A DNA stretch of 64,000 bases from Eledone cirrhosa. Taxonomy: Eukaryota. The notes under the pieces were generated by a model that was given only the letters and a program-made list of their open reading frames with translations, had not been told where the DNA came from and did no database searches. Where the stretch lies: assembly GCA_964016885.1 (NCBI GenBank), contig OZ024743.1, positions 144,832,001 to 144,896,000 of the forward strand. Reading direction: 5' to 3'. Each line of letters begins with the position of its first letter. Positions within the stretch are counted from its first letter, which is position 1. This document shows positions 1 to 64,000 of the stretch, piece after piece. A program made the position numbers and the translations under genes.

Positions 1-87
1 GGGCCTGTCATGGTACCGCTTTGAAGGGATTTTAATCAATCACATCTAACCCAGTACTTATCTCTTTTTGTAGAAACTCTAACATAT

Positions 88-2725
88 ATGACACAGTCCT
101 TCCCCTATATACATAGATACACATACTTATATGTCGCTTCTCCATCCTCTCCTCAAACTCATCTCCCAATCATGCCGAATCTGAAATATTTCCTCCACCA
201 GCTTTATCCCACCCTCAATTGCATTCATTACTCCTTGCATCTCTCCAAACTTCTCTTCACTAAAACCTGCTATGACAGTCACGTCACTTTTCTTAGCTGA
301 TGTCTCCACCACCATCTCATTCCCCGAGGTTTCCGCTTCAACTTCCACTCCACTTCCTACTCAGCTCCCACCATTGAACCTCTCCTTACCCGCTCCTCTC
401 GCCATCTCATGCGGGTGACCCTCTCTCAAATCCGTTCTCTCGACCAAGATCTCCCCGAAGCCCACCTTCTTCTCTCCTCTACTTGCCACCTCCTCTGCGC
501 CCAATTCATCCTCCACCTCAATTTCTCACCGCCAAGAAAGAAAAATTTGTCCGCTCCGTCTGCCATCAACATACACCCACCTCACCCGCAGCCCTAACTC
601 TATTATCCCCTTGCCTACGATTCACTTTCTCATCGCTTCCACCTTCACTTCTCTCCCCATAACTGACTCCACACATGCCACCCCAGCCTCCACTAGTTTC
701 TCTCCCTCACGTACCTCCCATAGTGTTGTCACCCTACCTCCTGACCTATCACTATCCGAAACTGAGTGCTCCCTCCTCACCAGGGTTTTGTGCTTCATAC
801 CCACCACATCCACCTGCAATGAATTCCGAACAAGTACTGAGGTTGAACAAGTACTGAGGTCGCCTAAAACTAAAATACAAGCATTCTGCTACAGCACATC
901 ACCATCGGCTCAAACAGACTGCTTCACAAGCCTCAGTCGCCAACAGTCACAGTGGACGCTGAGCTCTGGGCAGTTCAGCACACTTGACATTTGTGGAAAC
1001 TTGCCGACGAATTTTGAACCACTTCAATTTCCGAAAACAATGTCGTCGTACCGACCTCACTCAGGCTGAACTCTCCGCTCTGCGCAGCCTACGGCATCGG
1101 AACGACATTACCCTCAAACCCGCTGATAAAGGTGGTGTGGCTCGCAGACCTATACAGGACGGAGGAGGCCCTCCGCCAGCTTCATAACACCCAATTTTAC
1201 CATTTGTTATCCTCTGACACCCACCCCAGACTACCAACAGCCCGTGTCCCCTACGATTCGCCAACTCATCTCCTCCTCTCTCCTACCACCTACTGCTACT
1301 AATCTTATACACACCACCTACTTCTTCCCCAAGATATTGGGGATATAATACATAAACCCGATGATTCCGGCCGCCCTATCGTTTCAGCCTGTAACTGCCC
1401 TAAAATAATTTCCCAATACGTTGATACCCTTCTCGCCTGCCTCGTAACGGGTCTCCCTTCCCACATCCATGACGCTAATCATACTCTTCGACTGTTTGAC
1501 CCCTTCCCTTTCACTTCTGGTCTCACTCGCCTTCTCTTTACCATGGTCATCAACTCTCTTTACACCGTCATCGCTCACGATGACGGCCTCCGTGCTTTCC
1601 GACATTATTTAGCCTTACACCCTACCCTAGTATTTCTACTCTTCTCTGCCTTACTGGACTCGTTCTCACTCTTAATGCTCTTCCCTTTTCCTGAGAGTTT
1701 TACCAACAGGTCTCTGGAGTAGCCATGGGTACAAGAAAGGGCCCTAACCATGCCAACTTGTTCGTAGGCTACGTTTAAGCCTTGATCTTCTCCCAGTACA
1801 CTGGTCCAACTCCTGAGAAATACGGTTGTTACATCGACGATAGTATCGGCGCCATCTTACTTCTCTGTGAAGAGCTCGACTCCTTTCTTTCTTTCGTCCA
1901 GTTTTTTCATCCGGCCCTCACTTTCACCACCTCCGTCTCCAAATCTTCAATCCAATTTCTTGATATCTCTCTATCGACCACACTCACCACACACTCTCTA
2001 CCTGCATCTTCTATAAGCTCAGTGATTCCCACTCCTACCTTGACTGCACCTCCTCCCATCCGAAACACATCAAACTCTCCATACTCAGCTCCCAATTCCT
2101 CCGGCTTCGTCGACTTTGTAGCCAGGACCACGATTTCGACCCAGTCCCAACACATAACCACACGCTTCATCCAGCGTGAATATCCCCAAACCCTGATCCA
2201 AGCTGTCCCCATCCGTGCTCGTGAAACTGATCGTCCCACAACCCTCTCACCCACCACTTCCTCCAACACCTGCCTCCCTTCCCCCTCACCTTCTACTCCA
2301 CCACCCTACCTATCTGCAACCTCCTGGCTTCGCGCACCAGGACTGAGCAGAGTCTGATTTTCCGTCTTGGGTCTAGTTTCCTTTATGGACTCAATTCCCC
2401 TCCCTAATTTCTTTAATATTGCGCACATACGCTCGCGCTTACTTCTATATCGATAGCCATTGTCACCCTACCTCCTCCGCTGTCACACATGCGCGAGCAC
2501 ATTCACCACCTAGGTCCCTTCCTATGGCTCTATTGCGGGCAGAAACACACACTCTTACAGCTTGTACAGACCAACAACAATACGCGCACACACTTCTACA
2601 CTTATCCTCATAGCTCTATACGGACCAACAACTAGCACACACGCACACACACCCTCATAAACTCATACACACATATCCTCAGAGCTTCGTTCATACAACA
2701 AAACATACGTGCGCACGCACGCAAT

Positions 2726-2756
<31 letters not shown>

Positions 2757-3191
2757 CTCTCTTTCTCACTCTCTCTCTCTCCCTAAACTTATATATACAC
2801 TCATATATCCTCTTAGTTTTGTACGGACAAATAAGAAACACACATACGCACGCGCGCACATACCAAACGATTTTTTTCCTTTGCAGCTAGACGCATTCGA
2901 TCACCGCCTTTTAAAACAAGATCAACTAATAGAACAATGCCAGAATCAACAGTTTTCTAAGAGATGGCGACTTGAATAGACCTGAATTTTTCTAATAAAT
3001 TTTTTTTTCGGTTCTGCTACTGCCCAAATTCCTCTAGCTTTCTATTTGATCTTTAAATTCTCATTTTATTTTCTGATGAGGGACAAGCGTCCGAAATATT
3101 AAGACCCCTTTTCTACCATATCAAGCGTAAAACTGATAATATATTTCTTCATTGTACTATATCGTTTGTTTTGTTATTTCTTTTTGCCTTT

Positions 3192-3193
<2 letters not shown>
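88..3193 (+). mobile_element. Decayed Penelope-like retroelement, Neptune-type (RT remnants, endonuclease region deleted, CA-rich 3' UTR, pseudo-LTR with HHR)
   Basis: Frameshifted PLE motifs in order: LSETECSLLTRVLCFIPT, LRSLRHRNDITLKPADKGG, PGRPIVSAC, QQVSGVAMGT, GCYIDD, FHPALTFT..IQFLDISL, SQFLRLRRLC. The 3' end is homologous to the 9183-11037 and 33481-34885 copies and abuts (TA)n. Confidence 0.9.
3070..3104 (+). ncRNA. Minimal type I hammerhead ribozyme motif (Neptune pLTR)
   Basis: CTGATGA g ggac-aagc-gtcc GAAA tat TA aga; palindromic AATATT stem III. Confidence 0.8.
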
Positions 3194-3244
<51 letters not shown>

Positions 3245-3432
3245 CTTTAGGTTTGTTGGTTCACCACTGGATAGAATTCCGTATGGTCAATCTTGGTGTA
3301 ATATTGTGGAGAGTACTCAACGTAGTGCAGTTCACCCGTCTTCGTTTGTGTAGTTGGTGGTGCGAATACGGAGTTAATTATAAATAAAAATAACAGGAGG
3401 TTGGACTGGTGTAAATCCTTGAAAGGTTTATT

Positions 3433-3490
3433 ATACTATGATCATTTCAATGACCGGGTTCCATATGAATCCGGTGATATCATCAGGTAT
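3433..3490 (-). ncRNA. Hammerhead ribozyme motif (family A, inverted pLTR)
   Basis: Reverse complement of the 4363-4420 motif. Confidence 0.85.
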
Positions 3491-3681
3491 TCGAAATATA
3501 ACAAAGGAATATGTAAAAACCATGGGTCCGAAAAATCAGAGACAGAGAGGACGCCTGGCCAACTAGCTGCCTTTCACCTCGGCCAGTCGCCCTCAAAGTG
3601 ATGGCTACTCGTTCTGCTGATGACCATCTGGTGAGGGGGCGAAGGCTTATAATGTACCTCTCCGTCAAAGAATAAAAAAGG

Positions 3682-3715
<34 letters not shown>

Positions 3716-3818
3716 AGAAAAAAGAAAGAAATCAGCGTAAGGGTCACACTACTGTCAAGCTAGAAAACGCCGCGAAAAATGTTATTCTAAAGAATCTATA
3801 TTTTAACAAAGGCATATA

Positions 3819-4002
3819 ATAATTGTTTCTACTTTTTGGCACAAGGCCAGCAATTACACAGGGCATTACTGGTACTTTATTTTATCGACCCCGTAAGGAT
3901 GAAAGGCTAAGTCAACCTCAGCGGGATTTGAACTCAGATCGTTAAGGGACGTAACTATGCTGGAAAGCATGGCATCCGACCCTCTACTGATACTGCCAAT
4001 CC
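3819..4002 (-). mobile_element. tRNA-head SINE with Nin/Deu-like core, inserted in the inverted arm of family A
   Basis: Minus strand: A-box-like tggcagtatcagtagag, B box gagttcaaatccc, core gcctttcatccttacggggtcgataaa. Absent from the homologous site near 5925-5950. Confidence 0.88.
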
Positions 4003-4362
4003 ATAATGGGTGTCTGTATGGTCTAATGTGTGAACAGAAAATTGGAACGTTAAACTTAAAATATAGATTCTTTAGAATAACATTTTTCGCGACGTTTTCT
4101 AGCTTGACAGTAGTGTGACCCTTACGCTGACTTCTTTCTTTTTTCATCTTTTCTTTCTTTCTTCCCCTTTTTTATTCTTTGGCGGACAGGTGGTAGTACA
4201 TTATAAGCCTTCGCCCCCTCACCAGATGGTCATCAGCAGAACGAGTAGCCATCACTTTGAGGGCGACTGGCCGAGGTGAAAGGCAGCTAGTTGGCCAGGC
4301 GTCCTCTCTGTCTCTGATTTTTCGGACCCATGGTTTTTACATATTCCTTTGTTATATTTCGA

Positions 4363-4420
4363 ATACCTGATGATATCACCGGATTCATATGGAACCCGGT
4401 CATTGAAATGATCATAGTAT
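4363..4420 (+). ncRNA. Hammerhead ribozyme motif (family A, upstream pLTR)
   Basis: atac CTGATGA tatc-accgg...ccggt-catt GAAA tgatca TA gtat. Stem I atac/gtat; palindromic ATGATCAT stem III; predicted cleavage after 4416. Confidence 0.87.
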
Positions 4421-5301
4421 AATAAACCTTTCAAGGATTTACACCAGTCCAGCCTCCTGTTATTTTTATTTATAATTAACTCCGTATTCGCACCACCAAC
4501 TACACAAACGAAGACGGGTGAACTGCACTACGTTGAGTACTCTCCACAATATTACACCAAGATTGACCATACGGAATTCTATCCAGTGGTGAACCAACAA
4601 ACCTAAAGAAATAATGCTCCAATAATGTTGAGAACTTCCAAATGTAATATTGAACAGTGGTACTGACTTCTGTGTACAGCTACCGCCAGCTTGGGATTAA
4701 TTGATCTGCTTACCATTCGGATTTTGGCTGCTCTGTGCTTTGTCTACCGCCCACCCGATGCTGCTTCCCTGTCGGGAATATTCGGATTCCGACAAAATTC
4801 TACGTATTATACTAAAACATGTATTGTATTGACTGAATTCTCTACTCTATACCTCAGGACTTCTTTTGTGACTCACACTGAATTTGGAGATCCGAACTTT
4901 ACACTAGGTACCACCTGTCACCATTCCATCTCTTCCATCCTCTATTATCTTACTACAACTTGATCTATATTGTATTTCTATTTTGCTCTGATTCCTCCGA
5001 TATGTTCTTATATACTTCCGTCTTACTACATCACTACCCTAGCTATGAAGACGTTTTAGTTATGTATTTTACTTTTTACTTTTATTAGTTTATTAATGTA
5101 TTTTTATCAATGTATTCTTTATCTTTGTATTTTATTTTTATGTAACTTTCCTTACTCAGGTCATTATGCACCTTTCATAGCCCCCTACCCACCAAAGAAA
5201 CACACTACTTATAACCCGGACTAACTGGGACTTTAAAATAATTATAGTCTATTTGCACCCTTTATCGGGTTTTGCTACCTTCGATTGATGTGGTGGCTTT
5301 T

Positions 5302-5430
5302 CCCGGCTGCGTGATGGGCGCTCGGAAAGTTCAGCCTTCCTTGAGTGCTTGGAAAAATAAATTTCCCCTCTTTCGGTAAACGAAATTACTTGGAGCGGCT
5401 TTCTTTGCCCCCGGCCCGCCGCGCCGCCTG
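5302..5430 (+). ncRNA. Unassigned structured RNA motif, copy X1 (three-way junction in a GC-rich stalk)
   Basis: ttgagt/acttgg closing the hairpins ggaaa-aataaa-tttcc and tttcg-gtaaa-cgaaa. Homolog at 30707-30838 (-). Confidence 0.6.
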
Positions 5431-5586
5431 TTTTGGCCGCCACATTATACTTATCCCTATAAACTCTAGGCTTAGGCATAACTGTTAGCTGTATCATGCC
5501 TCTACTGGCACGTAAATAAACCCCCCTCATGTGTGAATTAATAGTATTCGTTTGGTATTGACGATGGCCTGTCGAAATTGTAGACT

Positions 5587-5716
5587 TCCCGCTAGCACAC
5601 CCGGGGCCTAGGGTAGCTACGTTCCTAGAGTACTCGGAAAAATTAATTTCCATTTCTTTCGCTGGACGATACCACTCGAAACTGGCTGACACGTGGTTAG
5701 GAGGTGCTGGCTGGGA
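5587..5716 (+). ncRNA. Unassigned structured RNA motif, copy X2
   Basis: Stalk gctagcac/gtgctggc; gagt/actc closing ggaaa-aattaa-tttcc and tcg-ctgga-cga; extra hairpin ctgac/gttag. Homologs at 30433-30558 and 31157-31282 (-). Confidence 0.6.
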
Positions 5717-6034
5717 CTCACAATCGAATGTTTTAATCTTTACTATATCCAACCTGATATTTTATCGAGATTAACTTTTTCATATAAGACTCTCTCTGTA
5801 AGTTCATTAAATAATTTTTTTTTTTTCCCAATTTTAAATTTATTATTTTTTAATTTAATTTCATCCTATAACCCGTAACATAAGTTTAACGTTCCAATTT
5901 TCTGTTCACACGTTAGATCATACAGACACCAATTATATATGCCTTTGTTAAAATATAGATTCTTTAGAATAACATTTTTCGCGGCGTTTTCTAGCTTGAC
6001 AGGAGTGTGACCTTACGCTGACTTCTTTCTTTTT

Positions 6035-6090
<56 letters not shown>

Positions 6091-6282
6091 TTTTATTCTT
6101 TGACAGAGAGGTGGTAGTACATTATAAGCCTTCGCCCCCTCACCAGATGGTCATCAGCAGAACGAGTAGCCATCGTTTTGAGGGCGACTGGCCGAGGTGA
6201 AAGCAGCTAGTTGGCCAGGCGTCCTCTCTGTCTCTGATTTTTCGGACCCATGGTTTTTACATATTCCTTTGTTATATTTCGA

Positions 6283-6340
6283 ATACCTGATGATATCACC
6301 GGATTCATATGGAACCCGGTCATTGAAATGATCATAGTAT
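6283..6340 (+). ncRNA. Hammerhead ribozyme motif (family A, downstream pLTR)
   Basis: Identical to 4363-4420. Confidence 0.87.
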
Positions 6341-6380
6341 AATAAACCTTTCAAGGATTTACACCAGTCCAGCCTCCTGT

Positions 6381-6422
<42 letters not shown>

Positions 6423-6450
6423 ACATATATATATATATATATATATATAT

Positions 6451-7330
6451 AGGAACCAGTAAGACCCCGACAGCTGAGCTCAAGCCGTTTCGACGGCTAA
6501 TTCTGGACTAAATGAAAATTTATCCTGGTATTTAAATAGCCGATCTTCTCAAGGGGTAATTCCATATATGGTCAAAGTGATTGTCAAAAATCAGTAGTAA
6601 TTCTGTGGTTGCAAATTAGTAGGGGAGATGGTGGCTAAACCTGCCAGTAGGAGAAAGAGGGGAGGGGGTGGAGTAGACCCAATCAAGCGTTGGTAGTGCC
6701 AGCTACAGCTGGGCATGAGGTCAAAGAAGATACAGGGGAGGGGGAGGGGGAGGAAGTCGGAACGGTAGGTAGAACAATGGGGGGTAGAAATATATAGGAA
6801 AGAAAAAATACTGAGAGTGAAGAAAAGCAAATAAGTGTAAAGAAAAAAGTAAAGTAAATTAAATTCTACGACCTAGCTATTGTTAGGCTAGAATAAATAA
6901 ATAAATAAAGAAAGAAATAAGTAAAGAAAGAAATAAAGAAATAACGAAATAAGTAAAAGAACTAGGTGGGACGGAATAGGCAAGGACCCTTTTAAGAGGT
7001 ATAAGTACGTAAATGATACGGTGACGGGTCAACAAAAGGGGCCAAAATACTAAAGAGACTACCACGAAATAAGCAATAAAGGTTTCCATCCCGGGCACAA
7101 TGCCAGCAACCACCCAGTGCAGCAAAGTGAACTAGTACGAGATAATAATTCTGAGTCCCGAGAAAAATATATACTAATGCTAACTCTAAAAGATCTAAAA
7201 CAAGCTACAAGAAAGTTCGTACGAAGCAAAGGTAGAATACGGGAAAATAAATTCAGAATCCACCCCGCCCAAAAGAAAAGCGAGGAAAGAAATACTGAAA
7301 CGAAAAAATAAGGCATAAGTGCCACTAAGA
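6451..7330 (-). mobile_element. Non-coding pLTR/3' UTR segment of HHR family B
   Basis: Lies between (TA)n tracts. Its terminus is shared with the fold-backs at 7701, 16710, 29296 and 40457. Confidence 0.7.
6464..6557 (-). ncRNA. Hammerhead ribozyme, U3:A8 core variant, long stems II and III
   Basis: Minus strand: acccc TTGAGAA gatcggcta...tagccgtc GAAA cggct-tgagctc-agctg TC ggggt. Confidence 0.85.
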
Positions 7331-7332
7331 AA

Positions 7333-8844
<1,512 letters not shown>

Positions 8845-8907
8845 AATATTGAGTAAAATGACATGAGGCCGGACTGGTGAAATTCATTCAAAGATTTATT
8901 TCAGCAA

Positions 8908-8967
8908 AACACTATATACATTTCAGTGGCCAGGTTACGTAAGATCCTGGTGACATCATCAGATGTT
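8908..8967 (-). ncRNA. Hammerhead ribozyme motif in a family A-related pLTR fragment (about 8845-9118)
   Basis: Minus strand: aacat CTGATGA tgtca-ccagg...cctgg-ccact GAAA tgtata TA gtgtt. Confidence 0.8.
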
Positions 8968-9268
8968 TATTGCATAATAGTTATATAATAAAGGAATAAT
9001 GGTAAACACAATCCAAGAGGCTATAAGGAGAGAAAGTAGATTAAAAAAAAAACAGAAAAATGTTTTTGACTCGAAGGTGATCAATAGGGCCAGTTGTTGT
9101 CAGCTTGGCTGACCAGCAATATATATATATATATATATATATATACAGTATATATACATATATATATATATATGCGTGTGTGTAAAAGGTAAACAGAAAT
9201 AACAACACAATCGGTACAGTATATGGAAGGGATATATTAGGCTAACGCTTGATATAGCAGGGAGAGGG

Positions 9269-9304
9269 TCTTAACGTTTCGGACGCTAGTCTTTCATCAG
9301 AAGA
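9269..9304 (-). ncRNA. Minimal hammerhead motif
   Basis: Minus strand: tctt CTGATGA aagac-tagc-gtcc GAAA cgt TA aga. Confidence 0.8.
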
Positions 9305-9530
9305 AAGAATGAGAAATAAGATAGATTGAGGGGACGGGTGGGTTGGAATTTGAAAAAATGTCTTTAGATAAAAATAACAGGTCCATTCATGTTGACATCT
9401 CTTGCAAAACTGTTGGTGCTGGCGTTTTGTGTATGATTTATTTTTTAGAAAAGTGGATGATGGAGCGCGTCTACCTGAAAAAACGTTTTGTAAAAAGAGC
9501 TATACTTGTGCACGTGTGTAAGCATGTGTA

Positions 9531-9615
<85 letters not shown>

Positions 9616-10384
9616 ATACGTCCGTACGAAACTAAGAAGAAATGTGAGTAAAAGAGTGTGTGTGTGCATGTAAGTACGAAGCTATGAGCAAAAGTATATT
9701 AATATAAGGGTGTGTATGTGTGTATACAGAGCAGTGAAGGGAAAAGTGGAGTGAGCATATATAGTCGGCATGTATTAGTTGTAAGAGGAGCTGCTAATGA
9801 TCAAGAGAAAGCGATAGGAATCTAGGGGTGTGGTAATGGACGGGGTATTAGAGAAATTGGGGAGGTGAGTTGAGTCCAAGAGGGGAATAGGAACCAAGGC
9901 GGTGAATCATACTTTGTTCAGTCCTGGTGCGCGAGGCCTGTGATCCATGATGTAAAAGGATACACAGGACTGAAATATGTAGGGAAGAATGACCAGGAGA
10001 ACAGAAATGACGGGTGACAGGAGTATCTAAACCGAGTCGTATGTCCCTCAAATGTTCGGCAAAACGGTCCACCAAACGGCGTCCCGTTTGTCCGATATAT
10101 AAAGACCCGCAAAGGGAACACCGGAGGGCATGGACAACGTGGGTGGATGTGCAGGTAAAAAAGTGGCGGATATGGAAAGACTCTTTAGGGCCTGTAAGAG
10201 TGGTGAGGGTGGAAATGAAAGTACACGTGTTGCAACGGGAACGGGAACAAGGATGAGACCCGGGTGGAGACGTGGGAGAGGACGAGAAGGAACTGCGAAC
10301 CAGGGTAAACAGAAATAACAACACAATTGGTACAGTAAATGGAATGAATATATTAGGTTAACGTTTGAAATAGGAGGAAGAGGG

Positions 10385-10420
10385 TCTTAACGTTTCGGAC
10401 ACTAGTCCTTCATCAGAAGA
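10385..10420 (-). ncRNA. Minimal hammerhead motif
   Basis: Minus strand: tctt CTGATGA a ggac-tagt-gtcc GAAA cgt TA aga. Confidence 0.83.
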
Positions 10421-11249
10421 AAGAATGAGAAATTAAGAAGATTGAAGGGACAGATAGGGCGGAATCTGAAAAAATGTTTTTAGAGAAAAATAACAGGTCC
10501 ATTTATGTTGCTATCCCTTGGAAAACTGTTGATGCTGGCGTTTTGTGTGTGATATACTTAGAAAAGTGGATGGTGGAGCGCGTCTATCTAAAATAGAAAA
10601 TAAATTGTTTTACACATAGAGCTATACGTGTGTGCGCGCGCGCGCGTGTGTGAAGCAAGAGGATATTTGTGTGTATATGTAAGTAAAAGAGTGTGTGTGC
10701 TTGTAAGTACGAAGCTGTGAGCAAAAGTATGTTAATATATGGTAGTGTGTGTATGTGTGTGTGTGTGTGAACAGAGCTGTGAAGAGCAAAGTAGAGGTGT
10801 GTGTGCGTATTTTGTTGCTCTGTATCAGCAGCAAGAGTGTATGCTTCTGCCCATGAGAAAGCCATAGGAATCTAGGGGTGAATGTACAAGCGCGTGTGTG
10901 ACAACGACGAGGTAAACGTGACGGGGGGCACAAAGGGTAGAGAAGTAAGCACTAACGTAAATGTGTAATATTAAAAAAATTGAGGAGGGTAGTTAAGTTC
11001 ATCAGGGAAACAGGAACCGAGGCGGTAAATCAGACTATATATAATATATATATAGTAATAATAATAAAATTGAAGACTAAAATCCAAAGAGGGCTCGATA
11101 AGGAAAATATATATCAAATATATAAGAACCGTAGAGCAAATATTTATTAAAATAACAGATTAAAGTTTAAGCATAATCCGCGAAAAGCAGACAACAAACA
11201 GGATAAATTTGGATTTAAAACTTATAATAACCCTCCGTGGAACCCAGCA

Positions 11250-13172
11250 TTGCTACCCTTCGAAAATGATGTCTTGGAACTCATTCTGAATATCAAATTT
11301 CGGAATAGGAGCAATTCCTTCCAGCAAAACCTGAAGAATAGAATTCGTTCTATTAAGGATTCTAACGCCGTGCACGTCCATTCCGACAAAACTGGCAACC
11401 TATATCAAGTGGAGCGCAGTACTTACCATCAACTACTACATAATGCTGTAACTAAGGATTACCGTAAAACTAATCGGTGCGTCATCAATGAAATCAACGA
11501 TGCTGGGTTTAAAATCACATCTGATCTCAACATCCTGGACCGGACCGAACCTCTGGACCCTATCTCTCCCCACTTTACCATGAAGGATCACAAATCCAAT
11601 TTTTCGAACAACCCTTCTATTCGGCTTATTAACCCTACGAAGTCCGATTTAGGTAGGCTTAGTAAAACGATTCTTGATAGAATTATACCTGAAATTAGAA
11701 GTTTGGCCCCTCTCGCACTGTGGAACAATTCTTTCGCGGTGATTGATTGGTTCAACGGCATATGTAACAAGGAAGATTGCCGTTTTATCCAATTCGACAT
11801 CAACAATTACTACTCCTCCATCACTTTACCACTTCTCCTCAGAGCTATCAATTTCGCTAAAACACTCACAGTGGTTAAGGATTTTGAAGTTGATGTCATC
11901 CTTAAAGCCCGAAAGTCGGTGATTAATTTCGACGACTCTATTTGGATTAAAAAATCCAATAGTACCCCATTCGACGTGAGTATGGGCGCCAGTGACTCTG
12001 CGGAGGTTACTGATCTTATTGGCCTTTTCCTTCTTTTCTCTATCAAGGACGAATTCCCCAACGCGGGCGGTGGTTTGTACCGTGACGATGGTCTTTTGAC
12101 CATGACTAAGTGCGGACCTCGTGCTTGCGACAGGTTCAGAAAAGAACTCATAGCCTTCTTTAAAGGCTTCAACCTCTCTATACAGGTTGAGGCCAATCTC
12201 TCGGTCGTTAATTACCTCGACGTTACCCTCAATTTATTGAATGGGTTGTATTACCCGTATAGAAAGCCGAATGATACGCTTAATTACATAAGTAAGCATT
12301 CCAACCATCCTGCCAGCATAACCAAGAACCTGGTAAGAAACGTTTCGTTGAGGCTTTCCCGTCTTTCCACCAACGAGCGCATTTTCAACGGCCATTCCAC
12401 TTATTACAATGAAACTCTTGCTCGAAGTGGATTTGTCGATAAGGTAGCATATACAGTGTACGAAAATAGACCTAGAAGAAATAGATCTCGTCGCATTTGT
12501 TGGTTTAACCCACCATATAATATGGAGGTGGCCACACCATTAGCTAAGATCTTTCTTTCCCTTATTACGAAGCATTTTCCCCCTACACATAAATATAGTA
12601 ACATTTTTAATAGAAATACTATTAAAATTTCTTACTCTACGACTCCTAACCTTGCACATAACATCACAGCTTCAAATTTAGCTAAACTACCTAGCCGTAG
12701 GAACACGTGCAACCCTGTAGGTAGTACTAACTGTAATTGTAGGAATCGGGCTGATTGCCCCCTATCCGGGAAATGCCTCTCTAGTAACATTGTCTACAAA
12801 TGTAAGGTTGTAACACCCACGTCCCGTAGGGCCTACATACGGTTAACCGCCAATAGTTTCAAGCAGCGTCTTTACATGCATACCCATTCTTTTCGTTACC
12901 CTCTAAGAAGGAATATGACGTCACTTTCAGCTTATATCTGGAGTCTAAAAGACAACCACACCCAATATAAGTTACACTGGGAGATCCTAGCTAGGGCTAG
13001 ATCGTATAACGGAAATAAAAGACCATGTGACCTCTGCGCCGCTGAGGCCCTGGAAATACTCTACGCTACAGACCACATCTTAAACAAAAAATCTGAGGCA
13101 ATTTCGGCTTGTAAACATAAATTGCACAAAACTTTCCTGTATTACAGCCCCACGTTATACCCTAACGGATAG
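11250..13172 (+). CDS. PLE reverse transcriptase with C-terminal GIY-YIG endonuclease (N-terminally truncated; no ATG start)
   Basis: SDKTGNLY, IRLINPTKSDLG, QFDINNYYSSI, FDVSMGASDSAEVTDLIG, LYRDDGL, VNYLDVTLNL, SNHP, WFNPPY, CNCRNRADCPLSGKC, IVYKC..AYIRLT, CDLC, LNKKSE..CKH. PLE-like sequence continues in frame upstream to about 11175 (KFGFKT..PP). Confidence 0.93.
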   Translation: MLPFENDVLELILNIKFRNRSNSFQQNLKNRIRSIKDSNAVHVHSDKTGNLYQVERSTYHQLLHNAVTKDYRKTNRCVINEINDAGFKITSDLNILDRTEPLDPISPHFTMKDHKSNFSNNPSIRLINPTKSDLGRLSKTILDRIIPEIRSLAPLALWNNSFAVIDWFNGICNKEDCRFIQFDINNYYSSITLPLLLRAINFAKTLTVVKDFEVDVILKARKSVINFDDSIWIKKSNSTPFDVSMGASDSAEVTDLIGLFLLFSIKDEFPNAGGGLYRDDGLLTMTKCGPRACDRFRKELIAFFKGFNLSIQVEANLSVVNYLDVTLNLLNGLYYPYRKPNDTLNYISKHSNHPASITKNLVRNVSLRLSRLSTNERIFNGHSTYYNETLARSGFVDKVAYTVYENRPRRNRSRRICWFNPPYNMEVATPLAKIFLSLITKHFPPTHKYSNIFNRNTIKISYSTTPNLAHNITASNLAKLPSRRNTCNPVGSTNCNCRNRADCPLSGKCLSSNIVYKCKVVTPTSRRAYIRLTANSFKQRLYMHTHSFRYPLRRNMTSLSAYIWSLKDNHTQYKLHWEILARARSYNGNKRPCDLCAAEALEILYATDHILNKKSEAISACKHKLHKTFLYYSPTLYPNG

Positions 13173-13756
13173 CACGATCTATACGTGGATATTTTACGTC
13201 TTGATGTGGGAGCTAAGTATATGTTTTGTTTATTCCTTTACGTATTTGCATAGGTAAGTATATATTACCCGTATGTTTTGTGAAGGTATGTATACCTTCT
13301 CGTACGTATATTTGACTGTTATAGCGTATAATTTTTACATATTCTGGTATATAGGGTTTGGCTATGTGTATACGGGAGTTTTGCGTCCGCGTGAGTGTGC
13401 AGGTTCGTACGTATGGTGGGTGTGTGTGTATATGTGTACTTCTTGTTTTAGTTGACTTACGTCTCCGAACATTCGTGTATTTATATGTAGGTATGCGAGT
13501 GCGCTTGTTATATACGTATTTATTTACTTATATACGTTTATATAATTATTTATTTATTTGTACACAAGCATACACACACACACATATTTATATGTGCGTG
13601 GTTTTGTATACCCATGGTAAGGTTTTGCGTATGCTTGTGTATGTACGTATCTGTTTGCGTGTATGTATTTATTTGTTCCTATTACTTCTGTATTGTATTT
13701 ATTTACTTTGTTCTTAACTCTGTAGCGGAGATTCATTTGGTCTCCTAGTTAGAATT

Positions 13757-14025
13757 TTAGTCTACGATTTCTGCTATACCATTTACGTGGTTTTGTCTTT
13801 GCGTGCTATTGTTCTCCACGCTCCACATATGACTTATTATCTTCGTTTTTTCGTTCATTGCCAGAGAACGTCTCTATGCACCACCTAAGAGAACACTAGT
13901 CTACGACCTCTTTTATACCATAAACGTGGTTTTGTCTTTGCGCGTAATTGTTTTTCACCGCTCCTATTAATGACGTATTATTCGTTTTTTCCCGTTCTTT
14001 GCCAGCGAACGTTACCACGAACCAA
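13757..14025 (+). repeat. Diverged tandem duplication of about 140 bp in the PLE 3' UTR
   Basis: tagtctacga...tatacca...cgtggttttgtctttgcg...cgttc.ttgccag.gaacgt occurs twice. Confidence 0.85.
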
Positions 14026-14102
14026 AGTATCGTCTTCCTGTCTTCCTCCGGTTGCAACGTTTTTTGAAATATCCAGTTCTGCGTTTACAGATTGACTTTG
14101 TT

Positions 14103-14153
14103 AGTTTCAGAAGATCCCGTTAAGGGTGAAAGCAGCGATTCTTTGCTTAAACT
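14103..14153 (+). ncRNA. Variant hammerhead motif (core CAGAAGA, U4A)
   Basis: agttt CAGAAGA t-ccc-gttaa-ggg-t GAAA gca-gcgattctt-tgc TT aaact. Confidence 0.7.
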
Positions 14154-14423
14154 TTAATCTGTTATTTTAATAAATATAATATATATATATATATTTAATT
14201 AACATTTTATACAAAATCACTGACAGGTAGATTACTATAGAAGCATCTTTCCCTAGGGATAAAAAAAAGTTATCCTTACTGCAGTTTTAAAGTGTAAGAG
14301 AATAATAGATAGCCTTTCAATAGATTGATATGGCCATCGTTAACATAACGGATTTCTCTTCAGGGGATTTAATTCTATAAGGTATAAGAAAATAAAAGAT
14401 GTATATATATATATATATATATA

Positions 14424-15259
14424 TTGGTAAAAGGAAAAGAAAATGCTGACAAATTGTTCCCAGTGAAAAATAATTTAATTAGGAATAAGTAAAAATTAGT
14501 AATTGTTTCTACTTTAGGCACAAGGCAGCAAATTACCCAGTGCATTACTGGTACTTTATTTTATCGACCCCGTAAGGATGAAAGGCAAAGTCTACCTCGG
14601 CGGGATTTGAACTCAGATCGTAAAGGGACGTAACTATGCTGGAAAGCATGGCGTCCGACCCTCTACCGATAAAATTAGTAATAAGTATTGGTTAGTATTC
14701 AGTTTTGGTTTTAAGTTTTTACCGGTTGCGCATTTCTAATGCTTTTCAAAAATAATTTTGAGATAGAGCGCCCGTGGTGTTTGCTCTAACACACACACAC
14801 ACACACACACACATATTTGTCTTAAAAGACTTATTTTTCAGTGACTTCTCAATCAGCCGAGACAAACCTACATTTGGCGCAAAATCAATTTTTAACATTC
14901 ACATGACCTCTACCGACCAATCAAAATTGTTTTGACCACAAGAATTTTTGCAACACGAATTGGCGCGAAACTTATTTTAATACATCTGGAGCCACTTTTT
15001 TCACATAAAACAGGTAGAATTTCCAAAACTAATCAGATTAGAGCAAACATCACGGGGGCTCTATCTCAAAATTATTTTTGAAAAGCATTAGAAATGCGCA
15101 ACCGGTAAAAACTTAAAACCAAAACTGAATACTAACCAATACTTATTACTAATTTTTACTTATTCCTAATTAAACTATTTTTCACTGGGAACAATTTGTC
15201 AGCATTTTCTTTTCCTTTTACTAATATATCATAACACGTGTGTTACACCTCTATTCTTT

Positions 15260-15262
<3 letters not shown>
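14424..15262. repeat. Fold-back pLTR element with HHR-like motif (TTGAAAA...GCAA) and a SINE in one arm
   Basis: 14424-14790 is inverted at 15038-15225. Motif ttt TTGAAAA gcatt..aatgc GCAA ccgg TA aaa at 15075-15110. A truncated relative lies at 40273-40427. Confidence 0.85.
14502..14670 (-). mobile_element. SINE with 12-bp target-site duplication
   Basis: aaaattagtaat at 14491 and 14671; same SINE core as 3819-4002. Confidence 0.9.
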
Positions 15263-15324
<62 letters not shown>

Positions 15325-15698
15325 TAATAAAATTGTGTTCATTCTTCATTGAACCTGCGGGATGTAAGAAATTAATCCTGCACGTATCCGCAGATCTATC
15401 AATAAGGTAAATATTCGATTAACGAACAAAAGTGACGAAGCCAAACTGCCGCTAGAAGTAGTAGTCGATATAAACCATCTATCAGCTCACCATATAGGGA
15501 GCATCAAACTATATATACGTAAATTTACATAATATACATAATATCACAACGAAAACATATCACCCCAAAAAATCTCATTCAGAGATTTTGTATGAGATGT
15601 TCTGTATGTATTTGCTTCTCTGAATGAGGTATTTTTTTAGCGATCTGTTTTCATTGAGATATGTGTTCTGACAAATTTACATATATATATATACATAT

Positions 15699-15758
<60 letters not shown>

Positions 15759-15759
15759 G

Positions 15760-16660
15760 ATAAGTTGACGGAACTAGCATAGGTATCACTGCTAGGACCG
15801 GTTACATCTCAGCGTACTCAATAGGTAATGTTAAATACACTCCCAGAGTATACACATAGTTATTCGCTTCAATACAACACCCGTAAACGGGTACCTTCAA
15901 TTGTTCCCGAACTCGAGTTTCGGCCACACTTACTGCAACAGTAGAGTGCACTGCACCCTCTGTCCGCATATATTATGCAACAATGCACAATCGGCGCATG
16001 TGGCTTCATCAGCGGGCTACGCCTAATCAATAACCAATCGATCGACAGAATTCGACTCCAGTCCGTGTCGGCTATGACTGTATGTGACGGCCAACACAGT
16101 AACATGTTGGTAACTAGAATCTCTCCGCGTCACAATGCTGTCTCCTGATTGGCTACCGATTTATAAATTTACGTGATGGCAGGAGACGAACAATTTAAAT
16201 AGTTCCGCCCCGCCATAAGCACTCAGCCCCAAACTCTCGAACACAAATTAACAAGTTCATGAAAAATTGGTTATTAGAGAAAATCAGTCTCCAATCGCTG
16301 TACAATAGAATGGGAGCATTCACCTCTAGTCTCCAAGTCCCATGGCGAGAAATGGTGCGATAGTAACAATGGTAGTGCCTAAAACCTTTACGGACATTAA
16401 ATGCCAACCGGGATTAAACAGCGATATAGAGTTAGCGCGTTGGTTGGAGTCTGAATTCTAGATATTTCGACCAACCACATGCGTAAACCGGTCTAGTTCA
16501 CAAGTTGTACGATTCAATAGGTGAGTGAGAGAGAAAATTTATAACAGGAATTAAAGCGTAGATTAAAACAAACCACAATAAAAAATGTCAAAAATTGTTC
16601 AACTTACTCTCATTGTTAATCTGGTAGTTGGGAGAAAATAATAATAAGTTGACGGAACTA

Positions 16661-16665
<5 letters not shown>
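15760..16665 (-). mobile_element. Retrozyme-like non-coding unit, 884-nt period with 22-bp terminal redundancy
   Basis: ataagttgacggaactagcata at 15760 and 16644; internal HHR; flanked by (TA)n. Confidence 0.8.
15906..16016 (-). ncRNA. Hammerhead ribozyme with a large insertion in stem II
   Basis: Minus strand: cccg CTGATGA a gccaca...tgtggc c GAAA ctcgag TT cggg; palindromic AACTCGAGTT. Confidence 0.82.
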
Positions 16666-16709
<44 letters not shown>

Positions 16710-16713
<4 letters not shown>

Positions 16714-16912
16714 AACGAGTAGGACCCCGACGGCTGAGCTCAGGCCGTTTCGACGGCTAATTCTGGACTAAATCATAGTCCAGAATTAGCCGTCGAAACG
16801 GCCTGAGCTCAGCCGTCGGGGTCCTACTCGTTCCTATTACCCACTCTACTACCCTAAGTATTGAGTACTTTGGTGCGTTATGGTCCACCTGGTTCCTTAC
16901 CACATTTCTTCC

Positions 16913-16913
<1 letters not shown>
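16710..16913. repeat. Fold-back of family B pLTR
   Basis: Same two ends as 7701-7893 but a different apex. Confidence 0.9.
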
Positions 16914-17506
<593 letters not shown>

Positions 17507-17618
17507 TTAAAGGCCAATTGGTGACCTTTTTAATGAATATTGAAACTCCATTGCGTTATGGAGTACCTTTCCTTACGTTCGTCAATGATACATGGATATA
17601 TATATATATATAAATATA

Positions 17619-18250
17619 GAAAAGAATGAAACGAAATTTCATTACTCACTCTTAGTACGGCTGATACTTAAATATAAGTATATAAGTATGTATACGTACA
17701 TGCATATATATGTATACAGACGTACAGTAGTATGTATATATATACATACATGCACACATATATATATGTACGTATGGATTTACCGAACATTTATTATAAT
17801 GTTCGGTTTGTTTGTAAACAAACAGCCCGAATTAAGCCGTACAGTGTTCGGCAACCATCGTTGCCCTTTTGTTCAACACTGACAAACGAACGATGAACTA
17901 GTTTCAAGCTTATTAGCTATCTTCAGCATCGTATACCTTCCTTCAGATGATTGAACGTTTGAAAGTATATACTTTCCTTATGTATATTAACGGCTGAGCA
18001 GCCTAATTTGCATATCGAGTGAGTTAGTCGGCCGGGCGTACCGAAAACGATAAATGGAAAAGAATGAAACGAAATTTCATTTCTCACTCTTAGTACGGCT
18101 GATACTTAACTGTAAGTATGTATACGTACATACATATATGTATACAGACGTACAGTAGTATGTATATACATACATACATGCACACATATATATATGTACG
18201 TATGGGTTTACCGAACATTTATTATAATGTTCGGCTTGTTTGGTAACATA
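17619..18250 (-). mobile_element. Retrozyme-like unit, 438-nt period (about 1.4 copies)
   Basis: gaaaagaatgaaacgaaatttcatt at 17619 and 18057; internal HHR. Relatives at 40668-41000 (+) and 56388-56630. Confidence 0.82.
17891..17931 (-). ncRNA. Hammerhead ribozyme motif
   Basis: Minus strand: cgatg CTGAAGA t-agct-aata-agct-t GAAA ctag TT catcg. Confidence 0.88.
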
Positions 18251-18450
18251 TATATATATACGACTGGTTGCTTCCGAACAACTGTTCAAATTACATTCAC
18301 TAGGCTATAGTAGATAGAAGACAAGTTGCGAAGCGAACCACTCAGCCATGCCTGCATATATTTGACGAAACAAGGCCCTACAATTTAGGGGCACGATTAT
18401 ATAAGAATGTGGGATACCAGTAAATGAAAGAAATTAGTAAAATAATATAA

Positions 18451-18612
18451 TAATTGTTTCTACTTTTGGCACAAGGCCAGCAATTATTCCAGTGCGTGAC
18501 TGGTACTTTATTTTATCGACCCCGTAAGGATGAAAGGCAAAATTAACCTCGGCGGGATTTGAACTCAGACCATTAAGGGCCGTTTAATCTTTGCTGTAAA
18601 GCATGGCGTCCG
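18451..18612 (-). mobile_element. SINE (5'-truncated)
   Basis: Same family core and 3' tail. Confidence 0.88.
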
Positions 18613-18629
18613 TAATATAATAATAATAT

Positions 18630-21535
18630 AGGTTTCTGCCAGGTGTTGCGACCGGGAAATAGTATCGGCATTTGTAAAAACAAATGGAAACATTGTTTTC
18701 TTGGTCCGATCTGGTGAGTTCCACCCAACTCGGTAAGCGTGTGAGGTCGGGGATCTTGTTTGTTCCAGGATGGATAGATGGATGGAATATAGAATTTTAA
18801 CTAAAATTTTAGAAAGGTTTTCATATAAATATATACTTTGCGATTTGCAGCTCTAATTGAAATACAAAGGGGGAAGTTTACATACAATAAAAACGTGTAA
18901 AATGTTATCACAAATGCAATTTAAAGAATTAGTCGATTTTCCCCAATAGAGGGAGACAGTTTATATGGGTAACACATACCCCCGAAAAAATGTGAAACCC
19001 TCATCTCCAGGAGTACGAAGAGTTTGTACTCCTTTCCTCTCCTCCTCCTTTTCCTCAACCTAGAGTCTGATATAGAGAGAAGGCCCATTCACTCGGGCCA
19101 TTCTCGCCACTTTCATCCACCTTTCATAAAACTTGCTGGGGTACAGCACCTCTCTATCCATCCTGATTCTTCTTCCAAAGTGGTATTTGAAAAAAAGAAT
19201 CAGTTGTTGGCCGGAGAGAAAGGTGTCTGACCTCAGCCCTTTCAACCTTGTCCACCATACAACCTCTTTCGCCATAGCTATCACACAAAGGAAAACCGCC
19301 TCTTCTTCGTTTTTGAAGGAGGGTGGCGGTTTGATCATGACAATGGACTCGGTGGTCAACCGGATTGGTCCCACCCGCGACAATAGTCGTTCTACATAGC
19401 GACAATAGTCGTTCTACATAGCCCCACAGGTCAGTGACGCCCGGGCAGTGTATGAATGCGTGCGCGACGGTTTCTTCGTTACGCACGCACCTCGGACAGA
19501 TCTTTTTTGCAGGATCCCTTCCCGGGCGCCCATGTCTGTAGAGCTTGTCTCGAACTGGTAGAGATCCTCGGTAGCACTGCCAGGCCAGGGACTTTTGGAA
19601 GTTGTCCATCGGTCCCGGGCGGAAGGTCCTACCGAACAGACTGGCCAGTTCATCTTCCTCTACGCCCAGAGTTTCACCGAGCGCGTCGTCGCACTTGCTG
19701 CGGATCAACCCTCTATAGAATGACGAAGTGGAGTCTCCACTGATCGCCGGGTCCACCTGCCAGAGGGCTGTGAGCGCCTAAGCACATTCGATGTGCCAGT
19801 CGCCCATTTTCCTCGGTCTTTGCTTGACCCAGGACTGCAGCTCAGTCAGCGAGACGAGTCGTGGGAAGGCTCGCCTCACGAACGGGGCCCACACCGGTTG
19901 TCCGGTGAGGAATACGTAGAGATGCCGCAGCCTGAGCGCGTGTTTGCGCATCGTCAGCCACGGCATCCCCAGCCCTCCGTTGGAAGGGTGTTGGCAGCAG
20001 ATGATCTTCTCACCACAGGAGCCCTCCTCTTCCAAAGGAATTGGAAGAGTGCGCGCTCCATTTTGGTGAGCGTTTTGGCTGGACAAGGCACGAAGGCCAA
20101 GCGGTAGTAGATGGCGGACGCTATAAAAGTGTTCGCCACCTCCGCTCGACCTTTCAAGGATAGTTTGCACTCGGCCCACTTCTGGGTGAGTGCAAACACC
20201 TTGGCCGACACCTCGTTCCAATTCTTCTCCACCTGGAGGTCCTGACCAAACCAGACCCAGAGCAGCTTTACTGGTCCTTCCGTCCAGCGTACGACGCCAT
20301 CGGAAGGCATCGGTTTGCTTCTCCACGATCCGAGTTGCAAACCGATGGACTTGTCCCGGTTCGGCTTCGCTCCTGTGAACCTTTCGTATTCCTTCAGTAA
20401 GGTGCCGACTTCCTCGATTTGCGAGGTGCTCGACACCATTACTGTCACGTCGTCGGCGTAGGCCGATGCAGCTTTCCGCAGTCCCGGTTCCAGAGGGAAG
20501 CCCTGCAATAGCTCCAACTTCCGCAGTAGTGGCTCGAGAGTCAGTACGTTCAGAAGGGAGGAGAGAGGGCATCCCTGTCGAATGGATCACGTGATATGGA
20601 ACGGCTCCGAGAGGTAGCCGTTCACCTTAACCCTTGAGCAGATGTTGCTGTTATGCATTGCAGCAATCGAGCCCCTGAATACGGGTCCGAAGCCTGCCGC
20701 CTCGAGCACCGCATTCAGGTAACAATGGTCAACCCTATCGAAAGCCTTAGACTGATCCAAGTTGATCAGGGCCCCCACCGAAGCCGGGTTTACACCCTAC
20801 CCTCTCTATGATGTATCGCATGAGGTGGAGGTTGTCGTGTATGGACCTGGTCGGGATTGCGCATGTCTGTGCTTCTCCCACCAGGTTCTCATCGACAAGC
20901 GCCAGCCTCTTTGCCAACACCTTGGCCAAAATCTGTAACTCTGTGTTTAGCAGAGTTATGGGCCGGAAGTTGCCTATGTCATCCCCCTTATTCTCGTCCT
21001 TCTTGACTAGTGTGACTACGCCCCCGGTCACAGAACTGGGAATTCTCCCGTTCTGCTGCCAGTTGCAGTAGACCGCTTCCAGAAGACCGGAGAATAAGTC
21101 CGGAATTGCTACGTAAAATTCGTAGGGTAGACCGTCGAGACCTGGAGATTTGCGTTTGTCGCATTGGCTCAGCGTGTCCCCTATCTCAGCGGCTGAAATT
21201 GGCTTTTCGCAGAACTTCGCCTCGCTGTCCGAGAGTCGAGGTATGGGCCGAAATCCATAGCCCCTCCCGGCGCATCGCCCTGCCCGAACAGTTGAGCATA
21301 GTGCCGCTGAAAGGCCGCACACATCTGCTTCGGCTCACGTATCACGCGTCCGTCTTGGTCCTTCAAAGACCGAATTGTGGACTTGGTGCCACTTTTTGCC
21401 TCCGTCACTCGGGCCCAGCTAACAGCTTTGGCTCCCTCGCTTCCCAGAGCACGTATTTTGCTTCTGACAACGCAGCCCTCGTGCTTTGCGTCGAAGAACT
21501 GGTCCAAGGCCGTTCTCGTTGCTAGCACGCTGGCT
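18630..21535 (-). mobile_element. 5'-truncated, frameshifted L1/Tx1-clade LINE (ORF2 RT and C-terminal zinc motif, 3' UTR)
   Basis: KSPGLDGLPYEFY, NFRPITLLNTE, LDQSKAFDRVDH, RQGCPLSPLL, AYADDVTV, GGLGMP, CPRC..EETVAHAFIHC. Coding ends near 19060; 3' boundary approximate. Confidence 0.93.
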
Positions 21536-21569
21536 GATAGATAGATAGATAGATAGATAGAGAGAGAGA

Positions 21570-21620
<51 letters not shown>

Positions 21621-21623
<3 letters not shown>

Positions 21624-22200
21624 AGAAACAAAAGAAGCTGTGTGGTTACTATAAACAAGGTTTAGGATGGTCGTATGGACGAAACAAGAGAAGAAAAGAA
21701 AAGGAGAGAATCCTTCGTCAGCTGTAATCCGCGATCAAGATGTTTCGGCGCTTATTTACAGGACATCTATAAGCGATCAGATCAGAGGAGTTTTACGACA
21801 AGTGTAAACACGTTGTCAACAACCGAAAACGAACGGATGGATAAAGAGAGGGAGAGAGAGAACGAGAGAGAGGAGGAAAAATGGAAGAGAGAATGGGAGA
21901 GTCGATGCGAAAGTGTGGTGGGACCACAGATCGAACAAAACAGGTAGAGGAGGGTAACAGCGGTAAATACAAAATGATAAGAAACGAAAGGAGCTGTGTG
22001 GTTACTATAAACAAGGTTTAGGATGGTCGTATGGACGAAACAAGAGAAGAAAAGAAAAGAAGAGGTAAAAGAGAAAAAGGAAGAAAAAAGAAGGAAAAGA
22101 GAAAGAAGAACAAAGGAGGAAAGGTGGTGAGGAGAGAGGAAGAAAGAGAAATAAGAGAGAAAAAACAGGTGAACAGACCCCATCGTGGGGGTCCAGGACA
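21621..22200. repeat. Unclassified element with a direct repeat of about 80 bp, 356 nt apart
   Basis: ataagaaac..gctgtgtggttactataaacaagg..gaaaagaaaa at 21621 and 21977; lies between TA tracts. Confidence 0.7.
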
Positions 22201-22211
22201 ATGGAACATGC

Positions 22212-22284
<73 letters not shown>

Positions 22285-22483
22285 TGTGTGTGTGTGAGTG
22301 TGTGTGTGTGCATTTCATTGTGGTCACTCGATCTGATAGAAATATCAACGAAACCTTCGAATTTCACTCTTAGAAACACGAAGACAAGATTGGATAATTT
22401 AATCCTAGATATTCTATGCCTGAAAAGAAAATTACAGGTTAGCTACGGTTTGTTCAATTAGAATCTCACCATAAGTGCATATC

Positions 22484-22523
<40 letters not shown>

Positions 22524-22664
22524 ATGTTTGTGTGTGTATGTGTGTGTGCATGTATGTGTGTGTACATGTATGTGTGTGTGCATGTATGTGTGTGTGCATG
22601 TTTGTGTGTGCGCATGTGTATGTTTGTGCATGTGTGTGTGTGTGTGTGTGTGTACCTGTGTGTG

Positions 22665-22721
<57 letters not shown>

Positions 22722-25019
22722 ATGTATGTGTGTCAGTGAGCGTGGTTGGCATCTAGTCTTAGTTTTCTATTATAATTCTAGCCACATGTAGAACTCTTTA
22801 TTAAATCGACCCTAGAACTTAACTGTTACTTTATCTGAAGGCTGAAAAGCAAGGTTAACCTTAGTGGGATTCGAACTCACAATGTAACGGTACATTCCTA
22901 AATACCGAAAATCATTTTGTTTGACGCTTTAAAGATTCTGACATTTGATTAGATATGTGAGTGCATAAAATACCTTTGGTAAACTAGAGTGAAGGTTCTA
23001 TAATTGTTGGAGATTTGTTTATGTCCATGAATAAAGATTCTATGATTATTTTTGGTATTTAAAATACTATCGTTGTTGTTTAGTCACGGGTCAGACATAA
23101 TTTAACAGACTTATGATCAAAGGCGTTCCAGTCATTATTAGTTTGACCTTTCAGATACAGTGTATCTACGCTAGATTTTTAAAATGTATCCTTTCTATAT
23201 TTGTTTAAAGATGATAAAGTACTATTAGATGGAGAATTTGCTGCTGCGATTTCTAGAAGATAGAGCGACCACACAGAGGTTTCCTTATTTATTTGTTTGC
23301 TATGCTGTGAAGTATTGAGATGTTGTTTGTAATATTTATTCTTTCTAAAGTAGTTTATTTGCGCAGATTTATGTTTGAGTAAGAGTTATCGGCGTGGATT
23401 TGTTGTAAAGATGTGGTTTCGGTAGCAAGGGTATCATGAAAGAGTATTATCATCTGGATGGACTATGGAGAGATGAAAAGTAATGACAACCTTGGCAAAT
23501 ATTAATGAGAGCGGCATCGGCATTCATAATATTACGCAACGACTCCGATACTCAATATTTCGGCCACAGTTACCACCATCGACGGCCAACTTTTGCAATG
23601 GAAACAGACAATCTACTGAATCATTTCAATTCGTCATTTGTAGTTACTGAATTAATATTGAAACTATGGAATCCTAAATCTGAACTTAGAATTAAATGCG
23701 TCGAAACTATATAAACATGGGTCACTGTATTGACTCATGCAGCGCCAGCATGCAAATGCGTATTCTAGTTAGTTATTCTAGTTAGTTAGATTTATATAAT
23801 AAAAGAAATAAAAACTTTCAGTTTCTCTGGATCAAGGTTTTCCTTCGTTATTCCACTAAGTGCATCTGCTTCCACAGACGCTCTCCGAACTCTTCCAAGT
23901 ACTAACATCACTTCGATCATATCTCTTCGTGCATCGAGGGAATATATTTCCTTGTTTTCTTCTATGATGTCATCACCCTCGAAAGACTTCAGTGTTCACA
24001 ACTTCCTCTGGCCCTTACTTTCATCCCACACTGTTACAGTAACTAAATCTTTCGTAAACTTCAACTCTCTACAACAATTAGTTTGATCCCTTTCACGCAT
24101 TGCTGATCGACCCACAGAATCTTGAAATACCCTTGGCCTCATAGTCATCTCCAAACCTATTTCTCTACTAGGGCAGTCGATCGACCTTTCCGTCAAATCG
24201 GACCGAGGAAACAATGTTTCCGCTGGTCTTTCCAATTGCTAATTGCGACTATCTATCTGTCGCAACTCAAGGTAGAAGGAGCAACGTGAAATAAAGTGTC
24301 TTGCTCAAGGACATAACTCATCGCTAAAGAATGATCATATCTGTACCAATCTAGTCTTCTGAGGAACTGGAATCATATGAATTCGAACAAACGAATTTCG
24401 GCGTCATAGGACACTCTCTCTTCCCATTGGTTAGTTGTGAGAACATTCCTCAGTCAAAAGTCTATAGAAATTTTTCTGAGGCAAGACTATATGTTATGGT
24501 TGTTTTTGTTAAGTACAGCTGACCTCCTCCATTGTGTTGGTAGTAGTAGGGGTGTTAGGGGGTCAGCTGGCAGGTCAGCTTTAGTTCGGCTGCTGCTATG
24601 TTTAGAAGAATTTGTGTGTGTGGGTTGGCATCTTCCTGCCACTATTTCACGTGTGGGGTGCCAAAAGATAAAAAAATAAGATAAATTAAAATAAGAAATA
24701 AAAAAAAAAATGAAAAAATAAAATGCGTGTCTGTTACAACCAATATCAAAGTTTGAAAGATTTGGAAAATATTGACTGAAGTAGAAAGGCTGTGTGTCAG
24801 AATCGAGAAGTGCAAAGGATTACAATCCTTACACTATCATGGGTGGTGCGTTTTAAGAGCAAATGAGACAAGAGTGGAGTGTAAAACACCAGAACCTGTG
24901 TGTCAAAATCCTGAAATGCAGAGGACCACAGTTCTTATTTCGGCATAAAGTACATATGCGTGTATGTCAACGCACATCGTTGCAAGCACACACGCACAAA
25001 CACAGGCTCAGGTGCATCT

Positions 25020-25086
<67 letters not shown>

Positions 25087-25209
25087 TATACACACACATA
25101 CACACACACATACATATATATATATACACACATATACAAACGCATGCACATACACACACATACACACACACACACATGTAAGTATCTATGTATGCACAAT
25201 CTTAAACAA

Positions 25210-27415
25210 CAGTATCTATGTATGGACATATGCATAAGTATGTGTTGCCATAGGAGTCGATCGAGGCATGGGTAGGGGTGGTGATTGTGTAGGGGGTGGT
25301 TTACCGTGGGCTCGGTGTGGCGGGGCTACTGTCCCTATAGCTTGAGGGAAGTTCCCATCCCAATGTGTTGTTATTGTCCATATAGCGTGAGGAAGGTCCC
25401 TTCCCTGAGGTGTCTACATGTCCCGAAGAAGTCAGTCCTGAGGTTTATTAGGCTGCTTCCACCGCTGAGTATCACAAGGGTCTCGCTCAGACATAGTTTG
25501 CAGATGCCAGATCCCCCTTTATCATTTGGTACTTTCCTGATTTTGGACCAGGCCAGAGACTACGGGCTCCTGTCCAGCTTGAGCTTCCAGATCAGTTCGG
25601 AAAGAGCCGTATTTTTTCTTTTGTCCTCTCTATTAAAGGAATGGCGATGGTTGTACCATCGGTCTTTAAAGCTCGTTGATGTGGCTTCTATGTAAAGGTG
25701 TTCAGAGTTGGGTGTTTTTACTCTACATCCGTATATTAAGTTCTTCCTTAGGCATTCATTACTAAGGGGGCATAATGCGGAGTTTCTGAAGTTGCAGGAG
25801 GTGGTCGACCCTCGAGTGCCTAGTGTGGAGTTGCCGTTGCGTATTATATGGTGGTCCTCGCCCGGGTCCGGTAGGTGGTCCCTGCGTCTGTTTGGGTTTC
25901 CAGGATGGGTACTGGGTCCACCCTTCCTTCCCTCCACATGGTTCTGCTGGGTGCTTATATTGCCAGCTTCTGGTAGTGTGTGGTTTTTAAGTTTACCCCT
26001 ATTGATGCTAGCTATGTGCTGGGCCACATTTCGCGTGGTAGAATACGAGAGCTTCACAGTGTGTCTTTTGAAGATCTTGTGGTATCTATGGTCCCTCGGG
26101 AAGCATTTATCTAGTGCTCTAAAGAATGAACGGGCCATGCTGTTCTTTAGGGCCGCTGAGTAGGGTGGATTGTACCACGTGATGTTTCTGCGTCTACTCC
26201 TATGTGGGTGGGTTGAGCGTGCCGTGGGCTGTTGGGGAGTTGTTGGGTTGCTAGTGGTTCCCGCATTGCTGCTTCTGCTTTGGGCGCTATGTGTTTTGCT
26301 AACTTCCCGGCCCATATCTGTGGAGTGGTTGTTGCCCACGCTGGGAGTTCTACAATGGGATGGTCCTCCATCAGTCCCGCTTCGTGTCTTGCGGTTGGGG
26401 GCGTCGGGCCCGGGGTGGTTAGTATCACCCCTGAGGCCGCTACTCGTACTGGGTTTCCTCCCATGGTTATGCGTACGCGTCTTCTTCTCTAATGTGGTGG
26501 TGTCGGGTTCATGGTGTTTAGTTGTTTCCACTCTGCCTGTACTGTTAGGGTCACCTCCCTCCCGGATACCGTGGGTCGGGGTATCCGATGGGCTATCCCT
26601 ATCATGGCGCCTCGGATTATATGATATATTTTGGCCATGCGCCGCCTTATTTAGAGCTGCGTTGTAATATTCTGCGTTGCTATCGAAGATCTTCTTATTG
26701 GCAGACAGGCTGGAGATCCTGTCCGAGACACTCTTCACTGTGGTTTGACTTGGCGTTAACATATACCAGTTTCTCGTTGGGATTGTGATAGGGGTAGTAT
26801 TGCTCGGTGTTCAGGTTTAGGGTGGTGTGTAGGAAGTTAACCACCTTTCTATTTGGGTCTAGCTCGATACTGAGCCCATGGTTCTTAAAGAAATGCCTAA
26901 TTTTCCTCTTCATTCTCTCCACCATAGTGGTGCTGTGGTCATAGACTGTGAAGAGAGCATCGTCACGATACAATCCGCCGCCCAGGCAGGGGATTTCTTC
27001 TTTTATCTGCTTCAGCAGGAAGATCCCAACCAGGTCCGTTACCTGTGCGTAGTCGCTGGGCCCATCATGATGTCAAAATTATTTGGCCAATCACTCATGG
27101 TCCAAAGGTTTCCACCAAAACGGATCAAGGTCTTTCGGGCGGCGTGGATGATGCCCACCTCCCAGAGGGTTAGGTCCGTTTGTTCGAATTCATATGATTC
27201 CAGTTCCTCAGAGAAATAACAACCCAACCAGGAGCTGGACATATCGGAGTATTGACGGAGTAAAACACTTCAACAACATGTGTACCTGTCTCTACCACAC
27301 CAATTCGGACTGCCTGAAGAGGTCACAGCCAATGATGGCTGTCACCGATATATATATAGCAGTACATCTTTAATAAACGAAGCCAAATTTTAAATATTTG
27401 ACTTAATTATTTTAA
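25210..27415 (-). mobile_element. Decayed GC-rich Hydra-clade-like PLE with inverted pLTR at the truncated 5' end
   Basis: LYRDDALF, VVNFLHTTLNL, RRRNITWYNPPYS, SCNFRNSALCPLSNEC, LIYGC..LYIEAT, ALSELIWKLK. RT motif A remnant near 27250-27280, then an opposite-strand HHR. Confidence 0.9.
27309..27363 (+). ncRNA. Hammerhead motif with GAAA changed to GATA
   Basis: actgc CTGAAGA ggt-c-acagcc-aatgat-ggctgt-c-acc GATA tatata TA gcagt. Confidence 0.75.
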
Positions 27416-29295
27416 ATATATATATATATATGGTGTGTATGTGTGCATCCAGTGGGGAGTTGTGTTCTCTATTCGCCTAACGCCATGGAAACCGAAATAA
27501 GCACCAGCCTGATGTGCCTCAAGGAGTCGAGACAGACTTTAGATATATGTACACACATACAGATTCTCTTCCGATATTTGGAAACAGGCTGCTGTATCTC
27601 CCATCTCTAAAAAGGGCGAAACTCCTTGAACCTGAAAACTATTGACTTATTATTTTGACTTCCAACATCTTAAATGTGAAGACTGCCCTTAACAATCACC
27701 TTCCCCAACATATTGAATCCATCTCCCCCAATGATCATCAGTACGACGTCTATAAAACATACTAGAACCCCGCTCTCCTATGTAACTCAGTAGTGGGTTC
27801 TCGCCCCTGAGAAATTTGTTGAAAACATTGTCTGTTATGTAAATTTTCTAACTAAACTGCCTATCGTTTGAGACTTATTCGTTTCCCGTCTCGTAGACTA
27901 GAGTCTTCTTGACAGATAGTACCGTGGTGACGTATGGTGATGGAGCTCTCTCTTTCTCCCCATATCTTTTTCTTCCTTTCTCTATCTCTCTCTCTCTTTC
28001 TTGCTCACTATCTCTGTCTATCTCTATCTCTCTCTCCCCATTTCTCCTCCTCTCTCCCATCAATACTCCACTAGCTCTTGTCTGTCCAAAGATTCGACGA
28101 TTTTGTCCCCAAACTCTTCTGTTTATGCATTAACGACCAGCTTGCCTTCACCCCCAACAAGCCCATACGATACCACCATTAATCTCTCCCTACTCTTATG
28201 AACTCTATGCAACCTAGACACTTCACACAAAACCCGCACAGACATTGTAAACCCAGATCTCCAATGGCGGCGTCATGCTAATCATGCCTTTAACAGCACA
28301 CAGCAATAGTCAATACACATATTAGAAACTGATTTATCCAAACTCTAATCATAAACAACATACAACAACTCTCAAAGTTACTATAAACCCTAGGCCTCAC
28401 ATTCATTGCTGATCTCTCCTGACAATCTCATATACTCAACATAGCAAAGACTGCGCCGCAACGACTATCTCCTTTGCATTGACAAAAAATACTTCCACTC
28501 CCAAGACTTACTAACCCTACACAAAGCTCAAGTATGAAACACAATAGTGTACTGCTCTCGTATCTGAGACGATGCTGCTACTTCACATTCAGACACCCTA
28601 GACAACATCTTCCCCCAAACGTGGTGTCTCCCCACTCTGTCTTTTCTCCCACTACTACAGTAATGAATTCTACTCATCGAAGCTGGCTGGTCTTGTGCAA
28701 CCTCAGCTCAGATTCCCCTGATTTATTCGTCTCTCCTCATCTTATCCCGGATATTACGTCTATTTCCACAGACTTCGTTTCAATCATTTATTTTACCTCG
28801 TTTAGTCACAACGTCTTCGCTCTGTCAATACTTCTGAGGATGCCAACTCTCTAGGACGTTCTTCCTTGCTCATGTTTTTTCCTGTAGCCATTAACTTGCA
28901 GCTGCTCGAGAAAGACATTGATCCCACTGGTCTTTTTTCCAGACTAAACAAATAAAGAAAAAAAGTCTCGCATTACAAGATATCTCTCTTCGATACGATA
29001 TCATCTGTCAAAATCAAAATATTGTATTGTCCTTTGACTATTTAGAAAGCTTTGATAATCTACTCATGTGGTATGGTATTAAATGCTTTCAGATAAGCTA
29101 GCCTAACTATAGACGACTTCCTACGGTTATTTGCCGTTTCTTCTTGAACTATTTTGTTAATGTGTAACTGTTCTCTTTAGCTCTATACTTCTTTCTTTTT
29201 TCCAAGTTATAAGTTATGATATCAATGATAGCCCAATGGCCACGTGAGAACAGATTGGAACACTTTATAAATATATATATATATATATATATATA

Positions 29296-29468
29296 AAACG
29301 AAGGAAGTGTGGTAAGGAACCAGATGGACCATAACGCACCAGAGTACTCAATACTTAGGGTAGTAGAGTGGGTAATAGGAAAATGTTTAACCCCGACGGC
29401 ATATTTCTGGTCCAGAAATAGCCGTCGAAACTGCTTCAGCTCTGCCGTCGGGGTTAAACATTTTCATA
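29296..29468. repeat. Fold-back of family B pLTR (subfamily variant)
   Basis: Tail, then aaaatgtttaaccccgacggca ... tgccgtcggggttaaacatttt. Confidence 0.85.
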
Positions 29469-29478
29469 TATATATATA

Positions 29479-31932
29479 TTTAGGTTTGAAGGTTCACCAC
29501 TGGATAGAGCTGGTCAATTCCGTGTGGTCAATCTTAATGGAGAGTACTCAACGTAAAGCAGTTCAACCGTCTTCGTTTTTGTAGTTGGTGGTGCTAGTAC
29601 GGAGTTAAATATTATAATAAAATGAGAGGAGGCTGGACTTGTGTAAATCCTTGAAAGGTTTATTATACTATGATCATTTCAATGACCGGGTTCCGTATGA
29701 ATCCGGTGATATCAGGTATTCGAAATATAATAAATGAATGTAATAGATAAAATCAATGGGGCTGAAAATCAAAGACCGGAGGACGACCGACCATCTAGCA
29801 TCTTCCACTTTAGCCGGTCGCCCTCAAGTGCTGGTTATTCGGTCTACTTGAGGCTATCTGGTGAGAGGGCTAAAGCTTATAGTGTGCTACTACCCTCCCG
29901 GTCAAATAGAATAAAAACAGAAAGCGAGAGGAAGATAAGTCATGCTACAAGAAAAAAGACAGAAAGAAGGGGGAAGAAAAGGAAGAAGAAGAAAAGTCAG
30001 CGTTAATGTCGAGCTACAAGAAGAAAGACAGAAAGAAAGAGGAAGAAAAGTCCGTACTAATGTCAAGCTACAGTCAGGCCAGGAATGGCGCGAAAAAAAT
30101 TTATTCTAAAGGACCCGTATCTTAACAGAGGTATATATTATAACAGAGGTAAATATAGTGGGGGTCTGCATGTTATAATGTGTGAGCAGAAGATTGGAAC
30201 GTTAAATCTTTGTTTAGATTTATAGGATGAAGTTACAAAAATTTAATATTTAATATTAACATTATAAAATTAAAGAAATTAGAAAATTGAAAATTAAACA
30301 GTTTAAAATTTTTAAGATTTTGGTTGCGAGGTTTAAGTAAAGAAAGAGTCTTTTATGAAGAAACTTAAAATATATTATAGAGTAAAAATTATGTCTTTAT
30401 TTAGCAGTCAAACAGCATGCGGCGACTGCAGGCTCCGGCCAGCCCATCCTAACCGCGTGTCAGCCATTCCGAGTAAGATCGCCTAGCAAAAGATATGGAA
30501 ATCAATTTTTCCAAGCACTCTAGGAATGTATAACAGGCTTCAGGTGCGCCAGTGGGAAGTCAGCCCTCATCGTTAGGCCATCCTTGTATCAAACCAGTAG
30601 TATTAATTTACCCAGGAGGGGGATTTGTTTAAGTAGAGGGAGTCGTGATACATCTAATAGTTATGATTAGTTCTATAATATAAAGGTACTATATGGCGGT
30701 CAAAAATCCGGCTGCGCGCCAGGCCCCTGGGGCGAATCATCCGCTCCGAGTAGTTTCATTTACCGAAAGGAGGGGAAATTTACTTTTCCAAGCACTCAAG
30801 GTAGGCCTATGCGCCAGGAGGCCGGTCCCGCCGCCAGGAAAACGAACCCAACAGTCCGACAGAAAATTGGAACGTTAAATTATTGTTTAGATTTATAGGA
30901 TGGAGTTAAAAAAATTAAAGATTAACATTATAAAATTAAAGAGTTAGACAATTGAGAATTAAACAATTAGAAAATTGAAAATTAAACAGTTTAAAACTTT
31001 TTTAAGGTTTGGGGTTGCGAGGTTTAGTTAAAGAGAGAGTCTTTTATGAAGAAACTTTAATTGTATTATAGAGATCCTCTATAAGTTATGCTAGTGGGAT
31101 GTAGAGTAAAGGATATGTCCTTGTTTAGCAATCAGACAGCATGTGGCAACTGCAGACCCCGGCCTGCCCATCCTAATCACATGTCAGCCATTCCAAGTGA
31201 GATCGCCTAGCGAAAGATATGGAAATCAATTATTCCAAGCACTCAAGGAATGTATTCCAGCCTTCGGGTGTGCTAGTGGGGAGTCATCCATCGTCGTTAT
31301 GCCGTCGTTATGCCAAACGAGTACTATACAGGAGAGTCCGGGTAATATGTATTTTTGTTCTCAGGGGGAGACATTCTAGTGTCGTGTGCTAATGGGTACA
31401 AGCGAGTAAAAGTCCGAATAAGAGGAGTAAAAAATACATGGATATATAGAAGTAGAATACGTGGAAAAAGCACATTAATAAAGCAAAGGTAGAAAGATAT
31501 AAATAAACAAACAAGAGTGGTGGTGGAGTAAAATGGAGAAATCAGAACACAGGAGAAATACAATATAGTTCAGGTTGCAGTATTTTTGTTCTCAGGGGGA
31601 GACATTCCAGTGTCGTGTGCTAATGGGTACAAGCGAGTAAAAGTCCGAATAAGAGGAGTAAAAAATACATGGATATATAGACGTAGAATACGTGGAAAAA
31701 GCACATAGAGGGAGGCGTGCTACATCTAATAGTTATGATTAGTTCTATAATTTAAAGGTACTATATGGCGGTCACCAGATAGCCTCAAGTAGACCGAATA
31801 GCCAGCACTTGAGGGCGACCGACTAAAGTGGAAGATGCTAGATGGTAGGTCGTCCTCCGGTCTTTGATTTTCAGCCCCATGGATTTTATCTATTACATTC
31901 ATTTATTATATTTCGAATACCTGATGATATCA
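29479..31932 (-). mobile_element. Rearranged family A subfamily copy (tail, broken HHR, X2, X1, second X2, internal duplication of 230 nt, terminal inversion)
   Basis: Homologous to 3246-3700 and 5290-5950. tatttttgttctcagggggagacatt at 31351 and 31581. About 31773-31932 is inverted relative to about 29705-29862. Confidence 0.85.
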
Positions 31933-31992
31933 CTAGCTGTATATTCTTAGCATAATTTCAAACCCGGAGCAACGCCGGGTAAATCTGCTAGT
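31933..31992 (+). mobile_element. Helitron-like 3' terminus
   Basis: Hairpin acccgg-agcaacg-ccgggt followed shortly by CTAG|T. Confidence 0.55.
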
Positions 31993-32003
31993 ATATATAT
32001 ATA

Positions 32004-32744
32004 TAATAAAGGTATGCATTCCTGCATGTAATTAATACACACGGGGACGCAAGCATATTCCGACCGTATGCCTGTGTGGTTCAATGGCAAGTTAATAAAT
32101 TAACAAGCCAGAACATATAAAATCAAGGGAGTGTAAACACAGAAAATATCTTAAAAAATAATATTATTTAAATTCAAAAGAATTCACTGTACTTACTATA
32201 TGTGCCTTTACCGCGGTTTCAGATCCCAAACAAATAGATAATCCAAGCGGATTTCTATAGAGAAAGAGATCATCGTCAGAAGGCTTTACTCTCTCGGAGA
32301 ATATAAAATTCCCGAGTTCAAATTACAAACTGGCGCCATACAAAACTGCTTCAGAATGAGCGTGGATGAATGATGAAACAATTTCATTATGGACCGTGTG
32401 CAAAGACAAAGCATGGTGGACAGGTCAATCCCGTGCTGCTAAAAATAGCAGCCGTTCAAACGACCAAAGGTTTCTCTACCATTGGGGAGAATAATAATAA
32501 AGGCATTCACTCTCATTCTGAGGCAGTTTTGTATGGCGCTAGTTTGTAATTTGAACTCGGGAATTTTATATTCTCCGAGAGATAAAAGCCTTCTGACGAT
32601 GATCTCTTTCTCAATGTAAATCCGCTTGGATTATCTATTTGTTTGGGATCTGAAACCGCGATAGGGGCACATATAGTAAGAACAGTGAATTTTTTTGAAT
32701 TTAATTTTATTTTTAAAGATATTTTCTGCGTTTACACTCCCTTG

Positions 32745-32750
<6 letters not shown>
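32004..32750. repeat. Fold-back pLTR element with HHR in both arms (32204-32284 minus, 32588-32668 plus)
   Basis: About 32116-32360 is inverted at about 32512-32750. gcctt CTGACGA t-gatctc...gggatc-t GAAA ccgcgg TA aaggc. Confidence 0.88.
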
Positions 32751-32806
<56 letters not shown>

Positions 32807-32853
32807 GCTGCTGGTTTTTGTGAGGTTATAATGAGGTTTTTAATCTTAAATAA

Positions 32854-32900
32854 CTGATTTTGACAAGTCCCAGGATGGGGGTGAAACGTTCGTAAATCAG
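32854..32900 (+). ncRNA. Hammerhead motif, U3:A8 variant
   Basis: ctgatt TTGACAA gtccc-aggatg-ggggt GAAA cgttcg TA aatcag. Confidence 0.8.
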
Positions 32901-33025
32901 CATTTAATGTAAAAACGTGTTTGGTGTCTATTTTAATGAATAATTTGCTTCATGTGTAATTATTATTTTTAGCACAATAGGATTTTGTATACGTGCTTTT
33001 TTGGAAAATTCTTCAAAGAAGCATG

Positions 33026-33435
33026 AAACATAGCCTTTTGTACTGCTTACGAAATTTCTATACATATTTGTATAAAGCTATGCTTGAAGCTAAATCCTAT
33101 TTCTATTCTATTATAAGTTGAGCCAACTTATGCAGCTTCATATGCAAATGAGATTAATCACCTCATTTACACAGACGAGAAAACTATATATTCTCGACTG
33201 TTCTCAAGTCCAGCAGTTGCAAGCGGTGGGAGGGAACGTCCTGAGGAAGGCCAGTCAAGCCTGAAATGCGTAGACAGTTGTCCCCTTTGCTTCTGCTGGA
33301 CACCACCAGAGGGCATCAGCTCCGGTGTTTGCATAGCTACGGCTTCCTAAATGTTTCTTGTAAACATACCGTGTTTCTTTAGAAATACGAAATTTCTATA
33401 CATATTTTATATAAAGCTATGCTTGAAGCGAAATG

Positions 33436-33440
<5 letters not shown>
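33026..33440 (+). mobile_element. Small retrozyme-like unit, period about 338 nt
   Basis: tacgaaatttctatacatattt..tataaagctatgcttgaagc at 33048 and 33386; central HHR. Confidence 0.8.
33238..33275 (+). ncRNA. Canonical-core hammerhead motif inside an extended hairpin
   Basis: gtc CTGAGGA aggc-cagtcaa-gcct GAAA tgcg TA gac; outer helix gtccagcag/ctgctggac. Confidence 0.88.
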
Positions 33441-34885
<1,445 letters not shown>

Positions 34886-35490
34886 TTATACATAATTCTC
34901 TTGACGGTTATTGGTGAGTAACGTTTGGCTTGGGCGGTTTGGCAGTGTTAGGAAATGAGTGGTAAATCTGATAATCATTTGGACAGATATATGAAATGTT
35001 CTACACACTTTTCATAAACTGTGATCAGATTCCTGTGATAAACGGTTTACACCAATACTATGTAAGCCAGGGGATTTTCTATTTGAAAGTGTCTTTTCAG
35101 CTTTCCCTATACATCGCCATTTATTAGATACTGTCCTTGCTCAAAATGTTTGCTACAGCTCTGATCTACTTCATTCATTCACTTTGCTTGTTAAACTTGT
35201 AATTTATTCCCCAATAGATTTGAAATAACTTCTAACTAATTGTTCTGATGAGATAACATTTATAGTAATTGTTAAAATTTCGAGTATTTTGCGAACAATC
35301 GATTCAGCTTGTTGAGTTTAGTAGTAAGAAACTTTCGATTCGAGAGAGCTGGACAGCAGAAGGTCAAGGAATCTTTAATAATCTCCCCACCAAAGTTAAC
35401 AAAGAACTTACTAGATCTACAAAACCAAATTGTAAAATCATATAAAATTAAATTAAATTGTTTAGAACTACAAGTGAAGTTATTCTCTTC

Positions 35491-35526
<36 letters not shown>

Positions 35527-35531
<5 letters not shown>

Positions 35532-35879
35532 GTGAGGTTTTTTTACAAAATGAAAAATAACCGAGGTGTCCTACACGAGTGAAAGTGTAAAGAAAAAAAG
35601 ATGAAATCGAAAATGCAACTGGAGTCTTATTTAAAAAAATATATATATATATTTATTTGGTTCCTTTACCGATTTCGCAGTTCTGCTTTTCAAAAGTAGA
35701 GTTGAGATGGAGGGTCTGTGGTTTTTCTCACACCAGATGTGAGAAAAACCACAGACTCTCCATTTCAACTCTACTTTTGAAAAGCAGAAGAACTGCGAAA
35801 CCGGTAAAGGAACCAAATAAATATATATATTTTTTTTAAAAATAAGACTCCAGTTGCATTTTCGATTTCATCTTTTTTT

Positions 35880-35883
<4 letters not shown>
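35527..35883. repeat. Fold-back pLTR with U3:A8 minimal HHR (35774-35809 plus; 35664-35696 minus)
   Basis: ctt TTGAAAA gcag-aagaa-ctgc GAAA ccgg TA aag. Relatives at 35964-36060 and 60390-60535. Confidence 0.87.
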
Positions 35884-35966
<83 letters not shown>

Positions 35967-36098
35967 AAAATGAGTGTCTTTTTAATAAAAATAATGAGAT
36001 GTCCTACACGGGTGAAAGTATAAGGAAAAGAAATCGAAAATGCAACTGGAGTCTTTTTAATGGAGCGTTTGTGTGTGCGTGCGTGCGTGCGTGCGTGC

Positions 36099-36129
<31 letters not shown>

Positions 36130-36327
36130 CAGAGTCTTTAGAACGTCGGATAGAGTGCTTTGCGCTATTCGTTCCACCTCTCTGCTCACTGTGTTCAAAT
36201 CCCGCCTAGGTCAACTTTGCCTTTCATACTTTCGAGGTCGATAAAAAAGTACCAGTCGATTCTCCCTCTATATCTCTTTGTCACTTTCTTTGTCTCTCTC
36301 TCTATCCTTCACTGAAAGAATCTTCTA

Positions 36328-36433
36328 TGTTCAGACCTGGAGATAAGATGGGCTGCATCAGATTTTAAAATTCCCTAAGAAACACCATATTACAATATGG
36401 TGCACCTTTATCATGAGTTACGGATCCATACCA

Positions 36434-36485
<52 letters not shown>

Positions 36486-36538
36486 TGTTTCTTAGGGCAT
36501 TTTAAAATCTGATGGAGCCCATCTTATCTCCAGATCTG

Positions 36539-36542
<4 letters not shown>
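36328..36542. repeat. Inverted repeat of about 60 bp around a (TA)n tract
   Basis: atgttcagacctggag...gaaacaccata / tatggtgtttc...ctgaacat. Confidence 0.8.
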
Positions 36543-36582
<40 letters not shown>

Positions 36583-36587
<5 letters not shown>

Positions 36588-36658
36588 ATAATAATAAATT
36601 TGAAGACTAAAAGCAGCGATTCTTTGCTTAAACTTTAATCTGTTATTTTAATAAATAT
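36583..36658. mobile_element. Minimal derivative (about 75 bp) of the 11053-14177 PLE consisting only of its two ends
   Basis: tagtaataataataaa.ttgaagactaaaa matches 11053-11082, fused to gcagcgattctttgcttaaactttaatctgttattttaataaatat matching 14132-14177. Confidence 0.9.
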
Positions 36659-37085
36659 ATATATATATATATTTAATACAATAACAGAGAAAGCTTTACG
36701 CTAAACTCCGACTGGTAACCATCTCACTCAACAAACATTAGGTTATACGTTAGTATAAACCCAATTTAGTGTCCGGGGTGCTAACTATATGTATTTTGTG
36801 GAAAGCCAGTTGTATTATTTTATATGAGATATAATTAAAGTTAAATATATCTCTCTTTCCAAACAATTGTTTCATTATAAGTTTTCTACAAGTTGGGAGA
36901 ATGTTTCCAGTTTATATAGAAGCCTAATATATTTTCATGTAAGAATATAATTAGGTGGGCACTTATAAATCGTCAGTGGAAGCCCATTAAACTTTGATAT
37001 AAGAAAAATTTCTTACCGCAGTTAATTTTCGTGTCTGCTAATTTGTCCCTTCACGCATCGAATGACCGCCAAATTTGAAATTCCA

Positions 37086-37174
<89 letters not shown>

Positions 37175-39237
37175 TCAAAGGATATAAATCATCGGCTAGA
37201 AGTGTGTTGGCCCGTAGAAGTGATAGGAAGAAACGAGAAAGGGATAAAATAGACAAGAGGGGATCTCACAAATATTAAATTTTGCCATCTGCTTTTAGAC
37301 CATCTGTAGTTTCGACGATTTAACTAAAAGGACCACGTAAGATAGTTGGTTCGTAACAACGGAGAAATAAATATCTCCGTTGATATAATGTTTGTGGGAG
37401 AAACGAATAGATCGATAGGTAGACAGACAGGTCAGTGACTCAAAGGCCATGGATCCAACATCTCCCAGACCAAAATAGTAATAATGATTTTTTGTTTAGG
37501 TATAAGGCCAGACATCTAGGGGAAGGGAAAGGTTGCTTACATCGACCACAGTACTTGACTGGTACTTTATTTTATCGACTTCGGGAGGATGAAACGTAAA
37601 GTTGACTTCAGCGGGATTTGAACTCAGAACGTAAAGAGATGAAACAAATACTGTTAAGCATTTGGCTTGTGCTCTAACGACTCTATCAATTCACCCTTCA
37701 TAATGTTTTCTAATTTAGGCATAAGGCTACCAATTTTGGAGAATGGGGACAATCGATTATTCTGATCTCAGCATTCTACTGGCTACATTATCGAACTCGA
37801 AAAGTTAAAAAGCAAAGTTGACTTCAACATGAATCGAAACCAGAAATACTGCAATAAATTTCATCTAACGTACTAATGATTCTGCCAACTCACCGCCCTT
37901 ACCAAAATAATAACAATAATTAAGAAAAACAACATCCAAAGCATTATTGCTATGATTGAATGATAGGAATACGTTCTTAGTGTTTCTATCATGGCTGAAG
38001 TCAACACAAGGATCTCTAACTCAGTTGTGTGAGATAACGAAACACTTGGCACGTTTAGAGAGCAGTTGATGCCACTGTTTTGATCAAATGGCCATTCCAC
38101 TTTTAGAGTTACCGGTAGGTTGTTGTTGTTTCGTCCTAGATTAGTTCTGGTCATGTAGACATATTATTAAATGTATACTGATATTTTCTACTTGCGTTTT
38201 TAGTTTGCTAGTTAGGTGTATTATACATACTTCCTCATCTATGAGAGTGTATTGCCAAAATAAAAAACTTGGGTAGCTAAAAAATCCTTCAAAATGAGAG
38301 TTTTAAAAAGACACATGATAAGTGCTATACTCTGGGAAATGGATCAAAAGGTATCTCTATTTTACTGTCGTGGTATAGATTACATTGCTATGTCTAGTTA
38401 TATTTGCCATCTGTCTAATATTTTATCATACTTAGCATAGGATAGACCGCTTTAATTGTATAAACACAGTAGTTATAGTTTGTGAAGGTATATAGCCAGA
38501 AATTGAACCCCCTGGCCTTATGATTCTGAGTCCAACACCATAACCATTAGGCCACTCACCTTCACAACCTATCCAATTTTGTTTATAAAAATATGCATTA
38601 TATTCTATAATTAAATTGTATAAAACTAAACAGCTGGAACTTTATTTCCTGTATTTGAAGAAATATTTTAAGAGTAGTGTTGTTTTCTGTGTCCAACCTG
38701 ATTGAAAAGATCTATGATCAAAGAAATTCCAGCAGTGAGCATCCTGTCTTTTTAGGGGGGTATCTATGACTACATTATTTAATGCAGTGTTTCCTAAAGT
38801 GGGTTACAAATAATCCCAAATACTCCACAAACACTTCTGGTGTTCTGTAAGACAAGGTGTCTTAATATAATTTAATAAGAATGTTTTTAATGAATAAATT
38901 CTCTCTCTGAAACATATTTTGTTTCATTTATTGTCAGTGAAATTAGAATGGGGAGATTGTTAATAAAATATAAGTATGGTTTCTGCTATTTTTTAAACAT
39001 TTTATAGGAATTCCGCGATAAAATAAGTTAGGAAACCATTATTAAAGTGTATCCTTTTCTTATTTAACCCTGTTGATACCAACCTGCCTGAAACAGCACT
39101 GGCTTTATGATATACAACTCTTCATACTTATATTAAAACCTTCCATCATAATTTTATTTATGAAAACTGTGTTAAGTAATGTTTCAAACATCAGTTTACT
39201 AATGAAACTGTTAGTTATCTTAGATAAAGAAATCATT

Positions 39238-39650
39238 ATTACAGCCAAATCTTATTCATATCTTACCTTCATGCCTTAGAAAGAAGAAATGATACATTTG
39301 GTAGTGTACTCCTAGATATAATATTCTTAAAAATAAAAACAGGATGAACATGACTGGAACAACTTTAATAATTGTTTCTACTTTTGGCACGAGGCCAGCA
39401 ATTACCCCAGTGCATTACTGGTACTTTATTTTATCATCCTTACGGGGGTCGATAAAATAAAGCACCAGTAATGCACTGGGGGTAAGTGCTGGCCTTGTGC
39501 CAAAAGTAGAAACAATTATTAAAGTTGTTCCAGTCATGTTCATCCTGTTTTTATTTTTAAGCATATTATATCTAGGAGTACACTACCAAATGTATCATTT
39601 CTTCTTTCTAAGGCATGAGGGTAAGATATGAATACGATTTGGCTGTAATT
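39238..39650. repeat. Inverted duplication of about 200 bp with a SINE 3' half at the apex
   Basis: 39238-39435 is the reverse complement of about 39451-39649, with few mismatches. Confidence 0.88.
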
Positions 39651-40190
39651 TCTAACAGGTCAAGCGATAATATAAAGGCTTACTTTAAAGTATCTAGTGT
39701 GGGAATAAGTGGAATAGACTGTCGAGAGTTAAGAGTCGTGGTAGAAAGGTTTTAAACAAATCGAGGCAAGATCTAAAAATTTGAAAGGTTAGAAAAAAAA
39801 AAGGCAGCCATATTGAAATGAAGTAAGTTTTATGTTTTTGCATTATTTTGTCTTTTCATGAACTATATCTGTATTTTAGTATTGTTTATTGAAATTATCA
39901 AGACCAAACATTTCCAGAGAAAACATGAAAAAAAAAATAAAAAAAAAACAGGAGAAAAAAATGAAATATTTTTAATGTTCAAAATTTATTTCGTTCATTT
40001 CTTTATTTATATATGAAATTTTTTCTTTATCAGTTTTGAAATTTTGTCTTTAGTGAAATATTTGAATATAATAATAAAAACTAAACCCCACAAGCTTTGA
40101 AACCTTTGAAACTGAATTTTTTACATCACAAACCTTTATGTCTACAAATCTTCCAGGTACGGTCTACATAGACATGATTCCCCGCTCCTT

Positions 40191-40276
<86 letters not shown>

Positions 40277-40423
40277 TAAACGGAAAAGAAAATGCTGACA
40301 AATTGTTCACAGTGAAAAATAGTTTAATTAGGAATAAGTGAAAATTAGTAATAGTATTGGTTAGTATTCAGTTTTGGTTTTAAGTTTTACTATCATAACT
40401 CGTGTGTTACACTTCTATTCTTT

Positions 40424-40456
<33 letters not shown>

Positions 40457-40459
<3 letters not shown>

Positions 40460-40600
40460 AAAAAGTATGACCCCGACGGCAGAGCTCAAGACGTTTCGAC
40501 AGCTATTTCTGGAATTTTTCCTATTTCCCACTCTACTACCGTAAGTATTGAGTACTCTGGTGCGTTATGATCCATCTGGTTCCTTACCACAATTCCTTTG

Positions 40601-40602
<2 letters not shown>
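40457..40602. repeat. Short fold-back of family B pLTR
   Basis: Same TAGGAA end and same tail. Confidence 0.8.
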
Positions 40603-40671
<69 letters not shown>

Positions 40672-40735
40672 GCCGTTAATTTTCATAAGGAAAGTATATA
40701 CTTTCGAACGTTCAACCATATGGCAGAAGGGTATA

Positions 40736-40776
40736 CGGTGCTGATGATAGCTAACAAGCTTGAAACTAGTACATCG
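40736..40776 (+). ncRNA. Hammerhead motif (438-nt unit family)
   Basis: cggtg CTGATGA t-agct-aaca-agct-t GAAA ctag TA catcg. Confidence 0.87.
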
Positions 40777-40993
40777 TTCCTGTGTCAGTGTTGAACAAAA
40801 AGGTGACGTGGTTGCCTTAACACCGTACGGCATAAATTCAGGCTGTTCAGTTTGTTTACAAACGAACAAAGCGGGCGCTATAATAAGCGTCCGCTAAACT
40901 GATACGTACATATATGTATGTGTACCTGTATGTATATATATATATATATATATGCATGCTACTGTACGTCTGTATACATATATGTATGTACGT

Positions 40994-41535
<542 letters not shown>

Positions 41536-41570
41536 ATTATCTCTCTCTCTCTCTATATATATGTATGTAT

Positions 41571-41651
<81 letters not shown>

Positions 41652-41673
41652 TATATATATATATATATATATG

Positions 41674-44600
41674 TAGGAGGTGAGTTTTATTGTAGTACAA
41701 TAAAGCAATGCAGATATCGGATAAGAAGCACTCTACAGTTTGTGGGACTGGAGTATGCATAATATAAAATCAAAAGATGGTTAAAGGAGTTCCATATATT
41801 TTATTATGCGCATTTCAAAAACAAACATCATCAAGCAATAATATTGTGTTTTCATCAGATAAAACAGGAGAACATGATATGAAGGCTAAAAAACACTTGT
41901 TGATAGTGCAGTTTTAAATCAACATATGAAAAGTGTGTTTAGATTGATGTGTGATATTGGGAAAAATATTTTATTTAGAGAGGGGGTGGGGGGGAGGATG
42001 AAAAGGAAGGAGATGAGAGGGAGAGATGGGTGATAGAGAGAAAAAGATAGTTTTTATAACTGAGATAGAGATATTTTTAACATAGAGGGGTTGAAAACCG
42101 TTGGAAGATACTGTATAAATTAAAATTTTGAAAATTAACGAAGGGAGGATATGTGCGAGGAAAAAATATTTTATTTAGGGAGGGGGTGGGGTGGAAAGGA
42201 TGAAAAAAAGGGGGGAGGAGATGAGAGTGAAGGTGGAGAGGGAGAGATGGGTGATTAGAGAGAAAGAGATAGTTTTTATAACTGAGAAAAAGATATTTGT
42301 TTTAATATAGAGAGGTTGGGAACCGTTGGAAGATAATGTATAAATTAAAGGATTTGAAATTAACGAAGGGAAATATGTATGAAGATAGAGAGAAAAAAAT
42401 AATATTGTGGGTGAATATTCTAACGTCAAAAGAAGAAATGTATGTATTGTGGCAATTTCAAAATTTAGCGAAGAGAAAAAATTGTTAAGGTTTGTGTGTA
42501 GAAGGATTTGAGAAAAATAATGTGAAGTTAAAGTTTGTATATTGAATTGATATGTATTAATAATGAGTTCGTTGATGGGGAGAAAAAAATAATAATAAAT
42601 TAAGGATGAAATTGAGATTAAAAAGATTTATGATAGAGAGAAAAAATAATAATGATTGCGGATGAATATTCAAAATGTCAAAAACAAATGTTATTATTTT
42701 ACGAGAAGATAGAATGAGGGTAATGAGTAAACGAGTATTATAGAGTGTATAATGCCCTTTAAAGTAAGGTAGATGGGTATATTTTAAAGAGGTGTATGTA
42801 TATGTGCCTTTGAGAAAAGATTCTAAATTGATAAAGAATTGAATATTAACTGTATACTTTTGAAAAGTTCTATGGAATTTATGCAGGCAGATAGAAAACA
42901 AATCTGAGCGTCTATTTATTATAGAATCTAGGTTAGAGATAATGGTAAATTTTTCATTTTAGGCAGAGATTACAGATTTTAGATAGAGAGCTGTTCAAGT
43001 ATGAGGATGCAGAAGAAATCTTTTTCCAAAAAGTGATGTTATATTTAATGTTTTTTGTCTTTTAAGGACCTTATGAGTTCTGAGAGAGCAGTGTTAGTTC
43101 TTTTAAGTTTGTATTTGAAAGATGAATGATGATTATAGAGACGAGCTTTAAAAGAGGTGGAAGTGGAGCCAAAATAGGTGAAGGAATTGGTGCTAGTTAT
43201 AATTTTACATTCATAAATTAAGTTTTTATCGAGGCAATGGGTTGTTGAGAGGACATTTATTTTAATGCGGCAGTTGCAATTAGAGAGATTATTAATGAGT
43301 GATCTAGTGTTATCTATAGAAGGAATTGGATTGGAGAAGTGTTTGCGATAGGAATAATAGGAATAATAGTTCTTGATTTAGAGTTGGATTATGAACATTT
43401 AGCGAAGTTGTGTTTGACGTTGTATTTGGGTTACAGAAGTTAGCCTAGGGTTTACAATGACGTCGGGAGTACTATTACTGTTATTATGAAATTCAATATT
43501 GGAAGGAAGAGATTTAGTATTTAATATTTTGTTGTTGTGTTTAGAGATGATGTTGGAAATATTGGAGGATGTAGAATACGAAAATTTGATGGTGTCTTTG
43601 TTAAATATTTTACTATAGATATGTGAGGGAGGGAAGCATTTATTTAAGGCACTAAAAAATAATTAGGAATATTGTTATTAATAGAGATGGAGAAAGGAGC
43701 ATTATACCAGATTATGTTTTTGTATCTAGGTCTTTTATTAAAATTATTGAATGGTCATGATTAATTATTCTACTGTAAGTTTTCCTAGAATTTGTTTCTT
43801 TATTATATTTGATTTTATCTGGATAGCCGGCTTTAGAAAGTGCGTTATTATAGTAATTGGCGTTAGCATCAAAGATGTTTTTATTAGAAGATATGTTAGA
43901 TATTCTATTTCCAATATTATTAACTATAGCATTAAAAATATATGTCCTCTCAACAACCATTGCCTCGATAAAACTTAATTTATGAATGTAAAATTATAAC
44001 TAGCACCAATTCTTCACCTATTTTGGCTCCACTTCCACCTCTTTTAAAGCTCGTCTCTATAATCATCATTCATCTTTCAAATACAAACTTAAAAGAACTA
44101 ACACTGCTCTCTCAGAACTCATATGGTCCTTAAAAGACAAAAACATTAAATATAACATCTTTTGGAAAAAGATTTCTTCTGCATCCTCATACTTGAACAG
44201 CTCTCTATCTAAAATCTGTAATCTCTGCCTAAATAAAAAATTTACCATTATCTCTAACCTAGATTCTATAATAAATAGACGCTCAGATTTGTTTTCTATC
44301 TGCCTGCATAAATTCCATAGAACTTTTCACAAAGTATACAGTTAATATTCAATTCTTTATCAATTTAGAAATCTTTCTCAAAGGCACATATACATACACC
44401 TCTTTAAAATATACCCATCTACCTTACTTTAAAGGGCATTATACACTCTATAATACTCGTTTACTCATTACCTCATTCTATCTTCTCGTAAAATAATAAC
44501 ATTTGTTTTTGACATTTTGAATATTCATCCGCAATCATTATTATTTTTTCTCTCTATCATAAATCTTTTAATCTCAATTTCATCCTTAATTTATTATTAT

Positions 44601-45425
44601 TTTTTTCTCCCCATCAACGAACTCATTATTAATACATATCAATTCAATATACAAACTTAACTTCACATTATTTTCTCAAATCCTTCTACACACAAACCTT
44701 AACAATTTTTCTCTTCGCTAATTTGAAATTGCCACAATACATACATTTCTTCTTTTGACATTAGAATATTCACCCACAATTATTATTTTTTTCTCTCTAT
44801 CTTCATACATAATTTCCCTTCGTTAATTTTCAAATTCCTTTAATTTATACATTATCTTCCAACGGTTCCCAACCTCTCTATATTAAAACAATATATCTTT
44901 TTCTCAGTTATAAAAACTATCTCTTTCTCTCTATCACCCATCTCTCCCTCTCCACCTTCACTCTCATCTCCTCCCCCCTTTTTTTCATCCTTTCCACCCC
45001 CCCCTCCCTAAATAAAATATTTTTTCCTCGCACATATCCTCCCTTCGTTAATTTTCAAAATTTTTAATTTATACAGTATCTTCCAACGGTTTTCAACCCC
45101 TCTATGTAAAAAATATATCTCTTCTCAGTTATAAAAACTATCTCTTTCTCCTCTATCACCCATCTCTCCCTCTCATCTCCTTCCCTTTTCATCCTCCCCC
45201 CCCTCTCTAAATAAAATATTTTTTCCCAATATCACACATCAATCTAAAACCACTTTTCATATGTTGATTTAAAACTGCACTATCAACAAGTGTTTTTTAG
45301 CCTTCATATCATGTTCTCCTGTTTTATCTGATGAAAACACAAATATTATTGCTTGATGATGTTTGTTTTGAAATGCGCATAATAAAATATATGGAACTCC
45401 TTTAACCATCTTTTGATCTTATATT
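41674..45425 (-). mobile_element. AT-rich decayed Hydra-clade-like PLE with an inverted duplicate of about 1.47 kb (EN, 3' UTR, pLTR)
   Basis: Minus strand: NRISNISSNKNIFD..YYNNALSKAGY, IWYNAPFS, CNCR, LIYECKI..YFGSTSTSFKARLYNH, CNLC. About 41762-43255 is inverted at about 43944-45425. Confidence 0.9.
45322..45387 (+). ncRNA. Hammerhead motif (mirror copy at 41799-41864, minus)
   Basis: ttttat CTGATGA aaac...gtttt GAAA tgcgca TA ataaaa; palindromic ATGCGCAT. Confidence 0.83.
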
Positions 45426-45471
45426 ATATATATATATATAATATATATATTTGTATGTATATATATATATG

Positions 45472-45503
<32 letters not shown>

Positions 45504-45561
45504 TGTATGTATGTATATATATGTATATATATATGTATGTATATATATATATATATGTATG

Positions 45562-45628
<67 letters not shown>

Positions 45629-45660
45629 ATATATGCAGAGGTTATATTTAACAAGCTTAA

Positions 45661-45860
45661 NNNNNNNNNNNNNNNNNNNNNNNNNNNNNNNNNNNNNNNN
45701 NNNNNNNNNNNNNNNNNNNNNNNNNNNNNNNNNNNNNNNNNNNNNNNNNNNNNNNNNNNNNNNNNNNNNNNNNNNNNNNNNNNNNNNNNNNNNNNNNNNN
45801 NNNNNNNNNNNNNNNNNNNNNNNNNNNNNNNNNNNNNNNNNNNNNNNNNNNNNNNNNNNN
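45661..45860. other. Assembly gap (200 N)
   Basis: Run of N. Confidence 1.
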
Positions 45861-46093
45861 CTTCCTTTTTCTTTTTTTTTTCTTTTTCTCTCTCCTTACA
45901 TATCATCCTCTTCCAACAGTTTAATTTAAATAAACCGTTATCTTTTCAACTTTTCGGACACTCATTTGCATACTCACTCATTAACTTTGTATTACCATCA
46001 ATAAAGTATTATCGTCCACTATTCAGGAAGCTCCAACCGTTAAGGTTGTCTTTTTTCCGGGTATGTCAATATTTATTTATAAAACAAATCTGT

Positions 46094-46160
46094 ATTTTAT
46101 CTGATGAAAGCGCACCATAATTTTCCTTGGTTTCCCTTGAAATATATATATTAATAAAAT
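46094..46160 (+). ncRNA. Hammerhead motif in a pLTR fragment; degenerate inverted relative at about 46385-46440
   Basis: attttat CTGATGA aag...ctt GAAA tatatatat TA ataaaat. Confidence 0.75.
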
Positions 46161-46929
46161 AAATATGGTTTTATAAATATAGTTTCCATTTATTAATTTA
46201 TTGTATATTATGTATATATTATATATTATGTATTGTATATATTATATATATGTATGTATATATATATATATATATGTATGTATATGTATATATATATGTG
46301 TATGTATATCTGTATAGATACATATATATATATATATTTATATATACGATATTAACAAATGGAAACTATATTTATAAAACCATATTTATTTCATTATACA
46401 TACTTCAAGGACACCATTATACATATTTCATCAGACAAAATATAATATTGATCAGTTTTATGAATAAATTTGACATACCCTTAAAAAATGCAACCATTAC
46501 TGTTGGAAGCTCCAGGATAGTAATAAATATGGTTTTTTAAATATAGTTTCCATTTGTTAATATCGTATTTTTACTCTAAATATTTGTTGAATGCTTTATA
46601 TCAGTTATAAAAATATTTGCTTGTTGTATCCCAACAATTTAAATAGAACTTTTACATATATATATATATATATATATATATGGGGGTGCGTATGCATATG
46701 TGTGTTTGTGCACGAATAAGTCGAATAGATGTAATAAATAAATAAAAAATAACAACATATATTGGTATCTTTCACAACCACAAAATCTTTCAATTTAACA
46801 TAACACATTTTTAACGAGGTTATTACAATTTTAACATAATGAAAAGTGAAGAGAATATTATCAACATTATATTGAAACAATAGAAATTAAAACAAGCCCA
46901 CTTTTACACAACATATATAGAATGTATAA

Positions 46930-47352
46930 CGATTTCTAATTTAGGCACAATGCCAGTAATTTGTGAGGGAGGGGAAAGTCGATTAAATCGGTCCCAGTAC
47001 GTTACTGTTGCTTTATTTTATCGACCCCGTAAGGATTAAAAGCAAAGTTAACTTCGGCGAGATTTGAACTCAGAACGTAAAGGGCGGTAACTCTATGCCA
47101 CAAAGCATGTTGTTCGGCACCCAACCGATACTGACAATCCACCGCCCTTTTCGCTTGTATAATAATTGTTTCTACTTTTGGCACAAGGCCAGCAATTACC
47201 CAGTGCATTACTGGTACTTTATTTTATCGACCCCGTAAGGATGAAAGGCAAAGTTAACCTCTGCGGGATTTGAACTCAGAATGGCAAGGGCCGTAACTCT
47301 ATGCGTCAAAGCATGGCGTCCGACTCTCTACCGATACTGCCAATCCACCGCT
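46930..47352 (-). mobile_element. Two adjacent SINE copies (long and short 3' variants)
   Basis: SINE core occurs twice; cgcttgtataataat flanks the second copy. Confidence 0.88.
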
Positions 47353-47681
47353 TGTATAATAATAAATACAGTGTGTTACACATTCGGAGGTTCCAACGAT
47401 GAGTGTTCCAGTTATTTAAACAACTTGTGATATTAACGTACATGCTGTTGAGCATTCCATAGACACATACACCCTTATTGTAATTCTCAGGATAATTCAA
47501 TGTAACAGAATTTGTGGATAAGCAGGTTTTTACAGATATAATTCATTTTTACCAGCAGAGTAAACTGAAGCAACGTGAAATAAAATATCTTCCCCAAGAG
47601 ATAATGCGCCATTGCCAATCGAACTCACGACTCTGCGGTCGTGAACCGAACACCTTAATCACTAAACGCTATCACAATATA

Positions 47682-48228
47682 TACGAGGGTGCTTCAAAAT
47701 GTTCGTGGAAAAAGGACAGTTAGAAAAAAAAAACGGTTTAAGTTATCATGTTTATCTTTCAACATATGCTCCATCTCTGTCAATACACTCCTGCAAGCGT
47801 TGATACCAGCCTTAAAGTCCATCTGTGTAAAACTGAGAACCATGCGATTTAAACAATGTCAAATCAGCTTTCTTTACATCTTCAGTTGGGGATCATCTTC
47901 AACCTCATCTTTTCCACTTCTAACACGACATTTGTAGGTTGCTGATTTCTTTAGGACATTGTCCCCATAAACTTGCTCCAGAGAGTCAATGATTTGGCTG
48001 CTCTTCCACCCTAGATACACCATGCATTTGATGTTTTGATGGAAGCCATATTGCTCGAGCGGGTGTTGACTTCCGACTGGTGGCGCCACGTTTCAACATG
48101 CATTTAAGGGTTTATGTTAGAACATGTTATGACACTTTAGTACGAGAATGTATAGATGCATTGGGATCAAAATACTTGCAAATAATGTTTAGCTATGTAC
48201 TTTTTCCACGAACCTTTTGAAGCCCCTG
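47682..48228 (-). mobile_element. Internally deleted mariner-family DNA transposon
   Basis: TIRs aggg(t)gcttcaaaa.gttcgtggaaaaag / ctttttccacgaac.ttttgaagcccct, with TA at the left end. N-terminal IKCMVYLGW..IIDSLEQVYGDNVL..VEDDP joined to C-terminal FYTDG..WYQRLQECIDRDGAYVER. Confidence 0.88.
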
Positions 48229-50049
48229 CCTGTGATAATGTTACTATTAACACAATAAGGTTTAAAACAGAGTTGAGGAGATGTTTTGTGATTGCAAATA
48301 GCGAATTGTAAGTTCACAAGAACCTGTAGGGCCACATTTGAACTAAGAAAAAGAATGATTAAAAAATGTTTTTTTTTTTTTACTGGTTTCAACTATGGGA
48401 CTGTATTTTTATCTCTTAAATGAACTTTCAACCCAGTGGCTCCGCATAAGGAATATACAACAGGACTACATTAGAAACACAGAACGAAGCATATACGCCA
48501 GTCGTCTCATACTTAGTGAATAAAGACATTTCCTAGCCTTAGTTTAGACATTAATATTTTGTAGTTCCAGGAATATTACGCTTCATTTTGGAAAGGGTAT
48601 TTGAATACGTAAGAGGACATTTATAATCTGAGGGCGATTATAATCTGATAAACAACTCACCCAGGACGTTTAGGCATTTAATGGCTACAGTTCTATTTAT
48701 AAAATTATTCAACCACACGAAAATGTACTTAAACTTACACGTTTATGGTAGATGCATCGACAGATAGTATATTTGCATTTATTTGCATATTCACACACAT
48801 ACACACATATATATATATATATATTGTGTGTGTATGTGTGTGTTTCTTTGCGTTCGTTAATCTTTCTTATGTGTGTTTTATATTACGCATCAAATCTAAT
48901 TCATAATATATTATCTAATATATTATGGGTGATATGTGTTTAGTAAATCTATTATTCAAAGTTTCTTGGTTATTCCAATTACTTTAGCGTACCTGTAGAA
49001 ATACATGACATGAAGCAGATGGCATACTCCATCCCAATATATGGTTTTCTTTAGTACTAAACTGAATATACATTGCTCACTTCGTGCGAAACATGATACC
49101 AAAAAATAAATCAATAAAATTAAAGACAGGTTATATACAGTAGACTGTTTAAATGTTTTAAACACATTTGTATGAGAAAAATATAAAATTCTCTTTACTG
49201 ACTTTCAATAACTGATACATGTTCTGACTCTGAACTCGCTTGTCGAAGTGAAGCTATATTGTTGATATAATAGTTTGGTTTGTTAATAAAAACATACTCG
49301 AGACACACAATTTCGTATTTACATGCACAAGTATTGCTCGATATAGAGGTAATTGATAGAAAGATAGATAATTATTTATATGAATTATGCATATAACGTT
49401 GCTAATAATGTATTCACTGTACATGTATTTTCTTCTGAGGTTCAATATAAAGCAGATGTTTACATTAAAAATGATATGCTCTCGTCCATATAATATACAT
49501 ATTTACAATTGAAACACCTTTGATTGTATTCTATTGAATTGGATCAAAACAACAACTATAGCCTAGTATATTGACTATCATAGTCACCGGGTTGAATCCT
49601 ATAGCTCTAAACACAAACGTGCCAGAAAAAGAATGAGAAGATCAAAGCTGGAAATTCTTTGATCATAGGTTTACTGGATCAAGGCTAACTTAAGAATAAA
49701 CAACAACATATACGTTCTGCTACACGTATTGATATACACAAGCTATATATATAATTACATTGAATTATCACAATATGTGTAAAATAGATTGATTTCTTGT
49801 GTGTAATTGATTTCTTTTTCAATCAAAAATAATCCAAAACGGTGATTTTATTGTTGATGATTGATAGCATCTATGATCAAAAACGTTCTAGCCGTAACCA
49901 GCTGGGGGTGGGGGTCATCAATAAATGAGAGAAAACAGTGATATAGTTTGATTCCTCAAAAGTAGATATTTATTTTTATTTTTATAGGATTTTAAGATTC
50001 CAAAATAGATCATATATCAAATTTGGTTATCAAAGTATTAACTGATTAT

Positions 50050-51660
50050 AAATGTGTTAACTCGGAGTTGCAATGCCATGAGATCTGTCATTACAACAAA
50101 AGGAGTTTCTTCTATTCGAGTTCGAAATCTCTTTAGAAATTGACCGGAAACATTGAAACATTCTATAACATGCTCCATCGATTCTGATTTCTGTTCTTTC
50201 AAAGCTAGAAAATACTCCACTCAGTGTTTCGTTTTTAGTTGAATGATGGATAATTGAAATTGGCAAGAAGAGAGCTCATAATTAGATTCGGCCCTTGTAA
50301 TTTCAAACATAGATCATTTATGTAGCGAGAGATATCTACTTAAAATGCGAAATAACATAATTGTTGCTACTCTAATTCCATAATGAAAATTCCCTTTCAC
50401 ATCTATGAAGAGATTCACATTTTTTTTTCAGTACACAAAAACCAGTGAACCTACAAAGTCAGAATGAATGACGATATTCTATTTCGATGGTCTTCAAATT
50501 TCTTTCAATGCTCTCTTATTCAATTCCTTGCTGTTTATGAAGTTACTAAAATTTAACACTTACATCACATCGTTTATTCTTGTTGCGGAGTAAGATAATG
50601 TCACGCTATTAAGATATCAGATTTTTCTTTTTACCGTTTAATCAGAGAGGGAAAATGGAAGGTATCCTGAAACTGAAAGGCTGATTTGAATAAATACAAC
50701 AAAGGGAACTCTGCTAAAGGTATCCAAAGGCCAGGTGGTGATCTAAAACTGGGTAATGGATTACGTATATTGCCCACAGCGGGATTTGAATTCAGAACGC
50801 AAAGAACTGAAACAAATACTGCAAGGCATTTTGTCCTCCGATCTAATGGCTCTGTCAGTTCGTTGCCTAAATTAATTAAGTCAATAAATCCTCTTTTATC
50901 GTAGCAGGCTGTAACCAAGCCACTAAGTCTCCTATACATAGTATATCTTGGACTGTCTTAGCCAATGTACTTTTCTTTTTAAGACGGTAAAGTGTGTTTT
51001 GAGGGAGATATGGCTGTTATTTCTACCACATTTAGTGACTGCACTTAAACTCCCTTACTGGCTCGACAGAGACTCACTGATTGGTAAAGTAGAGGCTCTC
51101 TGTCTCTTTAGACATGCAGATGTTAAAATATTTGGGGTGTTAGTTTATGCTGACCTTCAGTGGTTGCTCAGTATTCTAAATGTAGTCAATGCTCTTATGA
51201 TTTCCAACTCAAGATAAACTACTTGATGTAATGCTTGGGAAAGCGGGGAGGACTCTTTAAACAACAGACAAGCAATAATAGAAGAGGATGACTTAGATTT
51301 CCAACTAAAATGTCATAAAGATTAGTAACAGAATTCCCAAACTGTAGGAATTCATGATTCGTATCTTTACAACAAGAATTCATATAGTGAATGTTTCTTG
51401 AATAACATAGATTCTTCTACGGTGATATTTCTTAAATATAGCAATAATCCTCTGATCAAGAACTGGATCAGTGAGGCTGCATTTAAAGCGAACAACATTG
51501 ATATATTAGAGCTTTGAGTTGACAATGTTCTCTTAGCATCAGATATCATTATCCAAGGTTAGGAACACTTTGAACGGAAGATTATATTTTCATAAACGGA
51601 GCTTTTCTTGTAAATTAAACTGAAAATGTAAATCCTTCTTCATAATTTCTTATCTGTCTG
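50050..51660 (-). pseudogene. Highly decayed pogo/Tigger-like transposase remnants, interrupted by SINEs
   Basis: NLPFKVFLTLDN and NAASLIQ.LDQ-like DDE_1 segments (51200-51620); FNVSGQFLKRFRTR resembling the CENP-B-type HTH (50100-50220). Confidence 0.55.
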
Positions 51661-52639
51661 TTATGGTTTCTTAATATTGATATCTAATTTGTAGAGCGGT
51701 GGATTTACAGAATAGTTATATTGTCAAACAAAATGCCTTGCAATATGAAGCTCCGACTCTTTAGTTTCTGAGTTCAATTCTCGCCGAAGTCAACTTCACC
51801 CTTTTGGAGTCAATAACATAAAAAAATAGTTAAGTACTAGTTCAATTTAATCGACTATATCAACCCCAATATTTGTGTCTATGTTAATAATAGATGTTTT
51901 TTCTAAGCTAGATATCAATATTGATTTATAATTAAAACATAAGGTCATACTGAGAAAAGAATAATCTTAATTTAATCGATTTCAGCATTTGATTTAATTT
52001 AGAATAAGTACTGGGTCTGATTCAATCGATCCAATCACCCCTCCCCGCAAAACGCGTAATTTGTACTACAATTTTAGAAACCAACACGGCAGTGAAAGGA
52101 GTCGATCGTTTAAAGTTACTAAAAATTTATGTTGAATATAAAAAGAACGGTGGGACTATTTAGCTAACACAAGCTTTCAGAATGAAAGAAAACTTTAACG
52201 CCGTGAATCTTTGTTGATATATAGCGTCACTGATATATTACAGAGTAAATGAAGTATGTACGTGGAAAATGTAAGACTGCGTATATATTTCAAATATTAG
52301 AGGAAGCAGACCTGAATTACAAGAAGACACAAGACAAACATTTTGTAAAAATGCAGAACTGCCAACCTCTAAAAACTCAAACGGGGGAGTACCATGAAAA
52401 ATATTGCCCCATAATGGGGATAAATGAGGTAAAATGGGGAGATTTACATAATGAAAGCTATACCCATTTTCACAAAAACAGGGAGACGGGAGAAATGAGT
52501 CAAAATGGGGAGTTAACAGGTCTGAAGATGCAGGAGAATCATTTTGTAGAACAGGAATATGCGTGAAGGCAACGATTCGTGCATAAACATGCGAGTATAT
52601 ACCTTAGTCAATATAATTAAATTGCATTAATAAATAAAG

Positions 52640-53066
52640 AGGGCAGTGGATTGGCAGTATCGGTAGAGGGTCGGCCGCCATGCTTTGCAACATGGAGTAA
52701 CGGCCCTTTACGATCTGAGTTCAAATCCCGCGAATGTTGACTATGCCTTTAATCCTGACGGGGTCGATAAAATAAAGTAGCAGTCACACACTGGGGTCGA
52801 CTTAATCGACTTTCCCCTCACCCAAAATTGCTGGCCTTGTGCCTAAATAAGAAACCATTAATAAATAAAGAGGGCGGTGGATTGGAAGTATCGGTAGAGG
52901 GTCGACCGCCATGCTTTGCAGCATGGAGTTACGGCCCTTTACGTTCTGAGTTCAAATCCCGCAAAGGTTAACTTTGCCTTTCATCCTTACGGGGTCGATA
53001 AAATAAAGCACCAGTAATGTACTGGCATAATTGCTGGCCTTGTGCCAAAAGTAGAAACAATTAATA
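52640..53066 (+). mobile_element. Tandem SINE pair
   Basis: Two full heads (tggcagtatcggtagag...gagttcaaatccc); ttaataaata at all three junctions. Confidence 0.9.
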
Positions 53067-54099
53067 AATATGTAGTAATCGACAAATTCAACTTTCAATT
53101 AAAAGCAGTAGGCGTGCCAGCTTCTCACCATTGAAACAATATACAAACGTCTAGTAATGCTTTCATAAGTGTGCTAAGTCCCTGCATTAGTGTGAATATT
53201 TGAAAAATGCAATCTTCACTAGATTCAAGTGAAAGGCTGTTTGCATGCACGTGTACTTTTGAAACAAAATTGAAAGATAGTTGAAGTGTACTATTTTAAT
53301 TCACCAGATTTTTGATAGGCAAATGTGTAGAATAAAACAAGTGTAATCAGAAAAATAACTATGACATGTTCGACGAGAAAGTGTATTTTCAGAGGAAAAA
53401 TCTTTCAGACCAGGAAGAAGTGGGAGCATTGAAAAAGTAATTGTTGATGTTACACTGCTCTGGTGAAAAATATCGGACTGGTTATAGAAGGTAGTTGATT
53501 AAGTGTAAACAAGGAAGACTAATTACGTAGACATCAAAATATCTTGTCATATTCTTTAATTACTCTTAATTAACGAAAGCATTAATCAACTTTAATAGAT
53601 AAGAAAGTACATCATCTACCTACTGTTAATGCTTTTGCAAAAACTGTAGCATTCATATGAACGTATGAAGCTAAATTCGTTTTGGAAAGCTAGATAACTA
53701 ATGATTATCATGCTTTTCTTATCAGCAAATTTGATTGCTTTGAGATAGAATGACGATTCGCAGCCAAAGTAACCTGCAAAACTAAACACGGCGTGAACTA
53801 TTCTATAAACAGATCTGTAAAAGAGCGATAGGATGTATAACAGTAATTTTCGGGCTTCAGTTTTTGTTGAAAAGAGATGCGCAGGAAATGCTAAATTGAC
53901 ACATAAAGTATAAATTAGGAATTGCTATAAACATAGCAATGCTATTTATGTGCTTATATAAATGTCCATGCAGTGTATGCAGAAAAAAAAAATGCTAAAA
54001 TTTCAATCGTCATAAAGAATTAACTCAAAGAAAATCAATACATAAATGTCAAGTAAATATGATCTCAAAATAAAAATAATATCGTGGGAAATAAATTAA

Positions 54100-56352
54100 A
54101 AAAAAAACTTTCTCTGAAATATTTCATGTGTAAAGTTGATGGTGCTGCTGTGTTGTAAGGGGAATGTAGTGATTGGCTATTTTCAAAGCTGAAAGCGTTG
54201 GATGTGAAATAGACCGCAGGCAGACGAGACGGTGTTGGCTTAGAGAAGACTCTCGATCCTCTTACAGATTGAACTGCATTTGATGCAGTCACATTTCGTT
54301 GGTAACCTGTATACTGGGTGAAAGTGAAACCATTGTCAACCCAGATGACCAGAACTGACTCGAGTTTCAACCATACGTCAGTTTCCGATGATTTATGGAG
54401 AATCTCGTGGATGAAGGCGCAGCTGAGGGTGAAAGATGAAAAGTAGACTGACAGTGTCATGTCAGATATTGACAAAGGTTAAGGTCACCGAACCTCACGA
54501 GGAGTTTTGTTTGTTGTCAGGCTGTGTCGTCGAAATTGACATTGCAAGTGAATTCGTTGTAACGTTGAATGTTGGCGCCAATTTCACGGAGGTATCCCGC
54601 GTGGGGATGACATGGCATACTGCGTAGCGAAAAGAGAAGTTTGGAGAGAGTGAAGTATTTCTTCGGGAGCGGGGAGCGTGTGATGCGATTCAATGAGGGG
54701 CATTCTGTCCGTCATCCTTGCAAGGTTAACACGTTTGTCCTCTAGGAATTCTCGCATTATTTTCAAGAGAATTGGAGAGCCAAGAATGTAGGCATTGTCC
54801 TTCGTCAGAACAGACTGAATGATGTGTACAGTGTAATCATATTGAGTTTCGTCATATTTATTACCTCTGACTTGGACGAGTTAATTTAAATACTGATAGG
54901 GTTGGGATAATGTTCTGAATGTCAACACCGAGTGACTCAACAAAGCTATCTAGTGTCGAATCATCCGGGTACCAGACATTGAATTATAAACTGTTTGAGC
55001 TGACAATGTCGTCGGCTCCCAACGCCAAGACGAGAAGACCGAATAAGTTAATTTGCTGGACACCTCTGGTGAATATAATGTTACTGTCAGTAAAGATGAA
55101 CATACTGGGTGTCCTGTAAGAGAATTGTGCCAGGAGTATAGAAGGGTCCTGTCTCCGGCACATCTCTAGGATCTGATCTCGCCTAACGCTATTAAATGTG
55201 TTTCGCGCGTCCAACTTTACCCGGAGGTGAGGTGACGATGGGAGTGCTTGCCTAATAGAATGCATGAGAAGCTGCCTCACACTCGCATTTAACTCGTACT
55301 CCGAGTTGAAAAAGGTACAGTTCCTTGCTGAGTTTCTCCACAACAGACTTGCAGGGTATCCTGGTCGCAAGTCGCTGAAAGATGTTATGCACTGCGATAG
55401 ACCGGATACCTCCAGCATTTTTTTCAACACTGCTAGGCTGGCTAAGATGAAAAGATCGCAGCCAAGACAGGAAAATCGCGGAAGGCTTCCTTAGTAGTAA
55501 TCAACCGAAGCAGATGTACTCCGACCTCAGTGGAGTGTGGCGGATTTAGGTCACTGGGCTAGCTGCTCACTACATGGGAAGGATACAAATATACATGACG
55601 GGTAGATATCTGGATGTCTTTGATATCTGGATGATTCAAACGGAAAGTAGTTAAGACTTCTGGTGTAGATCAGAAGACCGTGTCGTTCGAAACCAGCACA
55701 TACAACGTGACAGAAACGTTACTTTTAATTAATTTTCAATTGATTCCATTGCAAAAATGTTTTGCATCATCTCAAGGATAAAGAGTGTCGAGTGTCGGTG
55801 CAGTCGGGTTGCTGGAAAAAACAAGCTTGTTGAAGATGGGTGGAAGAAGGAAGCAAGGGAGGAGACCGAGTCCTTCTTATCCATCGCGTCTTTGTGTTGA
55901 GTGTCGATCCGTTCTCTGTTCAATGTTTGATACTCTGACGACGCGACACTGGGGTCACTCGTTGACTACATCCAGAACAGCATCCCAACTCCTTATTAAC
56001 AAGAAAGAGAATATCAGGAAGGTCTGGTGGTCATAGAGAAAATACGACAAATGACTACATATATAAATATATGTAGTCAACCCCCAAAACTCTTTCCGAA
56101 CTATATAGGGAACACTTGTGATTATTTATGCCCTTGAGAAGCCCAACTGGGCGAAACGTACGTAGGTGATATTTTAAATAAACATGATTTAACGGTCTAT
56201 TCTCCGAATTTTTACTTTCCCACGTGCTTACGCTCTGCTACGAATATTTAATACTGCCGGCATTAGTATCGAGCACCTTTGGCATACGCTACTTGGCAAA
56301 TAACTATATGTATCACCTATCCCTCCTTTTTCTCTCTTTCTCGATACGTAAA

Positions 56353-56391
<39 letters not shown>

Positions 56392-56626
56392 TATGTACAC
56401 GTACATACATATATGTATACAGACGTACAGTAGTATGTATATGTAGATACATACATGCACACATATATATATGTACATATGGATTCACCGAACATTTATT
56501 ATAATGCTCGGTGTGTTTGTAAACAAACATCCCGTATTAAGCCGTAGTGTCCAGTACGTGTACATACTTATATTTAAGTAACAGCCGTACTAAGAGTGGG
56601 AAATGAAATTTCGTTTCATTTTTTCC

Positions 56627-56698
<72 letters not shown>

Positions 56699-57260
56699 CT
56701 TCAGTATTAGTGTGAGTGTGTGTCTGTGAAATAGATACTTATACACTAGCTCCGAACACAAAGGAACCAAACTCGCAGTCACTACCCCCGTCTCTCCCGC
56801 TCTCACCACCTCTCACTATTATGAGCAAATGGGGGCCCACGCATTGGGCGCCCCGTGCCCCCGGCAGGCAGAATAGAGAAGGCGTTTTCCCAGAGGATGG
56901 TGAGGGAAATGCGCCGGAAGAGCCAATCAGCTCGCGCGGCTCTCACCTGCGATGGTAGTGAGTAGGGAGGTGGCCGTAGGGCCAAGGACATCAGAAGTTT
57001 CCACATCGATAGTGCGAAAGTTGCAAAACAGAATAGGCAGTTCCAATCTCGCAGACTATTGGTGTTAAGTGCCTGGTCGATGTTATTAGATAGTGCTTCA
57101 GCTGCGCGAGTACGAGCAGCTTTCGGGATCCTAATGATCATACACTGTCTAAAGTGGTAGATTACTGTCAAAACTTCACTTGGATCAAGCGGAGTCAAGT
57201 CACTAGCAGGCACAGTGCCACCCGTTCAAGGATTCCGACGCAGTTAGTTTGACGCAAAAA
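54100..57260 (-). mobile_element. Decayed CRE-like (restriction-like-endonuclease group) non-LTR retrotransposon, interrupted at about 56040-56760
   Basis: IRIPKAARTRAAEALS (57100-57140), VKLDARNTFNSVRRDQIL, SYRTPSMFIF, RGVQQINLFGLLVLAL, NVWYPDDSTL. Clade call is from recalled motif similarity. Confidence 0.72.
56131..56168 (+). ncRNA. Hammerhead motif, U3:A8 variant (weak stem I)
   Basis: cc TTGAGAA gccc-aact-gggc GAAA cgtacg TA gg; palindromic ACGTACGT. Confidence 0.75.
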
Positions 57261-57637
57261 CGATGGAACATTTCCTTTCTTTCTTCGACTTATTGTGAGT
57301 GGCATTGATCGACATTCTGCGATGTGAAAGACTGAGGAATTGGAGAGTCTGATAGAGCACTGGACATCATTAGAACTGAGTGGCGTGATGTGGTTGGATG
57401 GAATCTGTTTAACCTTCTTTCCAGACTAAGTTTGGGAAAACACAAGAATAATTAATGTAAAAAAAATGATAAAATGTGAGGATAAAAAAGCTTACATAGA
57501 TATAGCAATTCTGGTTTATACATCTAATTAGATGCTTACACTGTTTTGTATGGGTGATAGTTGTGATGTTTGTGTTGTTATTTGTGTTGATGTCAGTTTA
57601 AGGAAAATTTAGGCGGCAATAAGTTTTATATATGATT

Positions 57638-57800
57638 GTCGGACGCCATGCTTTCCAGCATAGTTACGTCCCTTTACGATCTGAGTTCAAATCCCGCCGA
57701 GGTTGACTTTGCCTTTCATCCTTACGTGGTCGATAAAATAAAGTACCAGTAATGCACTGGGTAATTGCTGGCCTTGTGCCTAAAGTAGAAACAATTATTA
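57638..57800 (+). mobile_element. SINE (5'-truncated)
   Basis: Nearly identical to 14502-14670. Confidence 0.9.
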
Positions 57801-60557
57801 TTACTTTTTTTTTACTGAGGATAAACCTCTTTGAATGAGTTTCATCGCTGATTAGGAAATAAAGTCTTAAGTTTGAAAGACAAAAATCTGTTTTTCTTTC
57901 TAATTTCTCAATAAAATATTATGCATTACTTTTCTAATGGAACAAATTTCAGTTTTCAAAACTTAATCAGCGCCATTCCAACTATACTTTTCTTTCTTTT
58001 TTATTTTTTTGCTGGGGGTTGTCCTTATCAACGATCTTTTATACTTCGATAAACTATTTGAAATATATAGAAGGTATACAATATTAATAATACTGTTTAA
58101 GTATAAAATATATAATTGCATAACATATATATTCAAGGATAACATTATTCGAGCCAATTTAGAGTGGCTCCGCCATATTGTTCTTGTAAAGGTGACAAAA
58201 CCAAAAATCCTGCTTGTAATTCTCACACGAAGCATCTGCGATACCGTGCATTGCCAGAAGTTGTGTTTTATAGTTTCACCAAGCTGAAACCAGGTTTCAA
58301 CAGTCGCAGACATACATAAGTTTTCAAAATTAAACTGAAAAGTTTTTAGCACATAGAAAACATCTTTTAAAATCCCCTGAGTGCATAAAAAAGCGTTTGT
58401 GAACTATTTTCTGTTTAAAATATTGAAATAAATTAGAATTATCAAGAATATAAAACGACCGCAGTTGAAAGGTATATACAAATACACATCTACCCCTTAG
58501 CCGTCATTTTTGACGACACGGGGCCAGCTAGTGTATTATAAGAGTAATCTTTCTTGTTTTGTCATATTGTATCATAGTATGTACCCGTCACTCCTAGTGT
58601 AGTCGTGGGGCCGCCGTAATGATATTCGTCCTTTCCTGGGCATTTAAACCTGGTGGAGCCCGTCCCCTCCAGTTTTGAACATAGCCGATTTCTTTCAGAG
58701 GAGCGAGAGGGAGGGGAAAGGAAAACTTGACCCCAGTACTGGATTAGTACTTTTTTTATCGACCTCGAACACATGAAAGGCTAAGTTGTTTGTCGTATTA
58801 TGATAGCCAAATAGGATGCAAACATATTGAAAGGCACACACACTCGTTAAAATAAAATTGAGGAAACAGGAGAAGCCTATGGAAGACCTTGAAGAGTGTT
58901 ATCGTTATTAAAAATTCATCATGTATAAGTGAAAAAACTAGCAGCCCAATTACGAATTGTGGATGTTATAAAGGTTCAATTCTTTAATTAGAATGCCATG
59001 AATATCATCTGAGACCAAACTGGCTGACTATTGTCATTTTTTAGATTTTATTTTTTTATGAATGTGATTATTCCACGTACATATTTTCAGTATTTTATTC
59101 ATTCGAAATCCGAACTAAAATTTAAAGAAAACATTCTTTATATAATTTTTTCCAATATTTTAGTCAGATTAATTAGTAGAGCGATAGGTTAATATGATTC
59201 TGTTGTAGGGTGGTTATCTTTATTTGGCTTTGGGATTAGTAATTTAAAACTTCCATATATCTGGATGCTGTTGAAATTGAGATATATTATTAAATAAACT
59301 TAGTACAATATCTTATATTACACTACAGGTTTTATTAACGATTAAATTTGACATTGCATCTGGAAGTGCTCACAGGCTCTCCTTTTAATTCATCTTTATC
59401 AAAAATAATTTCTAGTTAGTTTTACATGTCTTAGATTTTTCTAACGATTGGATTATTACGCTTTTCAATTTTCCATTCTTTGCCCCATAGTAACCTTATA
59501 ATTGTTATCTTTGATTTTTATTCAGATTGGGATTAGAAATTGATACGCTTTCATTAATTGTGTTTTGAATTTTGTCAATAAATTTTTTAGTTCTTATTTT
59601 GATTGGATATAGTTAAATCAAAATTAAAATTTGTTATTTTAAAATTGAAATACCTTATGTAACTTAAAACTTGCAAAAGTGATAGTTTTGTCGCCCTATC
59701 ATATAAAGACTCTGGTTTCTATTCCGTTATTAGTATACAAGTTGTATGCCAATTCTCATTGGGATAATTGATTTTGTTTTAATCAAGTCCCATTGGACTA
59801 ATATAGCTGTAAGTGAATGAAGCTCTGTATAACTAGGAAGTATTCAGCTAATAATTTCATGTCTAGAGCTTGAAGGAAGATGGACCTTAATGAGGTGGCT
59901 TCCCAAGATGCACTACAAAGAAATATAATGTAATGGTTATAAAAAAAATAATAGTTAAGTAGCTGGTAACATACTTAAGGTAGTGAGAATAAAATATTTA
60001 GGTAATTAAAAATTTACTCGTATTGAGGAGAAACAATATCCCATTAGTTAATTCTGCTCAAGAGAAACAGGGAGACAACTCCAAAATATATATTTATTGA
60101 AAATGGTAGCTTTCAGCGGAAATTGAGTCTGTGGCTCAAATTGTTGTTTTTTTATAAGTGTAATTTGGTTGGTTGATGACTGTCACGTGAATGAGTACAT
60201 CAACTTTCGCGCCATTTTTAAAGGCAAATACAATAAGAACTTTGTAACGCGAACTGGCACGAAATTTATTATACTTATTCATATGACAGTCATCAACCAG
60301 CCAAATTATTTTTTAAAAAAACCCAGCAACTTAACCCCCCCCCCCCAGCAATTCGAGCCACTCTTTCCACATAAAACAGAAATAACTTTCGAACACCAAC
60401 CAGATGCGAAAAAAACCCACAAACCCTCCATCTCAATTGTACTTTTGAAAAGCATAAGAACTGACAAACCGGTAAAGGAAACAAATAAATATTCTTAAAA
60501 ACACTCCAGATGCATTTTCGCTTTCTTTTCTTTATAAATATATATATATACGAGTGC

Positions 60558-60598
<41 letters not shown>

Positions 60599-60599
60599 C

Positions 60600-60717
<118 letters not shown>

Positions 60718-61165
60718 AAGGTAACAAACGGAAGAAAATGTGCTCAATACCGGAGGTAGAATACAAGTAATCTAATTCAATTATCCGGACACAAAACTGG
60801 CTGATCACCCTTGAATCCTCAGTCATCCATTTGTGTGAAAATCATGGGGCAACAAATCATATGACGGGTTGTGCATACATTTCTCTTGACCAACACAGAT
60901 CTCGCGTTGGTTTCGTGTTAATATGGAACAACTGATGTCCTTAATATAACATTTTATAATTAAGGACAACAGGAATCGGTTTGAAATTCCAATACCGTTA
61001 CTGAATACGACGGATACATAAAGAGGCCTACTGGGTACAACGACCAAAACACTTATGACAAATGTATATATAGATATATATACTCACATACACGCATATG
61101 AGGGACTAATTTTATAATATGTAACCCATGTGCAACCACGCAGTATTCCTCTTTCATCCCATGTT

Positions 61166-61238
<73 letters not shown>

Positions 61239-62119
61239 TTTGTGCTGTGACGGCGATGAATTTGTTTTGCAAGGTTTGTGATATGAAATCGTTTGTTGAA
61301 ACAAATATTGTTATAGTATTGCCAAAAATATATAATAAAACACATTCACTGTTTGGTTTGGGTTGGTATTCGCTTCCGTATATTTTATATCCGTATAGTT
61401 AATTTATCTGGCAATCAATGTTTATCATTGATTGACCAACAGTTAAAATATAGATATAAATATATATATAGTCTAACAAAGCTCTATCATTGAAAAAATA
61501 GAATAGGCATTACAATACAACGAGAGGAAACATAATAGTACCACTGATGATGTCACAGGTGTGTGATGAAAGAAGTTTGATAGACTATATATATATATTT
61601 ATATCATTATAAGAAAGCGATTGAAATATATTCATAAGTTTGCACTAAGACATATCAAAACTTAGAACTAGAGACAATCTACACTGAAAGTAAGACTACA
61701 TAATTCGTTGAGTATCTTATTAAATTTAATAAAATGTTTAAAACAAAATACCTGATAACGATCAAATATATTTCCCTCATATGTATTCTCCACAAAATCA
61801 GAACACATTTCACCAAATAACGACGAAATTAGATATTTTAAAACTAGATATTTCATCAGTGAAATTAGATATTTCATCAGTGAGAGAATTTCAAAATCAT
61901 CTAATCTCACTCTCAATCAACACATGAATTTTAGCACTCATGACACCCTTTACTTTGAAAGTAATAGTAATAATATGTTTGATCCTTATGTGGTGAGCTG
62001 TTTATTGTCGAAAGATCGGACTGCTATTTCTAGCGAACGAGAACCCTTCATGTCGTTGCGAGTGCTAAAATTCATGTGTTGATACCATGTGCGTTTAGCC
62101 ACTTTCAACCCTGCATAGA

Positions 62120-64000
62120 GTGAGATTAGATGATTTTGAAATTCCCCCACTGACACACTTACAGACACACTTACAGACACATCTACAGACACAGACCCCT
62201 CATCTACCAGTAGTGAAGATGAGGGAAAACCAAAATCCCTCAAAATACAAAAAAGGAAACACAAAAAGAATAAAAAACTCAACAAAGCACAAAATCACCC
62301 ACCATAAAAAACGCAGACACTACCCACGCAAACATCTCTCCAATAACACCAACATCAACACCACCATCACCATCACTAGAATCCCCCAAACGCAAACAAC
62401 CTAAACAGATGCAAGAACAAATATACACACAAACATCTGAAACCACAGACACCGCACTCACAACAAACACAGACACAACCGAAACAACACCACCAAAACC
62501 ATCACCACCACAGCCACGCAAACAAATAAAATCACACCAACAAAACATACAAAACTTCGTGCTCGTCAGGAGGGCCAACAAGGAACTGATGGCCCTCGTA
62601 GCACGAAGTGAAAATATACAAAAAGAGGGGGAAATTTTTAAATCGAGCACATTTCGCGTGCCGGAAGATTTGGTTCTGGTGCGAATGTCGATCGATGTAT
62701 ATAAAGAAATACGAAACAGCTTTCCTCGGGACGTGGGAACCCCGAATGTAAAACCAACTTCAAGACTTTTAAAGGGGTTCCCAAAAGAAACCCCACCAAC
62801 TACGGAGGTCGAACATCCCGACCTTCACAAGAGCCCGGAAGGTAAGTAAACCTTTCCTCTCTCTCTCTTTAACCTGCCAACATGGCCGTATTAAGAGTAG
62901 GATGTTTAAATGTTCGAGGCCTGGGATCGTCCTGGAAGCAGGGTCACCTGCTCAATGACCTCAGGTCTCTAGAAATGGATGTAATTGCAGTCAGCGAGAC
63001 CAGGATTTCCGACACGCACGCACTAGCCCCCATTTTCGACGACTATCAGATCTTTGCATCTGTTAGCCGGCCGGGAATGGGAGGCGGGGTGGCAGTGCTG
63101 TTTAGGAAAGGCCTGGATCTCGAGGTAAGGTCGATCTTCCGGGACCCGGACGGGAAGTTGGTGGTCCTGGACGTGAACAATAACGAAGGTGGTGCCTTTA
63201 GACTGGTGCCGTCTATGCTCCTACTGAGGCAGGACGGCTGGACTTCTTTAGACGCCTAGAAGCCTTTCTGGGTACGTCTCGCCCTTCACTGTTAGCGCGG
63301 GACTGGAACGGCATCTTAGACGCACGCTGGGACTGTGTGGGAGTATCCGATAGGAGCGGGGGCTGCAAAAGCCTCAAGAACCTGATCAGCCAGTTCCAAC
63401 TGTCTGACAGGTACCGACTAGATTTCCCTAATGCGCCAATGTGGACCTGGGCTAACCGCATAGGGTCATCTAAGACAGGATATTCATTAGGAAAATAGAC
63501 AGAAATAGTGTAAGCTGTCTACGTTTTGAAACGGTCGCCTATTCAGATCACAAGTTTGTGATATGTATGGTCGACCTAGATAAGACGCGTAGGTTAGGAC
63601 CTGGTTACTGGAAGCTAAACATATCATTTACGGCACGTAAGGCTTACAGGGACCAGGTTAACAATTTAGTTAAGAAAAAGTTGACAGGGGGAGTCGTCAA
63701 CAATAGATGGTGGGGGGCTCTCAAAAGAGAGATTAGAGTAATGTCGATAGAGTTTAGCAAAGAAGTAGCGTTAGAGAAAAATAGAAAGGAGGGGGAGTTG
63801 GTAGATAAGTTAGACGAGGCTATAATCAGGATTGGTGGGGTACCTGAGCGAACCCTAGGTGGTCATCCCCCCCCCCCTATTGGGGAATTTTTTCTTGTAA
63901 TTTTATTGTTACTTTATTGTTACTTTGTTATTGTTACTTTGTTATTGTTATTCATGTTGTTTACTCGATTTTTCTGTAAAACCCCACTGTCCCAGTCTTT
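62120..64000 (+). mobile_element. L1/Tx1-clade LINE 5' part: putative ORF1 remnant and frameshifted ORF2 APE endonuclease (from 62882), joined to a 3'-UTR-like tail
   Basis: LRVGCLNVRGL, DVIAVSETR, GGGVAVLF, VYAP, DWNG, WTW, SDHK, GPGYWKLN. Coding similarity stops near 63830. Confidence 0.88.

Follow-up and report, generated by a model that had tools for sequence, protein, structure and literature searches.

The element at positions 3241-6394 of the window (the whole stretch of 64,000 nucleotides of Eledone cirrhosa DNA analysed here) is a member of a dispersed, high-copy and protein-free family, family A, with a unit of ~1.94 kb and two fixed end sites. It is probably a Penelope-like element (PLE) copied in trans by a Hydra-clade RT/endonuclease into (TA)n, likely from a ring-like template. 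New are its size, its abundance in an animal, a conserved body of its own and ends whose signals indicate the Hydra clade.

Layout of the copy and extent of the family

The copy consists of a partial tandem and an inverted arm (Table 1). As originally noted, two identical hammerhead-like cores, at 4367 (+) and 6287 (+), lie 1920 nt apart in direct repeats, and a third identical core is found in the opposite orientation. The direct arm runs from 4056 to 6394. The inverted arm (3241-4058) starts with the tail, and in a self-comparison 3241-3657 pairs with 4196-4612 over 417 nt; (TA)n is present on either side of the insertion. An upstream inverted pLTR with tail, (TA)n flanks and PLE architecture had all been proposed for this copy, and all were recovered: the partial tandem yielding pLTRs, the additional inverted and 5'-truncated arm, the one-sided tail and the hammerhead motif within the pLTR are those of EN+ PLEs. 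The direct repeats represent the usual pLTR that a partial tandem produces and do not make up a retrozyme array.

Table 1. Features of the copy and of related elements, in window coordinates
Positions	Strand	Feature
3196-3240	none	(TA)n target, left
3241-3378	-	Tail of the inverted arm; arm end is site II
3379-4058	-	pLTR arm, inverted, 5'-truncated; hammerhead core starts at 3486 (-)
3817-4003	none	Later insertion of an abundant short dispersed repeat, with 5-nt duplication; outside the family unit
4056-4474	+	5' pLTR (direct repeat), second round of the unit, 5'-truncated
4362-4420	+	Minimal type I hammerhead motif in which helix III is palindromic; cut predicted at 4416/4417
4475-4613	+	Tail segment, from end site I (4474) to end site II (~4613); 145 nt in the consensus
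4614-4634	+	CTCC-N-GTYGAG end motif, common to autonomous Hydra-clade PLEs; one change directly after the motif here
4614-5947	+	Body, non-coding
5328-5402	+	First copy of the conserved cargo motif; may form a three-way junction or act as a promoter element
5615-5694	+	Conserved cargo motif, copy 2
5948-6394	+	3' pLTR (direct repeat), end is site I; core at 6287, predicted cut 6336/6337
6395-6450	none	(TA)n target, right
7388-7439	-	Short relative, site I junction only
8845-9115	-	Sister family B, truncated copy; 2392 first-look family B candidates in the genome
11151-13172	+	Autonomous-type Hydra-clade PLE ORF, 5'-truncated; example of the helper clade, not a matched helper
29466-31933	-	Two-armed insertion of a diverged subfamily with three copies of the cargo motif; hammerhead core broken

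Insertions of ~170-190 nt were observed at one spot of the family A unit (consensus ~1508-1512) in several copies, at window 3817-4003 and in L033, L037 and L143, and the short repeat inserted in L033 and L037 is the same as that in the window; the shared position suggests a preferred target. In L176 such an insertion sits at site II. A family of short palindromic repeats recurrently adjoins (TA)n runs (window 6450-6540, 7700-7890 and 16660-16970), and the window holds a run of ~200 N at 45661-45860.

In the host genome of ~3.0 Gb, a first look gave 1608 candidates for the body and 2094 for the pLTR, and exact patterns matched 5,348 times for the hammerhead, 5,111 times for the segment following the cut and 507 times for the cargo motif, with no match for the controls. 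The 19 best other copies of the body have at least 1166 of 1261 bases covered at 88-92% identity. A consensus unit of 1943 nt was built from 20 full-body copies, each of which departs from it by 1.8-4.9%. The superfamily is dispersed, with 5'-truncated copies, and comprises subfamilies that are 65-85% alike and have units of ~1.7-3.1 kb; hammerheads of family A are spaced 1680-2089 nt apart, those of its relatives 1696-3102 nt (a pair 2967 nt apart in L177 was dropped, as it joins two separate insertions). In the window, the diverged subfamily first placed at 29479-31932 was found at 29466-31933, where the hammerhead core carries a 3-nt deletion, and the relatives expected near 7366 and 8845 were located at 7388-7439 and 8855-8962.

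The absence of RT/EN coding claimed for the window copy was upheld: the best tblastn match to 151 Hydra-type proteins and two other PLE-like stretches had E = 0.15, and an HMM search for RT/EN gave nothing significant (a control PLE stretch scored 1e-80). None of the eight units tested held a PLE coding remnant, Pfam on 11 frames gave one match, below cut-off and without relevance, and the longest open frame in the doubled consensus is 97 aa. The RT plus GIY-YIG ORF of an autonomous PLE is thus absent, and the family has been amplified as a non-coding unit, as non-autonomous PLEs are. Thirty loci with the cargo motif represent several subfamilies, and none of them contains a PLE ORF within the element. 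Where a copy seemed to be fused to a PLE ORF (L002, L167, L178), the two are joined through (TA)n, and these cases were dismissed as nested insertions; L136 and L151, read in part, look the same. RNA-editing scars showed no excess (A>G 11.8 vs T>C 11.6 per 1000). Contigs from two sequencing runs agree with a repeated sequence and carry no information on expression.

We found no description of the family in the main texts of the open-access papers searched, and supplementary lists may include similar elements.

End sites and the probable helper clade

The arms stop at either of two fixed sites, 145 nt apart, and are followed by (TA)n. Among 25 two-armed insertions whose outer ends could both be read, 24 have one arm that stops at site I and one that stops at site II, so that the tail is present at one end only, as in EN+ PLEs; L010, L011 and L134, which are cut or rearranged, were excluded from this tally. 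The two-site ends are the PLE tail signature, which has been traced to two internal starts of reverse transcription (PMC11167929).

Just 3' of site II lies the motif CTCC-N-GTYGAG, found in family A and in six autonomous Hydra-clade PLE families of the same genome, with nine invariant columns in an alignment of three family copies and the six Hydra families. In its strict form it is present in 16 of 29 run-on rows (four of the 29 are not true run-ons) vs none in 323,836 background bases. Two-site ends of this kind occur in six of seven Hydra-clade families, whose tails measure 87-176 nt and which have CTCC or CTCT a few bases behind each end; this survey includes only 1-7 ends per site except for P0001, and the seventh family is unclear. 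The end region aligns to two Hydra families with longer ORFs (z 4.2 and 4.4, 0 of 200 shuffles), while three of the seven gave no signal (z -0.7 to 1.1) and two a weak one (z ~2). Because the site II end motif is common to autonomous Hydra-clade families, we infer that the element is likely a non-autonomous PLE moved by an enzyme of this clade, an assignment at the level of the clade and not of a specific family.

The helper search and motif survey covered Hydra-clade PLEs in depth. Blastn of the consensus against 65 Hydra loci matched only nested family copies, against 52 further Hydra loci nothing, and four Hydra protein queries and the copies obtained from them gave no matched ends; nor is the P0001 family, which has a copy in the window, the matched helper of family A. 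In a rotifer, pLTR sequences alone are described as enough for insertion in trans (PMC3846280). Marks given for the Hydra clade, namely DKT, RW and CxCX5C (PMC8557442), are present in the ORF at 11151-13172. A young, abundant Hydra-clade family, represented by window 11040-14180 and L111 (150 of 150 scored matches at 97-100%), has ORFs of up to ~713 aa, a unit of 3258 nt, a tail of 87 nt and a hammerhead core altered at the fourth position. Decayed elements are also seen in the window: PLE-like ones at 850-3180 (with a compact hammerhead at 3073) and 24450-27200 (a Hydra-type fragment), and a two-armed Hydra-type copy at 41800-45400 with hammerheads at 41858 (-) and 45328 (+).

By analogy with the Poseidon PLE PAc (PMC11167929), the enzyme would bind the motif just 3' of each end site, nick both strands of (TA)n and start one cDNA per end site. 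Each arm would then extend back until truncation, and arms longer than one unit would give the direct pLTR and two hammerheads. The template may be a circle closed at the hammerhead cut, which we put at slightly below an even chance.

The hammerhead and the nature of the template

When 14 hammerhead copies of several subfamilies are aligned, compensatory changes are seen in the palindrome of helix III as well as in helices I and II. Of the stem cells in the alignment, 89.9% are paired (0 of 500 shuffles as high; slid controls at most 38%), and 19 cells carry double changes vs 8.4 in shuffles (0 of 500), a control that ignores the relatedness of the copies. The pattern indicates that the hammerhead fold is under selection. 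The motif conforms to the minimal, dimer-type hammerheads of animal PLEs (PMC4209133), the U.U next to its core aside: this is invariant and occupies the position of G10.1-C11.1, described there as conserved. Compared with that account, the ribozyme, with a short helix I, a long bulged helix II and the U.U, is not a canonical type I hammerhead. When the window was scanned with Rfam, neither a hammerhead (E up to 1) nor any other relevant family was matched. Both cores are intact in 4 of 20 full-body copies, and two whole hammerheads are carried by 7 of the 20. Judged by eye, helix II of the hammerhead seems to hold a very long insert in several Hydra families (L229, L235, L240, L242); the core is U3-A8 in two of them, and in most a U.U adjoins it.

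A simple linear transcript of an inserted copy would be primed at site II only at the inner junction and would give short stubs. Short stubs are indeed the commonest insertions, and long tailed arms also exist, for example in L306 (436 + 1943 + 145 nt). Some regeneration step is needed, because none of the inserted copies examined extends as far as the site II motif. Four routes could yield full tailed arms: a ring, a jump from one cut end to the other, strand transfer between pLTRs, or sources of several units. The loci and rows sampled, whose flanks were often 1.5 kb, included no source of the last kind. Since a plain linear transcript of the copies seen cannot yield long tailed arms, a ring is a fair inference, although homology-based transfer between pLTRs gives identical DNA and the two cannot be separated at this level. 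The repeats of one insertion have 38% of their derived changes in common when direct (11 pairs) and 46% when inverted (21 pairs), compared with 8% between insertions, which suggests many source copies unless gene conversion, which could be a partial cause, explains it.

Among the first 100 of the 5,111 post-cut matches, the 5' ends of arms show no accumulation at the cut: two lie within 2 nt of it and six stop 15-34 nt upstream, 34 of the 100 having been judged by coordinate match to hammerhead-pattern matches. Because of this and of the 7 of 20 full-body copies with two whole hammerheads, use of the cut linear monomer without rejoining is disfavoured. In four of the 100 rows (L255, L278, L286, L288) the truncation points of the arms fall no more than 3 nt apart, in the loop of helix II, possibly a stall site of the reverse transcriptase.

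The strongest alternative, to which we give appreciable weight though rather less than an even chance, is that the same non-autonomous PLE is copied from an uncut linear RNA, with units regenerated by pLTR strand transfer or rare multi-unit loci and a hammerhead that acts late or is idle. The lack of a pile-up at the cut is in keeping with it, as are an altered hammerhead core in one abundant Hydra family of this genome, the poor cutting described for minimal hammerheads (PMC4209133), and PAc, the single PLE with an in vitro reconstitution, for which PMC11167929 reports that cleavage is dispensable, cleavage-dead mutants still inserting in vitro, and that no RNA ends were seen at the cut site. 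On the other hand, stems and palindrome keep compensatory changes across subfamilies, no examined locus has two run-on junctions on one strand, the first 100 of the 5,348 hammerhead matches include no three same-strand hammerheads in a row, and the 5' ends of long arms are scattered.

The body carries the cargo motif of 75-80 nt, with two occurrences in family A and three in the 29466-31933 copy; it is absent from 96 Hydra loci, two nested family copies aside. The claim of a structured cargo stands as far as a duplicated, conserved motif is concerned; its structure did not hold up, covariation and folding energy being at chance. The motif can be drawn as a three-way junction, with mostly invariant stems, but pairing is equally good in 283 of 500 shuffles, and RNAalifold gives a covariation term of 0.06. 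The whole unit folds no better than shuffles (circular -406 kcal/mol vs -387 to -408 in eight shuffles), and no 150-nt window of it passes z -1.6. The motif is possibly a promoter or an RNA element. A more far-reaching reading, which we offer as tentative, is a long-lived radiation of protein-free RNA rings of 1.7-3.1 kb that parasitise Hydra-clade PLE enzymes, cut and closed by the hammerhead, with two enzyme-docking hairpins that set two copying starts and a duplicated module of their own.

Relation to retrozymes and other PLEs

The class originally proposed, a giant retrozyme that cleaves itself twice, yields abundant linear and circular 1.9-kb RNAs and carries its own structured cargo, was not established and is improbable. 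The body does have an intact core on each side in this copy and in 4 of 20 full-body copies, subfamilies have the cargo motif in conserved form (507 exact matches), and PLE ends have been proposed as the source of animal retrozymes (preprint 10.64898/2026.07.22.740005). Against this, only those few copies keep both cores, the copies are dispersed and 5'-truncated, the ribozyme is of the minimal PLE type, no pile-up occurs at the cut, the circular fold lies within the range of the shuffles with no 150-nt window standing out, and covariation of the cargo stems is not above shuffles. Retrozymes form short head-to-tail arrays that range from dimers to multimers; the longest arms among the rows and loci examined reach ~1.5 units, and no three-unit run was found. 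The architecture is that of a non-autonomous PLE as in Chlamydomonas; arrays and a canonical ribozyme, both marks of retrozymes, were not found.

A plain internal deletion of one autonomous PLE is very unlikely, because no PLE coding remnant was found in the eight units tested and the subfamilies are diverse: the ends are of PLE type, and the site II motif has the place that it has in autonomous families, ahead of the start codon, but no parent was found among the Hydra loci checked, and the body is common to many copies, diversified into subfamilies 65-85% alike with units of ~1.7-3.1 kb, which is a non-coding, high-copy family and not a few-copy deletion.

Animal non-LTR retrozymes resemble family A in being non-coding, in having one type I hammerhead per unit and in their proposed mobilisation by PLEs (PMC7229834; preprint 10.64898/2026.07.22.740005). 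They differ in size, the units here being 1.7-3.1 kb and the retrozyme consensus 51-972 bp in the preprint (with a tandem-repeat finder set to 1000), while circles of 150 to over 1000 nt are described in PMC7229834; in contrast to them, family A forms dispersed partial tandems, has a minimal atypical ribozyme and is known here from DNA alone. Nonautonomous PLEs of Chlamydomonas, such as MRC1 and other Chlamys elements, are likewise non-coding, pLTR-forming and dependent on autonomous PLEs, but, as described, mostly without a hammerhead (PMC8557442; PMC9940879), whereas family A has an animal host, Hydra-clade signals and a hammerhead; our PLE comparison found no extended 3' similarity of family A to a known autonomous family. 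With the Hydra clade of C-terminal EN+ PLEs (PMC8557442) family A shares (TA)n targets, the pLTR hammerhead, the inverted arm and the one-sided tail, and with the Hydra families of the same genome the end motif. In contrast to them it has no ORF, and its duplicated cargo motif was not found in Hydra loci. Its tail of 145 nt exceeds the 30-40 bp quoted for PLEs (PMC8557442) and falls within the range of the Hydra families here (87-176 nt). PAc, from Anolis, is similar in its two internal start sites bounding the tail, in its AT-rich targets and in needing sequence 3' of the start site, as the family A model does; it is autonomous, of another clade and has its signal within the ORF, whereas family A is non-coding (PMC11167929).

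As described in PMC8557442 and PMC11167929, the origin of greater-than-unit PLE copies and the role of their hammerheads are still unsettled in the field. A passenger that keeps only a hammerhead, two short end motifs and a cargo module may hint at what the enzyme needs in cis, and family A RNA together with a Hydra-clade protein with intact ORFs constitutes a ready substrate pair in one genome. Elements of this kind would escape repeat searches limited to a period near 1 kb. The ring, if true, would be a genome-encoded ribozyme circle much larger than the animal retrozymes measured so far; if the radiation of RNA rings is true, it would bridge small retrozymes and full PLEs, and rings would be the normal PLE template.

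Follow-up and report, generated by a model that had tools for sequence, protein, structure and literature searches.

The analyzed window is a 64,000-nt stretch of the Eledone cirrhosa genome (contig OZ024743.1, positions 144,832,001 to 144,896,000, forward strand). It contains a non-coding Penelope-like element and a second, diverged subfamily on the opposite strand (Table 1). In 30 fetched copies, the unit was approximately 1.9 kb (1,920 nt) and occurred in partial tandems and inversions with (TA)n ends. The pseudo-LTRs stand in partial tandem with inverted 5' copies, as is characteristic of Penelope-like elements, and the 3' ends of the copies cluster at two places, the pattern of an optional tail. 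The long T-rich frame at 4420–5250 carries stops common to copies, as well as frameshifts in the second subfamily, and the single long frame over the motif described below had no Pfam hit. The element is therefore regarded as non-coding, and a decayed protein frame, named in the original prediction as a possible cause of the motif's conservation, was not borne out, the stops of the body frame being common to copies.

Table 1. Coordinates of the element, its hammerheads, the leader modules, and the motif copies in the window
Feature	Position	Strand	Remarks
Non-coding Penelope-like element	4056..6394	+	pseudo-LTR 4056-4613, body, pseudo-LTR 5948-6394 ending (TA)n
Inverted pseudo-LTR	3241-3806	inverted	belongs to the element at 4056..6394
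Second, diverged subfamily	29466..31706	-	68% identity over 1.2 kb; three motif copies
Type I hammerhead (predicted)	4363..4420	+	palindromic stem III (UGAUCA)
Further hammerhead (predicted)	6283-6340	+	
Further hammerhead (predicted)	3433-3490	-	
Further hammerhead (predicted)	29665-29719	-	core minus 3 nt
Leader module 1	4479..4541	+	ACUC-C ... G-UU-GAGU-ACU
Leader module 1, other copy	3312-3374	-	
Leader module 1, other copy	29543-29605	-	
Leader module 2	4616..4637	+	GCUC-C-AAUAAU-G-UU-GAG; one base off the intact box of L002
Motif copy A1	5302..5430	+	core 5339-5393; G+C-rich stalk around core; short T run after
Motif copy B1	5587..5716	+	core 5624-5679; bulge UA; last G of closing strand is A
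Motif copy B2	30433..30558	-	core 30469-30524
Motif copy A2	30707..30838	-	core 30746-30801
Motif copy B3	31157..31282	-	core 31193-31248; third copy within second subfamily

The pseudo-LTR carries a predicted type I hammerhead, for which the core, stem I, and the palindromic stem III can be read in the sequence. The subtype (CUGANGA-NRUCA...CAYU-GAAA) had 11,641 exact matches in the genome, distributed over several families; it is an unusual, putative ribozyme whose stem II has an internal loop at its base. Approximately 100–150 nt upstream of the hammerhead lies a G+C-rich paired region (4216-4265 and 6137-6186 on the plus strand, 3588-3637 on the minus strand), in which CCCUCA...UGAGGGCG closes an inner stem; it was kept in the A subfamilies seen, including those at L205 and L206. 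Elsewhere in the window, broken LINE-type frames were found at 19154-21645 (-) and 62873-63259 (+), with reverse transcriptase (RT), zf-RVT, and endonuclease hits among both, and a 673-codon open frame at 11151-13172 (+) had no Pfam match.

When positions were re-read in the window, the five copies of the motif lay at the predicted places and on the predicted strands. The core of A1 consists of CC-UU-GAGUG-CUU, a GGAAA/UUUCC hairpin, a UUUCG/CGAAA hairpin, and UACUY-GG. The exact core pattern was matched 1,178 times in the genome (~3.0 Gb searched) and its reversed control 0 times, so the matches are not due to chance; 887 matches were obtained when the closing ACTYGG was also required. A covariance model trained on 38 natural copies found exactly five motifs in the window (80–97 bits; next-best 12 bits), three of which belonged to the training set and were thus recovered by construction. 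The motif had been predicted to belong to no known class, and this held: the window's 103 Rfam matches (to E 1) all fell outside the motif coordinates, and no Rfam ribozyme, SECIS, telomerase RNA, or tRNA covariance model matched there. Between families A and X, the core was the best-kept 50-nt window (0.82 vs. 0.56 overall, the last windows of the comparison being unaligned). The motif has been multiplied to two or three copies in subfamilies, and the diverged family X has one. In L205 (403-632), two motif copies meet head to head at an inversion junction, which falls right on the bulge side of the cores.

In the proposed fold, a closing helix (CC-UN-GAGUG/YACUC-GG) with a two-base U-N bulge encloses a CUY linker, the GGAAA/UUUCC hairpin, and a second short hairpin. 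This three-way junction is plausible. The three stalk pairings quoted in the original prediction are present in the sequence. Its description of the core as covarying was not confirmed, pair counts being no better than in shuffles. In the alignment of 38 copies (MAFFT), 86.8% of 717 cells paired, 485 of 500 shuffles were as high, and the covariation score lay below the shuffles. For 47 model-aligned copies, the corresponding values were 85.2% of 890 cells and 354 of 500 shuffles, and six pairs had changed on both sides, which is marginal (22/500 shuffles). Both alignments misplace the second hairpin of family X by one column, which hides one U-A to A-U change seen there by eye. Since core pairing is mostly unchanged sequence and is matched by shuffles, covariation is not established.

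Folding programs gave a mixed picture. RNAalifold recovered both hairpins from 12 A-type copies, only the GGAAA hairpin from 12 B-type copies, and the closing helix and stalk from neither set. The junction was the minimum-energy fold in one of the five window copies (z −0.25 to −2.16) and the lowest-energy fold in nine of 16 natural representatives, the other seven folding otherwise. Stalk arms paired better than shuffled arms in 10/16 representatives, and when stalk arms were swapped, the own partner beat all other-type partners in only 3/16. The strand had been argued from G-U wobbles, which proved to be partly a matter of CpG decay; the strand itself was correct, as judged from the hammerhead and the leader module (see below). 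The wobble at 5391 is private to the window copy, C being present in 6,910 of 6,936 depth (contigs, one sample).

The hammerhead subtype was followed to ORF-bearing elements (L231, L232, L281, and L283). RWK, DKT, a CxCx5C linker, a C-terminal nuclease, and (TA)n targets were found in these partners (L231/L232, L281/L283), the second part of the linker being absent from L281 and present in L283. RWK, DKT, and CxCx5C are described as Hydra-clade features by Craig et al. (2021, PMC8557442), and they occurred in 91, 102, and 94 of 107 aligned proteins, respectively. Because no copy combining an ORF with family A's own pseudo-LTR was found, the partner can be assigned only to its clade; at that level, the window element appears to depend on Hydra-clade Penelope-like retrotransposons. 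Families Y and Z have a leader layout like that of family A, and Y also has the same hammerhead subtype. One locus (L126) with a family A piece beside an ORF was rejected as a link, that piece being a separate insertion. The search for the motif in autonomous elements, proposed in the original prediction, gave 0 hits in 100 own-genome loci (50 with GIY-YIG, 20 regions picked by hammerhead, and 30 Hydra loci), and no junction was found in the foreign Hydra-like loci, of which 100 of the 104 were searched (best E 3.8).

The Hydra proteins had no Pfam hit, and single-protein scans (metagenome and viral contigs) and an alignment scan (viral contigs) returned no relatives. Residues R34, R36, W37, and K/R38 in the first helix of the protein were near-invariant. 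A protein model (pLDDT 89) had TERT structures among its best fold matches (TM 0.35), which supports kinship of the modeled RT with TERT and other RTs, not a shared RNA fold, and gives no specific indication of how RNA is bound. Contigs labeled as bacterial genomes (L363-L388) also contained Hydra-clade retroelements that had hammerheads and ended in (TA)n; such bacterial- or prokaryote-labeled contigs are probably host DNA in bins.

Between the hammerhead and the ORF, Hydra-clade elements carry in tandem a bulged hairpin, RCUC-stem-loop-UN-GAGY-RCU, referred to here as the leader module; its UN-GAGY-RCU strand is the box. In the own genome, about ten hammerhead families had the hairpin 3' of the hammerhead, and L231 and L281 each had two of them ahead of the ATG; it was not seen in the Neptune-type tails inspected. 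The foreign test set consisted of 104 Hydra-like loci from metagenome and prokaryote-labeled contigs, of which 58 included the protein N terminus and 34 had a hammerhead core 80–330 nt upstream; 27 leaders were distinct below 70% identity. With a strict, sequence-only box, 21 of the 27 had two boxes, four had one, and two had none, the six shortfalls being two GCAC/GUGC variants, one N, two near-boxes, and one short leader. In an earlier count, 40 boxes were obtained in 30 leaders (null mean 0.5, maximum 4), along with nine on the reverse strand and five inside ORFs. Boxes within leaders were spaced 57–82 nt apart.

The pairs of the module covary in foreign leaders. Pairing partners were picked by sequence alone and compared with shuffles that ignore relatedness. 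The pair beside the bulge was Watson-Crick in 43 of 45 cases (29 C-G, 14 U-A), compared with a null mean of 24 (P 2e-4); the corresponding counts were 23/41 (null 11) for the second pair and 22/30 (null 9) for the third. Pairing was also kept in the GCAC/GUGC variant of L363 and L366. Module 1 has the form ACUC/GAGU in the own genome vs. GCUC/GAGC elsewhere. No Rfam match was obtained in 12 Hydra loci. Among published sequences, Hydra-1_Ajap begins at module 1 and has both modules before the ATG, two other Hydra consensus ends have one module each, and four of six places with three 9-mers in the supplement of PMC8557442 were leader modules.

The insertion ends form two clusters, one per leader module. 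Module 1 lies just 3' of the first end (~4466–4470) and module 2 just 3' of the second (4613); TA likeness makes such end positions uncertain by a few bases. Contigs from another run had loose ends at 4466 and at 4613. Of 120 distinct TA-ended copies from families A, X, Y, and Z, 111 terminate 0–20 nt upstream of RCUC, while a proportion of about 0.2–0.27 would be expected with uniform ends. The offset of the ends to the RCUC strand is fixed whatever the loop length. A similar offset was found in seven of eight foreign cases, one judged by eye against the second module.

A precedent for such start sites is the PAc element (Poseidon, Anolis), in which, according to Frangieh et al. (2024, PMC11167929), two internal starts 3' of the hammerhead bound the tail, and the protein needs RNA 3' of the start, within the first 172 nt of the ORF, with no binding motif defined. 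The Hydra leaders would likewise have two start sites and a tail; unlike in PAc, the candidate signal lies before the ORF, with one hairpin per start. Given this precedent and ends just upstream of the modules, each module is interpreted as a docking site that sets one start, and the two leader modules likely define the pair of RT start points behind the Penelope 'tail'. As a template start site, the motif was rejected, since nearly no insertion ends occur at cores. Only two loci had a TA run inside the core, none had one just before the stalk of A1, and none of 49 sampled cores had a TA run within 150 nt.

The closing helix of the motif (C-UN-GAGU-RCU/ACUC-G) is a circularly permuted leader module, with the box first, ACUC last, and the two hairpins between. 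It has the box and the complementary RCUC strand, and lacks the hairpin order of the leader module (RCUC first) and the purine before the bulge. The pair beside the bulge is flipped, with C before the bulge and G after RCUC, an orientation seen in 0/43 paired leader modules. The motif carries its own genome's module-1 form, ACUC/GAGU, not the foreign GCUC/GAGC. The 1,920-nt unit has the box U-N-GAG-Y-R-CU in leader module 1 and the two motif cores and nowhere else, and in the whole window, 13 of 16 boxes are in motif cores (5) or leader hairpins (8). In autonomous elements, the module is a plain bulged hairpin with no junction. When junction and tail were aligned, derivation of the junction from a tail by deletion gave P 0.003–0.06 for X- and A-type cores vs. 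X tails and mixed results for the B type (uncorrected, many tests); the alignment was mostly not significant against A, Y, or Z tails or for the hairpins alone.

Recruitment of the RT, one of several roles originally proposed, is now the leading reading of the motif, because the core matches the Hydra leader module that is tied to insertion ends, and not for the reason first given, a telomerase-like junction. As read from sequence, the motif copies would be extra, binding-only docking sites by which the parasite captures its partner's RT (probability roughly 0.55). The Hydra protein would bind the module and start cDNA about 5–12 nt upstream of RCUC, and two modules would yield two ends and the optional tail. 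In the motif, RCUC follows a hairpin, not a single-stranded AU-rich template, so the protein would dock without starting; this geometry fits the rarity of the motif as an end. The G+C-rich stalk would hold the two module strands together, and one to three docking sites might raise the share of the protein that the parasite RNA obtains in trans. The least certain step would be recognition of the TAR-like U-N bulge by the R-x-R-W-K/R helix near the protein N terminus.

A broader joint reading is tentative, falling a little short of even odds. In this reading, a TAR-like bulged hairpin would be the docking site of Hydra-clade RTs, copying would begin a short, constant distance upstream of it, and each start would have its own hairpin, which would explain the tail; the parasite's permuted junctions would bind without starting and would have been multiplied to outcompete autonomous RNA. 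Against docking stand the flipped pair beside the bulge, the lack of the junction in the autonomous loci searched, the non-significant core covariation, and the natural copies that fold otherwise (7/16). In addition, both junction hairpins are strongly conserved and have no clear counterpart in leaders, and since the element already has both leader modules, extra docking sites may be unnecessary. The GCAC/GUGC variants would break the U.A-U triple and thus count against a strict TAR-type reading.

The same hairpins and stalk, kept though the leaders are without them, together with the flipped pair beside the bulge, would suit a junction that binds a host factor for RNA stability, export, or localization, or that is a promoter or terminator, with the box as a duplication leftover or a coincidence. 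A stability or translation role, as first suggested, may exist; this whole group of explanations is nevertheless judged unlikely, as the most invariant letters of the core are exactly the module box and its partner strand. A-type copies end in T4–T6 after the terminal stem, as polymerase III RNAs do, which speaks for this group, but B and X types lack the T run, and no polymerase III B box was seen by eye. A yet less probable explanation treats the motif as a passenger: a structured duplicate of some age that a successful element carries along and that now has no role. The absence of significant core covariation, two broken closing-helix pairs in B1, and a hammerhead subtype about ten times as numerous (11,641) as the cores (1,178) agree with it; it fits poorly with repeated duplication of the motif and with a core kept among paralogues A and B and family X while the flanks diverge.

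The signal might also be read as DNA, by a dimeric GIY-YIG endonuclease at the near-palindrome GAG-YR-CTY, the motifs then being extra nicking or homing sites. All four YR fillings do occur, the box is also found on the reverse strand (the nine in 30 leaders above), the Drosophila virilis Penelope endonuclease needed tail sequence, and PAc is a predicted dimer (the last two from PMC11167929). Against it, a DNA site would have no need for the RCUC partner strand, whose pairing covaries, and the ends lie at a fixed offset from RCUC whatever the loop length; the chance of this explanation is slim. Slimmest is that of a new self-cleaving ribozyme, which was among the original guesses and gained no support. 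The core is compact and conserved, in an element that already uses a hammerhead, but no Rfam ribozyme matched it, its conserved letters are explained by the leader module, and cleavage within the unit would destroy the template. Docking of the partner RT thus remains the preferred reading.

SINE-LINE pairs, such as eel UnaSINE1 and UnaL2, share 3' stem-loops, so that the parasite carries a structure recognized by its partner's RT. The present case differs in that what is shared is located 3' of the region being copied, and in that the additional copies sit internally, in permuted order. The Hydra-clade elements of PMC8557442 have RWK, DKT, CxCx5C, (TA)n insertion, and hammerheads, as do the partners described here; the window element differs from them in having no ORF and extra, permuted module copies. 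Non-LTR retrozymes (PMC7229834; bioRxiv 10.64898/2026.07.22.740005) are also non-coding, Penelope-like-derived, and arranged in partial tandems with a type I hammerhead, but are described as a few hundred nt long, compared with the ~1.9-kb unit with internal structured motifs in the window.

The arginine sandwich of TAR and 7SK (PMC6189040) likewise has a short, pyrimidine-led bulge followed by G-A-G paired to C-U-C, and the bulge U of the module could form a U.A-U triple, as TAR U23 does with A27-U38 in that account. The likeness is of local geometry only and implies no ancestry; the GCAC/GUGC variants lack the A, and the adjacent RCU is conserved. Combined with the conserved R34/R36/W37/K/R38 helix, it would serve as a lead only. 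TERT binds the CR4/5 three-way junction of telomerase RNA (PMC11206666), which also has three helices, and the partner protein model matches TERT structures. In contrast to CR4/5, the motif had no Rfam telomerase match, and what recurs across the clade is a bulged helix of two strands rather than a junction.

Neither the junction nor the tandem leader hairpins were described in the literature searched, but they may be mentioned by Lunse et al. (2017) or in Repbase notes, in figures, or in bioRxiv supplements. The passages and term counts covered for the main text and supplement of PMC8557442 contained no mention of leader hairpins ('stem-loop' 0 in the main text, 'hairpin' 0 in the supplement), and the strings GAGCACU and GAGCACT were absent from the related papers searched. 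An RNA structure common to a parasite and its partner's RT is a known kind of relationship; the leader signal and its permuted use appear to be undescribed.

Penelope-like RTs form the sister group of telomerase RT. On the questions of how they choose their RNA and why they start inside it and leave a 'tail', the only in vitro study narrowed the RNA needed no further than to a 172-nt stretch (PMC11167929). With a two-strand signal of 13 letters that is linked to insertion ends throughout the clade, start sites can be predicted and these questions can be tested with short RNAs. The permuted copies offer a natural experiment in which binding is kept apart from initiation, and in which a parasite would be seen to obtain enzyme through added docking sites. 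RT-based gene insertion could likewise make use of a portable signal by which an internal start is set.

Two minor observations concern the leader hairpins. In L303, L304, and L323, the two modules can also cross-pair, the 3' strand of the first with the 5' strand of the second, giving the permuted arrangement; such cross-pairing might act as a switch in leaders and might have been a route to the junction. In the window, two other repeat families carry the leader hairpin 54–64 nt before a TA run, at 7841, 16861, and 40548 (+) and at 29351 and 41735 (-), and because of this placement they are probably further Hydra-dependent elements.

Follow-up and report, generated by a model that had tools for sequence, protein, structure and literature searches.

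The locus

The window, by which we mean the whole stretch of DNA analysed (64,000 nt), is eukaryotic DNA rich in repeats, probably from an invertebrate animal, with a GC content of 25-51% and many TA, CA and TG runs, and it holds more than 30 hammerhead-like copies, none of which was found by Rfam. One of these, at 6464-6557, reads on the minus strand as a complete type I hammerhead motif with a U3:A8 core; where motifs are compared it is labelled 6552, after its core start. Its parts, its host fragment and the sister insertions of its family are as follows.

6553-6557/6464-6468, minus strand: stem I, 5 bp
6546-6552, minus strand (running from 6552 to 6546): core UUGAGAA
6537-6545/6492-6499, minus strand: stem II, 8 bp with one bulge and a 37-nt loop
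6488-6491, minus strand: GAAA box
6483-6488/6470-6475, minus strand: stem III, 6 bp, one of them G.U
6469, minus strand: C17 (GUC site), with the cut predicted between 6469 and 6468
6558-6563 pairing with 6452-6457, minus strand: predicted extension of stem I in the short-flank fold, 6 bp beyond a 6-nt bulge (span 6452-6563)
6452-7334, minus strand: fragment holding the motif, between two TA runs, without Penelope-like element (PLE) coding similarity
7703-7894: sister insertion with inverted arms, only the 3' half of the hammerhead, and an 80-nt tail on one arm
16712-16914: sister insertion of the same layout, 3' half only
29296-29466: diverged sister insertion, 3' half only
40458-40601: diverged sister insertion, 3' half only, one arm collapsed

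The 6464 motif has no substitution at the nine invariant positions, C17 is present, and U3 and A8 allow a Watson-Crick pair between positions 3 and 8. Its predicted MFE structure is the hammerhead fold itself, with three helices and open at stem I; for the motif alone the stem I pairs have predicted probabilities of 0.70-0.97 and the whole hammerhead fold 0.31. Adding 30/20 nt of flank left the constrained fold at a probability of 0.33, whereas 100 nt of upstream sequence lowered it to 0.19 and 200 nt to 0.004; the folding energy was not unusual against shuffles (z -0.96). The 6-nt bulge of the extended stem I is a candidate for a tertiary contact between loop I and loop II. Rfam models at E<=10 gave no match over 6440-6640 and missed the C3G8 motifs as well, so that these models are insensitive to this class.

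The host fragment at 6452-7334 is likely a 3' UTR/pLTR. In all four sister insertions the arms are inverted or collapsed, an 80-nt tail is present on one side, and TA runs flank the whole; because they keep only the 3' half, U3:A8 is seen once in the 6464 family. The family arm ends at a TA run, and across seven arms the bulge varies and the flanks are mostly conserved. In these arms five of the stem III pairs are largely preserved and the central palindromic loop bases of stem-loop III are invariant, with no two-sided change found in stem III. The six pairs of stem III given in a preliminary description of this DNA are present in the 6464 motif, although the sixth is kept in only 3 of the 7 arms. 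The four sisters (7703-7894, 16712-16914, 29296-29466 and 40458-40601) all end within hammerhead loop II, a common endpoint that suggests a truncation hot spot or a mini-element. Opposite the fragment lies an open frame of 85 codons (7054-7308, plus strand) with no Pfam match.

Other U3:A8 motifs in the window

The preliminary description cited this motif and five others by their 7-mers, and all six are present, the 6464 motif on the minus strand, which had not been stated. The other five cores start at 56134, 32860, 35777, 15078 and 8297, all on the plus strand, and four U3:A8 copies beyond those cited were found at 35693, 14749, 8066 and 60445.

56132-56166, plus strand: minimal U3:A8 hammerhead 56134, perfect palindromic stem/loop III, GUA site, only 2 contiguous bp in stem I
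32854-32900, plus strand: minimal U3:A8 hammerhead 32860, stem I of 6 bp, G.U at the base of stem II (10.1-11.1), GUA site
35774-35809, plus strand: minimal U3:A8 hammerhead 35777, stem I of 3 bp, 6-nt palindrome at III (dimer type), GUA site
35664-35696, minus strand: inverted-arm partner of 35777 (35693), U3:A8
15075-15110, plus strand: U3:A8 motif 15078, GCAA for GAAA (A13C), predicted inactive
14717-14752, minus strand: inverted-arm partner of 15078 (14749), same A13C
60442-60477, plus strand: copy 60445 of the 35777 family, U3:A8, G12C and a broken stem II
8294-8329, plus strand: degenerate U3:A8 motif 8297, core intact, stem I of 1 bp, stems I and II barely formed
8034-8069, minus strand: inverted-arm partner of 8297 (8066), U3:A8

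The cited motifs had all been taken as hammerhead cores. This holds for 6464 and for 32860, 35777 and 56134 (three of the five remaining cited motifs), in which every invariant core base is present, but not for 15078, with its broken GAAA box, nor for 8297, which barely forms its stems and whose folding was no better than that of any of 200 shuffles. Copies 15078 and 60445 lack an intact GAAA box (A13C and G12C, respectively) and 8297 and 8066 lack a stem I of at least 2 bp; these are filed as decayed copies. Upstream of the 15078 and 60445 motifs are GGCGC-centred boxes and a CCAAT box (14873, 14917, 14960 and 60205), which may resemble E2F and NF-Y promoter sites.

Carrier elements

Inverted 5'-truncated arms, a one-sided tail and TA targets make up the PLE layout (10.1101/2021.04.23.441226), and two start sites of reverse transcription account for the one-sided tail (PMC11167929). 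The arm-and-tail architecture was seen in the inverted pairs 8066/8297, 14749/15078 and 35693/35777 and in the 6464 sisters, and was not evident for 56134 and 32860. A TA run lies 42-326 nt from the core in all ten U3:A8 copies, in a window where TA runs are frequent. From this architecture we infer a PLE origin for the U3:A8 motifs; their membership of the Hydra clade is a guess.

Profile and tblastn searches of the window placed PLE coding sequence only at 0.4-2.4, 9.8-10.4, 11.1-13.2, 25.4-27.3, 33.7-34.9 and 42.9-44.3 kb, with no such similarity beside any U3:A8 motif, the copies being short and truncated. Pfam found no PLE domain adjoining the U3:A8 motifs, nor even one in the Hydra-like ORF. 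Every ORF-linked hammerhead in the window is C3G8. Of 8,000 candidates scored against the ORF at 11151-13172 (plus strand), 1,678 were relatives at E<=1e-10, and the ORF carries the DKT motif and a CxCx5C linker (CNCRNRADC), which together define the Hydra clade (10.1101/2021.04.23.441226). Fifteen Hydra-like loci of other hosts were taken from public genome records; nine have strong motifs and all 18 of these motifs are C3G8, many of them being repeats of one family and six of the loci coming from one assembly.

An alternative to truncated autonomous PLEs is that the motifs sit in non-autonomous retrozyme-like or MITE-like mini-elements mobilised by PLE proteins. Such an origin would suit the lack of any ORF linked to the U3:A8 motifs and the single layout of the four 6464 sisters, truncated near the same point, and animal retrozymes have been argued to derive from PLE pLTRs (10.64898/2026.07.22.740005). 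The motif units, however, form no tandem arrays, and no head-to-tail units of 200-400 bp with hammerheads (the criterion for non-LTR retrozymes) were found in the window; an inverted arm with a tail is, moreover, the usual product of PLE truncation (10.1101/2021.04.23.441226). We regard mini-elements as rather unlikely.

Several further elements were noted in the same DNA. The ORF at 11151-13172, from a 5'-truncated Hydra-like PLE, runs for 673 codons with no stop; its inverted arm lies at 11140-11173 and its hammerhead, at 14108, is C3G8 (U4A, 5-bp stem III). A large inverted pair of Hydra-like PLE pieces spans 41554-45615, with matching C3G8 hammerheads at 41858 (minus) and 45328 (plus), and a Hydra-like remnant at 25401-27263 (minus) has an inverted C3G8 hammerhead with A14U at 27314 (plus). 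A minimal C3G8 family at 3073 (plus), 9300, 10416 and 33596 (minus), with an extra base after A9 and a 4-nt palindrome, lies beside GIY-YIG-type PLE remnants. The C3G8 family of 3486, 4367, 6287, 8962, 29715 and 31921, which adjoins the 6464 element, includes three near-identical, and so recent, copies. More C3G8 families are found at 17926/40741/33241, 17119/17156, 32279/32593 and 46101/46434, several as inverted pairs. The fifteen contigs encoding Hydra-like PLEs (L001-L015), nine of them with hammerheads, come from bacterial genome records and probably represent DNA of the host that contaminates assemblies of symbionts or metagenomes. LINE-type remnants with Pfam matches to zf-RVT, RVT_1 and endonuclease lie at 19154-21322 (minus) and 62873-63998 (plus). 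A SINE-like repeat is present in many copies (3814-4003, 14496-14671, 18445-18612, 47158-47351, 52637-53070 and 57638-57801) and presumably resembles a cephalopod repeat.

Scan with positions 3 and 8 free

The window was scanned with a hammerhead grammar in which positions 3 and 8 were free, with 1,861 local dinucleotide shuffles of the window as the null; the score cut-offs were picked after the real matches were known. At a score of at least 20 the 64-kb window contained 10 motifs, 6 C3G8 and 4 U3A8, with none in the other 14 classes, against 0.27 matches per shuffled window in all classes (maximum 3) and 0.031 for U3A8. At least 12 gave 14 real matches (6 CG, 5 UA and 3 other), where the shuffles averaged 1.21, and at least 23 gave 9 in the real window. 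C3G8 or U3A8 made up 13.8% of the shuffle matches, compared to 10/10 of the real ones, and after copies were collapsed all seven groups were paired Y3:R8 (P about 1e-6). Restricted to U3 cores, the test is weak, with A8 in 3/3 lineages (P=0.04).

Since AT-rich DNA often contains TTGAAAA and GAAA, the motifs might be random matches, as would suit 8297, without structural support, and a fifth U3A8 match at 42828, whose score of 19.2 is within the null range. Four U3A8 matches where 0.031 were expected refute this for 6552, 32860, 56134 and 35777, and as an account of the motifs in general we consider chance very improbable.

A count of core classes among genomic copies had been proposed as a check. 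It was carried out on the 32 copies readable at both positions and gave 22 C3G8, 10 U3A8 and no mismatched cores. The list is curated, not blind: the grammar misses weak-stem copies (the 6287 family, 17926/40741 and 33241), which were added via other scans, by eye and by homology. In a table of 30 copies, which excludes 46434 and 31921 (both C3G8) and 29715 (a 3-nt core deletion), nine substitutions at the nine invariant positions lead to an expectation of 2.0 at positions 3 and 8, with none observed; the probability of zero is 0.14, and copy-level counting was rejected as a test for its low power. Copies decay after insertion, and therefore the mismatch test belongs on family consensuses. No C3G8/U3A8 pair within one family was found in the window, and so the covariation lies between families and not within one. 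Rfam gave no match in the window at the gathering threshold, the C3G8 hammerheads being missed as well, and at E<=10 no hammerhead family was among the best 150 of 189 matches.

That only paired Y3:R8 cores occur among the strong motifs agrees with selection having acted on the ribozyme fold of the source elements, in line with the earlier proposal of selection for catalysis. The motifs could also be relics, inactive or nearly so, in which the double change drifted in AT-rich elements that no longer needed a ribozyme. Five of the ten copies are indeed broken, in the core (15078/14749, A13C; 60445, G12C) or in the stems (8297/8066), the rescue by U:A was low in one context (PMC9901934), and Naiad PLEs do well without hammerheads (10.1101/2021.04.23.441226). 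Drift, however, would leave U3G8 or C3A8 families, of which there are none at a score of at least 20, and 6552, 32860, 35777 and 56134 retain all nine invariant bases as well as their stems. Loss of function of this kind is, in our estimate, distinctly unlikely.

Lineages of the U3:A8 motifs

The motifs had been described as at least four apparently unrelated families. This is overstated: the sequences resolve into three or four lineages, with origins that may not be independent. Motifs 35777, 60445 and 15078 are homologues, with p values of 5e-10 and 2e-7 for their upstream flanks. Motif 8297 compares with these three at p about 0.003 on flanks only, not significant after correction for 120 pairs, and 56134 and 32860 reach a z of about 5 in alignments that take in stems and loops but are not among the top flank-only pairs. 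No flank similarity to other U3:A8 motifs was found for 6552, with a best p of 0.04-0.05 among 120-136 pairs. An apparent relationship of 6552 to the Hydra motif 14108 (z 3-4.5) did not survive inspection.

A single origin, in which U3:A8 arose once in an ancestral PLE lineage and the families are its diverged descendants, would turn recurrence into inheritance. The homology of 35777, 60445 and 15078, the weak links for 8297 and for the 56134/32860 pair, a z of 3.6-5.1 between 8066 and 32860, and the GUA site common to 9/10 U3:A8 copies all point this way. In the other direction, 6552 has no flank similarity to the rest and differs from them in stem II, stem III and cleavage triplet, and the U3:A8 families of schistosomes look unrelated (PMC4209133). 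We see a single origin as possible, at somewhat less than even odds; it is compatible with our preferred reading below and lowers only the claim of independent recurrence.

Monomer or dimer, and position 17

It had been suggested that 6464 may act as a monomer. Closure of stem III alone is predicted to be impossible for 35777 and 15078, to cost 3.5-4.6 kcal/mol for 56134 and 32860, and to cost nothing for 6464, whose MFE structure is also the hammerhead. The stem-loop III of 6464 is, however, near-palindromic, which leaves dimers possible: its 19-nt segment is predicted at -26.3 kcal/mol as a homoduplex, before the concentration cost, against -9.8 for two hairpins. Action as a monomer is thus plausible for 6464, allowed by the predicted energies and not exclusive. 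A long stem III is not unique to this motif, as the C3G8 motif 14108 also has one of 5 bp.

Position 17 is A in 9/10 U3:A8 copies, 6464 alone having C17. A U3:A17 pair would extend stem I, with a predicted probability of 0.65-0.96 in all seven testable copies. It is like the C3:G17 trap of G17 hammerheads (PMC3884650) in that position 3 pairs with 17 and lengthens stem I, and unlike it in its small predicted energy, -0.7 to -1.1 kcal/mol at each junction in 4/4 modelled dimers; because it is far weaker than that trap, its effect on cleavage is likely to be of few-fold size. A17 is not enriched in U3A8 compared to C3G8 copies (9/10 vs 13/20, p=0.21) and, being common in C3G8 copies too, is probably ancestral background rather than a selected partner. 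We found no paper on U3-A17 pairing in the part of the literature searched. One could imagine that U3:A8 arising on A17 brought a built-in U3:A17 brake that damps cleavage, and that the C17 lineage of 6464 evolved a long stem III and an extended stem I for cutting as a monomer. We think this unlikely; if it were true, the length of stem III would evolve jointly with core position 3 and with position 17, tuning cleavage in retroelements. The U3:A17 combination is a small, cheap and testable lead.

Discussion

The pair between positions 3 and 8 in the active hammerhead fold is established (PMC3884650). Perreault et al (2011) reported that C3:G8 covaries to U3:A8 in several natural hammerheads and called the change compensatory, citing earlier work in which U3:A8 was active in vitro (PMC3088659), and the preliminary description was right to treat it so. 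Full pairwise mutagenesis of one type III hammerhead gave a narrower result, as only a G:C swap rescued the 3:8 pair in that study (PMC9901934); in a PLE, C3G/G8C partly restored cleavage (PMC11167929).

Our preferred reading, to which we assign a probability of about 0.8, is that the motifs are type I hammerheads whose core is U3:A8, likely in PLE terminal repeats; their source elements would have kept the predicted self-cleaving fold, and the genomic copies likely decay. It starts from observed cores, stems, paired positions 3 and 8, inverted arms and TA neighbours, and self-cleavage enters it as a prediction. Pieces of Hydra-like PLE coding sequence in the window, whose C3G8 hammerheads are of similar style, also speak for it. 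U:A would replace C:G at 3:8 with an activity that depends on context, and the double change would have become established in between one and four master lineages, from which retrotransposition spread it. The short palindromic motifs 35777, 56134 and 32860 may cleave as domain-swapped dimers in tandem transcripts, and 6464 may fold alone yet keep a palindrome compatible with dimers. The parent element probably belonged to a TA-targeting clade such as Hydra. Several points count against this reading: the U3:A8 motifs are unjoined to PLE coding sequence, the motifs of Hydra-like loci are C3G8 in 18/18 cases, the rescue in PMC9901934 was by G:C only, 6464 has a z of -0.96 and a fold probability that drops with upstream context, the U3-only test is weak, the covariation lies between families, and PLE insertion in vitro went ahead without hammerhead cleavage (PMC11167929).

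The U3:A8 swap is real and had been correctly read, but it is not novel, having been reported in 2011 (PMC3088659) and in PLEs in 2014 (PMC4209133). The instances here are new ones, in another genome, of a variant already described in the same element class. Their value as a discovery is small, since the literature already covers the variant, its occurrence in PLEs and the failure of CUGANGA searches to pick it up. The canonical CUGANGA descriptor does miss 4/10 strong motifs, as had been foreseen (and as was published in PMC4209133), and the practical lesson is to scan with YUGANRA, without which these would be lost. The motifs of the window also form a natural panel on whether PLE hammerheads face catalytic selection, hammerhead cleavage being dispensable for PLE insertion in vitro (PMC11167929).

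Comparison with known systems

The closest system is that of the Cercyon PLEs of Schistosoma mansoni. Cervera and de la Pena (2014) described a U3-A8 variant in schistosome PLEs, with about 1,300 copies that fell outside their descriptor (PMC4209133). As in the window, these are type I motifs with U3:A8 cores (UUGAAAA and UUGAUAA in Fig. S3), and their copies are dispersed, heterogeneous, missed by the first descriptor, and arranged in opposite-strand pairs 100-700 bp apart. The motifs here differ in mostly lacking an extra base after A9, in a palindromic insert at helix III and in mostly GUA sites; position 17 is U or G in the two schistosome examples, and one family there is linked to a PLE ORF, a linkage absent here. 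The same source describes metazoan minimal hammerheads as weakly active and dimer-dependent, and lists a hemichordate motif reading U3 with G8. The variants of Perreault et al (PMC3088659) show the same covariation, rare there and found in 4/10 strong motifs of one 64-kb window here.

Hydra-clade PLE hammerheads (Craig et al 2021; loci L005-L015) resemble the U3:A8 motifs in their insertion at TA runs, the lack of an extra base after A9, their inverted arms, a near-palindromic stem III of 3-4 bp and GUA/GUC sites. They differ in that the strong motifs of the fetched loci, like the ORF-linked ones in the window, are C3G8 throughout, and in the longer stem III (5-6 bp) and the 37-nt loop II of 6464. 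With its long stem III, 6464 resembles the long-helix-III PLE hammerheads of fungi and protists, in which a large helix III permits a stable monomer (PMC4209133), but it lies in an animal-type repeat, has a U3:A8 core, and its stem-loop III is a near-perfect palindrome.
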